Shown: piece by piece, positions 1-64,000 of the stretch
How the letters are laid out: every line of letters starts with the position of its first letter
Position numbering within the stretch: the first letter of the stretch is position 1
NCBI RefSeq assembly: GCF_025465255.1
Contig: NZ_JAODNI010000113.1
Span: 15 to 64,014, forward strand
Length of the DNA: 64,000 nt
Direction of reading: 5' to 3'
Source of the DNA: Pseudonocardia sp.
Lineage (GTDB): Bacteria; Actinomycetota; Actinomycetes; Mycobacteriales; Pseudonocardiaceae
Notes under the pieces: generated by a model
Seen by the model: only the letters and a program-made list of their open reading frames with translations
What the model was told of the DNA's origin: nothing
The model's database searches: none
Translations under genes and position numbers: made by a program

Positions 1-456
1 GCCGGGCTGCACGTCACGCTCGTCGAACAGCCCTACCGGGTCGCCGGCCGTCGTGCGCCCGCCCCCGCGACGCAGCTGGACGCGGCGTGGCTCGCCGTCG
101 CGGGGTGGGCCGCCGAGGAGTTCGCCGGGCTGCCGTTCCTGTTCGGCGGCCGCAGCTCGGGAGCGCGCGTGGCCTGCCGCAACGCCGCCGAGGGCAAGGC
201 CGTCGCCGTGCTCTGCCTGGCCTTTCCCGTCCATCCGCCGGGAAAGCCGGAGAAGCACCGGCTTGCCGAGCTCGACGGCGTCGAGGTGCCGGTCCTGGTC
301 GTGCAGGGGGAGCGGGACCCGTTCGGGCGCCCGGAACCTGCACCCGGCCGCGAGGTCGTGGTGTTGAAGGGGGACCACGGCCTGAAGGCGGATGTGCCGG
401 GGGTCGGCGCGGCGGTGGGCGAGTGGCTGGAGAAGGTCAGCCCCGGACCGCGATAG
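1..456 (+). CDS. alpha/beta-fold hydrolase, 5'-truncated by window edge
   Basis: Frame 1 is open from base 1 to the TGA at 454-456. The translation has a nucleophile-elbow-like GGRSSGARV and [12 protein letters not shown], typical of small alpha/beta hydrolases. GC3 is high. Confidence 0.6.
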
Positions 457-916
457 CCGCGGTGCGCGCGCCCGCGAGCGCGACGAGGTCCGCGGGGGCC
501 AGCTCGACCTCGAGGCCGCGGCGTCCGGCGCTGCAGAACACGGTCTCCCACTCCAGGGCGGACGTGTCGAGCACCGTCGCCAGCCGCTTCTTCTGCCCCA
601 GCGGCGAGATCCCGCCCGCGACGTAGCCGGTGGCCCGCTCGGCGGCGGCGACGTCGGCCATCCGCGCCTTCTTCCCACCGACGGCCGCGGCGAGAGCTTT
701 CAGGTCCAGGGTCGTGTCCACCGGCACGATCCCGACGGCCAGCGCGCCGTCCACCTCCGCGACCAGCGTCTTGAACACCCGGCCGGGCTCGAGCTCGAGC
801 GCGACGGCGGCCTCCGGACCGTAGGCCCGGCCGTCGGAGTGGGTGTAGGAGTGCACCCGATGGGTGATCTTCCGCTTCGCCAGCAGCGCGGTCGCCGGCG
901 TCCCCTGCCCTGCCAT
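437..916 (-). CDS. ybaK: YbaK/EbsC-type Cys-tRNA(Pro) deacylase
   Basis: A 159-aa product from ATG 916 ([24 protein letters not shown]...[14 protein letters not shown]...FCSAGRRG) matches the YbaK/EbsC family pattern. It is the 3' part of track ORF 437..1747 and overlaps the upstream hydrolase convergently by 20 nt. Confidence 0.8.
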
Positions 917-942
917 GGCTCTCCCTTTTCGGCTGCCCCACG

Positions 943-969
943 GGAATTGCCGGGGGCCCGGACGGCGTT
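943..969 (+). promoter_or_regulatory. candidate SigH/SigR-type autoregulatory promoter (GGAAT-N19-GTT)
   Basis: GGAAT lies at 943-947 and GTT at 967-969, about 170 nt upstream of the proposed sigH start. The known SigR/SigH consensus is GGAAT-N18-GTT, so the spacer here is 1 nt longer. Confidence 0.35.
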
Positions 970-1138
970 CGGACACTACGTGACACACGCTCTGATGGAA
1001 GCGCCGGCGGTGGCCGAGGCCCACGTCCGGCCGCACCGCCGAAGCGGTGGGCGCGTACTCTCGGCGCCGTCCGCGGTCGCCCGGGCGGCGGATGTCCGGC
1101 CTTCCCCCGGTGGGCCGGTTCCACGGGAGAGGAGCGCG

Positions 1139-1840
1139 GTGCCCGAGGACAGCCCCGAGAACATCGGTGCGGCGCACACAGCTGCGGCGACGGCGGACGC
1201 GGCGACACCCGAGATCGAGGAGCGCCCGGAGGACCGCGCGTCCCCCGGCGAGACGGCCGACGAGCGCACCGCGCGGTTCGAGCGCGACGCCATGCCGATG
1301 CTCGACCAGCTCTACGGTGCCGCGCTGCGGATGACGCGCAACCCCGCGGACGCCGAGGACCTCGTCCAGGAGACGTTCCTCAAGGCGTACTCGGCGTTCC
1401 GGACGTTCCGCGAGGGCACGAACCTCAAGGCCTGGCTGTACCGGATCCTCACCAACACCTACATCAACGGCTACCGCAAGAAGCAGCGCCAGCCGTTGCA
1501 GTCCCCGACGGACGAGATCACGGACTGGCAGCTCGCCCAGGCCAGCGAACACTCGTCGACCGGCCTGCGCTCCGCCGAGGTCGAGGCGATGGACAACCTC
1601 CCGGACTCGGACGTCAAGGAGGCCCTGCAGCGGCTGCCGGAGGACTTCCGGATGGCCGTGTACCTGGCCGACGTCGAGGGCTTCGCCTACAAGGAGATCG
1701 CGGACATCATGGGGACGCCGATCGGCACGGTGATGTCCCGGTTGCACCGCGGGCGTCGCCAGCTGCGCGACATGCTCACCGACACCGCTCGGGAGCGGGG
1801 ATTCATCCGGGGCCAGGTCGAGGAGGTGACCACCCGATGA
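1139..1840 (+). CDS. sigH: ECF sigma factor SigH/SigR
   Basis: The C-terminal 200 aa of track ORF 392..1840 show sigma-70 regions 2 and 4 ([46 protein letters not shown]). An in-frame GTG at 1139 is preceded by GGGAGAGGAG. It is followed by an overlapping ZAS anti-sigma gene. Confidence 0.85.
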
Positions 1841-2172
1841 GCTGCGGGAACCACCACGAGACCGATTGCTCCGAGGTGCTCGCAGAGGTGTGGCTCTTCC
1901 TCGACGGCGAGTGCGACCAGGGCCGCAAGAAGCTTCTGGTCCAGCACCTCGACGAGTGCGGGCCGTGCCTCGCGGAGTACGGCATCGACGAGAAGCTGAA
2001 GGCCCTGCTGGCCCGCAAGTGCGGCGGCGAGCAGGCTCCGGACGGCCTCAAGGACCGGCTGCGCCACCAGATCCGCACCCTGGTGCTGGAGCAGGCCGAG
2101 GTGACCGTCGAGTCCGGGCCGGGCGGAACGACCGTCGAGGTCAGGACCACGCGTCGCGAGAGCCGCGGCTGA
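1837..2172 (+). CDS. rshA: zinc-associated anti-sigma factor RshA/RsrA
   Basis: The 111-aa product has the HxxxCxxC ZAS motif (HLDECGPC) plus an upstream Cys. Its ATG overlaps the sigH stop (ATGA). Confidence 0.9.
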
Positions 2173-2207
2173 GACGGCTCGACACACAGGCGCAACCGCG
2201 ACACAGC

Positions 2208-2242
2208 GAAGGGGCGGTACCGGGTACCGGTGCCGCCCCTTC
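2208..2242. terminator. bidirectional stem-loop between rshA and the bL37-like gene
   Basis: GAAGGGGCGG (2208-2217) pairs with CCGCCCCTTC (2233-2242), with further inner pairing. It sits between convergent stops at 2172 and 2262. Confidence 0.6.
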
Positions 2243-2261
2243 GTCGTCGTCACGCTGCGCC

Positions 2262-2336
2262 TCAGCTGTTGGGGCGCTTGCCGTGGTTGGCGCCGTTCTT
2301 CTTGCGGTCGCGCTTCTTGCGTCCACGCTTCGACAT
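2262..2336 (-). CDS. 24-aa basic peptide, actinobacterial ribosomal protein bL37-like
   Basis: MSKRGRKKRDRKKNGANHGKRPNS runs from ATG 2336 to TGA 2262-2264. It matches my memory of the bL37 peptide seen in mycobacterial ribosome structures. It is only the tail of the 199-aa track ORF 2262..2861. Confidence 0.65.
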   Translation of the reverse strand: MSKRGRKKRDRKKNGANHGKRPNS

Positions 2337-2451
2337 GGTCGTACCTCCTTCGTCTGCGGCTGCTCTGCCTTGAGTGTCCCACGTGATTGGATGGGGCCCG
2401 TCCCCAGGCGGTGGGGTGCGCGCGGCGACGAGGAACGGCGGGTCCGAACGG

Positions 2452-3951
2452 GTGTCCACACTGAGCGACCTGCTGGCCGAGCACACACACCTCCCCGGGG
2501 ATGCGGTGGACCATCTCCAGCGTGTCGTCGCGGAGTGGCAACTGCTCGCCGACATGTCGTTCGCGGACTTCCTGCTGTGGATCCCGCTGCCCCAGGACGC
2601 GGACCAGTCGATGACCAGCGCGCCCGTCGAGTTCCTCTGCGTCGCGCAGGCCCGCCCGACCACGGGGCCCACCGCGCACCCCGAGGACACGGTGACCCAG
2701 CGGGTGTCCCCGCAGGACAACCCGCAGCTGCGCCGGGCGGTCGTCGAGGGCCGGATCTGCCGCGAGGAGGAGCCGCGCTGGAACCTCGAAGTCCCGGTGC
2801 GCCGCGAGACCATCCCCGTGCGCTTCAACGGCCGGGTGCTGGCGGTGCTCTCCCGGGACACGAACCTCGCGATGCCGCGGGTGCCGAGCCCGATGGAGAT
2901 CGCCTACCTCGGCTGCGCCTCGGACCTGTGCCAGATGATCGCGGACGGCACGTTCCCGTCGCCGTCCGCCGTGGCCGGCGCGGACACCAGCCCGCGCGCC
3001 GGTGACGGGATGATCCGCCTCGACGCCCACGGCCTCGTCGCCTACGCCAGCCCCAACGCGCTCTCGGCCTACCACCGGATGGGCCATGCGAGCGACCTCG
3101 TCGGCCTCCCGCTGGGCGCGGCCACCAAGCAGCTGGTCGGGGACCCGTTCGACGCGGTCGAGGTCGCGAGCCGCATCCAGGCGGCGCTGGACGGCCGGAC
3201 GTCGATGCGCATGGAGGTCCGGGCCCGGGGCGCCACGATGCTGGTCCGGGCCCTCCCGCTGCGCCCACGGGGCGACGCGGCGGGCGCGCTCGTGCTCGTC
3301 CGGGACATCACGGACCTTCGCCGGCGGGACCAGGCGCTGCTCACCAAGGACGCGACGATCCGGGAGATCCACCACCGGGTCAAGAACAACCTGCAGACGG
3401 TCGCGGCGCTGCTGCGGCTGCAGGCGCGCCGGACGTCGATCCCGGAGGCCAAGCAGGCGCTCTCGGAGAGCGTCCGCCGGGTGACGTCGATCGCGCTGGT
3501 CCACGAGGCCCTGGCCTACTCGCTCGCCGAGCAGGTCGACCTCGACGAGCTGGTGGACACCGTGCTGCCGGTGATCGGGGACGGCGCCACGGCCGAGGTG
3601 CGGGCGAAGGTCCGCCGGGACGGCTCGCTCGGCACGCTCAACTCCGCGATGGCGACCCCGCTCGTCCTCGTGCTCACCGAGCTGGTGCACAACGCCCTGG
3701 CCCACGGCTTCGACGCCGGTCAGGCGGGTGAGGTCGTCGTCAGGGCCCGCCGTTCGGCCGGCCGGCTCGAGGTGATCGTGGCCGACGACGGCCGGGGCAT
3801 GCCGGACGACTTCGACTACGACCGGTCCGACGGTCTGGGCCTGCAGATCGTCCGCACGCTGCTGACGGAACTGGACTCCCACCTGGTGGTCCGGGCCCGC
3901 GAGGGGGGCGGAACCGAGGCCCTCATCACGGTCCCGATGGCGGGGCGATAA
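2452..3951 (+). CDS. pdtaS: GAF/PAS sensor histidine kinase PdtaS
   Basis: A GTG at 2452 gives VSTLSDLLAEHTHLPGDAVDHLQRVVAEWQLLADMSFADF. This aligns with my recollection of the Mtb PdtaS N-terminus, as do IREIHHRVKNNLQTVAALLRLQARR (HisKA_2) and the HATPase_c segment. The alternative ATG at 2374 is less likely. Confidence 0.85.
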   Translation: MSTLSDLLAEHTHLPGDAVDHLQRVVAEWQLLADMSFADFLLWIPLPQDADQSMTSAPVEFLCVAQARPTTGPTAHPEDTVTQRVSPQDNPQLRRAVVEGRICREEEPRWNLEVPVRRETIPVRFNGRVLAVLSRDTNLAMPRVPSPMEIAYLGCASDLCQMIADGTFPSPSAVAGADTSPRAGDGMIRLDAHGLVAYASPNALSAYHRMGHASDLVGLPLGAATKQLVGDPFDAVEVASRIQAALDGRTSMRMEVRARGATMLVRALPLRPRGDAAGALVLVRDITDLRRRDQALLTKDATIREIHHRVKNNLQTVAALLRLQARRTSIPEAKQALSESVRRVTSIALVHEALAYSLAEQVDLDELVDTVLPVIGDGATAEVRAKVRRDGSLGTLNSAMATPLVLVLTELVHNALAHGFDAGQAGEVVVRARRSAGRLEVIVADDGRGMPDDFDYDRSDGLGLQIVRTLLTELDSHLVVRAREGGGTEALITVPMAGR

Positions 3952-3973
3952 CCTTCTCGTGTGATCGCTGATC

Positions 3974-4005
3974 CCGGTGCCGTGGTCGCGCCGGTGCCGT
4001 GGTCG
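3974..4005. repeat. tandem duplication (15-nt core CCGGTGCCGTGGTCG x2, 17-nt period)
   Basis: The two copies at 3974-3988 and 3991-4005 are identical. They lie in the convergent pdtaS/whiB1 intergenic region. Confidence 0.8.
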
Positions 4006-4183
4006 ACGGTCTCCCGGTCCGGAGCTGCACGCCACAGCGAGCGCCCGGACAACACATCGCGGGCCCGTTGCCGGTGGCGTCCGGCTACGGGCCCGCGATT
4101 GGGAAGCGAGATGCTGTTGTCCCGAGAGGTTCGGGGGTGTGAACTTCTTCTTCAGGTGCCCGGGTCGTCCGGGCTGTCGATGC

Positions 4184-4435
4184 TCAGGCCGTGCGAGCGC
4201 GGGTCCGAGCGTTGCGCCGCTTCAGCGCACGTCGCTCGTCCTCGCTCATGCCGCCCCACACACCCGCGTCCTGGCCACTCTCGAGGGCCCAGGCAAGGCA
4301 CTCGGTGACCACGGGGCAGCGGCGGCACACGGTCTTGGCCTCGGCGATCTGCAGAAGGGCCGGGCCGCTCGTCCCCACGGGGAAGAACAGCTCGGGGTCC
4401 TCGTCGCGGCAGATCGCGTGGTGACGCCAATCCAT
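4184..4435 (-). CDS. whiB1: WhiB-family Fe-S transcription factor WhiB1
   Basis: The 83-aa product MDWRHHAICRDEDPELFFP...CRRCPVVTECLAWAL...GVWGGMSEDERR has four Cys and the GVWGG turn. Its position next to pdtaS matches Mtb synteny. Confidence 0.92.
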   Translation of the reverse strand: MDWRHHAICRDEDPELFFPVGTSGPALLQIAEAKTVCRRCPVVTECLAWALESGQDAGVWGGMSEDERRALKRRNARTRARTA

Positions 4436-4502
4436 GGTGTTTCTGCTCCTCGTACTGCGCGATCGGGGTCGCGCCGATCGTCCGTCACGGTGTTTCCGCG
4501 CT

Positions 4503-4518
4503 TGTGAATGGTTTCACG
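4503..4518. promoter_or_regulatory. CRP/Cmr-type site TGTGA-N6-TCACG upstream of whiB1
   Basis: TGTGAatggttTCACG lies 68-83 nt upstream of the whiB1 start codon. whiB1 is a known CRP (Rv3676) target in M. tuberculosis. Confidence 0.55.
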
Positions 4519-4917
4519 AGCGCGGTCGGTCTTCAAGGGACAAGGTCCATCCAGGTGAGGCGACTCACCCACACCTCGCAACGATGACCGACACGATCGG
4601 TTACTGCATCGGTCAACCGCTACGACGAGCTATCAGTGTCCCTGCCCGACGGAAACCGGGATACCCGTTTCCCGTCGGACCATGCGAGGAAAATTCCCCC
4701 GCTGTCCCTCGGTGTCGCAGGACCTACCTTGGATCACCGTTTGGCCTGGTGCGAGCCCCTTGCGGCTCGGCGGTCCGTTCGTCGCGGTGAATGGACGGAT
4801 GCCGTCACCCAGCGGGGTGATCATGCCGTTCGGACTGCGACGAGCTGTGCCTCTCGTACGACGACGCGTAGCGGCGCCGCTGCACAGGGTCAACGCCCGG
4901 AGGGCCCGGAACCTTCC

Positions 4918-5874
4918 TCAGACGACCACGCGCAGCACATCGGGCACGGACACGAACTCGACGTCGGTGCGCGAGCCCAGGTGGTCCCCGTCGAGCTGCA
5001 GGGCCAGCGGCTCGGCGCTGCGGATGCGCACGAGCGGCACGGCGTCCTGGCGAAGGACGTTGCGGCCGTGAGGATTGCCCTCGCGGGCGAGCAGGTGCGA
5101 CAGCGCGTGCGCGATCGTCGGCAGGCCGAGGTGGCGCAGGGCGAACAACGCCAGGCCGCCGCTGAACGACGCCCCGGGGTTCGTCCGCACCGCTCGGCCG
5201 TTCAGGTAGGTCCAGGGGTCGGTGTTGCTCACGAACGCCATCCGCACGTCCTCGACGGGTGCGGCGCCCGGGATCTCGACGGTCATCGACGGAGGGTTGC
5301 GGCGCTGCCGGACGTACTCGGAGAAGGCGGTGCGGAAGTAGCGGCCGGGGGAGGCCTCCCGGCCGTCGGCGCGGGCCCGTTCGACCGCGGCGACGACGTC
5401 CGCGTCCCAGCCCAGGCCGGCGTTGAAGGTGAACCAGCGGTCGTCCGCCCGGCCGAGGCCGACGAGCCGGCTGCGCCTCGCCTCGAGCGCCGCCAGGATC
5501 GCGCCCGTGGCCTCCACCGGGTCCCGGGGCATGCCGAGGGCGCGGGCGAAGACGTTGGCGGAACCGCCGGGCACGACGGCGAGCGCGGGCGTCTCGGCGT
5601 CCGCGGGGGTGACGTCGATGCCCGAGCCGTCCGCGCGGGTCCGGTGCCGCACCAGGCCGTTGACGACCTCGTTGACCGTCCCGTCCCCGCCGAGGGCGAC
5701 GACCAGCTCGATCCCGGCCGCGACGGCCTCCGCGGTGGCCTCCGCGGCGTGCCCGCGGTAGGCGGTCTGCAGGACGTCCAGCTTCAGCTCGCTGGCGAGC
5801 GCGTGCGCGAGCACGTCCCGACCCGCCGGGGTCGTCGACGTCGCCCGGGGGTTGACCACGAGGAGCGCGCGCAC
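4918..5874 (-). CDS. diacylglycerol/lipid kinase family protein (DAGK catalytic domain)
   Basis: The 318-aa product has LLVVNPRATS...VVALGGDGTVNEVVNGL, the typical DAGK_cat/YegS-like pattern. The start is a GTG at 5874. Confidence 0.8.
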   Translation of the reverse strand: MRALLVVNPRATSTTPAGRDVLAHALASELKLDVLQTAYRGHAAEATAEAVAAGIELVVALGGDGTVNEVVNGLVRHRTRADGSGIDVTPADAETPALAVVPGGSANVFARALGMPRDPVEATGAILAALEARRSRLVGLGRADDRWFTFNAGLGWDADVVAAVERARADGREASPGRYFRTAFSEYVRQRRNPPSMTVEIPGAAPVEDVRMAFVSNTDPWTYLNGRAVRTNPGASFSGGLALFALRHLGLPTIAHALSHLLAREGNPHGRNVLRQDAVPLVRIRSAEPLALQLDGDHLGSRTDVEFVSVPDVLRVVV

Positions 5875-5907
5875 ACCACGAGGGTATCCCGGCCTATTCT
5901 CGGGCCC

Positions 5908-6339
5908 GTGACGTCCGACCAGCCCGCGCCCCGCCCGGCCCCGGAACAGCCCGTGCGACCGCCCCGTCAGGTGCTCCTGGCCGGCGGGATCGTCGGGGCC
6001 CAGGGGCTGGTCGGCGTCGCGGTCGCGCTGGTGTTCCTGGTGCGGGCCATCGGTTCCGGTGCCCCGGGAGCCGGGATCGCGGAAGCCGTGTACTTCCTGC
6101 TCGTGGGCGGCGCGGTGCTCTTCGCCGGGACGGGGCTGCTGCGGGGGAAGCGCTGGGCGCGCACGCCGGCGATCGTCGCCCAGCTGTTGCTGCTGCCCGT
6201 CGTCTACTCGTTGATCGGGCCGTCGCAGCAGCTGGTCCTGGGGATCCTCGCCGGCCTCGTCGTGATCGGGACGTTCCTGCTGCTGATCAGCGAGCCGTCC
6301 CGGACCTGGTCGATGGACCTGTTCGGGGACGACGGCTGA
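5908..6339 (+). CDS. small integral membrane protein (about 4 TM)
   Basis: Only the last 143 aa of track ORF 4636..6339 look real, with hydrophobic segments VLLAGGIVGAQGLVGVAVALVFLV, AVYFLLVGGAVLFAG, IVAQLLLLPVVYSLI and LVLGILAGLVVIGTFLLLI. The start is an in-frame GTG at 5908. Confidence 0.6.
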   Translation: MTSDQPAPRPAPEQPVRPPRQVLLAGGIVGAQGLVGVAVALVFLVRAIGSGAPGAGIAEAVYFLLVGGAVLFAGTGLLRGKRWARTPAIVAQLLLLPVVYSLIGPSQQLVLGILAGLVVIGTFLLLISEPSRTWSMDLFGDDG

Positions 6340-6351
6340 CCAGGGTCCGTC

Positions 6352-6840
6352 CTAGCCGCCGAGCTCGGCCAGCGGCTCGCCCGTGAGCCGGTAGGTCGTC
6401 CAGCCGTCCATGCCCACGGCGCCGATCGCGCGGTAGAAGGCGATGGAGGGGGCGTTCCAGTCCAGCACGGACCACTCCAACCGGGCGTACCCCCGCTCGA
6501 CGCAGAGGGCCGCCAGGGCGGCCAGCAGGGCCTTGCCCAGGCCGGCCCCACGGTGGGCCGGCTGCACGTAGAGGTCCTCGAGGTGGATCCCGTGGACGCC
6601 CTCCCAGGTGGAGAAGTTCAGGAACCACAGCGCGCACCCCACGATGACGCCGTCACGGACCGCGACGTGCGCGAAGAGCGCCGGATCGGGCCCGAACAGG
6701 GCGGTGTGCAGCTGCGACGGCGTCAGCCGGCACTCCTCGCGCAGCTTCTCGTACTCGGCCAGCTCCTCGACGAGGCCCACGATCGCGGGCACGTCGCCCG
6801 GTTCGGCCCGTCTGATGCCGTTCGTCATCTCCTGCGTCAC
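6352..6840 (-). CDS. GNAT family N-acetyltransferase
   Basis: The 162-aa product has an acetyl-CoA binding pattern (LEDLYVQPAHRGAGLGKALLAAL) and a C-terminal AFYRAIGA. Confidence 0.85.
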   Translation of the reverse strand: MTQEMTNGIRRAEPGDVPAIVGLVEELAEYEKLREECRLTPSQLHTALFGPDPALFAHVAVRDGVIVGCALWFLNFSTWEGVHGIHLEDLYVQPAHRGAGLGKALLAALAALCVERGYARLEWSVLDWNAPSIAFYRAIGAVGMDGWTTYRLTGEPLAELGG

Positions 6841-6948
6841 GCCTTACCGTAACTGCGCGTCATCGGCCTAGTCTCTTCGGCTGAACGGAGCAACTTCGGC
6901 CCTGCTCGCTCGTCTTCTCCGGTGGGGACAGCGGCGGAAAGGTGATCG

Positions 6949-7449
6949 ATGGGTAGGCACAGCAGGTCGGGCAGGGCGCGCACGGCGCTCGCCGCGGGGT
7001 CGCTCGCGGCGGTCGGGATCGTCGCGATCCTCGCCGGTCCGGCCGCGCAGGCGGCGACCACGTCGCCCGCGGGCTCCGCAGCTCCCGCGCGCGTGGCGGG
7101 GACGCCGTGCACGGCGAGCGCCCACGCGTGCGTCGACCTCACGCTCAAGCAGGCCTGGCTGATCGCCGACGGCACGGTGACCCGCGGTCCTGTGCGGATC
7201 GAGCCCGGCGACGCGCAGGACCCCACCCCCGTCGGCACCTTCGACGTCCAGTGGAAGGACCAGAACCACGTCAGCGACATGCCCAACCGCGCGCCGATGC
7301 CGTTCTCGGTGTTCTTCGCCGACGGCGGCGTCGCCTTCCACGAGGGCAGCATGACCAACCCGTCCTACGGTTGCGTGCACCTGCAGCACGACGACGCGGT
7401 GGCGTTCTTCAACACCCTGCAGGTGGGGGACGAGGTCCAGGTCCACTGA
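6949..7449 (+). CDS. secreted L,D-transpeptidase (YkuD domain)
   Basis: The 166-aa product has an N-terminal signal-like segment and the catalytic motif FHEGSMTNPSYGCVHL (H...S.GC). Confidence 0.8.
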   Translation: MGRHSRSGRARTALAAGSLAAVGIVAILAGPAAQAATTSPAGSAAPARVAGTPCTASAHACVDLTLKQAWLIADGTVTRGPVRIEPGDAQDPTPVGTFDVQWKDQNHVSDMPNRAPMPFSVFFADGGVAFHEGSMTNPSYGCVHLQHDDAVAFFNTLQVGDEVQVH

Positions 7450-7458
7450 GCCTGCCGG

Positions 7459-8064
7459 TCAGGGCAGGCGGAGGTTGACGTGGTCGAGCCTCGGCTCGCT
7501 CCGCTCGTCGCCCAGCACGCTCCACGCCGCGGGGTCCATGGCCAGGTGCGCACCGCCCGCTGGCGGGAGGCCGATCCAGCGGGCCATGAGGACGCGGCTG
7601 AAGTGGCCGTGCCCGACGAGGACGACGTCGCCCTCCGACCGCAGCGAGCGGACGTCCGTGAGCACCGCGTCCGCGCGGGCGCCGACCTGCTCGGCGGACT
7701 CGCCGCCGGGCGTCGGGTGGCTCCAGACCGTCCAGCCGGGGTCCGTGCGGCGGATCTCGGGCGTGGTGAGGCCCTCGTAGTCCCCGTAGTCCCACTCGAC
7801 GAGCCGCTCGTCGACGGCGTCGGGGGTGAGGCCCGCGAGCTTGGCGGTCTCCTGGGCCCGGCTCCGCGGGCTCACCAGCACGCGGACGGGCGGCGGCGAG
7901 TCGCCGCGGAGCGCGGCGAACGTACGGCCGGCGGCACGGGCGAGCTCCCGTCCTCGGTCCGTGAGCGGGATGTCCGTGCGGCCGGTGTGCTTGCCGGTCG
8001 CCGACCACTCCGTCTCGCCGTGCCGGAGCAGGAACAGCCGGCCCTGGCTGTCGTTCGAGGCCAC
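7459..8064 (-). CDS. histidine phosphatase family (phosphoglycerate mutase-like) protein
   Basis: The 201-aa product has the RHGETEWS motif near the N-terminus and a second His motif (LVGHGHFSR). Confidence 0.85.
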   Translation of the reverse strand: MASNDSQGRLFLLRHGETEWSATGKHTGRTDIPLTDRGRELARAAGRTFAALRGDSPPPVRVLVSPRSRAQETAKLAGLTPDAVDERLVEWDYGDYEGLTTPEIRRTDPGWTVWSHPTPGGESAEQVGARADAVLTDVRSLRSEGDVVLVGHGHFSRVLMARWIGLPPAGGAHLAMDPAAWSVLGDERSEPRLDHVNLRLP

Positions 8065-8329
8065 GGGGACGAGGCTAGTGCTCCGGAGGTGTCGACGCCG
8101 GATCCCGCGGGGGGACGCGACGCCGTCGTCGTCACCCTGCGCAGGTGACAGGCGGGCGCCTCCGCCGCCTGAAAGCCCGATCTTCCGTTCGCCACGGATC
8201 GATACCTCCGTACAGCAGCAGGTTGCTCGGCGGACGGCGTCAATGCTTGCGTCCGAAAGCAGGTGCCCTCTACCTCGGGGAATCGCTATCGGGTAGTCTG
8301 TGGATCACCCAGCGTGAGGAGTCGGACCA

Positions 8330-8950
8330 ATGACCGGTCGTACGCTCGACCGGGTCATGGTCGGGATGCTCGAGGCGTGCTGCCGCAAGCTGTGGGGGTT
8401 CGCCCCGGCGATGATCCCGAAGATCGTCGGGCGCAAGGGCGCGTTCGGCGCCCTCGGGTGGTTCATCGCGAACATGCCGCGCTACCTGGTCTCGCTCTAC
8501 GTCCTCGGGCCGGTGCGGTTCCACCTGGCCGGCATGGCGATCTCGCTCTACAACAACTGCGTCTACTGCGCGTTCGGCCACGGCTACGCCCTGGAGCTCG
8601 TCTTCCTCCGGGAAAAGGGCCGCCTGTTCCCGCTGGATGCGCGCACGCTCGAGGACTGGCTGCATCTCGAGCCCCGTCAGCTCGAGGACCGGCTGCGCGC
8701 CGTCCTGCACGAGGCCGGCCTGCACGCCGAGAGCATGTGGGTGGACCGCACGCTCGCGCTGGCGTCCGGGGACCAGCAGCCGGTCGACGGCACCGAGGCG
8801 CGGCTCGCCCACATGGTCCGGATGCTCGGCACGATGAACCGGATCGCGATCGAGTCCGGGTGCGTACCGGACCAGGCGCAGAACCCGGTGAACAAGAACC
8901 TGGTCGTCAAGGCCCGGCACACCGAGCTCCGCGCCGCCGCCAGCGTCTGA
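8330..8950 (+). CDS. AhpD/carboxymuconolactone-decarboxylase-like protein
   Basis: The 206-aa product contains CVYCAFGH, matching the CxxCxxxH signature of the CMD/AhpD-like fold. Otherwise I do not recognise it. Confidence 0.5.
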   Translation: MTGRTLDRVMVGMLEACCRKLWGFAPAMIPKIVGRKGAFGALGWFIANMPRYLVSLYVLGPVRFHLAGMAISLYNNCVYCAFGHGYALELVFLREKGRLFPLDARTLEDWLHLEPRQLEDRLRAVLHEAGLHAESMWVDRTLALASGDQQPVDGTEARLAHMVRMLGTMNRIAIESGCVPDQAQNPVNKNLVVKARHTELRAAASV

Positions 8951-8959
8951 CCCGGCGCC

Positions 8960-9598
8960 CTACGCCGGCCGCGCCCGGTCGGTGAGCAGGCGGACGGCGA
9001 GCGCCGCGAGCACGGTCCCCATCAGGTAGCGCTGAACCCGCAGCCAGGACGGGCGCCGTCCGAGGAACGCCGCGAGGCTGCCCGCGCTCAGCACGATCAG
9101 GCCGTTCACCGTGAGCGCGACGGCGATCTGCAGGGCACCCAGCGTCAGGCTCTGCAGCGCGACGGAGCCGCGGGCCGGGTCCACGAACTGCGGCAGCAAT
9201 GCCACGTACAGCACGGCGATCTTCGGGTTGAGCAGGTTCGTGACCAGGCCCATCGTGAACAGGCGGCGGGTGGAGTCCGATTCGACGTGCGCGGGGACGA
9301 AGACGTTCGTGCCGCCCGGCCACACCGCCTGCCAGGCCAGGTAGAGCAGGTACGCCGCACCGGTGACCGTCAGGACCAGGTGGGCCGCCGGTACCGCGGT
9401 GAAGACGACGGCGAGCCCGGCGGTCGCGGCGGCCAGGTACACCCCGAACCCGGCGGCGACCCCGAGCAGGGACACGAGACCCGCGCGCCTGCCCTGGGTG
9501 ATCGAGCGCGACACCAGGTACATCATGTTCGGCCCGGGCGTGAGGACCAGCCCGAGCGCGACGGCGACGATCCCTGCTGCGGCACCCGCGGTCACCAT
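8960..9598 (-). CDS. LysE/RhtB family amino-acid exporter
   Basis: The start is at ATG 9598 (MVTAGAAAGIVAVALGLVLTPGPNMMYLVSRSITQGRRAG). The product is 212 aa and multi-TM, with the typical LysE N-terminal TPGPN motif. Confidence 0.85.
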   Translation of the reverse strand: MVTAGAAAGIVAVALGLVLTPGPNMMYLVSRSITQGRRAGLVSLLGVAAGFGVYLAAATAGLAVVFTAVPAAHLVLTVTGAAYLLYLAWQAVWPGGTNVFVPAHVESDSTRRLFTMGLVTNLLNPKIAVLYVALLPQFVDPARGSVALQSLTLGALQIAVALTVNGLIVLSAGSLAAFLGRRPSWLRVQRYLMGTVLAALAVRLLTDRARPA

Positions 9599-9698
9599 GC
9601 GTCGAGCCTCGCCGATCGAGCCGGCGACCGCGAGCGAGTTCCCCGAGGAGTCCGGGTCACGGCCCCGGGCGTCCACCCGCCCTCGGTATCGTCCGGAC

Positions 9699-10985
9699 GT
9701 GGCGGAACCGGGACTGGTGCGGCGGCTCGGGCTCGGCGACGCGGTGGTGCTCGGGCTCGGCTCGATGCTCGGGGCGGGCGTGTTCGCCTCGTTCGGGCCG
9801 GCGGCCGCGGCGGCCGGCGGCGGGCTCCTCGTCGCGCTCGGGCTGGCGGCCGTGGTGGCCTACTGCAACGCGACCTCCTCGGCCCGGCTGGCGGCGGCCC
9901 ACCCGGAGTCGGGCGGCACCTACGTCTACGGGCGCCGCCGTCTCGGCCCGGTCTGGGGGTTCCTGGCCGGGTGGGGGTTCGTGGTCGGCAAGACGGCGAG
10001 CTGCGCGGCGATGGCGCTGACCTTCGGCGCCTACGTCCGACCCGCGGACCCGGTGCCGCCGGCGGTCCTCGCGGTGGTGTTGCTGACCGGCGTGAACTGT
10101 CTCGGCGTGGCCAAGACCGCCGGGCTGACCCGGGTGCTGGTCGCCGTGACGCTGCTGGCGTTGGCCGCGGTCGTCGCCGCCGGCCTGGGGGGCGGTGCCG
10201 CGGACGCGACGAACCTGAGCGGGTGGACGGGCGGCGTCTCCGGCTGGGCGGGGGTCGGGCAGGCGGCGGCGGTGCTGTTCTTCTCGTTCGCCGGCTACGC
10301 CCGGATCGCCACCCTCGGCGAGGAGGTCCGCGATCCCGCGACCACCATCCCGCGCGCGATCCCCGCGGCGCTCGGCATCGTCCTCGGCGTCTACGCGGCG
10401 GTGGCGGTGACGGCGTTGCTGACGCTCGGCCCGGACGGGCTGGCGGCGTCGGCGGCGCCATTGGCGGCGGTGGCGGCCTCCGGTTCCTGGGCGTTCCTCG
10501 TGCCGGTCGTGCAGGTCGGCGGCGCCGTGGCATCGGCCGGGGTCCTGCTGTCGCTGATGGCCGGGATCGGGCGCACCACCCTCGCCATGGCGCGGGACCA
10601 CGAGCTGCCCGCGGCGCTGGCCACGGTTCATCCCCGCTTCCGGGTGCCGCACCGCGCGGAGCTGCTGCTCGGCGCGCTGGTCACGGCGCTCGTCCTGGTC
10701 ACGGATCTGCGGGGCGCGATCGGCTTCTCCAGCTTCGCGGTGCTGACGTACTACGCCGTCACCAACGTGGCGTCGTGGACGCTCGGCGGGCCACGCCGCC
10801 GCCTGTTCCGCGCCGTCGCGGCGATGGGCCTGCTGGGGTGCCTCGCGTTGGCGTTCGCCCTTCCGCCGCCCACCGTCGTGGCCGGGATCGTCGTGCTCGC
10901 CGTCGGGGTGGGTGGCCGCGCCGTCGCGCGCGCGTTCCGCTCCGGCGACCGGCCGAGCTCATCGGGGGGGCTCAGCGGCCGGTGA
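9699..10985 (+). CDS. APC-family amino acid permease
   Basis: An in-frame GTG at 9699 gives VAEPGLVRRLGLGDAVVLGLGSMLGAGVFASFGP... and a roughly 12-TM pattern over 428 aa. The upstream part of track ORF 9363..10985 is antisense to the LysE gene. Confidence 0.8.
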   Translation: MAEPGLVRRLGLGDAVVLGLGSMLGAGVFASFGPAAAAAGGGLLVALGLAAVVAYCNATSSARLAAAHPESGGTYVYGRRRLGPVWGFLAGWGFVVGKTASCAAMALTFGAYVRPADPVPPAVLAVVLLTGVNCLGVAKTAGLTRVLVAVTLLALAAVVAAGLGGGAADATNLSGWTGGVSGWAGVGQAAAVLFFSFAGYARIATLGEEVRDPATTIPRAIPAALGIVLGVYAAVAVTALLTLGPDGLAASAAPLAAVAASGSWAFLVPVVQVGGAVASAGVLLSLMAGIGRTTLAMARDHELPAALATVHPRFRVPHRAELLLGALVTALVLVTDLRGAIGFSSFAVLTYYAVTNVASWTLGGPRRRLFRAVAAMGLLGCLALAFALPPPTVVAGIVVLAVGVGGRAVARAFRSGDRPSSSGGLSGR

Positions 10986-11502
10986 CACCGTCGAGCACCT
11001 CGCGCAGCAGGTCCGCGTGGCCGTTGTGCCGGGAGTACTCGCCGATCAGGTGCACGTAGACCATCCGCAGGGACATCGCCTCGCCCCGGAAGTCGATCTC
11101 GTGGGTGAACGGCACCGCCGCGACCGCCTCGTCCGCCAGCCGCCACTCCTCGCGCAGTGCCCGGACGTCCTGTTCGGCGCGGGACGGGTCGACCCGGTCG
11201 AAGTCCGCGTCGTCGCCCGGGCCGCCGTGCAGGGGCGGTACGTCCTGACCGGCCATCCGCTGCCGGAGCCAGACCCGTTCGACCTTGGCGAGATGCCGGA
11301 CCAGCCCCAGCAGCGACACGGTCGAGGGCGGCACGGGCCGTGCGGCGAGCTGCTCAGCGGTCAGGCCGGCGCACACCCTGAGCAACGTCGCGCGTTGCCG
11401 GGCCAGGTAGCCCTCCAGGAGGAGCCGGTCCTCGCCGGTCGTCGGCCCGTCCGTCAGCGGTCCGCCGACAGGGACGGGTGCAGGGCATGTCCAGATCACC
11501 AC
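10972..11502 (-). CDS. DinB/DUF664 (mycothiol-transferase-like) family protein
   Basis: The C-terminal 165-175 aa read LEGYLARQRATLLRVCAGLTAEQL...LLGLVRHLAKVERVW...HLIGEYSRHNGHADLLRE, a DinB-fold His pattern. The start is a GTG at 11502 or 11499. Confidence 0.7.
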   Translation of the reverse strand: MVIWTCPAPVPVGGPLTDGPTTGEDRLLLEGYLARQRATLLRVCAGLTAEQLAARPVPPSTVSLLGLVRHLAKVERVWLRQRMAGQDVPPLHGGPGDDADFDRVDPSRAEQDVRALREEWRLADEAVAAVPFTHEIDFRGEAMSLRMVYVHLIGEYSRHNGHADLLREVLDGVTGR

Positions 11503-11600
11503 GACAGCTTCGCCGGGCCGGGAGCGGCCGACAAACGAAAAGCGGCGCCGACCCGCGGGGAATCGACCCCCGCCGGCCGGCGCCGCTCTCAGCGCCTGGA

Positions 11601-12014
11601 TCAGGCGGCCTGCTTGGTCTCCCAGAAGATCTTGTCGATCTGCGAGATGTAGTCGAGGAGCTCCTGGCCCGTGGCCGGGTCGACGGAGGCCTTGGTGCCG
11701 CCCGCGCCGCCGCCGGCCTTCTTGGTGGCCTTGTTGAAGAGGTTGTGCAGCTCCGGGTACTTCTCGAAGTGCGGCGGCTTGAAGTAGTCCGTCCACAGCA
11801 CCCAGAGGTGGTGCTTCACGAGGTCGGAGCGCTGCTCCTTGATCTCGATGGCACGCTCCCGGAACACCGGGTCCTCGTTGCCCTGGTACTTCTCCTGGAT
11901 CGCCTTGACCGACTCGGCCTCGATCCGGGCCTGCGCCGGGTCGTACACGCCGCAGGGGAGGTCGCAGTGCGCGGTGGCCTCCAGCCGCGGGCGGAGAATG
12001 CGGGACAGCCGCAT
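11601..12014 (-). CDS. sodN: nickel superoxide dismutase precursor
   Basis: The 137-aa product has a pro-peptide followed by the Ni-hook HCDLPCGVYDP. Confidence 0.95.
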   Translation of the reverse strand: MRLSRILRPRLEATAHCDLPCGVYDPAQARIEAESVKAIQEKYQGNEDPVFRERAIEIKEQRSDLVKHHLWVLWTDYFKPPHFEKYPELHNLFNKATKKAGGGAGGTKASVDPATGQELLDYISQIDKIFWETKQAA

Positions 12015-12110
12015 GGGTCCTCCCTGATGATGGTCCTGCTGGGTGATGATCGTTCTGGCGGGGCCAACCCTACTCCGGGCCCGCGGGATTCAGCAGGACG
12101 GAGACGTGTG

Positions 12111-12428
12111 ATGCGGCTATGGCGCCGGGTGGCGGTCCGGGGACCGTCGATGTCCCCCACCCTGGCCGACGGCGACGTCGTCCTGGCCCGGTTCGGTGCC
12201 CCCGTCCGGAGGGGCGACGTGGTGCTCGTCCGCTGGTCCGCGCGGCCCGGGCAGCTGTCGGTGAAGCGCGCGGTCCGGCCGGAGGGCGCGGGCTGGTGGG
12301 TGCTCGGCGACAACCCCTACGGCTCGACGGACTCGGGTCTCCTCGGGCCCGCGGAGGTGCTCGCCGTCGTCGAGGCCCGGTTGTGGCCCACGCCACGTCG
12401 GCTGCACAGGACACCCGACCGGGGGTGA
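12111..12428 (+). CDS. sodX: Ni-SOD maturation protease (S26 signal-peptidase-like)
   Basis: ATG 12111 gives MRLWRRVAVRGPSMSPTLADGDVVL...VKRAV...GDNP, the S26 motifs GPSMxPT and GDN. The gene is divergent from sodN, as in Streptomyces. Confidence 0.85.
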   Translation: MRLWRRVAVRGPSMSPTLADGDVVLARFGAPVRRGDVVLVRWSARPGQLSVKRAVRPEGAGWWVLGDNPYGSTDSGLLGPAEVLAVVEARLWPTPRRLHRTPDRG

Positions 12429-12643
12429 CGGAAGTGACGTGCCGGGGCCCCGCGGGCCGGGTAGGGTGACCGGCCAGTACCCGACGACCGATCCCTCGCC
12501 TCGCCCCGCCGCATCCGGACGGGATGGCAGAGGGGGCCGTCCGGCACCGCGAGAGGGTCGACCCGAGGCCTCCGGTGCACGGCGAGTGGGCTGCACGTGA
12601 CGTGCGCCCCGGACACCGCACACCTCCCAGGAGAGGCCCTCCC

Positions 12644-13822
12644 ATGACCGTCGTGCCCGAGCGCGTCCTCGCGAACGAACCGATCACCCAGGAACAGATC
12701 TTCGACGCCCACGTGGGAGGCAAGCTCTCCACCGGCCTGTCGACCCCACTGTCCGACGCGCGGGACCTGACCATCGCCTACACCCCCGGCGTCGCCGACG
12801 TCAGCCGCGCCATCGCCGCGGACCCGGCCCTCGCCGCCCGCTACACGTGGACGAACCGCCTGGTCGCGGTGGTCAGCGACGGCACCGCGGTCCTCGGCCT
12901 CGGCGACATCGGCCCGCGTGCCTCGCTGCCGGTCATGGAGGGCAAGTCCGCGCTGTTCAAGGCGTTCGGCGGGCTGGACTCCATCCCGCTCGTGCTGGAC
13001 ACGACGGACGTCGACGAGATCGTCGAGACGCTGGTCCGCCTGCGTCCGAGCTTCGGCGCGGTCAACCTGGAGGACGTCTCGGCACCGCGCTGCTTCGAGC
13101 TCGAGGCGAAGCTGATCGAGGCGCTGGACTGCCCCGTCATGCACGACGACCAGCACGGCACCGCGATCGTCCTGCTCGCGGCCCTGCGCGGGGCCTGCGA
13201 GGTCGAGCGGCGTGCGCTCGCGGAGCTGAAGGTCGTGATCTCCGGTGCCGGCGCCGCGGGTGTCGCCTGCGCCCGGATGCTGGTCACCGCCGGAGCGCGG
13301 GACGTCGTCGTGCTCGACTCGCGGGGTGTCATCGACGCCGCGCGCGGCGGGGAGAAGGCGCGGCTCGCGGCGGAGACCAACCCGCGGGGTCTCACCGGCG
13401 GGCTCGCGGACGCCCTGCGGGACGCGGACGTGTTCGTCGGCCTGTCCAGCGCGAGGCTCCCGGAGCAGCTGCTCGCCACGATGGCGCCGCGGCCCATGGT
13501 CTTCGCCCTGTCCAACCCGGACCCGGAGATCGCGCCGGACGTCGCCGCCCGATACGCCTCGATCGTCGCCACGGGCCGCAGCGACTTCCCGAACCAGATC
13601 AACAACGTGCTCGCGTTCCCGGGCGTCTTCCGGGGCGCGCTGGACGCCGGGGCGCGCCGGATCACCGACGAGATGAAGCTCGCCGCGGCCGAGGCGATCC
13701 ACCTGGTGGCCCGCGAGGACCTGGCGCCGGACCGGATCGTCCCGAGCCCGTTCGACCCGCGTGTCGCGCCCGAGGTGGCGGCGGCGGTGCGCGCTGTCGC
13801 CGAACGGGCGAGCGGACGGTAG
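12644..13822 (+). CDS. NAD(P)-dependent malic enzyme
   Basis: ATG 12644 follows GGAGAGG. The 392-aa product has VVSDGTAVLGLGDIGP, PVMEGKSALFK, GAVNLEDVSAPRCF and VISGAGAAGVA. Confidence 0.9.
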   Translation: MTVVPERVLANEPITQEQIFDAHVGGKLSTGLSTPLSDARDLTIAYTPGVADVSRAIAADPALAARYTWTNRLVAVVSDGTAVLGLGDIGPRASLPVMEGKSALFKAFGGLDSIPLVLDTTDVDEIVETLVRLRPSFGAVNLEDVSAPRCFELEAKLIEALDCPVMHDDQHGTAIVLLAALRGACEVERRALAELKVVISGAGAAGVACARMLVTAGARDVVVLDSRGVIDAARGGEKARLAAETNPRGLTGGLADALRDADVFVGLSSARLPEQLLATMAPRPMVFALSNPDPEIAPDVAARYASIVATGRSDFPNQINNVLAFPGVFRGALDAGARRITDEMKLAAAEAIHLVAREDLAPDRIVPSPFDPRVAPEVAAAVRAVAERASGR

Positions 13823-14024
13823 TCACGCGCTGTAACCGAGTGCGCGTCCGGCGAACTGGGCGCCTTCCGTCGGTCGGCCCGAACGGTGACTCTCCGGTGA
13901 CATGACGGGGGTCACTCACACGGGGCGTCGTGGTTCGTTCGAGGTAAGTCGGCGGATCGACCGGGCGACCACCTCGTTGTGCTCTAGGTAACGGGGGTTC
14001 GGCACACGACGCCTGGGGGGCGCA

Positions 14025-16967
14025 GTGGACGAGTTCGACGAGCAGTCGTCGCACACGGGGGAGACCCTGCGCGACGACCACGGCCGGGGCACGGACGAGG
14101 ACACCTCGGCCGAGGCGGTGCAGCGCGCGGACCTCCGCCGCTCGCGCCACGCCGTCCTCGGCGGCGGGGTCCGCCCCGAGGTGGCGCGGTTCGCGAGCCA
14201 GCTCGCGCAGGCGATCTCGGACGCGCCGGGCGGCGTCGTGCGCTCGTCGGGCCGGGAGCCGCACGAGCTGCCGAGCGCCGCCCCGCGTGCCGTCGAGTAC
14301 GTCCACGACGAGGTTCCGGCCGGAGCGCCGCAGCTCACCGAGGCGGTGACGGACCCGCGGCCGATGCAGGTCGTCGGCGCCGGGGCCGGCCCGTCCGGGT
14401 TCGCGGGGGCGCCCGTGGCCGAGCCGCTCGAGGCCCCGGCCGCATTCGACGAGCCGGTGTTCACCGAGCCGGGGTTCGCCGAGCCGGGATCCGACCCGGA
14501 GCTCACCGACCCCGTCGGCAGCTTCCCCCGCATCCTCCCCGCGCTCCGCGAGGCCGCCCTGGGCACCTCGACCCTGCCCCCCGGCACGCTCGACGGGTTC
14601 GGTCCCGGCGGCGTCGAGGTCGTCCGGCTGCCGTCCGCCCCGGCCGTCGTGTGCGACGCCTCGGACCGGATCGTGCGCGTCAACCAGGCGTTCCTGCGGC
14701 TGGCGGACCGGCGCACCGACGACCCCGTGCACGGCCCCCTCGGGATGCGGGTCAACCAGCTCGTCGCCGGCCCGGACACCGACGCCCGCCTGGTCCGGCC
14801 GGACCACTCGCTGGTGCGGGTGCGCGTCGTGCGCTGGGATCTGCCGGGCGCCCTGCGCGCGGTGCTCCTCATCGAGCTGGAGCAGCCCCAGGGTGACGCG
14901 GGAACCGCGGCGGACCGCCGCTGGACGGCCGAGCTGGAGCGGATCGCCCGCGTCGGCACCTGGACGTTCGACCTCGCCACGGCCACGCTCTCCCGCACCG
15001 AGACCCTCGACGAGCTGTACCGCTCGGTGGGCGTCGCCGCGGACACCGACCGCGGCCCCGTGGAGGGGGACCAGGTCGCGCTGCTCTGCCGCGGGCTGCG
15101 GTCCGGCGCCCGCACCCAGGACCACCACGTCGAGATGCGGCTCCCCGGGGACCGGGTGCTGAGCTGCCGGGCCGGCATCGAGCGCTCCGCGGACGGCACG
15201 CCGGTGCGGCTCGTGGGCATGGTGCGCGACGTCAGCGCGCAGCGCGTCGCCGAGGGCCGGGTGCAGCACTCCGGGCAGCGGTTCCTGGATCTCATGGCCA
15301 CCGTGACCGCGGGGGTGGGGCTGCTCGACGCGTCCGGCCGGCTCGTCGACGCGAACCCGGCCCTGTGCGCGCTGCTGGACTCGCCGTTGGAGCGGCTGCG
15401 CGGCGTCTCCGCGCTGGACCTGACCGCGGAGCCGGAGGCGAGCCCCGACGGCCTGCCGCGCTGGCTGCGCCGGATCGCGCCGGGCTCGCAGCACGGCTAC
15501 CGCATCGACACTCTCGCGCTGCTGCGCGCCGACGGCACCCGGGTGTGGTGCGAGGTCGGCGTCACGGCGTCCATGGCGGACGACGGCGGCGTGTTCTGGC
15601 TGATCGTCTGCGCGGACGTCGGCGAGCAGCGCCGCGCCGCCCAGCTCCTGCGCAGCGCCGCGACCACGGATGAGCTGACCCGGCTGCTGAACCGGGCAGC
15701 CGCCCTCGAACTGCTGGACACCCTGCTCGCCGGGCCCGGCCGGGACCGCGTGGCGCTGGTCTGCGGGGACCTGGACGACTTCGCCCGGGTCAACTCCTCG
15801 CTCGGCCACGAGGCGGGCGACGACATGCTGGTCGCGCTCGCGGGCCGGCTGCAGCGGGAGCTTCCGTTCGGCTGCACCGCGGCCCGGCTCTCCGCGGACG
15901 AGTTCGTGGTGATCTGCGCGGACCACGCGGAGGCCGGCGGCCCGGACGCGCTCGCCCGGACCGTCGCGGACATGCTCCGGACCACGGTCACCGTCCACGG
16001 GCGGCCGGTGCACCTCACGGCCTCCGTCGGGCTGGCCACCCCGAAGCCGCACGAGGACGTGACCGCGTCGGACCTGCTGCGCTACGCCGAGGCGGCCATG
16101 CAGGACGTCAAGCGCAACGACCGCGGCGGCGTCGGCATCGCCTGCGAGGGCGTCGTCTCCACCGCGACCCGGCAGCTGGAGCTCGAGGCCGAGCTCCGCG
16201 CCGCGATCTCCGGCGACGGGCTGCTGCTGGAGTATCAGCCGGTCGTCGGGCCGGACGGGGTCGTGCACAGCGCCGAGGCGCTGGTCCGCTGGCCGCACCC
16301 GGAGCGCGGGCTGATCCCGCCGGGGGAGTTCCTGCCGGTCGCCCAGCGCGGCGGGCTGCTGCGCGAGCTGGACCTGTGGGTGCTGCGCACCGCGACCCGC
16401 GAGGCCGCGGGCTGGACGACGCCGAGCGGGCGTGGCGTGGCCGTCGCCGTCAACCTCGCCGGGCTGCTGCCGAGCGAGCCGGACTTCCTCGCCCATGTGA
16501 GCGCCGCCGTCGCGGGTGCCGGCCTGATGTGGGACCAGCTGGTGCTCGAGCTCGTCGAGACGTCCATGGTGGCGCTCCCGCGGCACGCGCTCGACGCCAT
16601 GGCCGAGCTGGTCAACCGGGGCGTCCGCTTCGCCGTCGACGACTTCGGCACCGGCTACTCGTCGCTGGCGCGGCTCAAGGAGCTCCCGGCGCAGACGGTG
16701 AAGGTGGACCGGTCGTTCGTCACCGGCGTCGCGGAGGACCCGGCGGACTTCGCCGTCGCCCGGGCCGTCGTGGACATGGCGCACGCGATGGGCCGCTCGA
16801 CGGTGGCCGAGGGCGTCGAGACCGCGGAGCAGTTCCACGTGCTGCGCGGCCTGGGCGTCGACGCCTACCAGGGCTGGCTCTTCGCCCGACCGCTGCGGGC
16901 GGACGCGATGCGCCGGGTCCTGCTCGCCGAGCGCCTCCCGACGCCGGCAACCGCGATCGGCGCCTGA
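14025..16967 (+). CDS. PAS / degenerate-GGDEF / EAL signalling protein
   Basis: The 980-aa product has PAS-like repeats. Its GGDEF domain has SADEF in place of GGDEF (RLSADEFVVI). The EAL domain has intact motifs (EALVRW, DDFGTGYSS, KVDRSF, EGVET, QGW). The start is a GTG at 14025. Confidence 0.8.
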   Translation: MDEFDEQSSHTGETLRDDHGRGTDEDTSAEAVQRADLRRSRHAVLGGGVRPEVARFASQLAQAISDAPGGVVRSSGREPHELPSAAPRAVEYVHDEVPAGAPQLTEAVTDPRPMQVVGAGAGPSGFAGAPVAEPLEAPAAFDEPVFTEPGFAEPGSDPELTDPVGSFPRILPALREAALGTSTLPPGTLDGFGPGGVEVVRLPSAPAVVCDASDRIVRVNQAFLRLADRRTDDPVHGPLGMRVNQLVAGPDTDARLVRPDHSLVRVRVVRWDLPGALRAVLLIELEQPQGDAGTAADRRWTAELERIARVGTWTFDLATATLSRTETLDELYRSVGVAADTDRGPVEGDQVALLCRGLRSGARTQDHHVEMRLPGDRVLSCRAGIERSADGTPVRLVGMVRDVSAQRVAEGRVQHSGQRFLDLMATVTAGVGLLDASGRLVDANPALCALLDSPLERLRGVSALDLTAEPEASPDGLPRWLRRIAPGSQHGYRIDTLALLRADGTRVWCEVGVTASMADDGGVFWLIVCADVGEQRRAAQLLRSAATTDELTRLLNRAAALELLDTLLAGPGRDRVALVCGDLDDFARVNSSLGHEAGDDMLVALAGRLQRELPFGCTAARLSADEFVVICADHAEAGGPDALARTVADMLRTTVTVHGRPVHLTASVGLATPKPHEDVTASDLLRYAEAAMQDVKRNDRGGVGIACEGVVSTATRQLELEAELRAAISGDGLLLEYQPVVGPDGVVHSAEALVRWPHPERGLIPPGEFLPVAQRGGLLRELDLWVLRTATREAAGWTTPSGRGVAVAVNLAGLLPSEPDFLAHVSAAVAGAGLMWDQLVLELVETSMVALPRHALDAMAELVNRGVRFAVDDFGTGYSSLARLKELPAQTVKVDRSFVTGVAEDPADFAVARAVVDMAHAMGRSTVAEGVETAEQFHVLRGLGVDAYQGWLFARPLRADAMRRVLLAERLPTPATAIGA

Positions 16968-16971
16968 ATCC

Positions 16972-17004
16972 CACGTCGCGGCCACCTGTCCGGACACGTC
17001 GCGG
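16972..17004. promoter_or_regulatory. 10-bp direct repeat CACGTCGCGG x2 (23-bp period) upstream of the ABC operon
   Basis: Copies at 16972-16981 and 16995-17004 are identical. They lie in the 146-bp gap before the ATPase gene at 17114. Confidence 0.3.
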
Positions 17005-17113
17005 GTTGGTCACGGTCCCCGGTTCCCGGTTCGCCACCCGGATCTCGGCGGGATAGCCTCGCTCGACTGCGGCGGCCGGCAAGAGGTCGTCGGCGACGAA
17101 CGGGGTTGCCCGG

Positions 17114-18199
17114 GTGATCGAGTTCCGGGACGTCACGAAACGGTTCCCCGACGGCACCGTCGCCGTGGACGCGCTGAACCTGACCGCGGAGACCGGCCGG
17201 ATCACGGTGTTCGTCGGGCCGTCCGGCTGCGGCAAGACCACCTCGCTGCGAATGGTCAACCGGATGATCGAGCCCAGCTCCGGCGTCATCGAGGTCGACG
17301 GGCAGGACATCATGGCCGGCGATCCGGCCGAGCTGCGCCGCGGCATCGGCTACGTGATCCAAGCGGCCGGGCTGTTCCCGCACCGCACCATCCGGGACAA
17401 CATCGCCACGGTCCCGATGCTGCTGGGCTGGAACAAGAAGCAGGCCCGCGAGCGGGCGATGGAGCTGATGGAGACCGTCGGGCTCGCCCCGGAGATGGGC
17501 AGCCGCTACCCGGCGCAGCTCTCCGGCGGCCAGCAGCAGCGCGTCGGGGTGGCCCGCGCGCTCGCCGCGGACCCGCCCGTCCTGCTGATGGACGAGCCGT
17601 TCAGCGCCGTGGACCCGGTGGTCCGGGAGAACCTGCAGGACGAGCTGCTGCGGCTGCAGTCCGAGCTCGGCAAGACGATCGTGTTCGTCACCCACGACAT
17701 CGACGAGGCCATCAAGCTGGGCGACCGGGTCGCTGTGTTCCGCACCGGCGGCCACCTCGCCCAGTACGACGAGCCCGGCGTCTTGCTCGCCCGCCCGGCG
17801 GACGACTTCGTGGACAACTTCGTCGGCCGGGACCGCGGCTACCGCGGGCTCGGGTTCGTGTCCTCCAGCGGGCTGCCCGTCGGCGAGCTGCGGACGGTCG
17901 AGGTCGGGGGCAGCGCGCCCGAGGGCTGGTCCCTCGTAGTCGACAGGGAGCGGCGCCCGCTCGGCTGGCACCACGGCGGGACCGCGGGAGGCACGGCCGG
18001 CGAGGAGAACCTCGTCCCCGGCGGCTCCCTGTACGACGCGGGGTCCGGCTCTCTGCGCAGCGCACTCGACGCGGCCCTGTCGTCGCCGTCGGGCCAGGGC
18101 GTCGCGGTCGCCGCGGACGGCCGGGTGAGCGGCTCGATCAGCGCGGACGACGTGCTCGCCGCCCTGGCCGTCGCCCGCCGCGACGACGCGGCCGCGTAG
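17114..18199 (+). CDS. osmoprotectant (glycine betaine/choline type) ABC transporter ATP-binding protein
   Basis: The 361-aa product has Walker A GPSGCGKTT, signature LSGGQQQRVGVARAL, Walker B LLMDEPFSAVD and an OpuCA/ProV-like C-terminal extension. Confidence 0.85.
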   Translation: MIEFRDVTKRFPDGTVAVDALNLTAETGRITVFVGPSGCGKTTSLRMVNRMIEPSSGVIEVDGQDIMAGDPAELRRGIGYVIQAAGLFPHRTIRDNIATVPMLLGWNKKQARERAMELMETVGLAPEMGSRYPAQLSGGQQQRVGVARALAADPPVLLMDEPFSAVDPVVRENLQDELLRLQSELGKTIVFVTHDIDEAIKLGDRVAVFRTGGHLAQYDEPGVLLARPADDFVDNFVGRDRGYRGLGFVSSSGLPVGELRTVEVGGSAPEGWSLVVDRERRPLGWHHGGTAGGTAGEENLVPGGSLYDAGSGSLRSALDAALSSPSGQGVAVAADGRVSGSISADDVLAALAVARRDDAAA

Positions 18200-18211
18200 G
18201 GGAGCGCACCG

Positions 18212-18874
18212 GTGACCTGGGTTCTCGGCAACCTGCCGCTGATCGGCGACCTGCTCGTCCAGCACATCGTGTTCTCGCTGGTCCCGGTGGTGATCGGGCT
18301 GGTGCTCGCGATCCCGCTCGGCTGGCTGGCCGACCGCACGCGCGCCGGGCGCACCATCGTGATCAACCTGTCCGGGCTGCTCTACACGATCCCGTCGCTG
18401 GCGCTGTTCGTGTTCCTGCCGGCCATCCTCGGCACCTCCATCCTGGACCCGATCAACGTGATCGTGGCGCTGAGCGTCTACACCGTGGCACTGCTCGTCC
18501 GCACCATCGCGGACGCGCTGTCCGCGGTGCCGGACCTCGTCGTCAACTCGGCGACGGCGATGGGCTTCACGCCGGCCCGCCGGTTCGTCGGGGTAGACCT
18601 CCCGCTGGCGATCCCTGTGATCGTCGCGGGGCTCCGGGTGGCTGCCGTGTCGTCGATCAGCCTGGTGACGGTGGGCTCGACCGTCGGGTTCGGCGGCCTC
18701 GGCCGGATGTTCACCGACGGCTTCCAGCGCGTCATCACCGCGGAGATCATCGCCGGGATCGTGCTGGTGCTGGTGCTGGCCCTCGTCGTCGACACGCTCC
18801 TCGTGCAGGGCGGCAAGGCCCTGACGCCCTGGGAGCGGGCCGGAGAGACCGTGCGGCGGGGGGTGGAGGCGTGA
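18212..18874 (+). CDS. ABC transporter permease (OpuCB-like)
   Basis: The 220-aa multi-TM product belongs to the BPD_transp_1 type and sits within the operon. Confidence 0.8.
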   Translation: MTWVLGNLPLIGDLLVQHIVFSLVPVVIGLVLAIPLGWLADRTRAGRTIVINLSGLLYTIPSLALFVFLPAILGTSILDPINVIVALSVYTVALLVRTIADALSAVPDLVVNSATAMGFTPARRFVGVDLPLAIPVIVAGLRVAAVSSISLVTVGSTVGFGGLGRMFTDGFQRVITAEIIAGIVLVLVLALVVDTLLVQGGKALTPWERAGETVRRGVEA

Positions 18875-27180: not shown

Positions 27181-27227
27181 GCTCGAGTGGCTCGAGCGTC
27201 AACCACCGCCGCTCGAGCCACTCGAGC
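27181..27227. terminator. perfect 18-bp stem / 11-nt loop hairpin between convergent operons
   Basis: GCTCGAGTGGCTCGAGCG (27181-27198) pairs with CGCTCGAGCCACTCGAGC (27210-27227). It sits 13 nt after stop 27168 and 34 nt before the stop at 27261. Confidence 0.7.
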
Positions 27228-27260
27228 GGCGGCTAGCAGGCGGCGGGCTCCGACGTCCCG

Positions 27261-27434
27261 TCAGTCGTCCTCGTCGTCGCGCGCGAGGAAGGTCGCGAGG
27301 CGTTCCACCGCGTCCTCGAACGCGGGGTTCAGGTCGACGAACGTGCGGAGCCGGGCGGCCAGCCACTCCACGCTGACCGCCTCCTCCCCGCGCCGCTCGA
27401 CGAGCTCCTCGATGCCGCGGTCGGTGAAGTACAC
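27261..27434 (-). CDS. 57-aa conserved small protein (DUF6104-like), coupled to kgd
   Basis: It is not in the ORF track (<60 aa). GTG 27434 lies 9 nt after the kgd stop. VYFTDRGIEELVERRGEEAVSVEWLAARLRTFVDLNPAFEDAVERLATFLARDDEDD* has high GC3 and resembles, from memory, a small actinobacterial family. Confidence 0.6.
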   Translation of the reverse strand: MYFTDRGIEELVERRGEEAVSVEWLAARLRTFVDLNPAFEDAVERLATFLARDDEDD

Positions 27435-27443
27435 GCCGACGGC

Positions 27444-30400
27444 CTAGCTGAAGGCCTTGGCGATCAGCTCGCGCTGCTCGACCTCGTGCACCTTCGACGA
27501 CCCGGGGGCCGGCGCGGCCATCCGGCGACGCGAGATACGGGTCAGCCCCGACAGGCGCTCCGGCAGCTTCTCCGGGAGCTCGAGGCCCATGTGCGGCCAC
27601 GCGCCCTGGTTCGCCGGCTCCTCCTGGACCCAGCGGACCTGCTTCGCGTTCGGGTACCGCTCCAGCACCGCGGCGAGCTGCCGGTCCGGGACCGGGTAGA
27701 GCTGCTCGACGCGGACGATCGCGACGTTGTCGATGTCCTGCTTCTCCCGGTGCTGCGCGAGCTCCCAGTAGATCTTGCCGCTGCACAGCAGAACCTTCTG
27801 GATCGAGGTGGCGGGGCCGTCGTCGGTGCGGTAGCGCGGGTCGTCGATCACCGGGCGGAACCGGCCGCCGGTGAAGTCCGAGACGGGCGAGACGACCGCC
27901 TTGTTCCGCAGCATCGACTTCGGGGTGAAGACGACGAGCGGGCGGCGGACGCCGTCGAGGGCCTGCCGGCGCAGCAGGTGGAAGTAGTTCGCCGGCTCCG
28001 ACGGCAGCGCCACCGTCATCGAACCCTCGGCGCACAGCTGCAGGAAGCGCTCGATGCGCCCCGAGCTGTGGTCCGGGCCCTGGCCCTCGAGGCCGTGCGG
28101 CAGCAGCAGCACCACGTCCGACATCTGGCCCCACTTGGCCTCACCGGACGAGATGAACTCGTCGATGATCGACTGGGCGCCGTTGACGAAGTCCCCGAAC
28201 TGGGCCTCCCACAGCACCAGCGCGTTCGGGTTCGCCACCGAGTAGCCGTACTCGAAGCCGACCGCCGCGAACTCCGACAGCGCCGAGTCGTAGGCCATGA
28301 AACGGCCCTGGTCCTCGGCGAGGTTGCGCAGCGGGGTGTACTCCTCGCCGGTCTTGCGGTCGATGAGCACCGAGTGCCGCTGCACGAACGTGCCGCGCCG
28401 CGTGTCCTGCCCGGAGAGCCGGACCAGCTTGCCGTCCATGGCCAGCGAGCCGAACGCGAGCAGCTCGCCGAAGGCCCAGTCGATGTCGCCCTCGCGCGAC
28501 ATCTTCGCGCGCTTCTGCAGCACCGGCTTGACGCGCTGGTGGGGGGTGAAGCCCTCCGGCAGGTTGGCGTGCACGTCGCCGATGCGGTGCACGACCTCCA
28601 GCGTGACGGACGTGTCCAGGTCGCTCGGGACGAGCTGTTCCTGCTCCACCGACGACGAGACGGCGGGCGGGGTCTTCTCCAGCTCCCGGACCTCGTTGAA
28701 GACGTGCTCGAGCTGGTTGGAGAAGTCCTTGAGCGCGTGCTCGGCCTCCTCCATGGTGATGTCGCCACGGCCGATCAGCGACTCGGTGTAGATCTTGCGG
28801 ACGCTGCGCTTGGCGTCGATCACGTCGTACATCGCCGGCTGCGTCATCGAAGGGTCGTCACCCTCGTTGTGGCCGCGGCGGCGGTAACAGATCATGTCGA
28901 TCACGACGTCGTTGTTCCACCGCTCGCGGTACTCGACCGCCAGCTTGGCGACCCAGACGCAGGCCTCCGGGTCGTCGCCGTTCACGTGGAAGACCGGCGC
29001 GCCGATCATCTTCGCGACGTCCGTCGAGTACTGCGACGAGCGCGACGCCTCCGGGGCGGTGGTGAAGCCGACCTGGTTGTTGACGACGACGTGCACGGTG
29101 CCGCCCGTGCGGTAGCCGCGCAGCAGCGCGAGGTTCAGCGTCTCCGCCACCACGCCCTGCCCGGCGAACGCCGCGTCGCCGTGCATCATCAGCGGCAGCA
29201 CGGTGAACGCGCCGTCGCCCTTGTCCAGGATGTCCTGCTTGGCGCGGACGATGCCCTCGAGCACCGGGTCCACGGCCTCCAGATGCGACGGGTTGGACGC
29301 CAGAGAGACGACGACCTCGCCGTCGCCGAACATCCGGAAGTACTTGCCCTCGGCGCCCAGGTGGTACTTGACGTCGCCGGAGCCGTGCGCCTGACCCGGG
29401 TCCAGGTTGCCCTCGAACTCGCGGAAGATCTGGCTGATGGGCTTGCCGACGATGTTGGCGAGCACGTTGAGCCGGCCGCGGTGCGGCATGCCGATGACGA
29501 CCTCGTCGAGCTCGTACTCGGCGGCCTTGTCCAGCACGGCGTCCAGCAGCGGGATGACGGTCTCGCCGCCCTCGAGCGAGAACCGCTTCTGCCCGACGTA
29601 CTTGGTCTGCAGGAAGGTCTCGAACGCCTCGGCCGCGTTGAGCTTGCTGAGCACGTACTTCTGCTCGACGACCGAAGGCTTCTGGTGCGGGACCTCGATG
29701 CGCTCCTGCAGCCAGGCGCGCTGCTCGGGGTCCGCGATGTGCATGTACTCGGTGCCGACGGTGCGGCAGTAGGAGTCCCGGAGCAGACCCAGGACGTCCC
29801 GGAGCTTCATGTGCTTCTTGCCGCCGAAGCCGCCGACGGCGAACTCGCGGTCCAGGTCCCAGAGGGTGAGGCCGTGGCTGAGCACGTCCAGGTCCGGGTG
29901 CCGGCGCTGGCGGTAGTTCAGCGGGTCCGTGTCCGCCATCAGGTGCCCGCGGGTGCGGTAGGACTCGATCAGCTCGAGGATGCGCGCGGTCTTGTCGACC
30001 TCGCCCTCGGGGATGTCCTGCACCCAGCGGACGGGCTCGTAGGGGACCCGCAGCGACGTGAAGATCTCGTCGTAGAAGCCGTCCCCGCCGAGGAGCAGGT
30101 GGTGGATCCGGCGCAGGAAGTCACCGGACTCCGCGCCCTGGATGATCCGGTGGTCATAGGTCGACGTCAGCGTGATGATCTTGCTGATGCCGAGTGTCGC
30201 GAGCCGTTCCTCGCTGGCGCCCTGGAACTCGGCCGGGTACTCCATCGCCCCGACGCCGATGATCGTGCCCTGCCCCTGCATCAGCCGCGGCACCGAGTGG
30301 TTGGTGCCCAGCGTGCCCGGGTTGGTGAGGCTGATCGTGGTGCCGGCGAAGTCCTCCGCGGTCAGGTTCCCGCCGCGTGCCTTGTGCACGATGCCCTCGT

Positions 30401-31229
30401 AGGCCGACCAGAACTGCGCGAACGTCATGTTCTCGCAGCCCTTGATCGACACGACCACGAGCGAGCGCTGGCCGTTCCTGCCGGGCAGGTCGATGGCCAG
30501 GCCGAGGTTGACGTGCTCGGGCTGTACGACGGTCGGCTTGCCGTCCGTCTCGACGAAGTGCCGGTTCATCACCGGGAAGTCCGCCATCGCCTTCACCACG
30601 GCGTAGCCGATGAGGTGGGTGAAGGAGATCTTGCCGCCGCGGGTGCGCTGCAGCTGGTTGTTGATGACGATCCGGTTGTCCGCCAGCAGCTTGGCGGGCA
30701 CGGCGCGGACGCTCGTCGCGGTGGGGACCGCGAGGGAGGCGTTCATGTTCTTGACGACCGCGTTCGCGGCGCCGCGGAGCGGGGTCACCTCGCCGTCGCT
30801 GCCGATGGGCGCGGGCTTGGCGGCCTGGGAGGTGCTGCCGGCGGCGGGCTTCTGGGGGGCCTTCGGCGGGACGGGCTTCGTGGCGGCGGAACCGTTGGAG
30901 CCGGTCTTCTGTGGCACGGTGGAGCTGGCGGCGGCGGCGGACACGTCCTGCTTTCCGGTCGGGGTGGAGGTCTTCTCGGCGGTCTTCGGCGACGTGGTCG
31001 ACGCGTCCTGCTGCTCGGCGTCCTGCTCCTCGGCAGCCGGGGACTCGTCGTCGGCGTCGTCCGCTCCGATGTCGGAGAGGCCGCCGCCCGGCCGGTAGTC
31101 CGCGAAGAAGTCGTGCCACGCCGGGTCGACCCCGTTCGGGTCCTCGAGGAAGCGCTGGTACATCTCCTCGACGAGCCACTCGTTGGGACCGAACTGTTCC
31201 GTTGGGCTTGACGTACTGCTGGTGGACAC
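27444..31229 (-). CDS. kgd: multifunctional 2-oxoglutarate decarboxylase/dehydrogenase E1 with E2-like domain (Kgd/SucA)
   Basis: An in-frame GTG at 31229 gives [42 protein letters not shown], the canonical actinobacterial Kgd N-terminus. A succinyltransferase-like domain and TPP-binding E1 body follow, for 1261 aa. The track start at 31358 is probably too far upstream. Confidence 0.92.
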
Positions 31230-31364
31230 GCTGTCAACCGCCTTGGTTCCGCTAATGTGTCGGGTCGCCGACGACCGGGGACCAGGGTAGTCCCCGCACC
31301 GGATCACGGGGTACCGCGCCAGGGGGATCACACAAACCTGGTGGGGGCACCGACGCACGCCGAG

Positions 31365-32210
31365 TCAGAAGACGGGCAGCGCGCCGATACCCGGTACGAC
31401 CGCGGTCCGGACCGCCGTCTCGGCGATCACGGTGCCCACCGTCAGCCCGCAGGAGGAGTCCCGGCGCAGGGTGTCCCGCTCGCCGGCGTACTGCCCGTCG
31501 ACGGGATCGACCAGGAGCTCGGTGCGGGTGGGCCCGTCGTCGTGCACGAGGGCGGCGCACAGGTTGCCGTCGAGGTCCTTCACCTCGTCGACGACCGTCA
31601 CCGCCGGCAGCAGCAGCAGCGCGGCGAAGAGGGCCTCGCGCAGGTCCGCCGGCACGGTGCAGGTGCGCAGCGTGTCCACCGCCGCCCGGAACGGGCCGGT
31701 GTAGGTGCGCTGCGGCACGTCCTCGCGCAGGCGGGCGATCAGCCCGTCCGGGTCCCGCGGCAGCAGCGCGAGGAACTCGGGGGTGGGCGCCGCCCAGCCG
31801 CCGGTCGGACGGCGCGGCGAGGTCTCGTTGAGCTCGGCGTAGAAGTCCCCGTAGGGCGCCCGGAACCGGCCGCTGGGCCAGTGGTCGTTCAGGTCGAACC
31901 CCTCGGAGACGGCATCGTCCCCGGAGCCGGCGAGCCAGGTGACGCGGCCGGTGAGCTCGCGGTCGAGCAGCCAGTCCGCGTCCCGGTCCACCGGCGTCCA
32001 CTGCTGGATCAGGTGCTCCGAGAGATGGACGTGGATCGTCTCCGCGGTGGCGAACGTACCCATCCACCACGCGTGGGTAGCGATGTACCGGTACTGCTCC
32101 GCTGTGAGCGGCTCGTCTGCGGTACGGACGAACGGGACGGGCACCAGGTTGCTCCCGCGGGTCGGTGAACGGGACGGGTCGGCCCACACATTGTGGAACG
32201 GGCCCGACAC
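31365..32210 (-). CDS. hypothetical protein
   Basis: The 281-aa ORF has coding-like composition and high GC3. I recognise no motif, and the start is uncertain. Confidence 0.5.
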   Translation of the reverse strand: MSGPFHNVWADPSRSPTRGSNLVPVPFVRTADEPLTAEQYRYIATHAWWMGTFATAETIHVHLSEHLIQQWTPVDRDADWLLDRELTGRVTWLAGSGDDAVSEGFDLNDHWPSGRFRAPYGDFYAELNETSPRRPTGGWAAPTPEFLALLPRDPDGLIARLREDVPQRTYTGPFRAAVDTLRTCTVPADLREALFAALLLLPAVTVVDEVKDLDGNLCAALVHDDGPTRTELLVDPVDGQYAGERDTLRRDSSCGLTVGTVIAETAVRTAVVPGIGALPVF

Positions 32211-32262
32211 GGCCCGTCACACCACCCCCACCCCGCGAATCACCCGCGGGGGTGCCCACCTC

Positions 32263-33294
<1,032 letters not shown>

Positions 33295-33329
33295 CCGACG
33301 GAGGTTACCGGCGAGTCAACGTGAGCGCC

Positions 33330-34886
33330 CTACACGACGGTCCGCTCCCGGCCCGCCCAGTAGGGTGCCCGGAGGTCCTTCTTGAGGATCTTGCCCGTGG
33401 GGTTGCGGGGGAGCTCGTCCACCATCTCGACGCTCGCGGGGCACTTGAACGACGCGAGCTGTGCGCGGCAGTACGCGAGGATCTCCTCCTGGTCCACCCG
33501 CGCGCCCGCCGCCGCGACGACGATCGCCTTCGGCACCTCGCCCCACCGCTCGTCCGGCACGCCGATCACCGCGACGTCCGCGACGGCCGGGTGCTCGGCC
33601 AGAACCCGCTCGATCTCCGCGGGGTAGATGTTCTCGCCGCCGCTGATGATCATGTCCTTGATCCGGTCGGTCACGTAGACGTAGCCGTCGGCGTCGACGT
33701 GCCCGCCGTCGCCGGACCGCAGCCAGCCGTCCGGGGCGACGGCGGCCGCGGTCGCCTCGGGCCTGCGCCAGTAGCCGCTCATCAGCTGCGGGGTCCGGAC
33801 CCAGATCTCGCCGGGCTCGCCGGTCGGGACCGGCTCCCCGGTCGCGGGGTCCCGGATCTCGATCTCGACGCCGTGGATGGGCGTCCCGGCCGACACCAGC
33901 CGGTGCGCGGCGGCCGGGTCCTCGTGGTCGGCGGTCGGCAGCGTGCTCACCACGCCGCACGCCTCCGTCATCCCGTAGACCTGCGCGAGGGTGCCGGGGA
34001 ACAGGGCGAGGCTCGCCCGCATCACCGGCAGCGGCATCGGCGACGCACCGTAGGAGAGGACCTCCAGGGCCGAGTAGTCCCGGTCCGCCGCGCCGGGCAC
34101 CTGGGCCATCGCCGCCATCAGCGCGGGGACGAGGAACGTGTGCGTGATCCGCTCCCGCTCGAGCACCTCCAGCACGGCGGCGGGGTCCGGGACGCGCTGC
34201 AGCACGATCCGCGCGCCGTGGGTGAGCGCGACCAGCGCGTAGCTCGTGCCGCCGACGTGGAACAGCGGCATCGCGACCTGCACCGACGCGTCGGCGGTCA
34301 TCCCGAACTCCGCCGCGCTGTTGCGGGCGTGCTCGAGCAGGCCGCGGTGGGTCAGCATCGCGCCCTTGGGGAAGCCGGTGGTGCCCGAGGTGTAGAGCTG
34401 CACGACGCACTCGTCCGGCGCCGCGGGGTGCAGGTCCGGGTCCGGCTCGTGGGAGCTCAGCCAGGCCTCGAACTCGTCGTCCCCGCCGCCGACCCGCACG
34501 ACCCGCTCGACCGCCGTCAGCTTCTCCCGCACCTGCTCCACCGCCGGCGCGAACTCGGGCCCGACGAAGAGCAGCCGGGCCGCGGCGTCGTCGATCACGT
34601 GGACGATCTCGGGCGGCGCCAGCCGGAAGTTGACGACGGCGTTGGCGGCGCCGATCCGCGCGCACGCGAGCGTCAGCTCGATACAGGACGGATGGTTGAG
34701 GTCCAGCACCGCGACCCGGTCCCCGGGACCGATCCCCGCGGCCCGCAGCGCGCCCGCGAGGCGGCGCACCCGCTCGTCGAGCTCCGTCCAGGTCCGGGTG
34801 AGGTCGCCGAACCGCAGGACCTCGGCGTCGGGCCGCGCGGCCGTCCAGTGGGGGAGCAGGTCGGAGATCAGCGACACGTCGGTCAT
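33330..34886 (-). CDS. AMP-dependent acyl-CoA synthetase/ligase (FadD-like)
   Basis: ATG 34886 gives 518 aa with the AMP-binding motifs YTSGTTGFPKG, YGMTE and GWLRSGD...DRIKDMII. The longer track ORF (to 35675) is an upstream run-on. Confidence 0.9.
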   Translation of the reverse strand: MTDVSLISDLLPHWTAARPDAEVLRFGDLTRTWTELDERVRRLAGALRAAGIGPGDRVAVLDLNHPSCIELTLACARIGAANAVVNFRLAPPEIVHVIDDAAARLLFVGPEFAPAVEQVREKLTAVERVVRVGGGDDEFEAWLSSHEPDPDLHPAAPDECVVQLYTSGTTGFPKGAMLTHRGLLEHARNSAAEFGMTADASVQVAMPLFHVGGTSYALVALTHGARIVLQRVPDPAAVLEVLERERITHTFLVPALMAAMAQVPGAADRDYSALEVLSYGASPMPLPVMRASLALFPGTLAQVYGMTEACGVVSTLPTADHEDPAAAHRLVSAGTPIHGVEIEIRDPATGEPVPTGEPGEIWVRTPQLMSGYWRRPEATAAAVAPDGWLRSGDGGHVDADGYVYVTDRIKDMIISGGENIYPAEIERVLAEHPAVADVAVIGVPDERWGEVPKAIVVAAAGARVDQEEILAYCRAQLASFKCPASVEMVDELPRNPTGKILKKDLRAPYWAGRERTVV

Positions 34887-35054
34887 GGAGGACTCCTCGA
34901 CGGCGGGGTGTGGTCGGGGCCACACGACTCGGCGGATCGTAGCGTCCGGCGCAGTCCTCGGAACGGGACGAATCCGGCGAGCCGGCCGCCCGGATGCGCC
35001 GACGGGCGCGGCGGTGGGCAGGATGGAGCCGCATCGACGATCGGGGGGCGACGC

Positions 35055-35963
35055 GTGCAGGACCACTCCGGGCGGATCGCCGTCGACGGCCTGAGCAAGC
35101 GGTTCGGCACCGTCGAGGCGGTCCGCGACCTCGGGTTCACCGTCGAGCCGGGACTGGTCACCGGGTTCCTCGGACCCAACGGCTCCGGCAAGACCACGAC
35201 CCTGCGGATGATCCTCGGGCTGGTCGTGCCGACGTCCGGCACCGCGCTCGTCGAGGGCGTCCCCTTCGAGACCCTCGGCTCGCCCGGCCGCGTCCTCGGC
35301 GCCGTGCTCGAGGCGCAGGGCTTCCACCCCTCCCGCACCGCGCGCCGCCATCTGCTGGTGTGCGCGGCCGCGATCGGGGTGCCGGACCGGCGCGTCGACG
35401 AGGTGCTCGGCCTGGTCGGGCTCGCCGTGGACGCCGACCGCGGGGTCGGCGGCTACTCCCTCGGCATGAAGCAGCGCCTCGCGCTCGCGACCGCGCTGCT
35501 CGGCGACCCCCGGATCCTCGTCCTCGACGAGCCGGGCAACGGCCTGGACCCGGCCGGCATCGCCTGGCTGCGGGACTTCCTGCGCGGGTTCGCCCGCAGC
35601 GGCCGCAGCGTGCTCGTGTCCAGCCACCAGCTCGCCGAGATCGGGCAGAGCGCGGACCGGGTCGTGGTGATCCACCGCGGCGCGTGCGTCTACCAGGGCG
35701 AGCTGGCGGGGCTCGGCGGCGGTCGCCGGGGGCGGGTGCTCGTGCGCTGCGCGGAGCCGGTGACGCTCGCGCAGGCGCTGGTCGCGAAGGGACTGATGGA
35801 GGTGGACACGCTGCCGGACGGACGGCTCGCGGTGGGGGGCGCCGACGCGGTGCTGGTCGGGGACACGGCGCTGGCGGCGGGGGTCGCGGTGTACGGGTTG
35901 GTGGAGGAGCAGGTGGATCTGGAACAGCTGTTCCTGCAGCTCACCGGGGGTGTCGCCGGATGA
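35055..35963 (+). CDS. ABC transporter ATP-binding protein (ABC-2/DrrA-like)
   Basis: GTG 35055 gives Walker A GPNGSGKTT, signature YSLGMKQRLALA and Walker B LVLDEPGNGLD. The product is 302 aa. Confidence 0.85.
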   Translation: MQDHSGRIAVDGLSKRFGTVEAVRDLGFTVEPGLVTGFLGPNGSGKTTTLRMILGLVVPTSGTALVEGVPFETLGSPGRVLGAVLEAQGFHPSRTARRHLLVCAAAIGVPDRRVDEVLGLVGLAVDADRGVGGYSLGMKQRLALATALLGDPRILVLDEPGNGLDPAGIAWLRDFLRGFARSGRSVLVSSHQLAEIGQSADRVVVIHRGACVYQGELAGLGGGRRGRVLVRCAEPVTLAQALVAKGLMEVDTLPDGRLAVGGADAVLVGDTALAAGVAVYGLVEEQVDLEQLFLQLTGGVAG

Positions 35964-36814
35964 TCGCGCCGACCGCGTCCCGGATGCTGCGGGCCGAGCT
36001 CCGGCGGACGACCTCGGTCCGCATGTGGTGGGCGCTGCTGATCCCGGTCGTCCTGCTGGCGCTGTCGATCAACGTGTTCGGCGGCGTCTTCAGCTCGTCG
36101 CTCTCGGGGCTCGGCGGGGAGACGCCCGGGGTCCTGCTCGCGTCGCTGGCCTACTCCCTCTCGCTCGGCAGCGTGTTCGCCGCCGTGCACGGCGCGGTGC
36201 AGGCGTCGGGGGAGTTCCGGCACCGGACGATCACCACCACGTACCTCACCGGCGGGCGCGTCCCCGTGCTGCTGGCCCGCTGCGCGGTCGGCGCGGCCGT
36301 CGGCGCCGTCTACGCGCTGGGGACCCTCGCGTTCGGGCTGGTGGCGGGCCTGTTCGGGCAGGGCAGCGCGACGTTCCCGTCGCCCGGGCCGCTGTTCGGG
36401 CTGATCGGCTCCGGGATCGCCGTCTGCGCCCTGTGGGCCGTGCTCGGGGTGGCCGTCGGGACGCTCGTGACGAACCAGGCCGGCGCGGTCGTGCTGCTGC
36501 TCGTCTACGTCCTGGCGATCGAGAACGTGCTGTCGCTGATCCTGAGGTCGGGCGCGGACGCCGGCCTCGGCACCGGCCCGCCGGCGATCGCCCGGATCAC
36601 CTCCTACCTGCCCGGGAACGCCGCGGACGTCGCGCTCTACGACATCCCGGCCGTCGAGCTCGCGGGCCCGCGCTACGGCAACCAGGCCGTCGAGAGCCTG
36701 GCGGGGGTGGCGTCGCCGCCGCCCGGCTGGGCGTGCCTGATCGTCCTCGCGCTCTGGGCGGGGGCGGGCGTCGCGGCGGCCTGGGTGGTGGGGGCCCGCC
36801 GCGACGTCACCTGA
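35960..36814 (+). CDS. ABC-2 type transporter permease
   Basis: ATG 35960 overlaps the ATPase stop (ATGA). The 284-aa product has about 6 TM. Confidence 0.75.
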   Translation: MIAPTASRMLRAELRRTTSVRMWWALLIPVVLLALSINVFGGVFSSSLSGLGGETPGVLLASLAYSLSLGSVFAAVHGAVQASGEFRHRTITTTYLTGGRVPVLLARCAVGAAVGAVYALGTLAFGLVAGLFGQGSATFPSPGPLFGLIGSGIAVCALWAVLGVAVGTLVTNQAGAVVLLLVYVLAIENVLSLILRSGADAGLGTGPPAIARITSYLPGNAADVALYDIPAVELAGPRYGNQAVESLAGVASPPPGWACLIVLALWAGAGVAAAWVVGARRDVT

Positions 36815-36833
36815 GCCCTCCTGCGGCGGAGTC

Positions 36834-37667
36834 TCAGACGCCGGTGTTCATCGTGTCCGGGTCCGGGCCGATGCGGCCGCCGTTGTCCAGGGCGTCGATC
36901 ACGGCGAGGTCGTCGGCGTCGAGCTCGAAGCCGAGGACGTCGAAGTTCTCGGCGATCCGCGACGGCGTCACGGACTTCGGGATGACGACGTTGCCGAGCT
37001 GCAGGTGCCAGCGCAGGATCACCTGCGCCGGGGTCCTCCCGTGCTTCGCCGCGAGCTTCGCGACCACCGGGTCCTCCAGCAGGCCGCCGCGGGCGAGCGG
37101 GCTCCACGCCTCGGTGGCGATGCCGTGCTCGGCGTGGAAGGCGCGCAGCTCGGCCTGCGGCAGGTTCGGGTGCAGCTCGATCTGGTTGATCGCGGGCGTC
37201 ACCCCGGTCTCGTCGAGGAGCCGCTGCAGGTGCGGCACTCCGAAGTTGGAGACGCCGACCGCGCGGGCCCGTCCCGAGGCGTGGATCTCCTGCAACGCGC
37301 GCCAGCTGTCGACGTAGCGGTCCGCACCGGGCGCGGGCCAGTGGATCAGGTAGAGGTCGACGTGGTCGAGCCCGAGCCGCTCGAGGCTCGCGTCGAACGC
37401 CTTGAGGGCGGCGTCCCGGCCCTGGTCGGAGTTCCAGAGCTTGGTGGCGATGAAGAGGTCGTCGCGCGCGATGCCGGACCTCGCGATCGCGGTGCCGACC
37501 TCGCCCTCGTTCTCGTAGATCCGGGCGGTGTCGACGTGCCGGTAGCCGGTCTCCAGCGCGGTGCTCACCGACGCCTCGGTCTCGCCCGGCGGCACGAGGA
37601 AGACGCCGAAGCCGAGCTGCGGGATCTCGACCCCGCCGGACAGGGTGACGGTGGGAATGTTGCTCAT
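36834..37667 (-). CDS. aldo/keto reductase
   Basis: ATG 37667 gives 277 aa with GYRHVDTARIYENE, LWNSD, DLYLIHWP and the IPKSVTPSRIAENF AKR signature. Confidence 0.9.
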   Translation of the reverse strand: MSNIPTVTLSGGVEIPQLGFGVFLVPPGETEASVSTALETGYRHVDTARIYENEGEVGTAIARSGIARDDLFIATKLWNSDQGRDAALKAFDASLERLGLDHVDLYLIHWPAPGADRYVDSWRALQEIHASGRARAVGVSNFGVPHLQRLLDETGVTPAINQIELHPNLPQAELRAFHAEHGIATEAWSPLARGGLLEDPVVAKLAAKHGRTPAQVILRWHLQLGNVVIPKSVTPSRIAENFDVLGFELDADDLAVIDALDNGGRIGPDPDTMNTGV

Positions 37668-37767
37668 GATCCGCCCAACCGGCGCTCCGGCGCCCGGCTT
37701 CCCGCCGGTGGCCGGGCTCACCACGGCCGGCCGGAGAGTGTCGGCGGCCGGGCATAACCTTCACAGC

Positions 37768-40700
37768 GTGTCCTCGCTCCCCTCATCTCCAGAACAGTCG
37801 AGGCGGGCGGGCTGGATCCGACGGCTGACCCGCGCCTGCTTCGCCCACCGCGGCGTCACCGTCGGCGCGCTGCTGGCGTCGGTGTTCGGCGTCAGCCTGG
37901 ACGCCCTCGGCCCGCTGCTCACCCGCGTCGCGGTCGACGACGCGGTCCGCGGCGTCACCGACGTGCTGCTCCCGATCGTGCTGGCGATCCTCGGGCTGGC
38001 CGTCGTCCGCTTCGCCGCGTCCTTCGCCCGCCGCTACCTCGCCGGCCGGATGGCGCTGGACGTCCAGCACGACCTCCGCCGCCAGGTGTTCGCCTCCGTG
38101 CAGCGCCTGGACGGGGAGAAGCAGGACGCGCTGCGCACCGGCCAGGTCGTCTCGCGCTCGATCACGGACCTGCAGCTCGTCCAGTCGCTGCTGTCGATGG
38201 TCCCGCTGACGGCGGGCACGATCGCGCTCGTCGTCGCGTCGGTGGCGGCGATGCTCTACCTGTCGCCGCTGCTCACGGTCATCTCGCTGATCATGCTGCC
38301 GCTCGCCGCGTACATCACCCAGCGCACCCGGCGCTCGCTGTTCCCGGCCACCTGGTCGGCGCAGCAGCGGGCCGCGGACGTCGCGCAGCAGGTGGAGGAG
38401 ACGGTCACCGGCGTCCGCGTCGTCAAGGGGTTCGGGCAGGAGTCCCGCGAGGTCGGAACCCTGGAGGGGCTGGCCCGGAAGCTGTTCGCGGAGCGGATGC
38501 GCGCGGCCCGGATGACCGCCCGGCTCAACCCGATGCTGCTGGCGCTGCCGAGCCTCGGGCAGGTCGCGGTGATCGGCTTCGGCGGCTGGATGGCGTTGAA
38601 CGGCTCGATCTCCCTCGGCACGTTCCTGGCCTTCACCACCTACGTCGCGCAGCTCGTCGGGCCGGCCCGGCTGGTCGGCTCGCTCGTCGTCAGCGCGCAG
38701 CTGGCGCGGGCCGGTGTCGAGCGGGTGTACGACCTGGTGGACTCGATGCCCGAGGTGACCGACCCGGAGCGGCCGGCGGCCCTGCCGGACGGGCCGCTGT
38801 CCGTCGAGCTCGACGCGGTGCGGTTCGGCTACACGAGCCGCGAACCGGTGCTCGACGACGTGTCCCTGCGGGTGGAGCCCGGCGAGACGCTCGCGCTGGT
38901 CGGCACCGCGGGCTCGGGCAAGTCGACGGTCGCCCTGTTGCTTCCCCGCTTCTACGACCCGCAGTCGGGCGCGCTCCGGCTCGGCGGCGTGGACCTGCGG
39001 GACCTGCGGTTGCGGGACCTGCGCCAGGAGCTCGGCGTCGTCTTCGAGGAGGCCTTCCTCTTCTCGGACACGATCCGGGCGAACATCGCGTACGGCCGGC
39101 CGGACGCGAGCGACGAGGAGATCCGGTCCGCCGCCGAGGCCGCGCAGATCGGCCTGTTCGTCGAGTCCCTGCCGAAGGGCTACGACACCGAGGTCGGCGA
39201 GCGCGGGCTCACCCTCTCCGGCGGGCAGCGGCAGCGGATCGCGCTGGCCAGGGCGATGCTCACGGACCCCCGCGTCCTCGTGCTGGACGACGCGACGTCC
39301 GCGGTGGACACCACCACCGAGGCCGCCATCCACGCCACCCTGCGCACGCTCATGCAAGGCCGCACCACGTTGCTGGTCGCGCACCGGCGCTCCACGCTCG
39401 CGCTCGCGGACCGGGTGGCCGTGCTGGACGAGGGTCGCGTCGTCGACGTCGGGACGGAGGCGGAGCTGCGGGCCCGCAGCCCGCTGTTCCGGGAGCTCCT
39501 CGCGGCGAGCACCGCCGAGGACGACGCGGGACGCGTCGCGCCCGTGGAGCCGGAGGTGCAGGTCGACGGCGTCACCGCGTCGTTGTGGCCGGACCCGGGG
39601 ACGGTCCGGGTCACCGGCTCGGACACTGCGCTGCGGTCCGCGGCCGCGGACGCGGGGCACGGCGGGGGCGGCGGTCCGGCGGGCCGCGGCGGCGGGGCGA
39701 CGGCCATGGTCGGCGGCATCGCCGCCACCCCGGAACTGCTCGCCGCCGTCGACGCGCTGCCTCCCGCCACCGAGGATCCCCGCCTCGGCGGGGAGGACCC
39801 GGCCGCGCCCGACCCGACGTTCCGGCTGGTCAAGCTGCTGCGGCCGGTCCGCTGGCTGCTCGCGGCCGGGATGGCGTTCGTGGCCCTCGACGCACTGGCC
39901 ACGCTGGCGCTGCCCAGCATCGCCCGGTACGCGGTGGACGGCGGCATCACCGCCGGGTCCGGCCGGGTGCTGGCGATCGCGGCGCTGATCGGCATCGGCG
40001 TGGTCGCGGCGGACGCGTTCGTCGTCGCCGCGCAGACGGTCACCACGTCCCGGGCCGGGGAGAGCCTGCTCTACCTGCTGCGGGTTCGCAGCTACGCCCA
40101 CCTGCAGAGGCTCGGGCTGGACTACTACGAGCGCGAGCTCTCCGGCCGGATCATGACCCGGATGACCACGGACGTGGACGCGCTGTCCACGTTCCTGCAG
40201 ACCGGGCTCGCGCAGGCCGTCGTCAGCCTCCTCACGGTCGGCGGGGTCGCGGTCGCGCTGCTGGTCACGGACCTCGCGCTCGGCCTGGTGGCGCTGGCCG
40301 TGGTCCCGATCCTGGTCGTGGCGACGGTCGTGTTCCGCCGGGTGTCCTCGCGGGCCTACACCGAGGCCCGGGAGAAGGTCAGCGTGGTCAATGCGGACAT
40401 GCAGGAGAACGTCTCCGGCGTGCGCGTCGCCCAGGCCTACGTCCGCGAGGAGCGCAGCGCCGAGGCGTTCTCCGAGCGCAGCGACGCCTACCGCCGCTCC
40501 CGGATGCGCGCGCAGCGCTACATCGCCACGTACTTCCCGGGGGTCGCGTTCATGTCGGACATCGCGCAGGCCGCGGTGCTCGGCGTCGGGGCCGCGCGGG
40601 TCGCCTCGGGCGGGCTCACCCCGGGGATCCTGACGGCGTTCCTGCTCTACCTGGGCCTGTTCTTCACCCCCGTGCAGCAGCTCTCCCAGGTCTTCGACGG

Positions 40701-41589
40701 CTACCAGCAGGCCCGCGTGGGCCTGCGTCGGATCTCGGAACTGCTGCGCACGCCGACGTCGCTCGCCCAGGTCCCGGCCGCGGAGGAGATCGCCGTGCCG
40801 GAGCGGCTGCGCGGGGAGGTCGAGCTGCGGGACGTCGGCTTCACCTACGCCGGCACGGACGAGCGAGCGCTCTCCGACGTCCGGCTGCGCGTCGGGGCTG
40901 GGGAGACGGTCGCGCTGGTCGGGGCCACCGGGGCGGGCAAGTCCACGATGGTGAAGCTGCTCGCCCGGTTCTACGACGTGGGCGAGGGTGCCCTGCTCGT
41001 CGACGGCGTGGACGTGCGGCGCTACCCGCTGCAGCGTTACCGGCAACGGCTCGGGTTCGTGCCGCAGGAGCCGCACCTGTTCACCGGGGATGTCGCGGCG
41101 AACATCGCCTACGGCCAGCCGGACGCGAGCCCCGCGGAGATCGAGTCGGCGGCCCGGGCCGTCGGCGCGCTGGGCCTGGTGCGGTCGCTCCCGGGCGGCT
41201 TCCGCCATCCCGTCGGGGAGCGCGGCCAGGGGCTCTCGGCGGGGCAGCGCCAGCTCGTCGCGCTGGCCCGGGCCGAGCTCGTGGACCCGGACCTGCTGAT
41301 CTTCGACGAGGCCACCGCGGCGCTCGATCCCGCCACCGAGGCCGCCGTGCTCGAGGCGGGGGACCGGCTGACGTCGAAGCGCACGTCGTTCGTCGTCGCG
41401 CACCGGCTGGCGACGGCCGCGCGCTCGGACCGGATCGTCGTGCTGGACGGCGGACGGATCGTCGAGGAGGGGCCGCACGCCGAGCTCGTCGCGGCCGGAG
41501 GGCGGTATGCCGCGCTCTGGCGGGCCGGTGAACTGGAGCCCGCCGCGGAGGCCGCCGAGGAGGACGTCTCGGCGGCTCGTTCCGCCTGA
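37768..41589 (+). CDS. fused ABC exporter, (TMD-NBD)x2 in one polypeptide
   Basis: GTG 37768 gives 1273 aa holding two complete half-transporters. Half 1 has GTAGSGKST/LSGGQRQR/LVLDDATS and half 2 has GATGAGKST/LSAGQRQL/LIFDEATA. They are joined in frame by a Gly-rich linker (GHGGGGGPAGRGGGA). Confidence 0.85.
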   Translation: MSSLPSSPEQSRRAGWIRRLTRACFAHRGVTVGALLASVFGVSLDALGPLLTRVAVDDAVRGVTDVLLPIVLAILGLAVVRFAASFARRYLAGRMALDVQHDLRRQVFASVQRLDGEKQDALRTGQVVSRSITDLQLVQSLLSMVPLTAGTIALVVASVAAMLYLSPLLTVISLIMLPLAAYITQRTRRSLFPATWSAQQRAADVAQQVEETVTGVRVVKGFGQESREVGTLEGLARKLFAERMRAARMTARLNPMLLALPSLGQVAVIGFGGWMALNGSISLGTFLAFTTYVAQLVGPARLVGSLVVSAQLARAGVERVYDLVDSMPEVTDPERPAALPDGPLSVELDAVRFGYTSREPVLDDVSLRVEPGETLALVGTAGSGKSTVALLLPRFYDPQSGALRLGGVDLRDLRLRDLRQELGVVFEEAFLFSDTIRANIAYGRPDASDEEIRSAAEAAQIGLFVESLPKGYDTEVGERGLTLSGGQRQRIALARAMLTDPRVLVLDDATSAVDTTTEAAIHATLRTLMQGRTTLLVAHRRSTLALADRVAVLDEGRVVDVGTEAELRARSPLFRELLAASTAEDDAGRVAPVEPEVQVDGVTASLWPDPGTVRVTGSDTALRSAAADAGHGGGGGPAGRGGGATAMVGGIAATPELLAAVDALPPATEDPRLGGEDPAAPDPTFRLVKLLRPVRWLLAAGMAFVALDALATLALPSIARYAVDGGITAGSGRVLAIAALIGIGVVAADAFVVAAQTVTTSRAGESLLYLLRVRSYAHLQRLGLDYYERELSGRIMTRMTTDVDALSTFLQTGLAQAVVSLLTVGGVAVALLVTDLALGLVALAVVPILVVATVVFRRVSSRAYTEAREKVSVVNADMQENVSGVRVAQAYVREERSAEAFSERSDAYRRSRMRAQRYIATYFPGVAFMSDIAQAAVLGVGAARVASGGLTPGILTAFLLYLGLFFTPVQQLSQVFDGYQQARVGLRRISELLRTPTSLAQVPAAEEIAVPERLRGEVELRDVGFTYAGTDERALSDVRLRVGAGETVALVGATGAGKSTMVKLLARFYDVGEGALLVDGVDVRRYPLQRYRQRLGFVPQEPHLFTGDVAANIAYGQPDASPAEIESAARAVGALGLVRSLPGGFRHPVGERGQGLSAGQRQLVALARAELVDPDLLIFDEATAALDPATEAAVLEAGDRLTSKRTSFVVAHRLATAARSDRIVVLDGGRIVEEGPHAELVAAGGRYAALWRAGELEPAAEAAEEDVSAARSA

Positions 41590-41735
41590 ATCGGCCGACC
41601 GCGGAGCACGGGCTCCGGCAGGCACGAGTGATCGATCCGTGGCGGAGTGCCGAAGCGGCGTGAGTTTTGGAGTATTCCTGCCTGAAATCGGGCAGATATT
41701 TGCTTCCGTGCTCCTCCTTCGGGCAAGCTCCCGCT

Positions 41736-42005
41736 GTGAGCGTCGTGCAGCACGAGGATCTGGTCGCGCATCTGGTCCAGAGCACATCGCTGAGCTGGGG
41801 CGAGGCGTTACGGGTGGTCGACGAGGTACTCGCGTACTTCGGCGAGCAGACCGAGGCCTTCGTCCGCCGCCGGCACTCCGAGCTGCAGGGGCGCGGGCTC
41901 ACCAACGACCGGATCTTCGCGCGGCTGGGCGCCGAACTGGCCGCCCGGCGGGTCGCTCCACCGGAGCTGTCCGCCCGTCAGCTGCGCCGGATCGTCTACG
42001 GATGA
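41736..42005 (+). CDS. small hypothetical protein immediately upstream of glmS
   Basis: An in-frame GTG at 41736 gives about 89 aa: VSVVQHEDLVAHLVQSTSLSWGEALRVVDEVLAYFGEQTEAFVRRRHSELQGRGLTNDRIFARLG... The composition is coding-like, and the ORF ends 26 nt before glmS. Confidence 0.5.
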   Translation: MSVVQHEDLVAHLVQSTSLSWGEALRVVDEVLAYFGEQTEAFVRRRHSELQGRGLTNDRIFARLGAELAARRVAPPELSARQLRRIVYG

Positions 42006-42031
42006 TCCAGACACGAGAAGGAGACGCCTGA

Positions 42032-43882
42032 GTGTGCGGGATCGTGGGATACGTCGGCGCACAGGACGCCGCACCGATCCTCCTGGAGGGTCTCGGGAGG
42101 CTGGAGTACCGCGGGTACGACTCGGCGGGCATCGCCGTGGTGCACCGCACGGGCAAGGGCCCGGCGACGCTGAAGGTGCGCAAGGCCAGCGGCCGGGTCG
42201 CGGACCTCGCCGCCGATCTGCCCGCCCGGTTCAAGGGCGCGCCCGGCATCGGGCACACCCGCTGGGCCACCCACGGTGAGCCGAGCGTGGCCAACGCGCA
42301 CCCGCACACGGACACGTCCGAGCGGATCGCGGTGGTCCACAACGGGATCATCGAGAACGCGGACGAGCTGCGGGCCAAGCTGACCGCGGACGGTGTCGAG
42401 TTCACCTCGCAGACGGACACCGAGACCGTCGCGCACCTGGTCGCGGCCGCGTACGTGAACGGCGCCGCGGACCTCGAGCAGGCCGTCCGGACCGCGCTGA
42501 AGCAGGTCGTGGGCGCGTACGGGATCGCCGTGCTGGACTCCGAGCACCCGGACCGGATCGTCGTCGCGCGCAACGGGTCCCCGGTGCTGCTCGGCGTCGG
42601 GGAGCGGGAGATGTTCGTGGCGAGCGACGTCTCCGCGCTCGTCGGCTACACCCGTCAGGTCGTCTACCTCGACGACGGCGAGCTGGCCACGATCACCGCC
42701 ACCGGCTACCGCACCTTCACCCTCGACGACCGCTCGACCGCCAAGCAGCCGTCCGAGGTGGACTGGGACGTCGTCGGCGCCGAGATCGGGGACCACGCCC
42801 ACTACCTGGTCAAGGAGATCGCCGAGCAGCCGCGCTCGATCGAGCGGGCGCTGCGCGGCCGCCTCGACGAGCGGTTCTCCACCGCGCACCTCGGCGGGCT
42901 GAACCTCACGATCCGCGAGGCCCGCGAGTTCAAGCGCGTCAAGATCCTCGGCTGTGGCTCGGCCTGCTACGCGGGCGAACTCGGGGCCCAGCTGATCGAG
43001 GACCTGGCCCGAGTGCCCGCGACGTCGGAGTCCGCGTCGGAGTTCCGCTACCGCAACCCGGTCGTCGAGCCGGACACGCTCTACGTCGCGGTCAGCCAGT
43101 CCGGCGAGACCGTGGACACCCTCGCCGCGGTGCAGGAGCTGCAGCGCAAGGGCGGCCGGGTCATCGGGATCATCAACGTGGTCGGCTCGACGATCGCGCG
43201 GCAGGTCGACGGCGGCATCTACATCCACGCCGGCCCCGAGATGTCCGTGGCCGCGACGAAGTCCTTCACCTCGACCCTCATCGCGTTCGCGCTCCTCGCG
43301 CTGCACCTCGGCCGGGTCCGGGACCTCGCGCCCACGGAGGGCCGCCGGATCATCGACGGCCTCAACCAGCTCCCGGCCCAGATCGAGCAGATCCTGGACG
43401 AGGAGAAGCGGACGGGGCTCATCGCCGAGACCGCGGCCGAGATCGCCCAGCGCCCCAGCGTGCTGTTCATCGGGCGCCGGCGAGGCTGGCCGGTGGCCAA
43501 GGAGGGCGCGCAGAAGTTCAAGGAGGTCTCTTACGTGCACGCCGAGGCCTACGCGTCCGCCGAGCTGAAGCACGGCCCGCTCGCGCTGGTCAGCCCCGAG
43601 CTGCCGACCGTCGCCTGCGTCCCGGACGACGATCTCTTCGAGAAGAACGTCTCTACGCTCGCCGAGATCCGGGCGCGCAAGGGCCCGGTCGTCGCGCTCG
43701 CCCACCGGGAGCTCTCGACGGACCTCGCGGACCGCACGATCGTCGTCCCGCGGAACGAGCCGGAGCTGGACCCGATCCTGATGTCGGTCCCGCTGCAGCT
43801 CCTGGCCTACCACGCGGCCGTGGCCCTGGACCGGGACGTCGACCGCCCGAGGAACCTGGCGAAGTCGGTCACCGTCGAGTAA
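42032..43882 (+). CDS. glmS: glutamine--fructose-6-phosphate aminotransferase
   Basis: The 616-aa product starts (M)CGIVGYVG with the N-terminal nucleophile Cys. It has SIS domains and ends ...KSVTVE. Confidence 0.97.
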   Translation: MCGIVGYVGAQDAAPILLEGLGRLEYRGYDSAGIAVVHRTGKGPATLKVRKASGRVADLAADLPARFKGAPGIGHTRWATHGEPSVANAHPHTDTSERIAVVHNGIIENADELRAKLTADGVEFTSQTDTETVAHLVAAAYVNGAADLEQAVRTALKQVVGAYGIAVLDSEHPDRIVVARNGSPVLLGVGEREMFVASDVSALVGYTRQVVYLDDGELATITATGYRTFTLDDRSTAKQPSEVDWDVVGAEIGDHAHYLVKEIAEQPRSIERALRGRLDERFSTAHLGGLNLTIREAREFKRVKILGCGSACYAGELGAQLIEDLARVPATSESASEFRYRNPVVEPDTLYVAVSQSGETVDTLAAVQELQRKGGRVIGIINVVGSTIARQVDGGIYIHAGPEMSVAATKSFTSTLIAFALLALHLGRVRDLAPTEGRRIIDGLNQLPAQIEQILDEEKRTGLIAETAAEIAQRPSVLFIGRRRGWPVAKEGAQKFKEVSYVHAEAYASAELKHGPLALVSPELPTVACVPDDDLFEKNVSTLAEIRARKGPVVALAHRELSTDLADRTIVVPRNEPELDPILMSVPLQLLAYHAAVALDRDVDRPRNLAKSVTVE

Positions 43883-43947
43883 CCGCGCCATGGAGCCACA
43901 ACGCGGAAAATCGGCCCCTTCAGGGGCGTTGTGGCTCCATGACGCGG
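43883..43947. terminator. long stem-loop (22-bp arms, 1 mismatch) after glmS
   Basis: CCGCGCCATGGAGCCACAACGC (43883-43904) pairs with GCGTTGTGGCTCCATGACGCGG (43926-43947). It lies between the convergent glmS and GNAT stops. Confidence 0.65.
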
Positions 43948-43957
43948 TCGTCGGCGG

Positions 43958-44518
43958 TCAGGTGCGCGTTGGGGCTCCTTGGCGGGGGCCGGTCAGCCAC
44001 TCGGTCATGGGGCTGGTCAGCGGCGTCGTCATGGGCACGTGCGGGTGGCCGACGTAGGTCTCCACCGGGCCTGCCGTCCGCCAGCCGAGCCGGTGGAAGA
44101 AGCGCTCGTTGGGCAGCTGGACGTGGGCGAGCATGCGGATCCCGTCCCGGGCCCCCGCCGTCTCCACCGCGAACCGCACGAGCGGGCCGCCGATCCCCGC
44201 GGTCCGGAACTCCGGGAGCACCGCGAGCCGGTCGCCGAGCCATTCCCCGGACACCCCCGTCGGGTAGAGGCGGACGGTGCCGGCGGGGCGGCCGTCGTGC
44301 GTCGCGAGGACGTGGACGACGTCGTCCCGGGCGTCGTGCGCGTCGACGTCCGAGCCGTCGAACACGGCCTGCTCCTCGACGAACACCGCGCGGCGGATGC
44401 GGTGGTGCCAGGCCCGGGCGTCGGGGTCCGCGGCGGGCCGGCAGGCGACCGGATCCACCCCGACCACCACGTTCGACGCCCGGACGGGCCGGATCCGCTC
44501 CGCCGGTGCGGCGGTCAC
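43958..44518 (-). CDS. GNAT acetyltransferase, MSMEG_0567/Sll0786-like (Nit1C-cluster type)
   Basis: GTG 44518 gives 186 aa, including AVFVEEQAVFDGSDVDAHD...GTVRLYP...WLGDRLAVLPEFR..GIGGPLVRFAV. It lies directly downstream of the radical SAM gene. The family call is from memory of TIGRFAM descriptions. Confidence 0.6.
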   Translation of the reverse strand: MTAAPAERIRPVRASNVVVGVDPVACRPAADPDARAWHHRIRRAVFVEEQAVFDGSDVDAHDARDDVVHVLATHDGRPAGTVRLYPTGVSGEWLGDRLAVLPEFRTAGIGGPLVRFAVETAGARDGIRMLAHVQLPNERFFHRLGWRTAGPVETYVGHPHVPMTTPLTSPMTEWLTGPRQGAPTRT

Positions 44519-44609
44519 CGAGCCCCTCCTGACCTGCACGAACGGCACTTTCGTGCGCCAGGTCGGCACGAGAGTGCCGTTCGTGCGGTGCGGAGTGTGC
44601 GGGGCGCGG

Positions 44610-45797
44610 TCATGCGCTCGGGCGCTTTCCGATCTGCAGGAGCGGGGCGGCGCCGGGCGCGCCGGTGCCGCAGGGCGTGCCGCGGCGCTGATCTCCCTGG
44701 CTGGACTGCTGCACGAGGTTGAGCGACGAGCACGCCTGGCACCGCGCGCAGCCCGCGACCGCGGTGTCCGCGCCCAGCCCGCGCGCGGCGAGGAACCCGG
44801 CGACCTTGCGGTAGATCGGCTCCGTGTACTCCCGCGACGGCGCCGGCACGTCCTCCATCAGCGACCCCGCGACGGGCCGCAGCGGGACGACGAACGGGTA
44901 CACGCCGATGTCGACGGCGCGCCGGCACATCTCCACGGTCAGATCCGGGTCCTCGCCCATCCCGAGGATCACGTATGTCGAGACGCGGCCCTCGCCGAAG
45001 AGCTGCACCGCCCGCTCCCACGTGCGGAAGTAGGCGTCGATCCCGGTCCGGAACTTGCCCGGCGCGACCCGCGCGAGCACCGCCGGGTCGAAGGACTCGA
45101 CGTGCACGCCGACGGAGTCGACGCCCATGTCGTGCACCTGGTCGAGCACCGAGAGGTCCCGCGGCGGCTCGAACTGCACCTCGACGGGTAGCCCCGCGGC
45201 CTCCTTCACGGCCTGCCCGCAGCGCGCGACGTACAACGCGCCGCGGTCCGGGGCCACCGACGAACCGGTGGTCAGCGTGGCGTCGACGGCGCCGTCGAGG
45301 TCCCGGGCGGCGACGGCCACCTCGGCGAGCATCTCGGGCGTCTTCTTCGCGATCGTGTTCCCGGCGGCCAGCGAGACGCCGATGCCGCAGAAGCCGCACT
45401 GGTCCGAGTTGCCCCAGTAGTTGCAGGCCTGCACGACCGTCGACGCCAGCGAGTCCAGGTGCAGCAGCGCGATCTGGTGGTACGGGACGCCGTCGGCGGT
45501 CTCGAGGTCGTAGAACCGGGGCCGTCGCGTCCCCGCCACCGAGGCGACCTTCACGCCGTCCCGGAAGATCCCCTGGCCGTCGTCCTCGGCGCGCAGGGAG
45601 TACGGCGAGGTCTCGCTCGGTGGGACCGTGACGGGCACGCCCTCGATCCAGAGCATCCCCGAGTCCGAGGGACCCGCGCCGCCCGTGCGGGAGGTCTCCA
45701 GGGTGGTCTCGATCCGCAGGCCGACGCTCTGCAGATCCATGATCAGCTCGGCCACGTGGGCCGAGGTGCCGGCAGGAGTCCGGTCGAGCACGGTCAT
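44610..45797 (-). CDS. radical SAM protein, MSMEG_0568-like
   Basis: ATG 45797 (MTVLDRTP) is preceded by GAGGGGA; an alternative GTG lies at 45815. The Cys cluster is CNYWGNSDQCGFC at 45387-45425, with a C-terminal CARCQAC. The body is TIM-barrel-like. Confidence 0.7.
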   Translation of the reverse strand: MTVLDRTPAGTSAHVAELIMDLQSVGLRIETTLETSRTGGAGPSDSGMLWIEGVPVTVPPSETSPYSLRAEDDGQGIFRDGVKVASVAGTRRPRFYDLETADGVPYHQIALLHLDSLASTVVQACNYWGNSDQCGFCGIGVSLAAGNTIAKKTPEMLAEVAVAARDLDGAVDATLTTGSSVAPDRGALYVARCGQAVKEAAGLPVEVQFEPPRDLSVLDQVHDMGVDSVGVHVESFDPAVLARVAPGKFRTGIDAYFRTWERAVQLFGEGRVSTYVILGMGEDPDLTVEMCRRAVDIGVYPFVVPLRPVAGSLMEDVPAPSREYTEPIYRKVAGFLAARGLGADTAVAGCARCQACSSLNLVQQSSQGDQRRGTPCGTGAPGAAPLLQIGKRPSA

Positions 45798-45838
45798 CCG
45801 ATGATCCCCTCGCACGTACTCGGATAGGAGGCGTCCGT

Positions 45839-45850
45839 CTCCTATAGGAG
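45839..45850. promoter_or_regulatory. perfect 12-bp palindrome CTCCTATAGGAG in the divergent rSAM/GT promoter region
   Basis: Read directly from the sequence. An extra ATAGGAG half-site lies at 45824-45830 and CCGATAG at 45855-45861. This is an AT-rich island within a 72-90 bp divergent intergenic region. Confidence 0.45.
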
Positions 45851-45887
45851 ATGTCCGATAGTCAACTATGGTGGACGAGGATGCAAC

Positions 45888-47075
45888 ATGGTGAACGGAG
45901 CGGATGTGTCACAACCCGGCCCGCGAGTGGCCCTGATCAGCCATTCGACGACGCCCCGCGGCGGCCACGTGCATACGATCGGGCTGGCCGAGGCCCTGCA
46001 CCGGGCCGGTGACCGCGTCTACCTCGTCGCACTGGGGGACCCCGCGAAGGGCCTCTACCGCTCCGTCGACGTGCCGCACACGGTCGTCCGCGGGCCCGCG
46101 CGGGCGGGCACGACGCTCACCGAACGGACCCTCGCCGGGATCGAGCTGCTCGCCGCCGGCCTCGCCGAGCGGATCGGGGAGTTCGACGTCCTGCACGCCC
46201 AGGACTGCATCGCCGCGCGCGCCGCGCTGGCTGCCCGCGCCCGCACCGGCGCGCCGGTCCCGGTACTGCGCACCGCCCACCACGTGGACGACTTCACCAC
46301 CCCGGTCCTGGTCGACTGCCAGCGCCGCGCCGTCACCGAGCCGGACCGTGTCCTGGTGGTGAGCGAACAGTGGCGGCGGATCCTCGCCACGGACTTCGGG
46401 GTGTCGACGACGATCGTGCCCAACGGCGTGGACACCGGCCGCTTCCCACCGGCCACCCCGGAGGCGACGCACGCGCTACGGGAGCGCGTCGGCGCGCGGG
46501 AGCGGTTCCTGCTGCTCGCGGTGGGCGGGATCGAGCCCCGCAAGGGGACGGTCCACGCGTTCCGGGCGCTCGCGCGGCTCCGCTCCGAGGGCCTCGACCC
46601 GGTGCTCGCGATCGTCGGCGGGCACTCGTTCCAGGACTTCGCGCCGTACCGGGACGCCGCGCTCGTCGAGCTCCCGGGCCTGGGGCTCCAGCTCGGCCGG
46701 GACGTCGTCGAGCTCGGCACGGTCTCCGACGCCGAGCTGGGCTGCTGGTACGAGGCCGCGGACGCACTCTGCTACCCGTCGACGGCGGAGGGCTTCGGCC
46801 TGGTCGCGATCGAGGCGATGGGGCTCGGGCTGCCGGTCGTCGCCAGCGACCTGCCCGTGTTCCGCGAGCACCTCATCGACGACGTCGACGCGCTGCTCCC
46901 GGCCGTCGGGGACGACCACGCGCTCGCCGCGGCGCTCCGCCGGATCGTCACCGACGCGGAGCTCCGCGCGCGGCTGGCGACGTCCGGACGCCTGAGCGCG
47001 GGCCGCTTCACCTGGGAGAACTCGGCGGACGTCCACCGCGGCATCTACCGGGAGCTCGTCCCGGCACCGGCCTGA
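45888..47075 (+). CDS. GT4-family glycosyltransferase, MSMEG_0565-like
   Basis: The 395-aa product has VALISHSTTPRGGHVHTIGLAEAL at the N-terminus and a C-terminal GT-B E-x7-E region (YPSTAEGFGLVAIEAMGLGLPVV). Confidence 0.75.
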   Translation: MVNGADVSQPGPRVALISHSTTPRGGHVHTIGLAEALHRAGDRVYLVALGDPAKGLYRSVDVPHTVVRGPARAGTTLTERTLAGIELLAAGLAERIGEFDVLHAQDCIAARAALAARARTGAPVPVLRTAHHVDDFTTPVLVDCQRRAVTEPDRVLVVSEQWRRILATDFGVSTTIVPNGVDTGRFPPATPEATHALRERVGARERFLLLAVGGIEPRKGTVHAFRALARLRSEGLDPVLAIVGGHSFQDFAPYRDAALVELPGLGLQLGRDVVELGTVSDAELGCWYEAADALCYPSTAEGFGLVAIEAMGLGLPVVASDLPVFREHLIDDVDALLPAVGDDHALAAALRRIVTDAELRARLATSGRLSAGRFTWENSADVHRGIYRELVPAPA

Positions 47076-47076
47076 C

Positions 47077-48618
47077 CTACTCGGCGAGCAGCCGCGCGAC
47101 CCGGGACTCCGCGACCGACCGTCTCGGGTCCCCGGCGGGCAGCAGGTCCGCCAGCCGCTCGTGCACCTCGAGGTCGTCCCGGCCGAGCGGGTGGGCGCCG
47201 AAGGTGTGCAGCAGGTCCACGTCGTCCGAGTCCAGGACGGCCCGGCGCAGGGCGGCCTCCAGCTCGTCCCGGACGGCGCGGATCTCGGGGGCGTCGGAGC
47301 GCGGGAGCAGCGGCCCGGCGCAGACCCGGATCGCGTCCGCCACCCGGCCGCTCTCCAGCGCGCGCCGGACGGCGCCGAAGTCCGTGTCGACCGTCGCGTC
47401 CAGCCGGTAGGGGCGGGTCTTGAGGACGTCCGCGCCGATCGAGGCGCGCAGCCGGTGGATCTCCCCGCGCACCGTCGTCTGGTTGCCGTCGTCGCCGTAG
47501 AGCAGGTAGGCGAGGCGTTCGGCGGTGAGGCCCTCCGGGTGCAGGGCCAGCGCCGCGAGCATCTCCGCGGGACGCAACGTCATCGGGATGGGGGTGCCGT
47601 CCAGCACCGCGCGCGGGGTCCCGTCGCCCATGAACCGCAGGGCGAGGGCGTGCCGGTCGGGCGCCGGCGCCTCGGGCACGGCGGTCGCCCGGCTCGAGCC
47701 GCGCGGCAGGGCGGATCTCCGCGAGATCTCCCGCAGCAGGTAGCCCTCGGCCAGCGGCTCGACCAGCAGCCGGCGGCCGTCGGCGAGCTCGATGCGGTCC
47801 GCGCCGTCGACGATCGGGACGCGCTCGGGCCACCAGCCGTACGGCTCGCCGGCGACGACCCGGCCGCTGGGCGTGACCAGCGCGCCCGCGGTCCCGCGCA
47901 GGCTCTGCAGGTGCGGCATGTTCCGCAGCCGCATCCGCTCGTCGGCGATCGCGAGCTGCACCCGGAGCTGGTTCTCGGCGAGCTGGGCGGTGGTGGTGAC
48001 CAGCGCGAGCATCGCCGGGTGGATGGTCCGCCGGGGGCCGGTGATGTCGATGGCGCCGATGATCCGGCCGGTGTCCGGGTCGTGCACCGGGGCGGCGACG
48101 CAGGTCCAGGCGTGGATCGTGCGGACGAGGTGCTCGGTGGAATGGATCTGGACGGGGCGGCCCACCGCGAGCGTGGTGCCCATCGCGTTCGTGCCCATCG
48201 CGTCCTCGGACCAGCGCGACCCCTCGACGAGGCCGACCCGGTCCGCCGGGCGCAGCACCGCACTGGCGCCCTCGCGCCACAGGACGACGCCGTCCGCGTC
48301 CGTGACCAGGACTACGTGCATGGCCTCGTCCGCGATGCTCACCAGGTTGCTGCGCAGCAGCGGCATCACGGTGTGCAGCGGGTGGGCGGAGAGGCGGGCC
48401 CTGCTCTCGCGACGGTCGTAGGTGATCGGCGGCGTACGGCGTTCGGGATCGATGTCCGCGGCGAGGCTGCGCTGCCAGGACTCCGAGACCAGGCTGCGGA
48501 GCGGCGTGCCGCCGGAGCGGTCGTCCACGACGGCGGCGTACAGCTCGTCGAGCATGCGGGCCCGGCCGGGATCCCCGGCGGGACCGGTGTCCCGCTCGAC
48601 CACGCCGTCGACTGGCAT
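47077..48618 (-). CDS. GAF-domain transcriptional regulator with C-terminal winged-helix/SARP-like DNA-binding region
   Basis: ATG 48618 gives 513 aa with a GAF-like core (VVLWREGASAVLRPADRVGLVEGSRWSEDAMGTNAMGT...VHDPDTGRIIGAIDITG). The C-terminus reads LRPAEMLAALALHPEGLTAERLAYLLYGDD...VRGEIHRLR. Confidence 0.65.
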   Translation of the reverse strand: MPVDGVVERDTGPAGDPGRARMLDELYAAVVDDRSGGTPLRSLVSESWQRSLAADIDPERRTPPITYDRRESRARLSAHPLHTVMPLLRSNLVSIADEAMHVVLVTDADGVVLWREGASAVLRPADRVGLVEGSRWSEDAMGTNAMGTTLAVGRPVQIHSTEHLVRTIHAWTCVAAPVHDPDTGRIIGAIDITGPRRTIHPAMLALVTTTAQLAENQLRVQLAIADERMRLRNMPHLQSLRGTAGALVTPSGRVVAGEPYGWWPERVPIVDGADRIELADGRRLLVEPLAEGYLLREISRRSALPRGSSRATAVPEAPAPDRHALALRFMGDGTPRAVLDGTPIPMTLRPAEMLAALALHPEGLTAERLAYLLYGDDGNQTTVRGEIHRLRASIGADVLKTRPYRLDATVDTDFGAVRRALESGRVADAIRVCAGPLLPRSDAPEIRAVRDELEAALRRAVLDSDDVDLLHTFGAHPLGRDDLEVHERLADLLPAGDPRRSVAESRVARLLAE

Positions 48619-48848
48619 CCGCACCCCGTATGTCGCTGTTCCGGTGTAGTCCCGGACCGTCCTCGTTCCCGTCGCGCGCACCACCGCGGCGGAGACTCCG
48701 CCGCAGGCCCGCGCTGCCCCGCGCGACCCTCGCCCGCGGCCATCATCGGCCACCCCCACCCGGATAGGCAAGGCGACGAACGCCTGGCCGATAGGTCAGG
48801 TCCAGCCGGCGGCGGGCGTGCAACGAACGGGCAACGTGACACAACTTA

Positions 48849-48865
48849 CCGTGCGGTGCGCACGG
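48849..48865. promoter_or_regulatory. inverted repeat CCGTGCG-gtg-CGCACGG nested between GTGAC/GTCAC, upstream of the response regulator
   Basis: The 7-bp arms are perfect and lie 27-43 nt upstream of ATG 48892. GTGACACA and GTCACACA flank them. Confidence 0.35.
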
Positions 48866-48891
48866 TCCCCGTCACACATCGGAGGTACGCG

Positions 48892-49659
48892 ATGACGGTG
48901 TTGTCCTCGGACACCCTGCCGGACGCCGCTCCCGCCCGGCCGGCCCGGCCGCACTTCGCCCCGCCCGTCACCGCTCGCGTACCCGAGGGCGACCTCGCCC
49001 TGCGGACGGCCAGGGTGCTCGTCGTGGAGAGCGAGGCGATCGTCCGGCTAGGGCTGCGCCAGCTCTTCGCCGCCGAGCCCGACCTGCGGATCGTCGCCGA
49101 GGCGGCCACCCCGCGGGACGCCCTCTTCGCCGCGGACCGCGTCCGCCCGGACCTCGTGCTGCTCGACGTGGACCTCGGCCGCGGGGACGCCGCCGGCCTG
49201 GACGTCGCCCGCGCGCTGCTGCAACGCCACCGCGGCACCAAGATCCTCGTGCTCACCGCCTGCCGGGACCGCGACGTCATGCTCCGCACCATCCGCCTAG
49301 GGGTCCACGGCTACCTGCGCAAGGGCGCGGAGACGGCCGAGATCGTGCAGGCGGCCCGGACGCTGCTCCGCGGCGAGAGCGTCTTCGACTCGCGCACCAC
49401 CGCGATCGTGATGGACGCGCTGCGGGACACCGAGCGCCCGGCTCCCGGTGTGACCGGACCCCGCGGCGCCCTGCTGACGGACCGGGAGACCCAGGTCCTG
49501 CGCCTGCTCGCCACCGGGATGTCCAACCGCGAGATCGGCGCCGAGCTCGTCATCAGCGAGGCGACCGTCAAGTTCCACGTCCGGAACCTGCGGGACAAGC
49601 TCGACGTCCGCCGCCGCACGGAGATCGTCTACACCGCGACCCGGCAGGGGATCGTCTGA
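48892..49659 (+). CDS. NarL/LuxR-family response regulator (orphan, atypical acidic pocket)
   Basis: ATG 48892 follows GGAGG. The receiver has VLVVESE in place of the usual DD pair but keeps LLDVDL, T (LVLTA) and K (YLRKG). The C-terminal LuxR HTH reads LTDRETQVLRLLATGMSNREIGAELVISEATVKFH. Confidence 0.8.
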   Translation: MTVLSSDTLPDAAPARPARPHFAPPVTARVPEGDLALRTARVLVVESEAIVRLGLRQLFAAEPDLRIVAEAATPRDALFAADRVRPDLVLLDVDLGRGDAAGLDVARALLQRHRGTKILVLTACRDRDVMLRTIRLGVHGYLRKGAETAEIVQAARTLLRGESVFDSRTTAIVMDALRDTERPAPGVTGPRGALLTDRETQVLRLLATGMSNREIGAELVISEATVKFHVRNLRDKLDVRRRTEIVYTATRQGIV

Positions 49660-49669
49660 CCGTCGGCGC

Positions 49670-50071
49670 TCAGCCGAGCGCCGACACCGCCGCCGTCGCG
49701 ACCGTCGTGTCCTGGTCGACGGACCCGGCGCTGACCCCGACCGCGCCGACCAGCTCGCCGTCGCGGTGCACCGGGAGGCCCCCGCCGAACGCGACCATGC
49801 CGCCGGAGAGCTGCTCCAGGCCGTAGAGCTCCTGCCCCGGCTGGACCAGCGGCGCGAGCGCGCCGGTGGGCAGGTTCATCAGGATCGACGTCCGCGCCTT
49901 GCGCTGCGCGATGTCGATGCTGGCGCGGATGGCGCCGTCCTGGCGGGCGAACGCCAGGAGGTGCCCGCCCGCGTCGACCACCGCGATGTTCATCGGCTGG
50001 CCGATCTCGTCGGCCTTCTCCAGTCCCGCGGCGAGCGCCTTCTGTGCCTCCGCGAACGTCAGCCCGTTCAT
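49670..50071 (-). CDS. GlcG/HbpS-like (DUF336, PduO-C-terminal-like) heme/corrinoid-associated protein
   Basis: ATG 50071 gives 133 aa: MNGLTFAEAQKALAAGLEKADEIGQPMNIAVVDAGGHLLAFARQDGA...AQRKARTS...GGLPV..DGELVGAVGVSG-like. Confidence 0.8.
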   Translation of the reverse strand: MNGLTFAEAQKALAAGLEKADEIGQPMNIAVVDAGGHLLAFARQDGAIRASIDIAQRKARTSILMNLPTGALAPLVQPGQELYGLEQLSGGMVAFGGGLPVHRDGELVGAVGVSAGSVDQDTTVATAAVSALG

Positions 50072-50477
50072 CGTCGTGTCCTTCCCTCGTCGTCGAGCGG
50101 GTCCGGCGACCCGAGCTCCCACCCAACAGGACGGGGGCCCCGCGCGGCAGCCTTCTCCTCGGGCGAGTGGATCCGCCCCTGACCGGACGGTGGGGTGGCG
50201 TCGGTGGCGAGCGGGGCCCCCCATCCGGACGTCCGATCAGGGGCGCACCCGGCGGCCGGAGCAACCGCCACCGCCGCGCGGGCGACAAGGCCCCCGCAAC
50301 TGGCGGCGTCACCGTTCGGCGGCGCCGCGGACCGGGCGCGTGTCCGGCGGCCGTTCGGGTAGGGCGGGCCCGGAGGGGTTCTCGCTGCCTGCGTCCGTGC
50401 GCAACGATCGTGCGACGTGGCCGGCGTCACTGTCGAGGAGTCGTGGCCCTTCTGCGTACCGTGAACGACGAGAGGTG

Positions 50478-50930
50478 ATGCGCGTGTCCGCTCCAGCCCC
50501 GCAGTCCCGCCCCGATCTCGGGCCGGCCGACTATCCGCTCTCGGTCAATCGTCAGGACCTCCTCCGCACCCCCACCGGGAAGCCGCTCTCGGCGCTGACG
50601 ATGAACGCCGTGGTGGCGGGGGAGATCGTCGCGGACGACCTGCGGATCGCGCCGGAGACGCTGCAGCTGCAGGCGATTCTGGCCGAGTCGGTGCAGCGCC
50701 CGCAGCTCGCCGCGAACTTCCGCCGCGCCGCCGAGCTCACGGCGGTCCCCGACGCCGAGGTCCTCGCGATGTACAACGCGCTGCGGCCCCGGGCGTCGAG
50801 CAGGGACGAGCTGCTGACGATCGCCGAGAACCTGGAGAGCAAGTACCACGCCCCCGTCTGCGGCGCGCTGGTCCGCGAGGCCGCCGAGGTCTACCAGCGG
50901 CGCGACCTGCTGGCCCGCGAGGAGGACTGA
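50478..50930 (+). CDS. pduE: B12-dependent diol/glycerol dehydratase small (gamma) subunit
   Basis: ATG 50478 follows GAGAGG. DYPLSVNRQDLLRTPTGKPL...RIAPETLQLQA...AANFRRAAELTAVPDAEVLAMYNALRP...LVREAAEVY aligns closely with my recollection of Salmonella PduE. Confidence 0.88.
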   Translation: MRVSAPAPQSRPDLGPADYPLSVNRQDLLRTPTGKPLSALTMNAVVAGEIVADDLRIAPETLQLQAILAESVQRPQLAANFRRAAELTAVPDAEVLAMYNALRPRASSRDELLTIAENLESKYHAPVCGALVREAAEVYQRRDLLAREED

Positions 50931-50931
50931 C

Positions 50932-52626
50932 ATGACCACCACCCAACCCCGGCACTCGCGGCGCACCGAGATCCTGGAGGACCGGCCCGTCAACCTCGAC
51001 GGCTTCGTCGAGGAGTGGCCCGAGAAGGGCCTCGTCGCCATGGAGTCGGACTTCGACCCGGCGCCGAGCGTGCGGGTCGAGGACGGCCGGATCGTCGAGC
51101 TCGACGGCCGCGCCCGCGCCGACTTCGACTTCATGGACACCTTCATCGCCGACCACGCGATCGACGTCGAGACGACGGAGGCCTCGATGGCGGTCCCGTC
51201 GGACGAGATCGCCCGCATGCTGATCAACCCGACCGTCTCCCGCCAGGATGTGCTCGCCGTGACCCGCGGGCTCACCCCGGCCAAGATCCTCGACGTCGTC
51301 AAGCTGATGAACGTCGTCGAGATCATGCAGGGCATGCAGAAGATGCGGGCCCGCCGCACGCCCGCGAACCAGGGGCACTCCACCAGCGCCCGGGACAACC
51401 CCCTCCAGGTCGCCGTGGACGCCGCGGAGGGCGCGCTGCGCGGGTTCGCCGAGCTCGAGACGACGCTGGGCGTCCTGCGCTACGCCCCGCTGGTGGCGAT
51501 CGCGCTGCAGGTCGGTGCGCAGGTCGGGCGCGGCGGCGTGCTCACCCAGTGCGCGCTGGAGGAGGCCACCGAGTTGGAGCTCGGCATGCGCGGCATCACC
51601 GCCTACGCCGAGACGATCTCGATCTACGGCACCGAGTCGGTGTTCGTCGACGGCGACGACACGCCGTGGTCCAAGTCCTTCCTCGCCTCCGCCTACGCCT
51701 CGCGCGGCATCAAGATGCGCTTCACCTCGGGCACCGGTTCGGAGGTGCAGATGGGCAACGCCGAGGGCAAGTCCATGCTGTACCTGGAGATCCGCTGCGT
51801 CCTCATGGCCAAGGGCGCGGGGGTGCAGGGCCTGCAGAACGGTTCGATCAGCTGCATCGGCGTACCCGGTGCGATGCCGGGCGGCATCCGTGCGGTAGCG
51901 GCGGAGAACCTCGTCGCGAGCATGGTCGACCTCGAGTGCGCATCCGGCAACGACCAGTCGTTCTCGCACTCGGCGATGCGCCGGACCGCGCGGATGATGC
52001 CCCAACTGCTGCCGGGCACCGACTTCGTCTGCTCGGGCTACTCCGGGGTGCCCAACGCCGACAACATGTTCGCCGGATCCAACTTCGACACCGACGACTA
52101 CGACGACTGGAACACCATCCAGCGCGACCTGCAGGTCGACGGCGGGCTGCGACACATCCGGGAGGACGAGATCCTGCAGGTCCGCAACAAGGCCGCCCGC
52201 GCGCTGCAGGCCCTGTTCGCCGAGCTCGACCTGCCGCGGATCACCGACGAGGAGGTCGAGGCGGCCACCTATGCGAACGGCAGCGAGGACTACCCCGAGC
52301 GCGACGTGCTCGAGGACCTCAAGGGCGCCCAGTCGGTGATGGACCGCGGCATCACCGGCCTCGACCTGGTCACGGCGCTGGAGCGCACCGGATTCCACGA
52401 CGTCGCCGAGAACCTGCTGACCGTGCTGCGCCAGCGCGTCTCCGGCGACCTGCTGCAGACCTCGGCCATCCTCACCCACGACTTCGTCCCGCTCTCGGCG
52501 ATCAACGACGCCAACGACTACGCCGGGCCGGGCACCGGCTACCGGCTGCAGGGCGAGCGGTGGGAACAGCTCAAGAAACTGCGGCACGTGACGAGCGCCG
52601 AGAACCCCGAGACGGAGGTGTCGTGA
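50932..52626 (+). CDS. pduC: B12-dependent diol/glycerol dehydratase large (alpha) subunit
   Basis: The 564-aa product starts ...EILEDRPVNLDGFVEEWPEKGLVAMES, as in PduC/DhaB1. Its ATG lies 1 nt after the gamma stop. Confidence 0.93.
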   Translation: MTTTQPRHSRRTEILEDRPVNLDGFVEEWPEKGLVAMESDFDPAPSVRVEDGRIVELDGRARADFDFMDTFIADHAIDVETTEASMAVPSDEIARMLINPTVSRQDVLAVTRGLTPAKILDVVKLMNVVEIMQGMQKMRARRTPANQGHSTSARDNPLQVAVDAAEGALRGFAELETTLGVLRYAPLVAIALQVGAQVGRGGVLTQCALEEATELELGMRGITAYAETISIYGTESVFVDGDDTPWSKSFLASAYASRGIKMRFTSGTGSEVQMGNAEGKSMLYLEIRCVLMAKGAGVQGLQNGSISCIGVPGAMPGGIRAVAAENLVASMVDLECASGNDQSFSHSAMRRTARMMPQLLPGTDFVCSGYSGVPNADNMFAGSNFDTDDYDDWNTIQRDLQVDGGLRHIREDEILQVRNKAARALQALFAELDLPRITDEEVEAATYANGSEDYPERDVLEDLKGAQSVMDRGITGLDLVTALERTGFHDVAENLLTVLRQRVSGDLLQTSAILTHDFVPLSAINDANDYAGPGTGYRLQGERWEQLKKLRHVTSAENPETEVS

Positions 52627-53201
52627 TGAGCGCTCCCGCCGCGGTGCGGACCCTGACCCTGAAGGAGATCGGGCCGGCCCAGCGTGCGTCGCGGCCGGAC
52701 GAGGTGGTCATCGCCGTCTCGCCGGCCTTCGCCGAGACGTTCACCAGGACCATCGTCGACGTCCCGCACGCCGAGGTGATCCGGCAGGTCCTGGCCGGCA
52801 TCGAGGAGCAGGGCGTCACCGCGCGGATGGTCAAGGTGTGGGACACCGCCGACCTCGCGGCCATCGCCCACACCGGTGCCCGGCTCTCGGGCTCCGGCAT
52901 CTCCATCGGGCTGCTCTCCCGCGGGACCACGATGATCCACCAGCGGGACCTGCCGCGGCTGAGCAACCTGGAGCTGTTCCCGCAGTCCCCGCTGCTCGAC
53001 GCCGAGGTGTTCCGCCGCATCGGGTCGAACGCCGCCCAGTACGCCAAGGGCGAGTCGCCGGCCCCGGTGCCGACCCGGAATGACCAGATGGCGCGCCCCC
53101 GCTGGCAGGCGAAGGCCGCGCTGCTGCACCTCAAGGAGTTCGAGTGCATCGTGGCGGGGCGCAGGCCGGTGGAGGTCGAGCCGGTGATCTCCCGGGCATG
53201 A
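52626..53201 (+). CDS. pduD: B12-dependent diol/glycerol dehydratase medium (beta) subunit
   Basis: ATG 52626 overlaps the alpha stop (ATGA). The 191-aa product has DEVVIAVSPAF, RLSGSGISIGLLSRGTTMIHQRDLPRLSNLELFPQSPLL and NDQMARPRWQAKAALLHLKE. It lacks the long N-terminal extension of enteric PduD. Confidence 0.9.
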   Translation: MSAPAAVRTLTLKEIGPAQRASRPDEVVIAVSPAFAETFTRTIVDVPHAEVIRQVLAGIEEQGVTARMVKVWDTADLAAIAHTGARLSGSGISIGLLSRGTTMIHQRDLPRLSNLELFPQSPLLDAEVFRRIGSNAAQYAKGESPAPVPTRNDQMARPRWQAKAALLHLKEFECIVAGRRPVEVEPVISRA

Positions 53202-55024
53202 ACCGTCTGGTCGTCGGGGTCGACATCGGGAACTCGACCACCGAGGCGTGCGTCGCCTCGGTCTCGGGCGGTTCCGTGGAGTACCTGGGAACGGCCCTGA
53301 CCCACACGACCGGGGTCAAGGGCACGCCCGAGAACACCGAGGGCGCCGTCGACGCCGTGCGCCGGGCCCTCGTGGGGGCCCGGCGCTCGCCGGCGGACCT
53401 CGACGTCGTTCTGCTGAACGAGGCCACGCCGGTGATCAGCGGGCTGGCCATGGAGACCATCTCCGAGACGATCATCACCGAGTCCACGATGATCGGGCAC
53501 AACCCCGAGACACCGGGCGGCGTCGGGCTGGGGGTCGGCACGACCGTCTCGCTCGACGGGCTCGCCGGGGCCTCGCCGGACGAGCCGGTGGTCGTGGTGG
53601 TCCCGGGCGGCTGGGACTTCGACGACGTGGCCGCCGAGCTGAACGCGGCGGCCGAGCGCGGCGTACCGGTCGTCGCGGCCGTCCTCGCCCACGACGACGC
53701 CGTGCTGGTGGTGAACCGGCTCCGCACGCCGATCCCCGTCGTCGACGAGGTGGCGGCGGTGGCGAAGGTGCCCCTCGGGATGCACGCCGCCGTCGAGGTC
53801 GCGCCCCCGGGGCGCACCATCCGCACGCTGTCGGACTCCTACGGCCTCGCGTCGGTGTTCGGGCTCGATCCGGAACAGACGCGGCAGGTCTCGCCGGTGG
53901 CCCGGGCGCTCACCGGGAACCGCTCGGCCGTCGTCGTCCGGACGCCCACCGGGGACGTCACCGACCGGCGGATCCCGGTCGGCACCCTGACCCTCACCGG
54001 CGCCGGCAAGACCCTGCAGGTCGACGTCGACGCGGGCGCCGACGAGATCATGGACACACTCGACCGGGTCCAGCCCCTCGACGACGCGACCGGTGAGCCC
54101 GGCACACACGTCGGCGGGATGCTCGCGCAGGTCCGGGACACCATGACGGACGTGACCGGGCAGCCGGCGGCCGAGATCCGGATCCGGGACGTGCTGGCCG
54201 TCGACACGTTCGTGCCGAACGAGGTGCGCGGCGGGCTGGCCGGCGAGGTCGCGCTGGAGAACGCCGTCGCGCTCGCGGCGATGGTCCGGACCAGCCGGAG
54301 CCGCATGCAGGTCGTCGCCGACGAGGTGGCCGAGGCGCTCGGCTGCCGCGCCGAGATTGGCGGCATCGAGGGCGAGATGGCGGTCCGGGGGGCGTTGACC
54401 ACGCCGGGCACCGACGTCCCGATCGCGGTGCTCGACCTCGGCGGCGGATCCACGGACGCGGCCCTGCTCGACCGCGACGGCGTGTGCACGGCGGTACACG
54501 TCGCCGGGGCCGGCGAGCTGGTCACGAAGCTGATCGGCTCCGAGCTGGCCCTCGAGGACCGGGAGGTCGCCGAGTCGGTCAAGCGGCATCCGCTGGCGAA
54601 GGTCGAGAGCTTCTTCCACATCCGACACGAGGACGGGACGGTGCAGTTCTTCACCGAGCCGCTGCCGCCGCACGTGTTCGCCCGCGTCGTCGCGATGACC
54701 CCGGAGGGGCCCGCACCGATCCCGACGAGGGCCTCGGTCGACCACGTCCGGCGGATCCGTAGGGAGGCGAAGCGGCGGGTGTTCGTCGTCAACGCGCTCC
54801 GCGCGCTGCGCCAGGTCGCGCCCCGCGGCAGCCTGCGGATGCTGGACTTCGTGGTCCTGCTCGGTGGTTCCGCGCTGGACTTCGAGATCCCGGACCTGAT
54901 CGCCGACGCCCTCGCCGGGCACGGTGTCGTCTGCGGCACGGGCAACGTGCACGGCAACGAGGGCCCGCGCAACGCCGTCGCCGCGGGGCTGGTCGACGCG
55001 CACGCCGACGCGGTGTCCGGGTGA
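53198..55024 (+). CDS. pduG: diol dehydratase reactivase large (ATPase) subunit
   Basis: ATG 53198 overlaps the beta stop. The 608-aa product starts MNRLVVGVDIGNSTTE and has LDLGGGSTDAA, the actin/Hsp70-like ATPase fold of DdrA/PduG. Confidence 0.88.
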   Translation: MNRLVVGVDIGNSTTEACVASVSGGSVEYLGTALTHTTGVKGTPENTEGAVDAVRRALVGARRSPADLDVVLLNEATPVISGLAMETISETIITESTMIGHNPETPGGVGLGVGTTVSLDGLAGASPDEPVVVVVPGGWDFDDVAAELNAAAERGVPVVAAVLAHDDAVLVVNRLRTPIPVVDEVAAVAKVPLGMHAAVEVAPPGRTIRTLSDSYGLASVFGLDPEQTRQVSPVARALTGNRSAVVVRTPTGDVTDRRIPVGTLTLTGAGKTLQVDVDAGADEIMDTLDRVQPLDDATGEPGTHVGGMLAQVRDTMTDVTGQPAAEIRIRDVLAVDTFVPNEVRGGLAGEVALENAVALAAMVRTSRSRMQVVADEVAEALGCRAEIGGIEGEMAVRGALTTPGTDVPIAVLDLGGGSTDAALLDRDGVCTAVHVAGAGELVTKLIGSELALEDREVAESVKRHPLAKVESFFHIRHEDGTVQFFTEPLPPHVFARVVAMTPEGPAPIPTRASVDHVRRIRREAKRRVFVVNALRALRQVAPRGSLRMLDFVVLLGGSALDFEIPDLIADALAGHGVVCGTGNVHGNEGPRNAVAAGLVDAHADAVSG

Positions 55025-55368
55025 GCGGAGGGGGCGCCGAGCGACCCGCGGTCGTCGTGCTGCTGGCCGCGGGCGCCGATCCGGCGATCCTGCACGAGGT
55101 GAGTGCCGGCGCGGAGGAGGAAGGTGTGCCGACCCGCGTGGATCCCGTCCAGGAGGGAGACGCCGTCGCGCTCGCGCACACGGCCGCCGGACTGTCCACG
55201 CTGCGGACCGGCATCGGGATCGGCGGAGACGGCGCCGTCGCGGTCCATCACGACACGCTGCCCGCGGACGCGCCCGTCGGGCTCGCCGGGCCGGACGCCG
55301 CCGCCGCGGACCAGCGGACCATCGGGCACCTCGCGGCCCGGATCGTCAAGGTGCTCCCGCTGGCGTGA
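55021..55368 (+). CDS. pduH: diol dehydratase reactivase small subunit
   Basis: GTG 55021 overlaps the upstream stop (GTGA). The product is 115 aa. Its position and size match DdrB/PduH, and it has a beta-subunit-like fold pattern (PAVVVLLAAG...EEEGVP). Confidence 0.7.
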   Translation: MSGGGAERPAVVVLLAAGADPAILHEVSAGAEEEGVPTRVDPVQEGDAVALAHTAAGLSTLRTGIGIGGDGAVAVHHDTLPADAPVGLAGPDAAAADQRTIGHLAARIVKVLPLA

Positions 55369-55381
55369 GCCGGGTCGGTCA

Positions 55382-55408
55382 GCCCCGGAAACGCTGCGGC
55401 TCCGGGGC
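55382..55408 (+). terminator. stem-loop after the dehydratase/reactivase operon
   Basis: GCCCCGGA (55382-55389) pairs with TCCGGGGC (55401-55408). It lies 14 nt after the pduH stop and has no clear U-tract. Confidence 0.45.
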
Positions 55409-55590
55409 CGGGAGGCGACCGCGCGGCACAGCTCGTCGTGGTGCACGGCGGACGCCGACGGCGGCCGGGACGGCTGGTGGCGCCGCTGATCGGGCATCGG
55501 CTCTCCTGGTCGGCTCCGGGTGTGTTCACGATAGGTGAGAGCCGTTTATGATGCTCAACGCGTACGTGTCCATGACCGGAGGGGACGAGT

Positions 55591-56184
55591 GTGACCCAGC
55601 CGAGCCAGGGCCCCTGGGAGCCCATCGTCGACGCCATCGGGCCGAGGGTCCGGGAGGCGCGTCAGCGACTTGGCCTGTCCCTGCAACAGCTCGCGGTCCG
55701 GGCCGACGTGTCCGCCGCCGCCGTGCACAAGGTCGAACGGGGGGACATGGTGCCCACGATCACCACGCTGCTGAAGCTCTCCGGCGCGCTCGGCACCACC
55801 GTCGCGTCGCTGGTCGACGAGCTGCCCGGCGAGCCCGTCGCCCGGTACGTCCGGGCGGGCGCGCGCGGCAAGGCGCCCAAGGAGTGGGCCCCGGCGGCGC
55901 TCGGCGTGACCACGGAGGGGATCGCCGAGGCGGACGCGACGTTGCGCGCGGGCGGCGTGATGGCCGTCGTCGAACCGGGCGGGGAGAGCGGGGACACCCG
56001 GCCCCGCCGACCGGGAGAGGAGCTCCTGCTGGTGTTGGAGGGTGCGTTGCGGGTCGAGGTGGCGGGGGAGCGGTACGACGTCGAGCCGGGGGACACCCTG
56101 CACTATCCGACGGACCGCGGGCACCGGTGGAGCAACGAGGGCGACGAGCCCGCGCGCGCGGTGTGGGTGACGATCCGTGCCTGA
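55591..56184 (+). CDS. XRE-family HTH regulator with C-terminal cupin domain
   Basis: GTG 55591 gives 197 aa. The HTH reads RVREARQRLGLSLQQLAVRADVSAAAVHKVERG and the cupin region ELLLVLEGALRVEVAGERYDVEPGDTLHYP...H.W.N. Confidence 0.85.
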   Translation: MTQPSQGPWEPIVDAIGPRVREARQRLGLSLQQLAVRADVSAAAVHKVERGDMVPTITTLLKLSGALGTTVASLVDELPGEPVARYVRAGARGKAPKEWAPAALGVTTEGIAEADATLRAGGVMAVVEPGGESGDTRPRRPGEELLLVLEGALRVEVAGERYDVEPGDTLHYPTDRGHRWSNEGDEPARAVWVTIRA

Positions 56185-57145
56185 GCTTTCCGGGCCCGAC
56201 TCCCTGTCTGCCATCGCCGCCGCCTGCCTCGCGAACCCGGGACTGACCGCGAAGGCCGAGATCGCCCTCGTCGGCGAGGTCCTCGGCGGGACGGACTGGA
56301 TGGGGGGTCCCGGGGACGACGGCGCGGTGGTCACCGCGCACGGCGGCCCGGTCATCGCGTGCGGGGAGGCGCTGTTCCCCCCGTTCGTCGCCGCGGACCC
56401 GCACGGTGCCGGGTTCGCCGCGGTGCTCACGAACGTCAACGACGTGGCCGCGATGGGTGGGGTGCCGCTGGGCGTCGTGGACACCGTCGTCGCGTCGGAA
56501 CCGGTGGCCCGTAAGGCACTCGCCGGGATGCGGGAGGCCGCCGAGCTCTACGACGTGCCGATCATCGGCGGGCACCTGACGATCCATGACGGCGATCCCG
56601 CGATCTCCGCGTTCGCCGTCGGGGCCTCCGCGGCGCCGTTGTCGGTGACCCGCGCCGCGCCCGGCCAGTCGCTCGTCGTGGCCGCGGCGCTCGACGGCCG
56701 GATGCGGGCGGACTTCCCGTTCTTCCCGGCGTTCGAGTCCCGGGGCCGGCGAAGCGCGGGCGACGTCCGGCTGCTCGGCGTGCTGGCGGAATCCGGCGTC
56801 GTGGTGGCGGCGAAGGACATCAGCATGGCCGGGCTCGTCGGATCGCTGGCGATGCTCCTGGAGCCCGGACGGCTCGGCGTGACCCTCGACGTCGACGCGG
56901 TGCCGGCTCCGCCGGGTGTGCCCCTGACACGGTGGTTCAACTGCTTCCCGAGCTTCGGCTTCCTGCTCTGCGTGCCCGCGGGCCGGGAGCCGGAGTGCCT
57001 CGCCGCGTTCGCCGAGCGGGACCTGGCGGCGGCGGTCGTCGGGACCCTGGACGACACGGGCACCCTGGCCCTCTCCCGCCCGGACGAGCACGTGGAGGTC
57101 CTGAGCCTGCACGACTTCCGCGTCACCGGCCTCCCGCGCGCCTGA
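56177..57145 (+). CDS. AIR-synthase-related (PurM/ThiL/HypE-superfamily) protein, possibly sll0787/MSMEG_0566-like
   Basis: The 322-aa product overlaps the XRE gene by 8 nt. It has the PurM-like N-domain motif GPGDDGAVV and NVNDVAAMGG, plus a C-domain (AAKDISMAGLVGSLAMLLE). The subfamily call is an inference from context. Confidence 0.65.
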   Translation: MPELSGPDSLSAIAAACLANPGLTAKAEIALVGEVLGGTDWMGGPGDDGAVVTAHGGPVIACGEALFPPFVAADPHGAGFAAVLTNVNDVAAMGGVPLGVVDTVVASEPVARKALAGMREAAELYDVPIIGGHLTIHDGDPAISAFAVGASAAPLSVTRAAPGQSLVVAAALDGRMRADFPFFPAFESRGRRSAGDVRLLGVLAESGVVVAAKDISMAGLVGSLAMLLEPGRLGVTLDVDAVPAPPGVPLTRWFNCFPSFGFLLCVPAGREPECLAAFAERDLAAAVVGTLDDTGTLALSRPDEHVEVLSLHDFRVTGLPRA

Positions 57146-57224
57146 CCCCGCGACTCGCGCTCCGGCGACCACCGAGTCGGGGTGCTCGGCAGGCCGTTCG
57201 GGGGCAGGGCTGCGGCGCCGCCGG

Positions 57225-57242
57225 GCATGATCGTGATCATGC
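57225..57242. repeat. perfect 18-bp AT-rich palindrome GCATGATCGTGATCATGC
   Basis: Read directly from the sequence. It lies in the convergent intergenic region 57146-57332. Confidence 0.8.
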
Positions 57243-57332
57243 GGCTGCGGTGCGCGAGAACTTCCTGGACCGGCGCGCCGCATGGCTCGTACAGCCCGGC
57301 ACTCGGCCCGACTCGCGGGAGGGCGGTCGACG

Positions 57333-57746
57333 TCAGGGGCGGGCGAGACGGAGACGCGGGGCGCCCGACGGCGACGGCGTGCCGACGAGGGTGGGGCAGA
57401 TCCCGTCGCCCGAGGCCATGCTCAGCGTCACGTTCCGCGCCGGCGCGGGCGTCCTCGTGCCCCGCAGGGCGACGTCCGACGCGAGCGCCAGGATCCGGAG
57501 GGCGCGCTCCGGGTCCTTCCAGCGGTGCCTCTCGGCGAAGGCCGGCCAGCTCGACGGCGCGACCATCTCCTCGACCGGGTACTCGAGCTCCGCCCAGGTC
57601 ACCGCGACCTCGAACAGCTCGACGATCGCGTCCGGCTCCGTCTCGATCCGGAGCAGCCGGTCGTGGTGCGCGACGCGGGCGTGGTCGCGCCGGCACTCGG
57701 CCGGGCACGCGACGTTCGCGGGCGCGGTGCGGGGCTTCTCCGGCAC
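57333..57746 (-). CDS. hypothetical 137-aa protein downstream of pfkA
   Basis: It is the 3' part of track ORF 57333..58766, whose 5' part is an out-of-frame shadow of pfkA. GTG 57746 lies 7 nt after a perfect GGAGG. GC3 is high in ...LLRIETEPDAIVELFEVAVTWAELEYPVEEMVAPSSWPAFAERHRWKDPERALRILAL... Confidence 0.5.
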   Translation of the reverse strand: MPEKPRTAPANVACPAECRRDHARVAHHDRLLRIETEPDAIVELFEVAVTWAELEYPVEEMVAPSSWPAFAERHRWKDPERALRILALASDVALRGTRTPAPARNVTLSMASGDGICPTLVGTPSPSGAPRLRLARP

Positions 57747-57859
57747 GGGTGGACCTCCGGAACGACGAGGAACGACGGACGCCCTCAGTTCTAGGTCAGC
57801 CGCGCGGCACACCCGTTTCCGGACGGTTTCGTCCGGATGAACTCGATCTAGGGCACCGC

Positions 57860-58885
57860 TCACCCGAAGAAGATCGCGGCCTCCGCGTACAGGGCGGGGT
57901 CCACCAGCTTGAGCTCCTTCGTCGCCTCGGCGAGCGGCACCGTGACGATGTCCGTGCCCCGCAGCGCGGTCATCACGCCCCAGTTCCCCGCCGCGACGGC
58001 GTCGATCGCGTGCAGCCCGAAACGTGTCGCGAGCCAGCGGTCCCGGGCGGTCGGCGTGCCGCCGCGCTGCACGTGCCCGAGCACGGTCGTCCGCGCCTCC
58101 TTGCCGGTACGCCGCTCGATCTCCTTGCCGAGCCAGTCCCCGATGCCGCCGAGCCGGGCGTGGCCGAACGCGTCCGTCTCGCCGGACATCAGCACCTCGT
58201 CCCCCTCCTCGGGCATCGCGCCCTCGGAGACGACGATGATCGGCGCGTAGTCCAGCCGGAACCGGCTCTCGACCCACTCGCAGACCTGGTCGATGTCGAA
58301 CCGCACCTCCGGGATGAGGATCGCGTTGGCGCCGCCGGCCATTCCCGCGTGCAGGGCGATCCACCCCGCGTGCCGCCCCATGACCTCGACGATCAACGCC
58401 CGGTGGTGCGACTCCGCCGTGGTGTGCAGCCGGTCGATGGCCTCGGTCGCGATGTTCACCGCAGTGTCGAAGCCGAACGTGTAGTCCGTCCCGGAGAGGT
58501 CGTTGTCGATCGTCTTCGGCACCCCGACGACCTGTACGCCGTCCTCGTGCAGTGTGGCCGCGACGCCGAGCGTGTCCTCGCCGCCGATCGCGATCAGCGC
58601 GTCCACCCCGAGATCGGTGAGGGTCCCGCGGATCCGGGCGAGGCCGTCGTCGAGGGCGAACGGGTTGGTCCGCGAGGAGCCGAGGATCGTGCCCCCGCGG
58701 GGCAGCAGCCCGCGTACCGCCGAGACGTCGAGAGGCTTGGTGTCGCCCTCGAGCACACCCCGCCATCCGTCCCGGAACCCGACGAACTCGTAGCCGTACC
58801 CGGGGACGCCCTTCCGGACGACCGCCCGGATGACGGCGTTGAGACCGGGGCAGTCGCCGCCTCCGGTCAACACTCCGACGCGCAT
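57860..58885 (-). CDS. pfkA: 6-phosphofructokinase (ATP/PPi-dependent)
   Basis: ATG 58885 gives MRVGVLTGGGDCPGLNAVIRAVVRKG, then IGGEDTLGVA, PKTIDNDL and MGRHAGWIAL. The product is 341 aa. Confidence 0.93.
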   Translation of the reverse strand: MRVGVLTGGGDCPGLNAVIRAVVRKGVPGYGYEFVGFRDGWRGVLEGDTKPLDVSAVRGLLPRGGTILGSSRTNPFALDDGLARIRGTLTDLGVDALIAIGGEDTLGVAATLHEDGVQVVGVPKTIDNDLSGTDYTFGFDTAVNIATEAIDRLHTTAESHHRALIVEVMGRHAGWIALHAGMAGGANAILIPEVRFDIDQVCEWVESRFRLDYAPIIVVSEGAMPEEGDEVLMSGETDAFGHARLGGIGDWLGKEIERRTGKEARTTVLGHVQRGGTPTARDRWLATRFGLHAIDAVAAGNWGVMTALRGTDIVTVPLAEATKELKLVDPALYAEAAIFFG

Positions 58886-58939
58886 GCAGCAGGTCCTCTC
58901 CATCGATGCAGAAGAACCTCCGATGTTAGTCCCGTCACA

Positions 58940-60289
58940 TCAGCGACGCGCTTCCGCCTCCTCGTCCGCCTTCTCCAGCTCGCCGAACCGGGTCACGAGC
59001 CCGTCCTTCGTCGTCCGCACCAGCAGCCGCCGGTGCCGGATGAACTGCGCCACCGCCAGCACGAGGTACACCCCGGACATCGCCACGACGACGATCCGGT
59101 CCGTCTCCGAGGGCAGCGTGATGGACGTGACGAACTGCACCAGGAACAGCACCAGTAGCGCCACCGCGCCGCGCAGGCTCAGCCCGAGCGTGACCAGCAG
59201 GCTCACCGCGAACAGCGACTGCGACGCCGTCAGCAGCAGCTCGAGACGCTGGTGCGTGTCCAACGGGAGCCCGTGCAGCGACGTCGACGAGACCGCGAAG
59301 ACGATCGGCAGCGTCCCGACCAGCAGCGTCCACTGGTTGACCTTGCTGGACAGCAGCGTGCCGAGCGAGTTCCCGGCCTTGAGGCGCCACGCGTAGAGGC
59401 ACGCGACGATCAGCTCCGGGGACTCGCTGGCGAGCGGGGCGACCCACTGGACCAGCACGAACTGGTCGACGCCCAGCTCCGAACCGGTTGCGACCAGGCC
59501 CTCTGCGAAGTGTTCGGCGGTGGTGAGGATGACGAGTCCCGCGATCACGAACAGCCCGCCGACCAGCCATCGCCGGCCGGGCTTCGGCCGGCACGCGATC
59601 CAGTCCGCCGCCCCCTGCAGGTCCGGTTCCTCGGCGGGCGCCTTGGCCAGCCGCAAGGCATAGGCCGCGAAGATCGCCACGAGCACGGCGGCGTCGACGA
59701 GCGTCAGCGACGACCGCAGCGGCAACGTCAGCGAGTAGATCGTGGCGATCCCGAGGAAGACGACCTCGGCGGACATCGCCCGCGGCATGGTGACGGCGCC
59801 CGTGTGCGTCGAGACGCTGTCGTGGCCGCCGCTGCGTTTCGCGTGCCGCACCGCGAGCGTCGCGACGAGCACCACCAGCGGCCAGCCGACGCCGACGAGC
59901 ACCCGGTTGGCCCCGGTCATGTTGGCCAGGGCCAGTGAGCAGGGGTTGGTGCCGGCGGCGTCCGGGACGCAGGCGCCGTTCTCCTCGAAGACCTGCCCCG
60001 CGCGGAAGCCGAACACGAAGTCGACGGCGTACTCGGGCAGCACCGCGAGCAGCGCCAGCAAGGCGAGGGCGAGGCCGGCGCTGAGGTCCACCTGCGCCGC
60101 CTCGGCCGCCCAGGACAGGATGAAGGCCGCACCGATGATCGCGATGCCGTAGACGGCCGCGGCCAGCGGTGGCGCGAGCTCCGGGTGCGGGAGACCGAGA
60201 TACGACGCCGCGCCGAGGTAGGCGCCGGGCAGTGCGATCACGATCGCGAACACGAGCTGCAGCGGCACGCGCGGCCGGGAGTCGGGCAT
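58940..60289 (-). CDS. CaCA-family sodium/calcium (cation) exchanger membrane protein
   Basis: The 449-aa polytopic product has two alpha-repeat-like regions (WAAEAAQVDLS...LPEYAVD and VAPLASESPELIVA). Confidence 0.7.
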   Translation of the reverse strand: MPDSRPRVPLQLVFAIVIALPGAYLGAASYLGLPHPELAPPLAAAVYGIAIIGAAFILSWAAEAAQVDLSAGLALALLALLAVLPEYAVDFVFGFRAGQVFEENGACVPDAAGTNPCSLALANMTGANRVLVGVGWPLVVLVATLAVRHAKRSGGHDSVSTHTGAVTMPRAMSAEVVFLGIATIYSLTLPLRSSLTLVDAAVLVAIFAAYALRLAKAPAEEPDLQGAADWIACRPKPGRRWLVGGLFVIAGLVILTTAEHFAEGLVATGSELGVDQFVLVQWVAPLASESPELIVACLYAWRLKAGNSLGTLLSSKVNQWTLLVGTLPIVFAVSSTSLHGLPLDTHQRLELLLTASQSLFAVSLLVTLGLSLRGAVALLVLFLVQFVTSITLPSETDRIVVVAMSGVYLVLAVAQFIRHRRLLVRTTKDGLVTRFGELEKADEEAEARR

Positions 60290-60338
60290 GTCTCGTTGGT
60301 GCCCTTGGGGCGGTCAGGGCAAACGGGACGAGGGCCGT

Positions 60339-60369
60339 CTTCCGGATCCGCGCCGGCGAGATCCGGAAG
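60339..60369 (-). terminator. perfect 10-bp stem hairpin after the ClpP-like gene
   Basis: CTTCCGGATC (60339-60348) pairs with GATCCGGAAG (60360-60369). It starts 8 nt beyond the stop at 60377-60379 on the minus strand. Confidence 0.55.
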
Positions 60370-60376
60370 GCCGGGC

Positions 60377-61009
60377 CTACCCCACCCGGTCGACGAGCCC
60401 TGCGCCCACCGCCTCCTCGGCGGTGAACCAGCGCTCGGCCTCCGTGTCGGCGAGCACCTCGTCGACGCTCCGGCCGCTGTGTCGCGCGGTGATCTCCGCG
60501 CACTCCCACCGATACACGGCCAGCACGTCCGCCGGGACGGGGCCGCGCCCGTCGGAGCGCGCGGACGGGCGGCGCAGCACGATCCGCGCGTGCGCCGCGG
60601 CGCTCCGCTTGCCGGCGGCCCCGGCGGTCAGCAGGACCTGCGCGGCGGACGCGGTGAGCCCGACGGCCCTGGTCGCGACGTCCGGTGTCACGGACCGCAT
60701 CGCGTCGTGGATCGCGAGCGCGGCGGTCACCGAGCCGCCGGGCGAGGTCAGGCACAGCCTGATGTCCGTGCGCGGGTCCTCGTCCGCGAGCAGCAGCAGC
60801 TCGCCGACGACGCGCAGCGCGGCCTCGTCGTCGATCTCGCCGCCGAGCAGCACGATCCGCCGCGCGAGCAGCCGCTCCCGCAGGTCCGCGGAGGCGCCGG
60901 CGGCGGGCGCGAGCAGGTGGGTCGGGGGGATCACGAGCCGTTCGGGCCGCTCCGGGAGCCTGGGCAGGGTCGGCGGCAGGGGCGAGGGTTCGGTGGTGCG
61001 GGCGGGCAT
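60377..61009 (-). CDS. ClpP-family paralog with non-canonical catalytic positions
   Basis: The 210-aa product has RIVLLGGEIDD...LCLTSPGGSVTAALAIHDAM..PDV.T...GLTASAAQVLLTAGAAGKR. Ser is retained (TASAA). The His position (MIHQP in canonical ClpP) reads VLRRP, and the Asp region reads AERWF. Confidence 0.7.
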   Translation of the reverse strand: MPARTTEPSPLPPTLPRLPERPERLVIPPTHLLAPAAGASADLRERLLARRIVLLGGEIDDEAALRVVGELLLLADEDPRTDIRLCLTSPGGSVTAALAIHDAMRSVTPDVATRAVGLTASAAQVLLTAGAAGKRSAAAHARIVLRRPSARSDGRGPVPADVLAVYRWECAEITARHSGRSVDEVLADTEAERWFTAEEAVGAGLVDRVG

Positions 61010-61070
61010 GGCGGCCTCCTGGGATCGGGAACGCAGGCGACGGTAGGGATCCGGCGCCGCGGGCAGGGCC

Positions 61071-61568
61071 GTGTTCGCCCACAGCCGCGAACGTTCACCG
61101 GAGGCGAACTCCGGGTACGACCCGCCCGTGGCCTCACGTGATCTCGATACCGCTCATGCCCGCCCCGAAGGTGTCCCCGACGAGCTCGTCGCCGCGGTCG
61201 GAGCGTTCTCCGAGATGCTCGAACGCATCGAGCGGGCGCGGGGCGCGCTGTACGAGTTCCATCAGCTCATCGGTGGTGCGGACGCCATGCTCGACGACGT
61301 CGTCGACGGCCTGCGCAAGACCGGGCACGACGGCTGGGCGGACCGGATCGAGAGGGAGCTGGTGGGCCGCAACGTGATCCCCGGCCATTGGAGCTTCCAG
61401 ATCGTCGAGGAGTTCGACGACGGCTACTACGACGTCCTGCGCGCCCTCGAGCGCGGCGTCCGCGAGGACACGATGGACGGGCGCCGGCATGTGTTCGAGG
61501 CGGAGATGAAGCAGCGCCGGCGGACCCACGGCGAGCCGCACCACGACGCGACGCCGCAGGACGGCTAG
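61071..61568 (+). CDS. hypothetical protein, divergent from the ClpP-like gene
   Basis: The ORF is 165 aa (GTG 61071; alternative GTG 61128). Composition is coding-like from ...DELVAAVGAFSEMLERIERARGALYEFHQLIGGADAMLDDVVDGLRKTGHDGWADRIERELVGRNVIPGHWSFQIVEEFDDGYYD. I recognise no family. Confidence 0.5.
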   Translation: MFAHSRERSPEANSGYDPPVASRDLDTAHARPEGVPDELVAAVGAFSEMLERIERARGALYEFHQLIGGADAMLDDVVDGLRKTGHDGWADRIERELVGRNVIPGHWSFQIVEEFDDGYYDVLRALERGVREDTMDGRRHVFEAEMKQRRRTHGEPHHDATPQDG

Positions 61569-61576
61569 CAGGTCAC

Positions 61577-62431
61577 CTAGGTGCAGAGCTCCGGGTCGGG
61601 CACGCCGCTCCCCGCGCCCGGCTCGAACGAGATGTGCACGTGGTCGAAGTGGTTCTCGGTGGCGTCGCCGCGGTCCTCCATGCGTTCCCACCCGTCGCCG
61701 TAGTTGACCCGCTGCTTCCAGATCACGTAGGAGACGCCGAGCGCCTCCTGGTTCCGCAACGCGCAGGCGGCGATCCGGTCGCCCTCGGCGCCGGTCGTCA
61801 TCAGGTCGATCGCGAGGCCGCGCGGATGGTCCGAGACGCGGCCGCGGCCCGCGATGCCGATCAGGTCGGGCTCGTCGTAGAGGCAGGACAGGAACCGGGC
61901 GGCGTCGCGCACCCAGGTGCGGACGCCCGCGAGGGCTGACAGGTCGGCGTCGCAGTTCACCCGGGCCGCACGCCCCTCCTCGGCCCGCCGCGCGACGTCC
62001 GCCAGACCGACGGCCTTGAGCAGCCCGTCCGCGTCCGCGCGGTCGTCCGCGTCCCGCAGGAACGCGACCGGCAGGACGCTCGCGCCCAGCCCGGCGGGCT
62101 CCTCCACAGAGGCGACGTCCTCGGAGGCCAGCCCGACGGCGGCGGCGTCGGTCACGATCGTCGCCGGGGCCGCGACCAGCAGGTCCGCGCTCGGGACGAC
62201 GACGCTGAGGGCCCCGCCGGTGAGCGCGGCACCCCCGATGGCCCGGCGTACGGCCGACCGGTCCAGGACCGGGCGGCTCGGCCCGGCGGCGCCGGGGGAC
62301 GCACCGGGGGAAGGCAGGACGTGCCGGCGCGCGGGGGAGGCCGCGGCGCCCCGGCCCTGGGACAGGCGGCGTACGTCCGCCTGCGGGCCGGGATGCGCGC
62401 CGCGGCCGCCGGGGGAGCGGTGCCGGGACAC
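61577..62431 (-). CDS. secreted/anchored protein with C-terminal LAS (M15/VanY-like) zinc-hydrolase-type motifs
   Basis: The 284-aa product has a hydrophobic segment (AIGGAALTGGALSVVV). Its C-terminal domain has H-x6-D (HPRGLAID) and H-x-H (DHVHISF). Confidence 0.6.
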   Translation of the reverse strand: MSRHRSPGGRGAHPGPQADVRRLSQGRGAAASPARRHVLPSPGASPGAAGPSRPVLDRSAVRRAIGGAALTGGALSVVVPSADLLVAAPATIVTDAAAVGLASEDVASVEEPAGLGASVLPVAFLRDADDRADADGLLKAVGLADVARRAEEGRAARVNCDADLSALAGVRTWVRDAARFLSCLYDEPDLIGIAGRGRVSDHPRGLAIDLMTTGAEGDRIAACALRNQEALGVSYVIWKQRVNYGDGWERMEDRGDATENHFDHVHISFEPGAGSGVPDPELCT

Positions 62432-62485
62432 GACTGCCTTCCTCGCGCGGGGCCCGGGCGGACCACCGGCCTCGGGGGAGCCGGT

Positions 62486-62501
62486 GGATCACTCGTGATC
62501 C
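62486..62501. promoter_or_regulatory. palindrome GGATCAC-tc-GTGATCC upstream of the 61577..62431 gene
   Basis: The 7-bp arms are perfect and lie 55-70 nt upstream of GTG 62431. Confidence 0.3.
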
Positions 62502-62672
62502 GGGTCCGTCGGGGATCCGGGCCTCGTGCTTGCGTCTACGGTAGCGAGACGGTCACGTTCTGCCGAGGACCCGTGACTTTCGGTGAGTCGACCGGGTAGT
62601 GCGCCGCGGTCAGCGGTCGCCACGGATCGACGAGCGTGCAGCCGAACTACAGCGTTGTCATTCGGGGCTCCG

Positions 62673-63752
62673 TCAGCCCAGCGTCACGACGTCCGCGATC
62701 ACCGAGCTTCGCGTGGGCCGGCGGTCCTGGCCGGGGCTGTCGTGCACCACGAGCAGCCGCGCGGGCCCGGGCCCCGGGAGCAGGGCGATGCCCTCGGCGT
62801 GGTCCTCCCCGGTGCCGTGCGGCAGCTCGCCGACGAGGCTGATGTCCTCCCCACGCACCAGTCGCGACGCGTCCGTGGCCGCGGCGTTGCGCCAGCGGTA
62901 GAGCCGGACCGGACCGGAGAGCGCCATCGACGGCCCGGCCAGGACCAGCATGTCGTCGCCGTGCGGGCAGAGGTCCCGCACCCCGAGGCCGCCGAGGTCG
63001 AGCAGGTGGGTGCGGTAGCGGGTGCCGCCGGGCAGCTCGCCGAGGACGAGCCGGCCGTCGTCGTCCGGATCGGGGTGCGGCGCGACCTCCAGCACGATCG
63101 CCCAGCCGCGGAGCACCGGCCCGCGCAGTCCCAGGTAGACGGTGTCCCCGTGCACCGCGATGCCCTCGACGTCGAAGCCGTTGTCCTTGGACGGGATCTT
63201 CAGGAACGGGCGGATGAGCGGGTCGTCGGCCAGCACGTCCGTGAGACCGACCGAACCGCGTGCGCCGACGAGCGCGGAGTGCTTCCCGGCGGGGGTGGCG
63301 CGGACCGGCGCCGGTGGTCCGTCCGCATAGTCCTGCACGGCGAGGCGCACGATGACGAAGCGGTTGGGCTCGCGGCGCACCTTGGCCAGGCGCTTGAACG
63401 CCTTTTCCGGAGGGTGCTTGGGCTTGATCTGCTTGCGCACCAGGCTGTGCGAACCCACGACCCACAGGTGGTCCGCGGTGCGCGCCAGACCCTCGACGTC
63501 GACCTCCTCGTCCGGGCCGCCGGGCAGCTCGACGAGCTCGGCGAGCGAGAACGTCGTCGCCCGGTCCGCGACGGTGGGCCCGTGCGGCGAGTCCAGCCGG
63601 AGGCGTTCGACGGTGGCGGTCTCGTCCCCGGCCAGCCACAGCGTGGAGCCCTCGACGTACGCGGCCGAGAGGTTGACGTGGTTCCCGGTGCGGACCGTGT
63701 CCCCGCCGAAGCGCAGCTCGACCTGCCTCTCGACCTGCATCTCGACGCCCAT
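62673..63752 (-). CDS. repeat/propeller-like protein (DUF3616-like)
   Basis: The 359-aa product has recurring D[VI]EG[LI]A blade-like motifs (VDVEGLARTADHLWVVGSHS, FDVEGIAVHGDTVYLGLRGP, HAEGIALLPG). The family name is from memory. Confidence 0.55.
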   Translation of the reverse strand: MGVEMQVERQVELRFGGDTVRTGNHVNLSAAYVEGSTLWLAGDETATVERLRLDSPHGPTVADRATTFSLAELVELPGGPDEEVDVEGLARTADHLWVVGSHSLVRKQIKPKHPPEKAFKRLAKVRREPNRFVIVRLAVQDYADGPPAPVRATPAGKHSALVGARGSVGLTDVLADDPLIRPFLKIPSKDNGFDVEGIAVHGDTVYLGLRGPVLRGWAIVLEVAPHPDPDDDGRLVLGELPGGTRYRTHLLDLGGLGVRDLCPHGDDMLVLAGPSMALSGPVRLYRWRNAAATDASRLVRGEDISLVGELPHGTGEDHAEGIALLPGPGPARLLVVHDSPGQDRRPTRSSVIADVVTLG

Positions 63753-63807
63753 CCGACGTTTCTACCGCCTCCGGGCGGCTCGGCGGTGGGTTCGCGACCC
63801 GACAGCG

Positions 63808-64000
63808 TCAGCAGGTGACGGAACTGCCGCTCGGCGCGCTCTTCTCGAAGGACACGTGGACGTGGTCGAAATGGTTCGCGGTCACGCCCCCGCGGTCCTC
63901 CATCGCCTCCCAGCCACTGCCGAAGTTGATCTGCTGTTCCCAGATCACGTAGGAGATGCCGAGCGCCTCGCGGTTCTGCACGGCGCAGGCGGCGAGGGAG
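63808..64000 (-). CDS. paralog of the 61577..62431 LAS-like protein, 5'-truncated by window edge
   Basis: It is not in the ORF track. My hand translation gives ...SLAACAVQNREALGISYVIWEQQINFGSGWEAMEDRGGVTANHFDHVHVSFEKSAPSGSSVTC* with the stop at 63808-63810. In my hand alignment, 36 of 52 positions are identical to the C-terminus of the 61577..62431 product. Confidence 0.7.
   Translation of the reverse strand, partial: SLAACAVQNREALGISYVIWEQQINFGSGWEAMEDRGGVTANHFDHVHVSFEKSAPSGSSVTC

Follow-up and report, generated by a model that had tools for sequence, protein, structure and literature searches.

The operon of rSAM and GNAT, the GT4 gene divergent from it and the XRE-cupin/AIRS-like pair probably constitute one co-regulated set, which derives by reduction from a hydratase-type cluster resembling Nit1C and into which a diol dehydratase (pdu) block was inserted later. 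All of these genes lie within the 64-kb stretch of Pseudonocardia DNA that was analysed (the window), and all genes of the region have coding-type GC3 and were found at the coordinates in Table 1. The Nit1C cluster is represented by nitBCDEFGH in Pseudomonas, sll0783-sll0787 in Synechocystis and MSMEG_0565-0572 in M. smegmatis (Podar et al. 2005, PMC1199592), and of its chemistry it is stated that "the physiological role remains unclear" (PMC7815647).

Table 1. Genes, predicted operator sites and synteny anchors of the region, in window coordinates.
Feature	Position	Strand	Evidence
GlmS, synteny anchor of the rSAM side	42032-43882	+	TIGR01135, 712.8 bits
GNAT N-acyltransferase, MSMEG_0567/Sll0786 family	43958-44569 (alternative start 44518)	-	TIGR04045, 93 bits (cutoff 68.45)
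Radical SAM enzyme (rSAM), MSMEG_0568 family	44610-45797	-	TIGR04043, 381.5 bits (cutoff 303.7)
Divergent rSAM/GT control region	45798-45897		Two predicted operator half-sites
Predicted half-site CGTCCACCATAG, rSAM/GT region	45866-45877	-	PWM rank 2 of the whole window
Predicted half-site CGTTCACCATGT, overlapping the GT start codon	45886-45897	-	PWM rank 7 of the whole window
GT4 glycosyltransferase, MSMEG_0565 family	45888-47075	+	TIGR04047, 331.7 bits (cutoff 259.85)
MimR_N/GAF/HTH regulator	47077-48618	-	Pfam GAF; precomputed MimR_N, GAF, YTH3_C; 513 aa
NarL/MadR-type response regulator (RR), no adjoining kinase	48892-49659	+	Pfam Response_reg and GerE; NF047785 MadR, 197 bits, below cutoff
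Inserted block, HbpS-like gene and pduECDGH	about 49660-55520 (5.9 kb)		Homology break relative to locus L020
HbpS/GlcG-like gene	49670-50071	-	In inserted block
Diol dehydratase small/large/medium subunits and reactivase alpha/beta, B12-type (pduECDGH)	50478-55368	+	NCBIfam
XRE-cupin promoter and predicted operator, inverted repeat TGTTCACGATAG-N14-TGATGCTCAACG	55522-55559	+	PWM ranks 1 (at 55523) and 6 (at 55549)
XRE-HTH and cupin regulator, PuuR-like architecture	55591-56184	+	Pfam HTH_3 and Cupin_2
AIR-synthase-superfamily (AIRS-like) enzyme, nearest sll0787 family	56177-57145	+	TIGR04049, 248.1 bits (cutoff 321.3); AIRS and AIRS_C
Phosphofructokinase, synteny anchor of the AIRS side	57860-58903	-	TIGR02483, 493.7 bits

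It is clear that the rSAM, GNAT and GT4 proteins belong to the same curated families as their Nit1C counterparts (MSMEG_0568, MSMEG_0567 and MSMEG_0565), as the preliminary description of this DNA had proposed, given that all three exceed the cutoffs of TIGR04043, TIGR04045 and TIGR04047. The GNAT gene lies downstream of the rSAM gene on the same strand, and the GT4 gene is divergent from it. The GNAT protein matches Acetyltransf_1, Acetyltransf_7 and Acetyltransf_10 of Pfam and, weakly, FeeM; the runner-up models of the GT4 protein (MshA, EpsE and BshA) score far under their own cutoffs. The cysteine patterns of the rSAM protein, C125-x8-C134-x2-C137 and the C-terminal C350-x2-C353-x2-C356, are unchanged throughout alignment A1, and its structure model shows a generic rSAM barrel only. 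The dN/dS values against relatives are 0.09-0.19 for the rSAM gene, 0.15-0.45 for GNAT, 0.15-0.43 for GT4 and 0.15-0.30 for the AIRS-like gene, compared with 0.10-0.25 for glmS. The range of 0.09-0.45 for the four genes together can be read as that of a reduced derivative that is still selected.

The XRE-cupin and AIRS-like genes share 8 nt and form a translationally coupled pair, in one operon as had been described, and in relatives an XRE-cupin gene always stands just before the AIRS-like gene. Its proposed identity as the MSMEG_0566/sll0787 member holds in part, given that TIGR04049 is its best family, followed by TIGR04050 (155.8 bits) and methanogenesis marker 2 (153.5 bits), but its score lies under the family cutoff and, therefore, formal membership is not established. 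As in PurM, PurL, ThiL, SelD and HypE, AIRS and AIRS_C domains are combined with intact signature motifs (the PurM-type GDDGAV, NDVAAMGG and KDISMAGL, read from the translation), while the C-terminal cysteine of HypE is absent. Among solved structures, PurL, ThiL and PurM come nearest, all weak matches with E no better than 3e-7, and relatives of the protein carry only the names "AIR synthase related" or "methanogenesis marker 2" at NCBI. The protein is 76% identical to a copy that abuts the rSAM gene in P. eucalypti. It is a genuine companion of the rSAM enzyme, since its gene adjoins the rSAM gene in B-type loci and an operator motif is common to both parts. The regulator shares with PuuR-type repressors the XRE-HTH and cupin architecture and an inverted-repeat putative operator over its own promoter; nevertheless, it scores only 49.8 bits with NF007408 (PuuR, cutoff 211) and, therefore, is not PuuR.

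The operator was modelled with a position weight matrix (PWM) trained only on the XRE-cupin promoters of other genomes, with which about 128,000 positions of the window were ranked (Table 1). The inverted repeat at the XRE-cupin promoter, which is kept in 14 Pseudonocardia loci, overlaps TTCACG-16-TATGAT, a sigma-70-like promoter at 55525-55552. The 11-mer GTYCACSATAG is matched at two places and no more in the 64 kb (0.03 expected; two or more in 0 of 100 shuffles), one in this promoter and one in the rSAM/GT divergent region, which suggests that the two gene groups belong to one regulon, with the XRE-cupin protein as the putative binder of these sites. The rSAM/GT site is kept at the same place in nine relatives, and similar half-sites are seen upstream of orphan rSAM genes (L010, L029, L039 and L040), upstream of the unlinked rSAM gene of P. 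dioxanivorans CB1190 and between the divergent carbamate-kinase and rSAM genes of L071, L080 and L085. Counting against a shared operator, the rSAM/GT half-sites are in direct and not inverted orientation, and high-GC coding DNA is rich in variants that end in ATCG. The two gene groups, although parted by the diol dehydratase operon, appear to retain a common predicted regulator-binding site.

Relatives were compared through the best 80 of 479 rSAM hits and, therefore, copies below about 67% identity would be missed. The pdu block is an indel between the two gene groups, in line with what had been supposed from its position between the GT and AIRS genes: nine relatives pass from the RR stop codon directly to the XRE-cupin promoter within about 150 nt, and homology to L020 ends at this stop codon and restarts at this promoter. 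The order ABC, GlmS, GNAT, rSAM, GT, MimR/GAF, RR, XRE-cupin, AIRS, PFK is found without pdu in L020, L025 and L028, and with GT or both GT and GNAT missing in L022, L023, L027, L030, L038, L043 and L048. The GAF regulator, RR, GlcG-like gene and pduECDGH had been reported as intervening genes and are all present, but the GAF regulator and RR are kept in pdu-less relatives and, therefore, were rejected as island members; the former (20 of the 80 loci) is a neighbour in all A-type loci, whether pdu is present or not, and RR lies directly upstream of XRE-cupin in the pdu-less relatives. The island comprises only the HbpS-like gene and pduECDGH. No flanking repeats were found around it, and its promoter region gave no operator match with the PWM.

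The pdu-bearing loci lie inside one clade, apart from L025, L028 and L032 in 200/200 bootstraps, and the A- and D-type loci outside this clade are all without pdu. The dS of pduC (0.32-0.34) is near that of the flanking genes (0.41-0.53) and, therefore, fits one old gain. L020, which lies within the clade, lacks pdu, so that either pdu was lost again there or it was gained twice, and monophyly of the pdu-bearing loci is recovered in only 2/200 bootstraps of the concatenated tree. As in pdu/dha operons, all three subunits of the dehydratase, together with the large one of its reactivase, exceed curated NCBIfam cutoffs (small 201.2 against 183, large 948.8 against 788, medium 300.4 against 248, PduG 907.8 against 400), the next gene resembles the small reactivase subunit, an assignment made from its position and a weak match to the medium-subunit family, and a GlcG/HbpS-like gene is present. 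The block differs in its small-large-medium subunit order, in the absence of the MIP channel gene found in relatives and in being cargo within another gene set, whose operator it does not share.

The four-gene rSAM/GNAT/GT/AIRS core of the preliminary description is not a constant unit, as there are A-type loci without GT (L022, L023, L027 and L054), without GT and GNAT (L030, L038, L043, L048 and L051) or with rSAM alone (L010, L029, L039-L041 and L053), absences that could represent erosion. The split cluster that had been envisaged is largely upheld, by the indel and by the shared motif found here, but the GAF regulator and RR fall outside the island and the core is not fixed. In every A- and D-type locus, the rSAM side is flanked by glmS and a fused ABC exporter.

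Neither a nitrilase, a nitrile hydratase, an MSMEG_0572 or MSMEG_0570 member nor a pyridine-nucleotide flavoprotein was found in the 64-kb window, in agreement with the reported lack of the nitrilase, the MSMEG_0569 flavoprotein, MSMEG_0570 and MSMEG_0572. Pfam gave no CN_hydrolase or Pyr_redox match (GC3-called window genes outside the region were included in the scan), tblastn gave no window match to the nitrile hydratase, FdrA/AllF, AllG, carbamate kinase, MSMEG_0572-family and flavoprotein queries from relatives, and no NCBIfam model matched the only ORF of about 90 aa nearby (41736-42005). Compared with Nit1C, the window is without nitrilase, ORF1 (MSMEG_0572 family), the ORF6 of about 100 aa and the flavoprotein, its genes are spread over more than one operon, and its regulator is an XRE-cupin protein instead of the sigma-54 activator NitA, NtcA or GlnR.

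The absent half is more than a simple nitrilase loss. The idea of a missing nitrilase half is correct for the window, but the fuller Pseudonocardiaceae clusters (L012, L036, L044, L080 and others) contain a Co-type nitrile hydratase, FdrA/AllF-like and AllG-like genes, carbamate kinase, an MSMEG_0572-family protein and a CoA-disulfide-reductase-like flavoprotein. Nitrile hydratase is present in 38 of the best 80 of 479 hits, and a nitrilase motif was detected in none of the 92 loci examined. These clusters share with the window orthologous rSAM (67-87% identical), GT, GNAT, XRE-cupin and AIRS genes, and their control regions contain the half-site of the window's predicted operator; in L080, TIGR04044 (222.6 bits), TIGR04047 (343.9 bits) and TIGR04045 (98.9 bits) accompany FdrA, carbamate kinase and nitrile hydratase. 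No paper describing such clusters was found. In relatives, the set is thus accompanied by a nitrile hydratase and not by the textbook nitrilase, in a cluster whose enzyme set is poorly understood.

A Nit1C-like cluster occurs across the Pseudonocardiaceae, and the window of this soil Pseudonocardia probably carries a reduced, lineage-specific derivative of it, which has no hydratase or carbamoyl genes and whose core lies beside glmS. The MimR-like GAF regulator and the NarL-type RR lie between GT and XRE-cupin, and the HbpS-like/diol dehydratase/reactivase block probably entered later between RR and the XRE-cupin promoter. The predicted operator (half-site CGTCCACCATAG) covers this promoter and recurs between the divergent rSAM and GT genes, and the XRE-cupin protein would probably act as repressor at both places as long as no small molecule occupies its cupin domain. 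Judging from superfamily chemistry, from which the roles of all four enzymes are deduced, the rSAM protein would act on a small molecule by radical chemistry, the AIRS-like protein would use ATP to activate a carbonyl or amide oxygen, as PurM, PurL, ThiL and HypE do, the GNAT protein would N-acylate an amine and the MshA/BshA-like GT4 protein would add a sugar. Where the cluster is full, the pathway may proceed via a nitrile that is hydrolysed by nitrilase or hydratase, a step that here would be absent or encoded elsewhere.

It is improbable that XRE-cupin/AIRS is an independent two-gene module, 9 kb from rSAM by coincidence, with only rSAM, GNAT and GT belonging together. The sub-cutoff AIRS-like score would fit this, as would CB1190, where the pair stands about 1.1 Mb from rSAM with gcvH, a PALP-domain gene and an ApbA-like gene as neighbours, and the C-type clusters, which have XRE-cupin and no AIRS-like gene within 10 kb. 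Nonetheless, the pair immediately adjoins rSAM in at least five B-type Pseudonocardia loci (L012, L034, L035, L036 and L055), TIGR04049 scores about 90 bits above the next family, and the 11-mer shared by both control regions and the half-site upstream of the unlinked CB1190 rSAM argue for a connection.

The co-regulated, reduced set also has to be weighed against a decaying remnant, in which the copy beside glmS, a left-behind paralogue of the hydratase-type cluster, loses genes singly, with no pathway left. The gene-poor relatives, with no remnants of the missing genes in the rSAM-only loci, and the second, fuller copy of the set retained by P. yunnanensis and P. aurantiaca point that way; this is unlikely given that all four genes are intact, with dN/dS like that of glmS and pfk, that operator sites are kept across species, and that the PurM-type motifs and rSAM cysteines are preserved. 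There is likewise only a small chance that a complete Nit1C- or hydratase-type cluster lies elsewhere in the genome, making the window genes accessory paralogues. Two species have two rSAM copies among the best 80 of 479 hits, a sample blind to copies below about 67% identity. However, P. halophobica, kujensis, terrae, lutea and ailaonensis, RS010, NPDC049154 and the MAG L013, which are the nearest to the window, each occur only once among the hits of at least 67% identity, a range within which the B- and C-type rSAMs lie.

Genes in the window (G+C 73%) were called by GC3 periodicity and checked against HMM libraries, and the features obtained are collected in the table. The preliminary description placed four of the gene products in the MSMEG_0565-0568 families of Nit1C, and this holds for the radical SAM protein (rSAM), the GNAT and the glycosyltransferase (GT), which score above the curated cutoffs, but not for the AIRS-like protein, which falls under the cutoff of TIGR04049. 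TIGR04049 is nonetheless its top family by about 90 bits, the runner-up families being TIGR04050, the MSMEG_0567 C-terminal family (155.8 bits against a cutoff of 312.2), and one at 154 bits. Its PurM-type motifs GDDGAV, NDVAAMGG and KDISMAGL are intact. The AIRS-like copy that directly abuts the rSAM gene in the related locus L036 is 76% identical to that of the window and equally sub-threshold (250.9 bits on TIGR04049). The AIRS-like protein of the window is probably a divergent branch of the sll0787 family with the same role. All the proteins have their nearest named relatives in species of Pseudonocardia; a protein identical to the rSAM is found, with gene order unchanged, on soil-metagenome contigs and in the MAG GCA_032230185.1, and the sequencing runs containing DNA of the window are all soil metagenomes.

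Features of the window, with HMM scores in bits (score/curated cutoff) and dN/dS ranges
Feature	Coordinates	Strand	Family or remark	Score/cutoff	dN/dS
PdtaS-like GAF/PAS histidine kinase	2374-3951				
Nickel superoxide dismutase	11601-12089				
PAS-GGDEF-EAL protein	13992-16967				
974-aa FtsK/SpoIIIE-family ATPase	23846-26770		adjoins DUF5134 gene		
Fused E1/E2 2-oxoglutarate dehydrogenase	27444-31364				
Fused ABC exporter			flank, glmS side		
89-aa ORF	41736-42005	+	between ABC exporter and glmS		
glmS			flank		0.10-0.25
GNAT	43958-44569 (alternative start 44518)	-	MSMEG_0567/Sll0786, TIGR04045	93/68.45	0.15-0.45
rSAM	44610-45797	-	MSMEG_0568, TIGR04043	381.5/303.7	0.09-0.19
GT4	45888-47075	+	MSMEG_0565, TIGR04047; divergent from rSAM	331.7/259.85	0.15-0.43
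MimR_N/GAF/HTH regulator	47077-48618	-			
NarL/MadR-type response regulator (RR)	48892-49659		third-position changes dominate in alignment		
HbpS/GlcG-like gene	49670-50071	-			
B12-dependent diol/glycerol dehydratase: genes of the small, large and medium subunits, then reactivase alpha and beta (pdu)	50478-55368		subunit order small-large-medium	small 201.2/183; large 948.8/788; medium 300.4/248; reactivase alpha 907.8/400	
XRE-HTH/cupin regulator	55591-56184	+	8-nt overlap with AIRS-like gene		
AIRS-like	56177-57145	+	TIGR04049, below cutoff	248.1/321.3	0.15-0.30
pfk			flank, other side		about 0.21
DUF3616 gene	61577-63761		downstream of pfk		

The Nit6803-type nitrilase and the MSMEG_0569, MSMEG_0570 and MSMEG_0572 proteins had been listed as missing, and this is borne out in the window by Pfam, tblastn and NCBIfam; the list is therefore correct for the window, where tblastn with the cluster genes of relatives had no match. 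Nit1C (Podar 2005) has a subfamily-1 Nit6803-type nitrilase (TIGR04048), a 160-aa MSMEG_0572/Sll0783-family protein (ORF1, TIGR04044) and an MSMEG_0569-family flavoprotein (TIGR04046), all of which the window lacks, and a ~100-aa MSMEG_0570-family protein (ORF6, TIGR04042), which was not found among the window's called ORFs of at least 80 aa. The members of Nit1C form one tight operon-like cluster, whereas those of the window lie in two units (at 45888 and 55591) with 8.5 kb between them and an operator motif in common. No CN_hydrolase and no Pyr_redox-type domain was found by Pfam in the window's called genes. With the TIGR04044 member of the related locus L080 (222.6 bits) as tblastn query there was no match in the window at E<=1e-3, and the flavoprotein of the same locus found nothing there. 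A screen for the nitrilase motif CWE[HN] had no match among the ORFs of 200 aa or longer, neither in the window nor in the 92 loci. The 89-aa ORF, the sole ORF of ~90 aa near the gene set, is called in every copy of the locus and has neither an NCBIfam match nor a precomputed Pfam match; eight unassigned ORFs from the window and its relatives also gave no matches in NCBIfam.

Relatives were collected by a scan of one genome per GTDB species with an rSAM alignment, and the best 80 of 479 hits were taken with 10-kb flanks, annotated by tblastn with reference proteins and spot-checked with NCBIfam. Arrangement A, which is that of the window, reads ABC, GlmS, GNAT, rSAM, GT, MimR/GAF, RR, optionally HbpS-like and pdu, XRE-cupin, AIRS and PFK. 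In arrangement B, found in other Pseudonocardia (L012), the order is XRE-cupin, AIRS, rSAM, AllG-like and nitrile hydratase beta and alpha, with GT, FdrA/AllF-like and carbamate-kinase-like genes on the opposite strand; some loci (L033, L044, L046) have this layout inverted. Arrangement C, of Actinomycetospora and other Pseudonocardiaceae, comprises XRE-cupin, a CoA-disulfide-reductase-like flavoprotein, the MSMEG_0572-family protein (TIGR04044, 222.6 bits), nitrile hydratase, GT (TIGR04047, 343.9 bits), FdrA, carbamate kinase, rSAM and GNAT (TIGR04045, 98.9 bits). In arrangement D the rSAM gene stands alone next to glmS; P. dioxanivorans CB1190 is of this type, and there about 1.1 Mb separate the gene from the XRE-cupin/AIRS pair. 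Among the best 80 of 479 hits, GT is present in 59 loci, GNAT in 54, carbamate kinase in 45, XRE-cupin in 42, hydratase in 38, the MSMEG_0572 family in 27 and AIRS in 26. The C-type loci (L071-L092) have GNAT and no AIRS-like gene within 10 kb, and most B-type loci (L012, L036) have AIRS and lack a GNAT in range. The TIGR04045/04050 definitions describe GNAT and AIRS-like as one fused protein in M. smegmatis. Two rSAM copies are seen among the best 80 of 479 hits in P. yunnanensis (L027, L047) and P. aurantiaca (L022, L082), one on the glmS side and the other in a fuller cluster. The closest species have a single rSAM each among matches of at least 67% identity (best 80 of 479), and a homolog search for the other half of the cluster in close relatives, with an MSMEG_0572-family query, gave few named matches. 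A second complete cluster may lie elsewhere in the source genome.

The MSMEG_0568-family rSAM of Pseudonocardiaceae is usually accompanied by a Co-type nitrile hydratase, FdrA/AllF-like, AllG-like, carbamate kinase, GT, GNAT, MSMEG_0572-family and flavoprotein genes (for example L012 8394-18682, L036, L044 and L080 3-11607). Judged from their gene content, these hydratase-linked clusters are Nit1C-like, with the predicted hydratase in the place of the nitrilase; our literature searches found no description of them. The hydratase alpha subunit carries VCTLCSC, the signature of Co-type nitrile hydratases. The alpha and beta genes adjoin the rSAM gene in 38 of the 80 loci (best 80 of 479) and are absent from the window, as are the FdrA/AllF-like, AllG-like and carbamate kinase genes, and tblastn queries with each of these had no match there. 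In common with the hydratase-linked clusters, the window has the XRE-cupin regulator and, within control regions, the predicted operator half-site. The cluster hydratase of P. thermophila DSM 43832 (L044 7055-8292) is a second Co-type enzyme of this organism; its identity with the crystallised enzyme was rejected, given that 1IRE scores 238 bits versus 294 for the best PDB chain.

Upstream of the XRE-cupin gene, a conserved element of ~38 nt is found in 14 Pseudonocardia loci. In it the half-site CGTCCACCATAG/CG is repeated in inverted orientation, and in one locus, L028, this inverted repeat is perfect over 11 bp. In the window the element overlaps the promoter TTCACG-16-TATGAT, and CACCATAG forms the core of candidate operator sites in 45798-45900 and 55500-55590. 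When both strands of the window were scanned with a 12-nt PWM trained solely on sites of other genomes, the positions 55523, 45866, 55549 and 45886 ranked 1, 2, 6 and 7, with ranks 2 and 7 inside the 90-nt divergent region between rSAM and GT, where 0.012 matches are expected because only seven in the window reach 14.5 bits. The pattern GTYCACSATAG has exactly two matches in the 64 kb (45866 and 55524) against 0.03 expected, and 0 of 100 shuffles reach two. The site is kept in the rSAM/GT intergenic region of nine relatives, and similar half-sites precede the rSAM gene of CB1190-type loci, where it is unlinked, and are also present in the divergent region between carbamate kinase and rSAM of C-type loci; the pdu promoter region has no operator site. 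Given that the motif accompanies the XRE-cupin gene and overlaps its promoter, we infer that the XRE-cupin protein binds the predicted sites.

The proposal of the AIRS-like gene as a fourth member has its score below the TIGR04049 cutoff against it and the shared motif, the synteny and the best family in its favor. We think that the gene belongs to the rSAM set, because both parts carry the same DNA motif, because only two regulators separate GT from XRE-cupin/AIRS in pdu-less A-type loci, because TIGR04049 leads so clearly, with the rSAM-abutting copy of L036 scoring alike below the cutoff, and because that copy is 76% identical to the one in the window.

The separation of the GT and AIRS sides by an inserted pdu block, as first suggested, agrees with the comparison of relatives. 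Compared with the pdu-less locus L020, homology stops at the stop codon of RR (49659) and restarts at the XRE-cupin promoter, a gap of 97 nt in L020 versus 5.9 kb in the window, and RR lies directly upstream of XRE-cupin in nine relatives. The GAF regulator and RR had been counted among the intervening genes, but both are present with or without pdu and, therefore, lie outside the island. At its borders there are neither repeats, direct or inverted, nor remnants of an IS, and its composition and codon usage look native. Outgroup-rooted, bootstrapped NJ trees, computed on p-distances from a concatenation of five genes, place all pdu-bearing loci inside one clade (200/200), and no A- or D-type locus outside this clade has pdu. 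Within the clade, the pdu-bearing loci are monophyletic in just 2/200, which rejects the single nested clade obtained from a midpoint-rooted NJ tree of rSAM; the window and L013 are sister (198/200) to a group that includes L020, which is pdu-less, and the P. halophobica group, which bears pdu. This topology may reflect two gains of pdu in place of a later loss. The dS of pduC (0.32-0.34) resembles the values for the flanking genes, and we therefore favor a single gain where the 200/200 clade begins, followed by loss in the lineage of L020.

The junction between RR and the HbpS-like gene behaves as a variable spot, with extra cargo in L018 (1-5587), L015, L019, L026 and L093 (1-2730). DHDPS-like and GntR genes with two further genes are found in P. 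kujensis, P. terrae, one P. halophobica strain and P. oroxyli, and the first three (L015, L018, L019) also have an aldehyde dehydrogenase. An MIP (GlpF-like) channel gene lies between the HbpS-like and small subunit genes in L009 (697-1452), L011 (4193-4948) and L093 (3506-4261), and merely about 400 nt occupy this position in the window (50072-50477) and L013.

Pairwise NG86 dN/dS values against five to seven relatives (see the table) indicate that the four genes are under purifying selection wherever they are present. They are not an obligatory unit, since several A-type relatives cleanly lack GT, or GT and GNAT, and the four-gene core of the preliminary description is therefore not a fixed set. 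In A-, B- and D-type Pseudonocardia, rSAM is retained along with the XRE-cupin/AIRS pair in all genomes checkable. The series in Pseudonocardia, from the full cluster to four genes, to rSAM and AIRS and to rSAM alone, points to a persistent core made up of rSAM and AIRS.

In the papers searched, the function of Nit1C, a question dating from 2005, is still called obscure; the cluster has been tied in Pseudomonas to the assimilation of cyanide and in Synechocystis and M. smegmatis to nitrogen starvation (PMC1199592, PMC7815647). None of its chemistry was found solved in the literature searched. The exchange of the nitrilase for a Co-type hydratase with FdrA/AllG-like proteins and carbamate kinase speaks for a nitrile being processed downstream of the core, followed by an amide or carbamoyl compound; in the window, this hydrolytic step would be absent or unlinked. 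The hydratase, standing where the nitrilase would be and beside the same rSAM, GNAT, GT and MSMEG_0572 families, lends independent genomic support to a nitrile intermediate. Enzymes of the AIRS superfamily use ATP to activate carbonyl or amide oxygens, and HypE makes a nitrile from a carboxamide by this chemistry. By analogy, amide/nitrile interconversion is a reasonable role for the AIRS-like enzyme. The rSAM has C-x8-C-x2-C (C125-x8-C134-x2-C137) where the canonical C-x3-C-x2-C is expected, and C-x2-C-x2-C at its C-terminus (C350-x2-C353-x2-C356), which could hold a second cluster; all six cysteines are invariant across 12 relatives. No PDB relative of the rSAM was found by sequence, and its predicted model, built on a shallow alignment, is poor (pLDDT 60.5), with Foldseek retrieving generic rSAM barrels only (NifB, LipA, RlmN, BioB, ThiH and viperin, TM 0.35-0.43). 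Outside its own family, the GT4 is most similar to MshA and BshA, which together with the adjoining glmS suggests an amino-sugar donor; glmS may simply be a conserved neighbor.

It is a rather unlikely proposal, which we put forward with little confidence, that rSAM and the AIRS-like enzyme would constitute an autonomous pathway controlled by XRE-cupin, in which GNAT and GT are optional tailoring enzymes and which makes or handles a nitrile-bearing small molecule, the AIRS-like enzyme being an ATP-dependent amide-to-nitrile dehydratase with HypE-type chemistry. If true, it would explain why rSAM and AIRS have interchangeable partners, a nitrilase in classical Nit1C and a Co-type hydratase with carbamoyl enzymes in Pseudonocardiaceae, and have neither in the window.

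The predicted XRE-cupin regulator with its half-site CGTCCACCATAG offers a means to find the inducing metabolite. The window is a new reduced Nit1C-like variant, split by ordinary catabolic cargo; the first observation is confirmed and its interpretation partly supported. Alone it is a modest case, whose main value is comparative and rests with the hydratase-linked relatives, the gene-loss series seen in nature and the predicted operator.

The remainder of the window is ordinary chromosome. The DUF3616 gene is conserved downstream of pfk (L009 10917-13846; L093 13877-16729), and in relatives it is flanked by two VldE-like (PF26571) genes.
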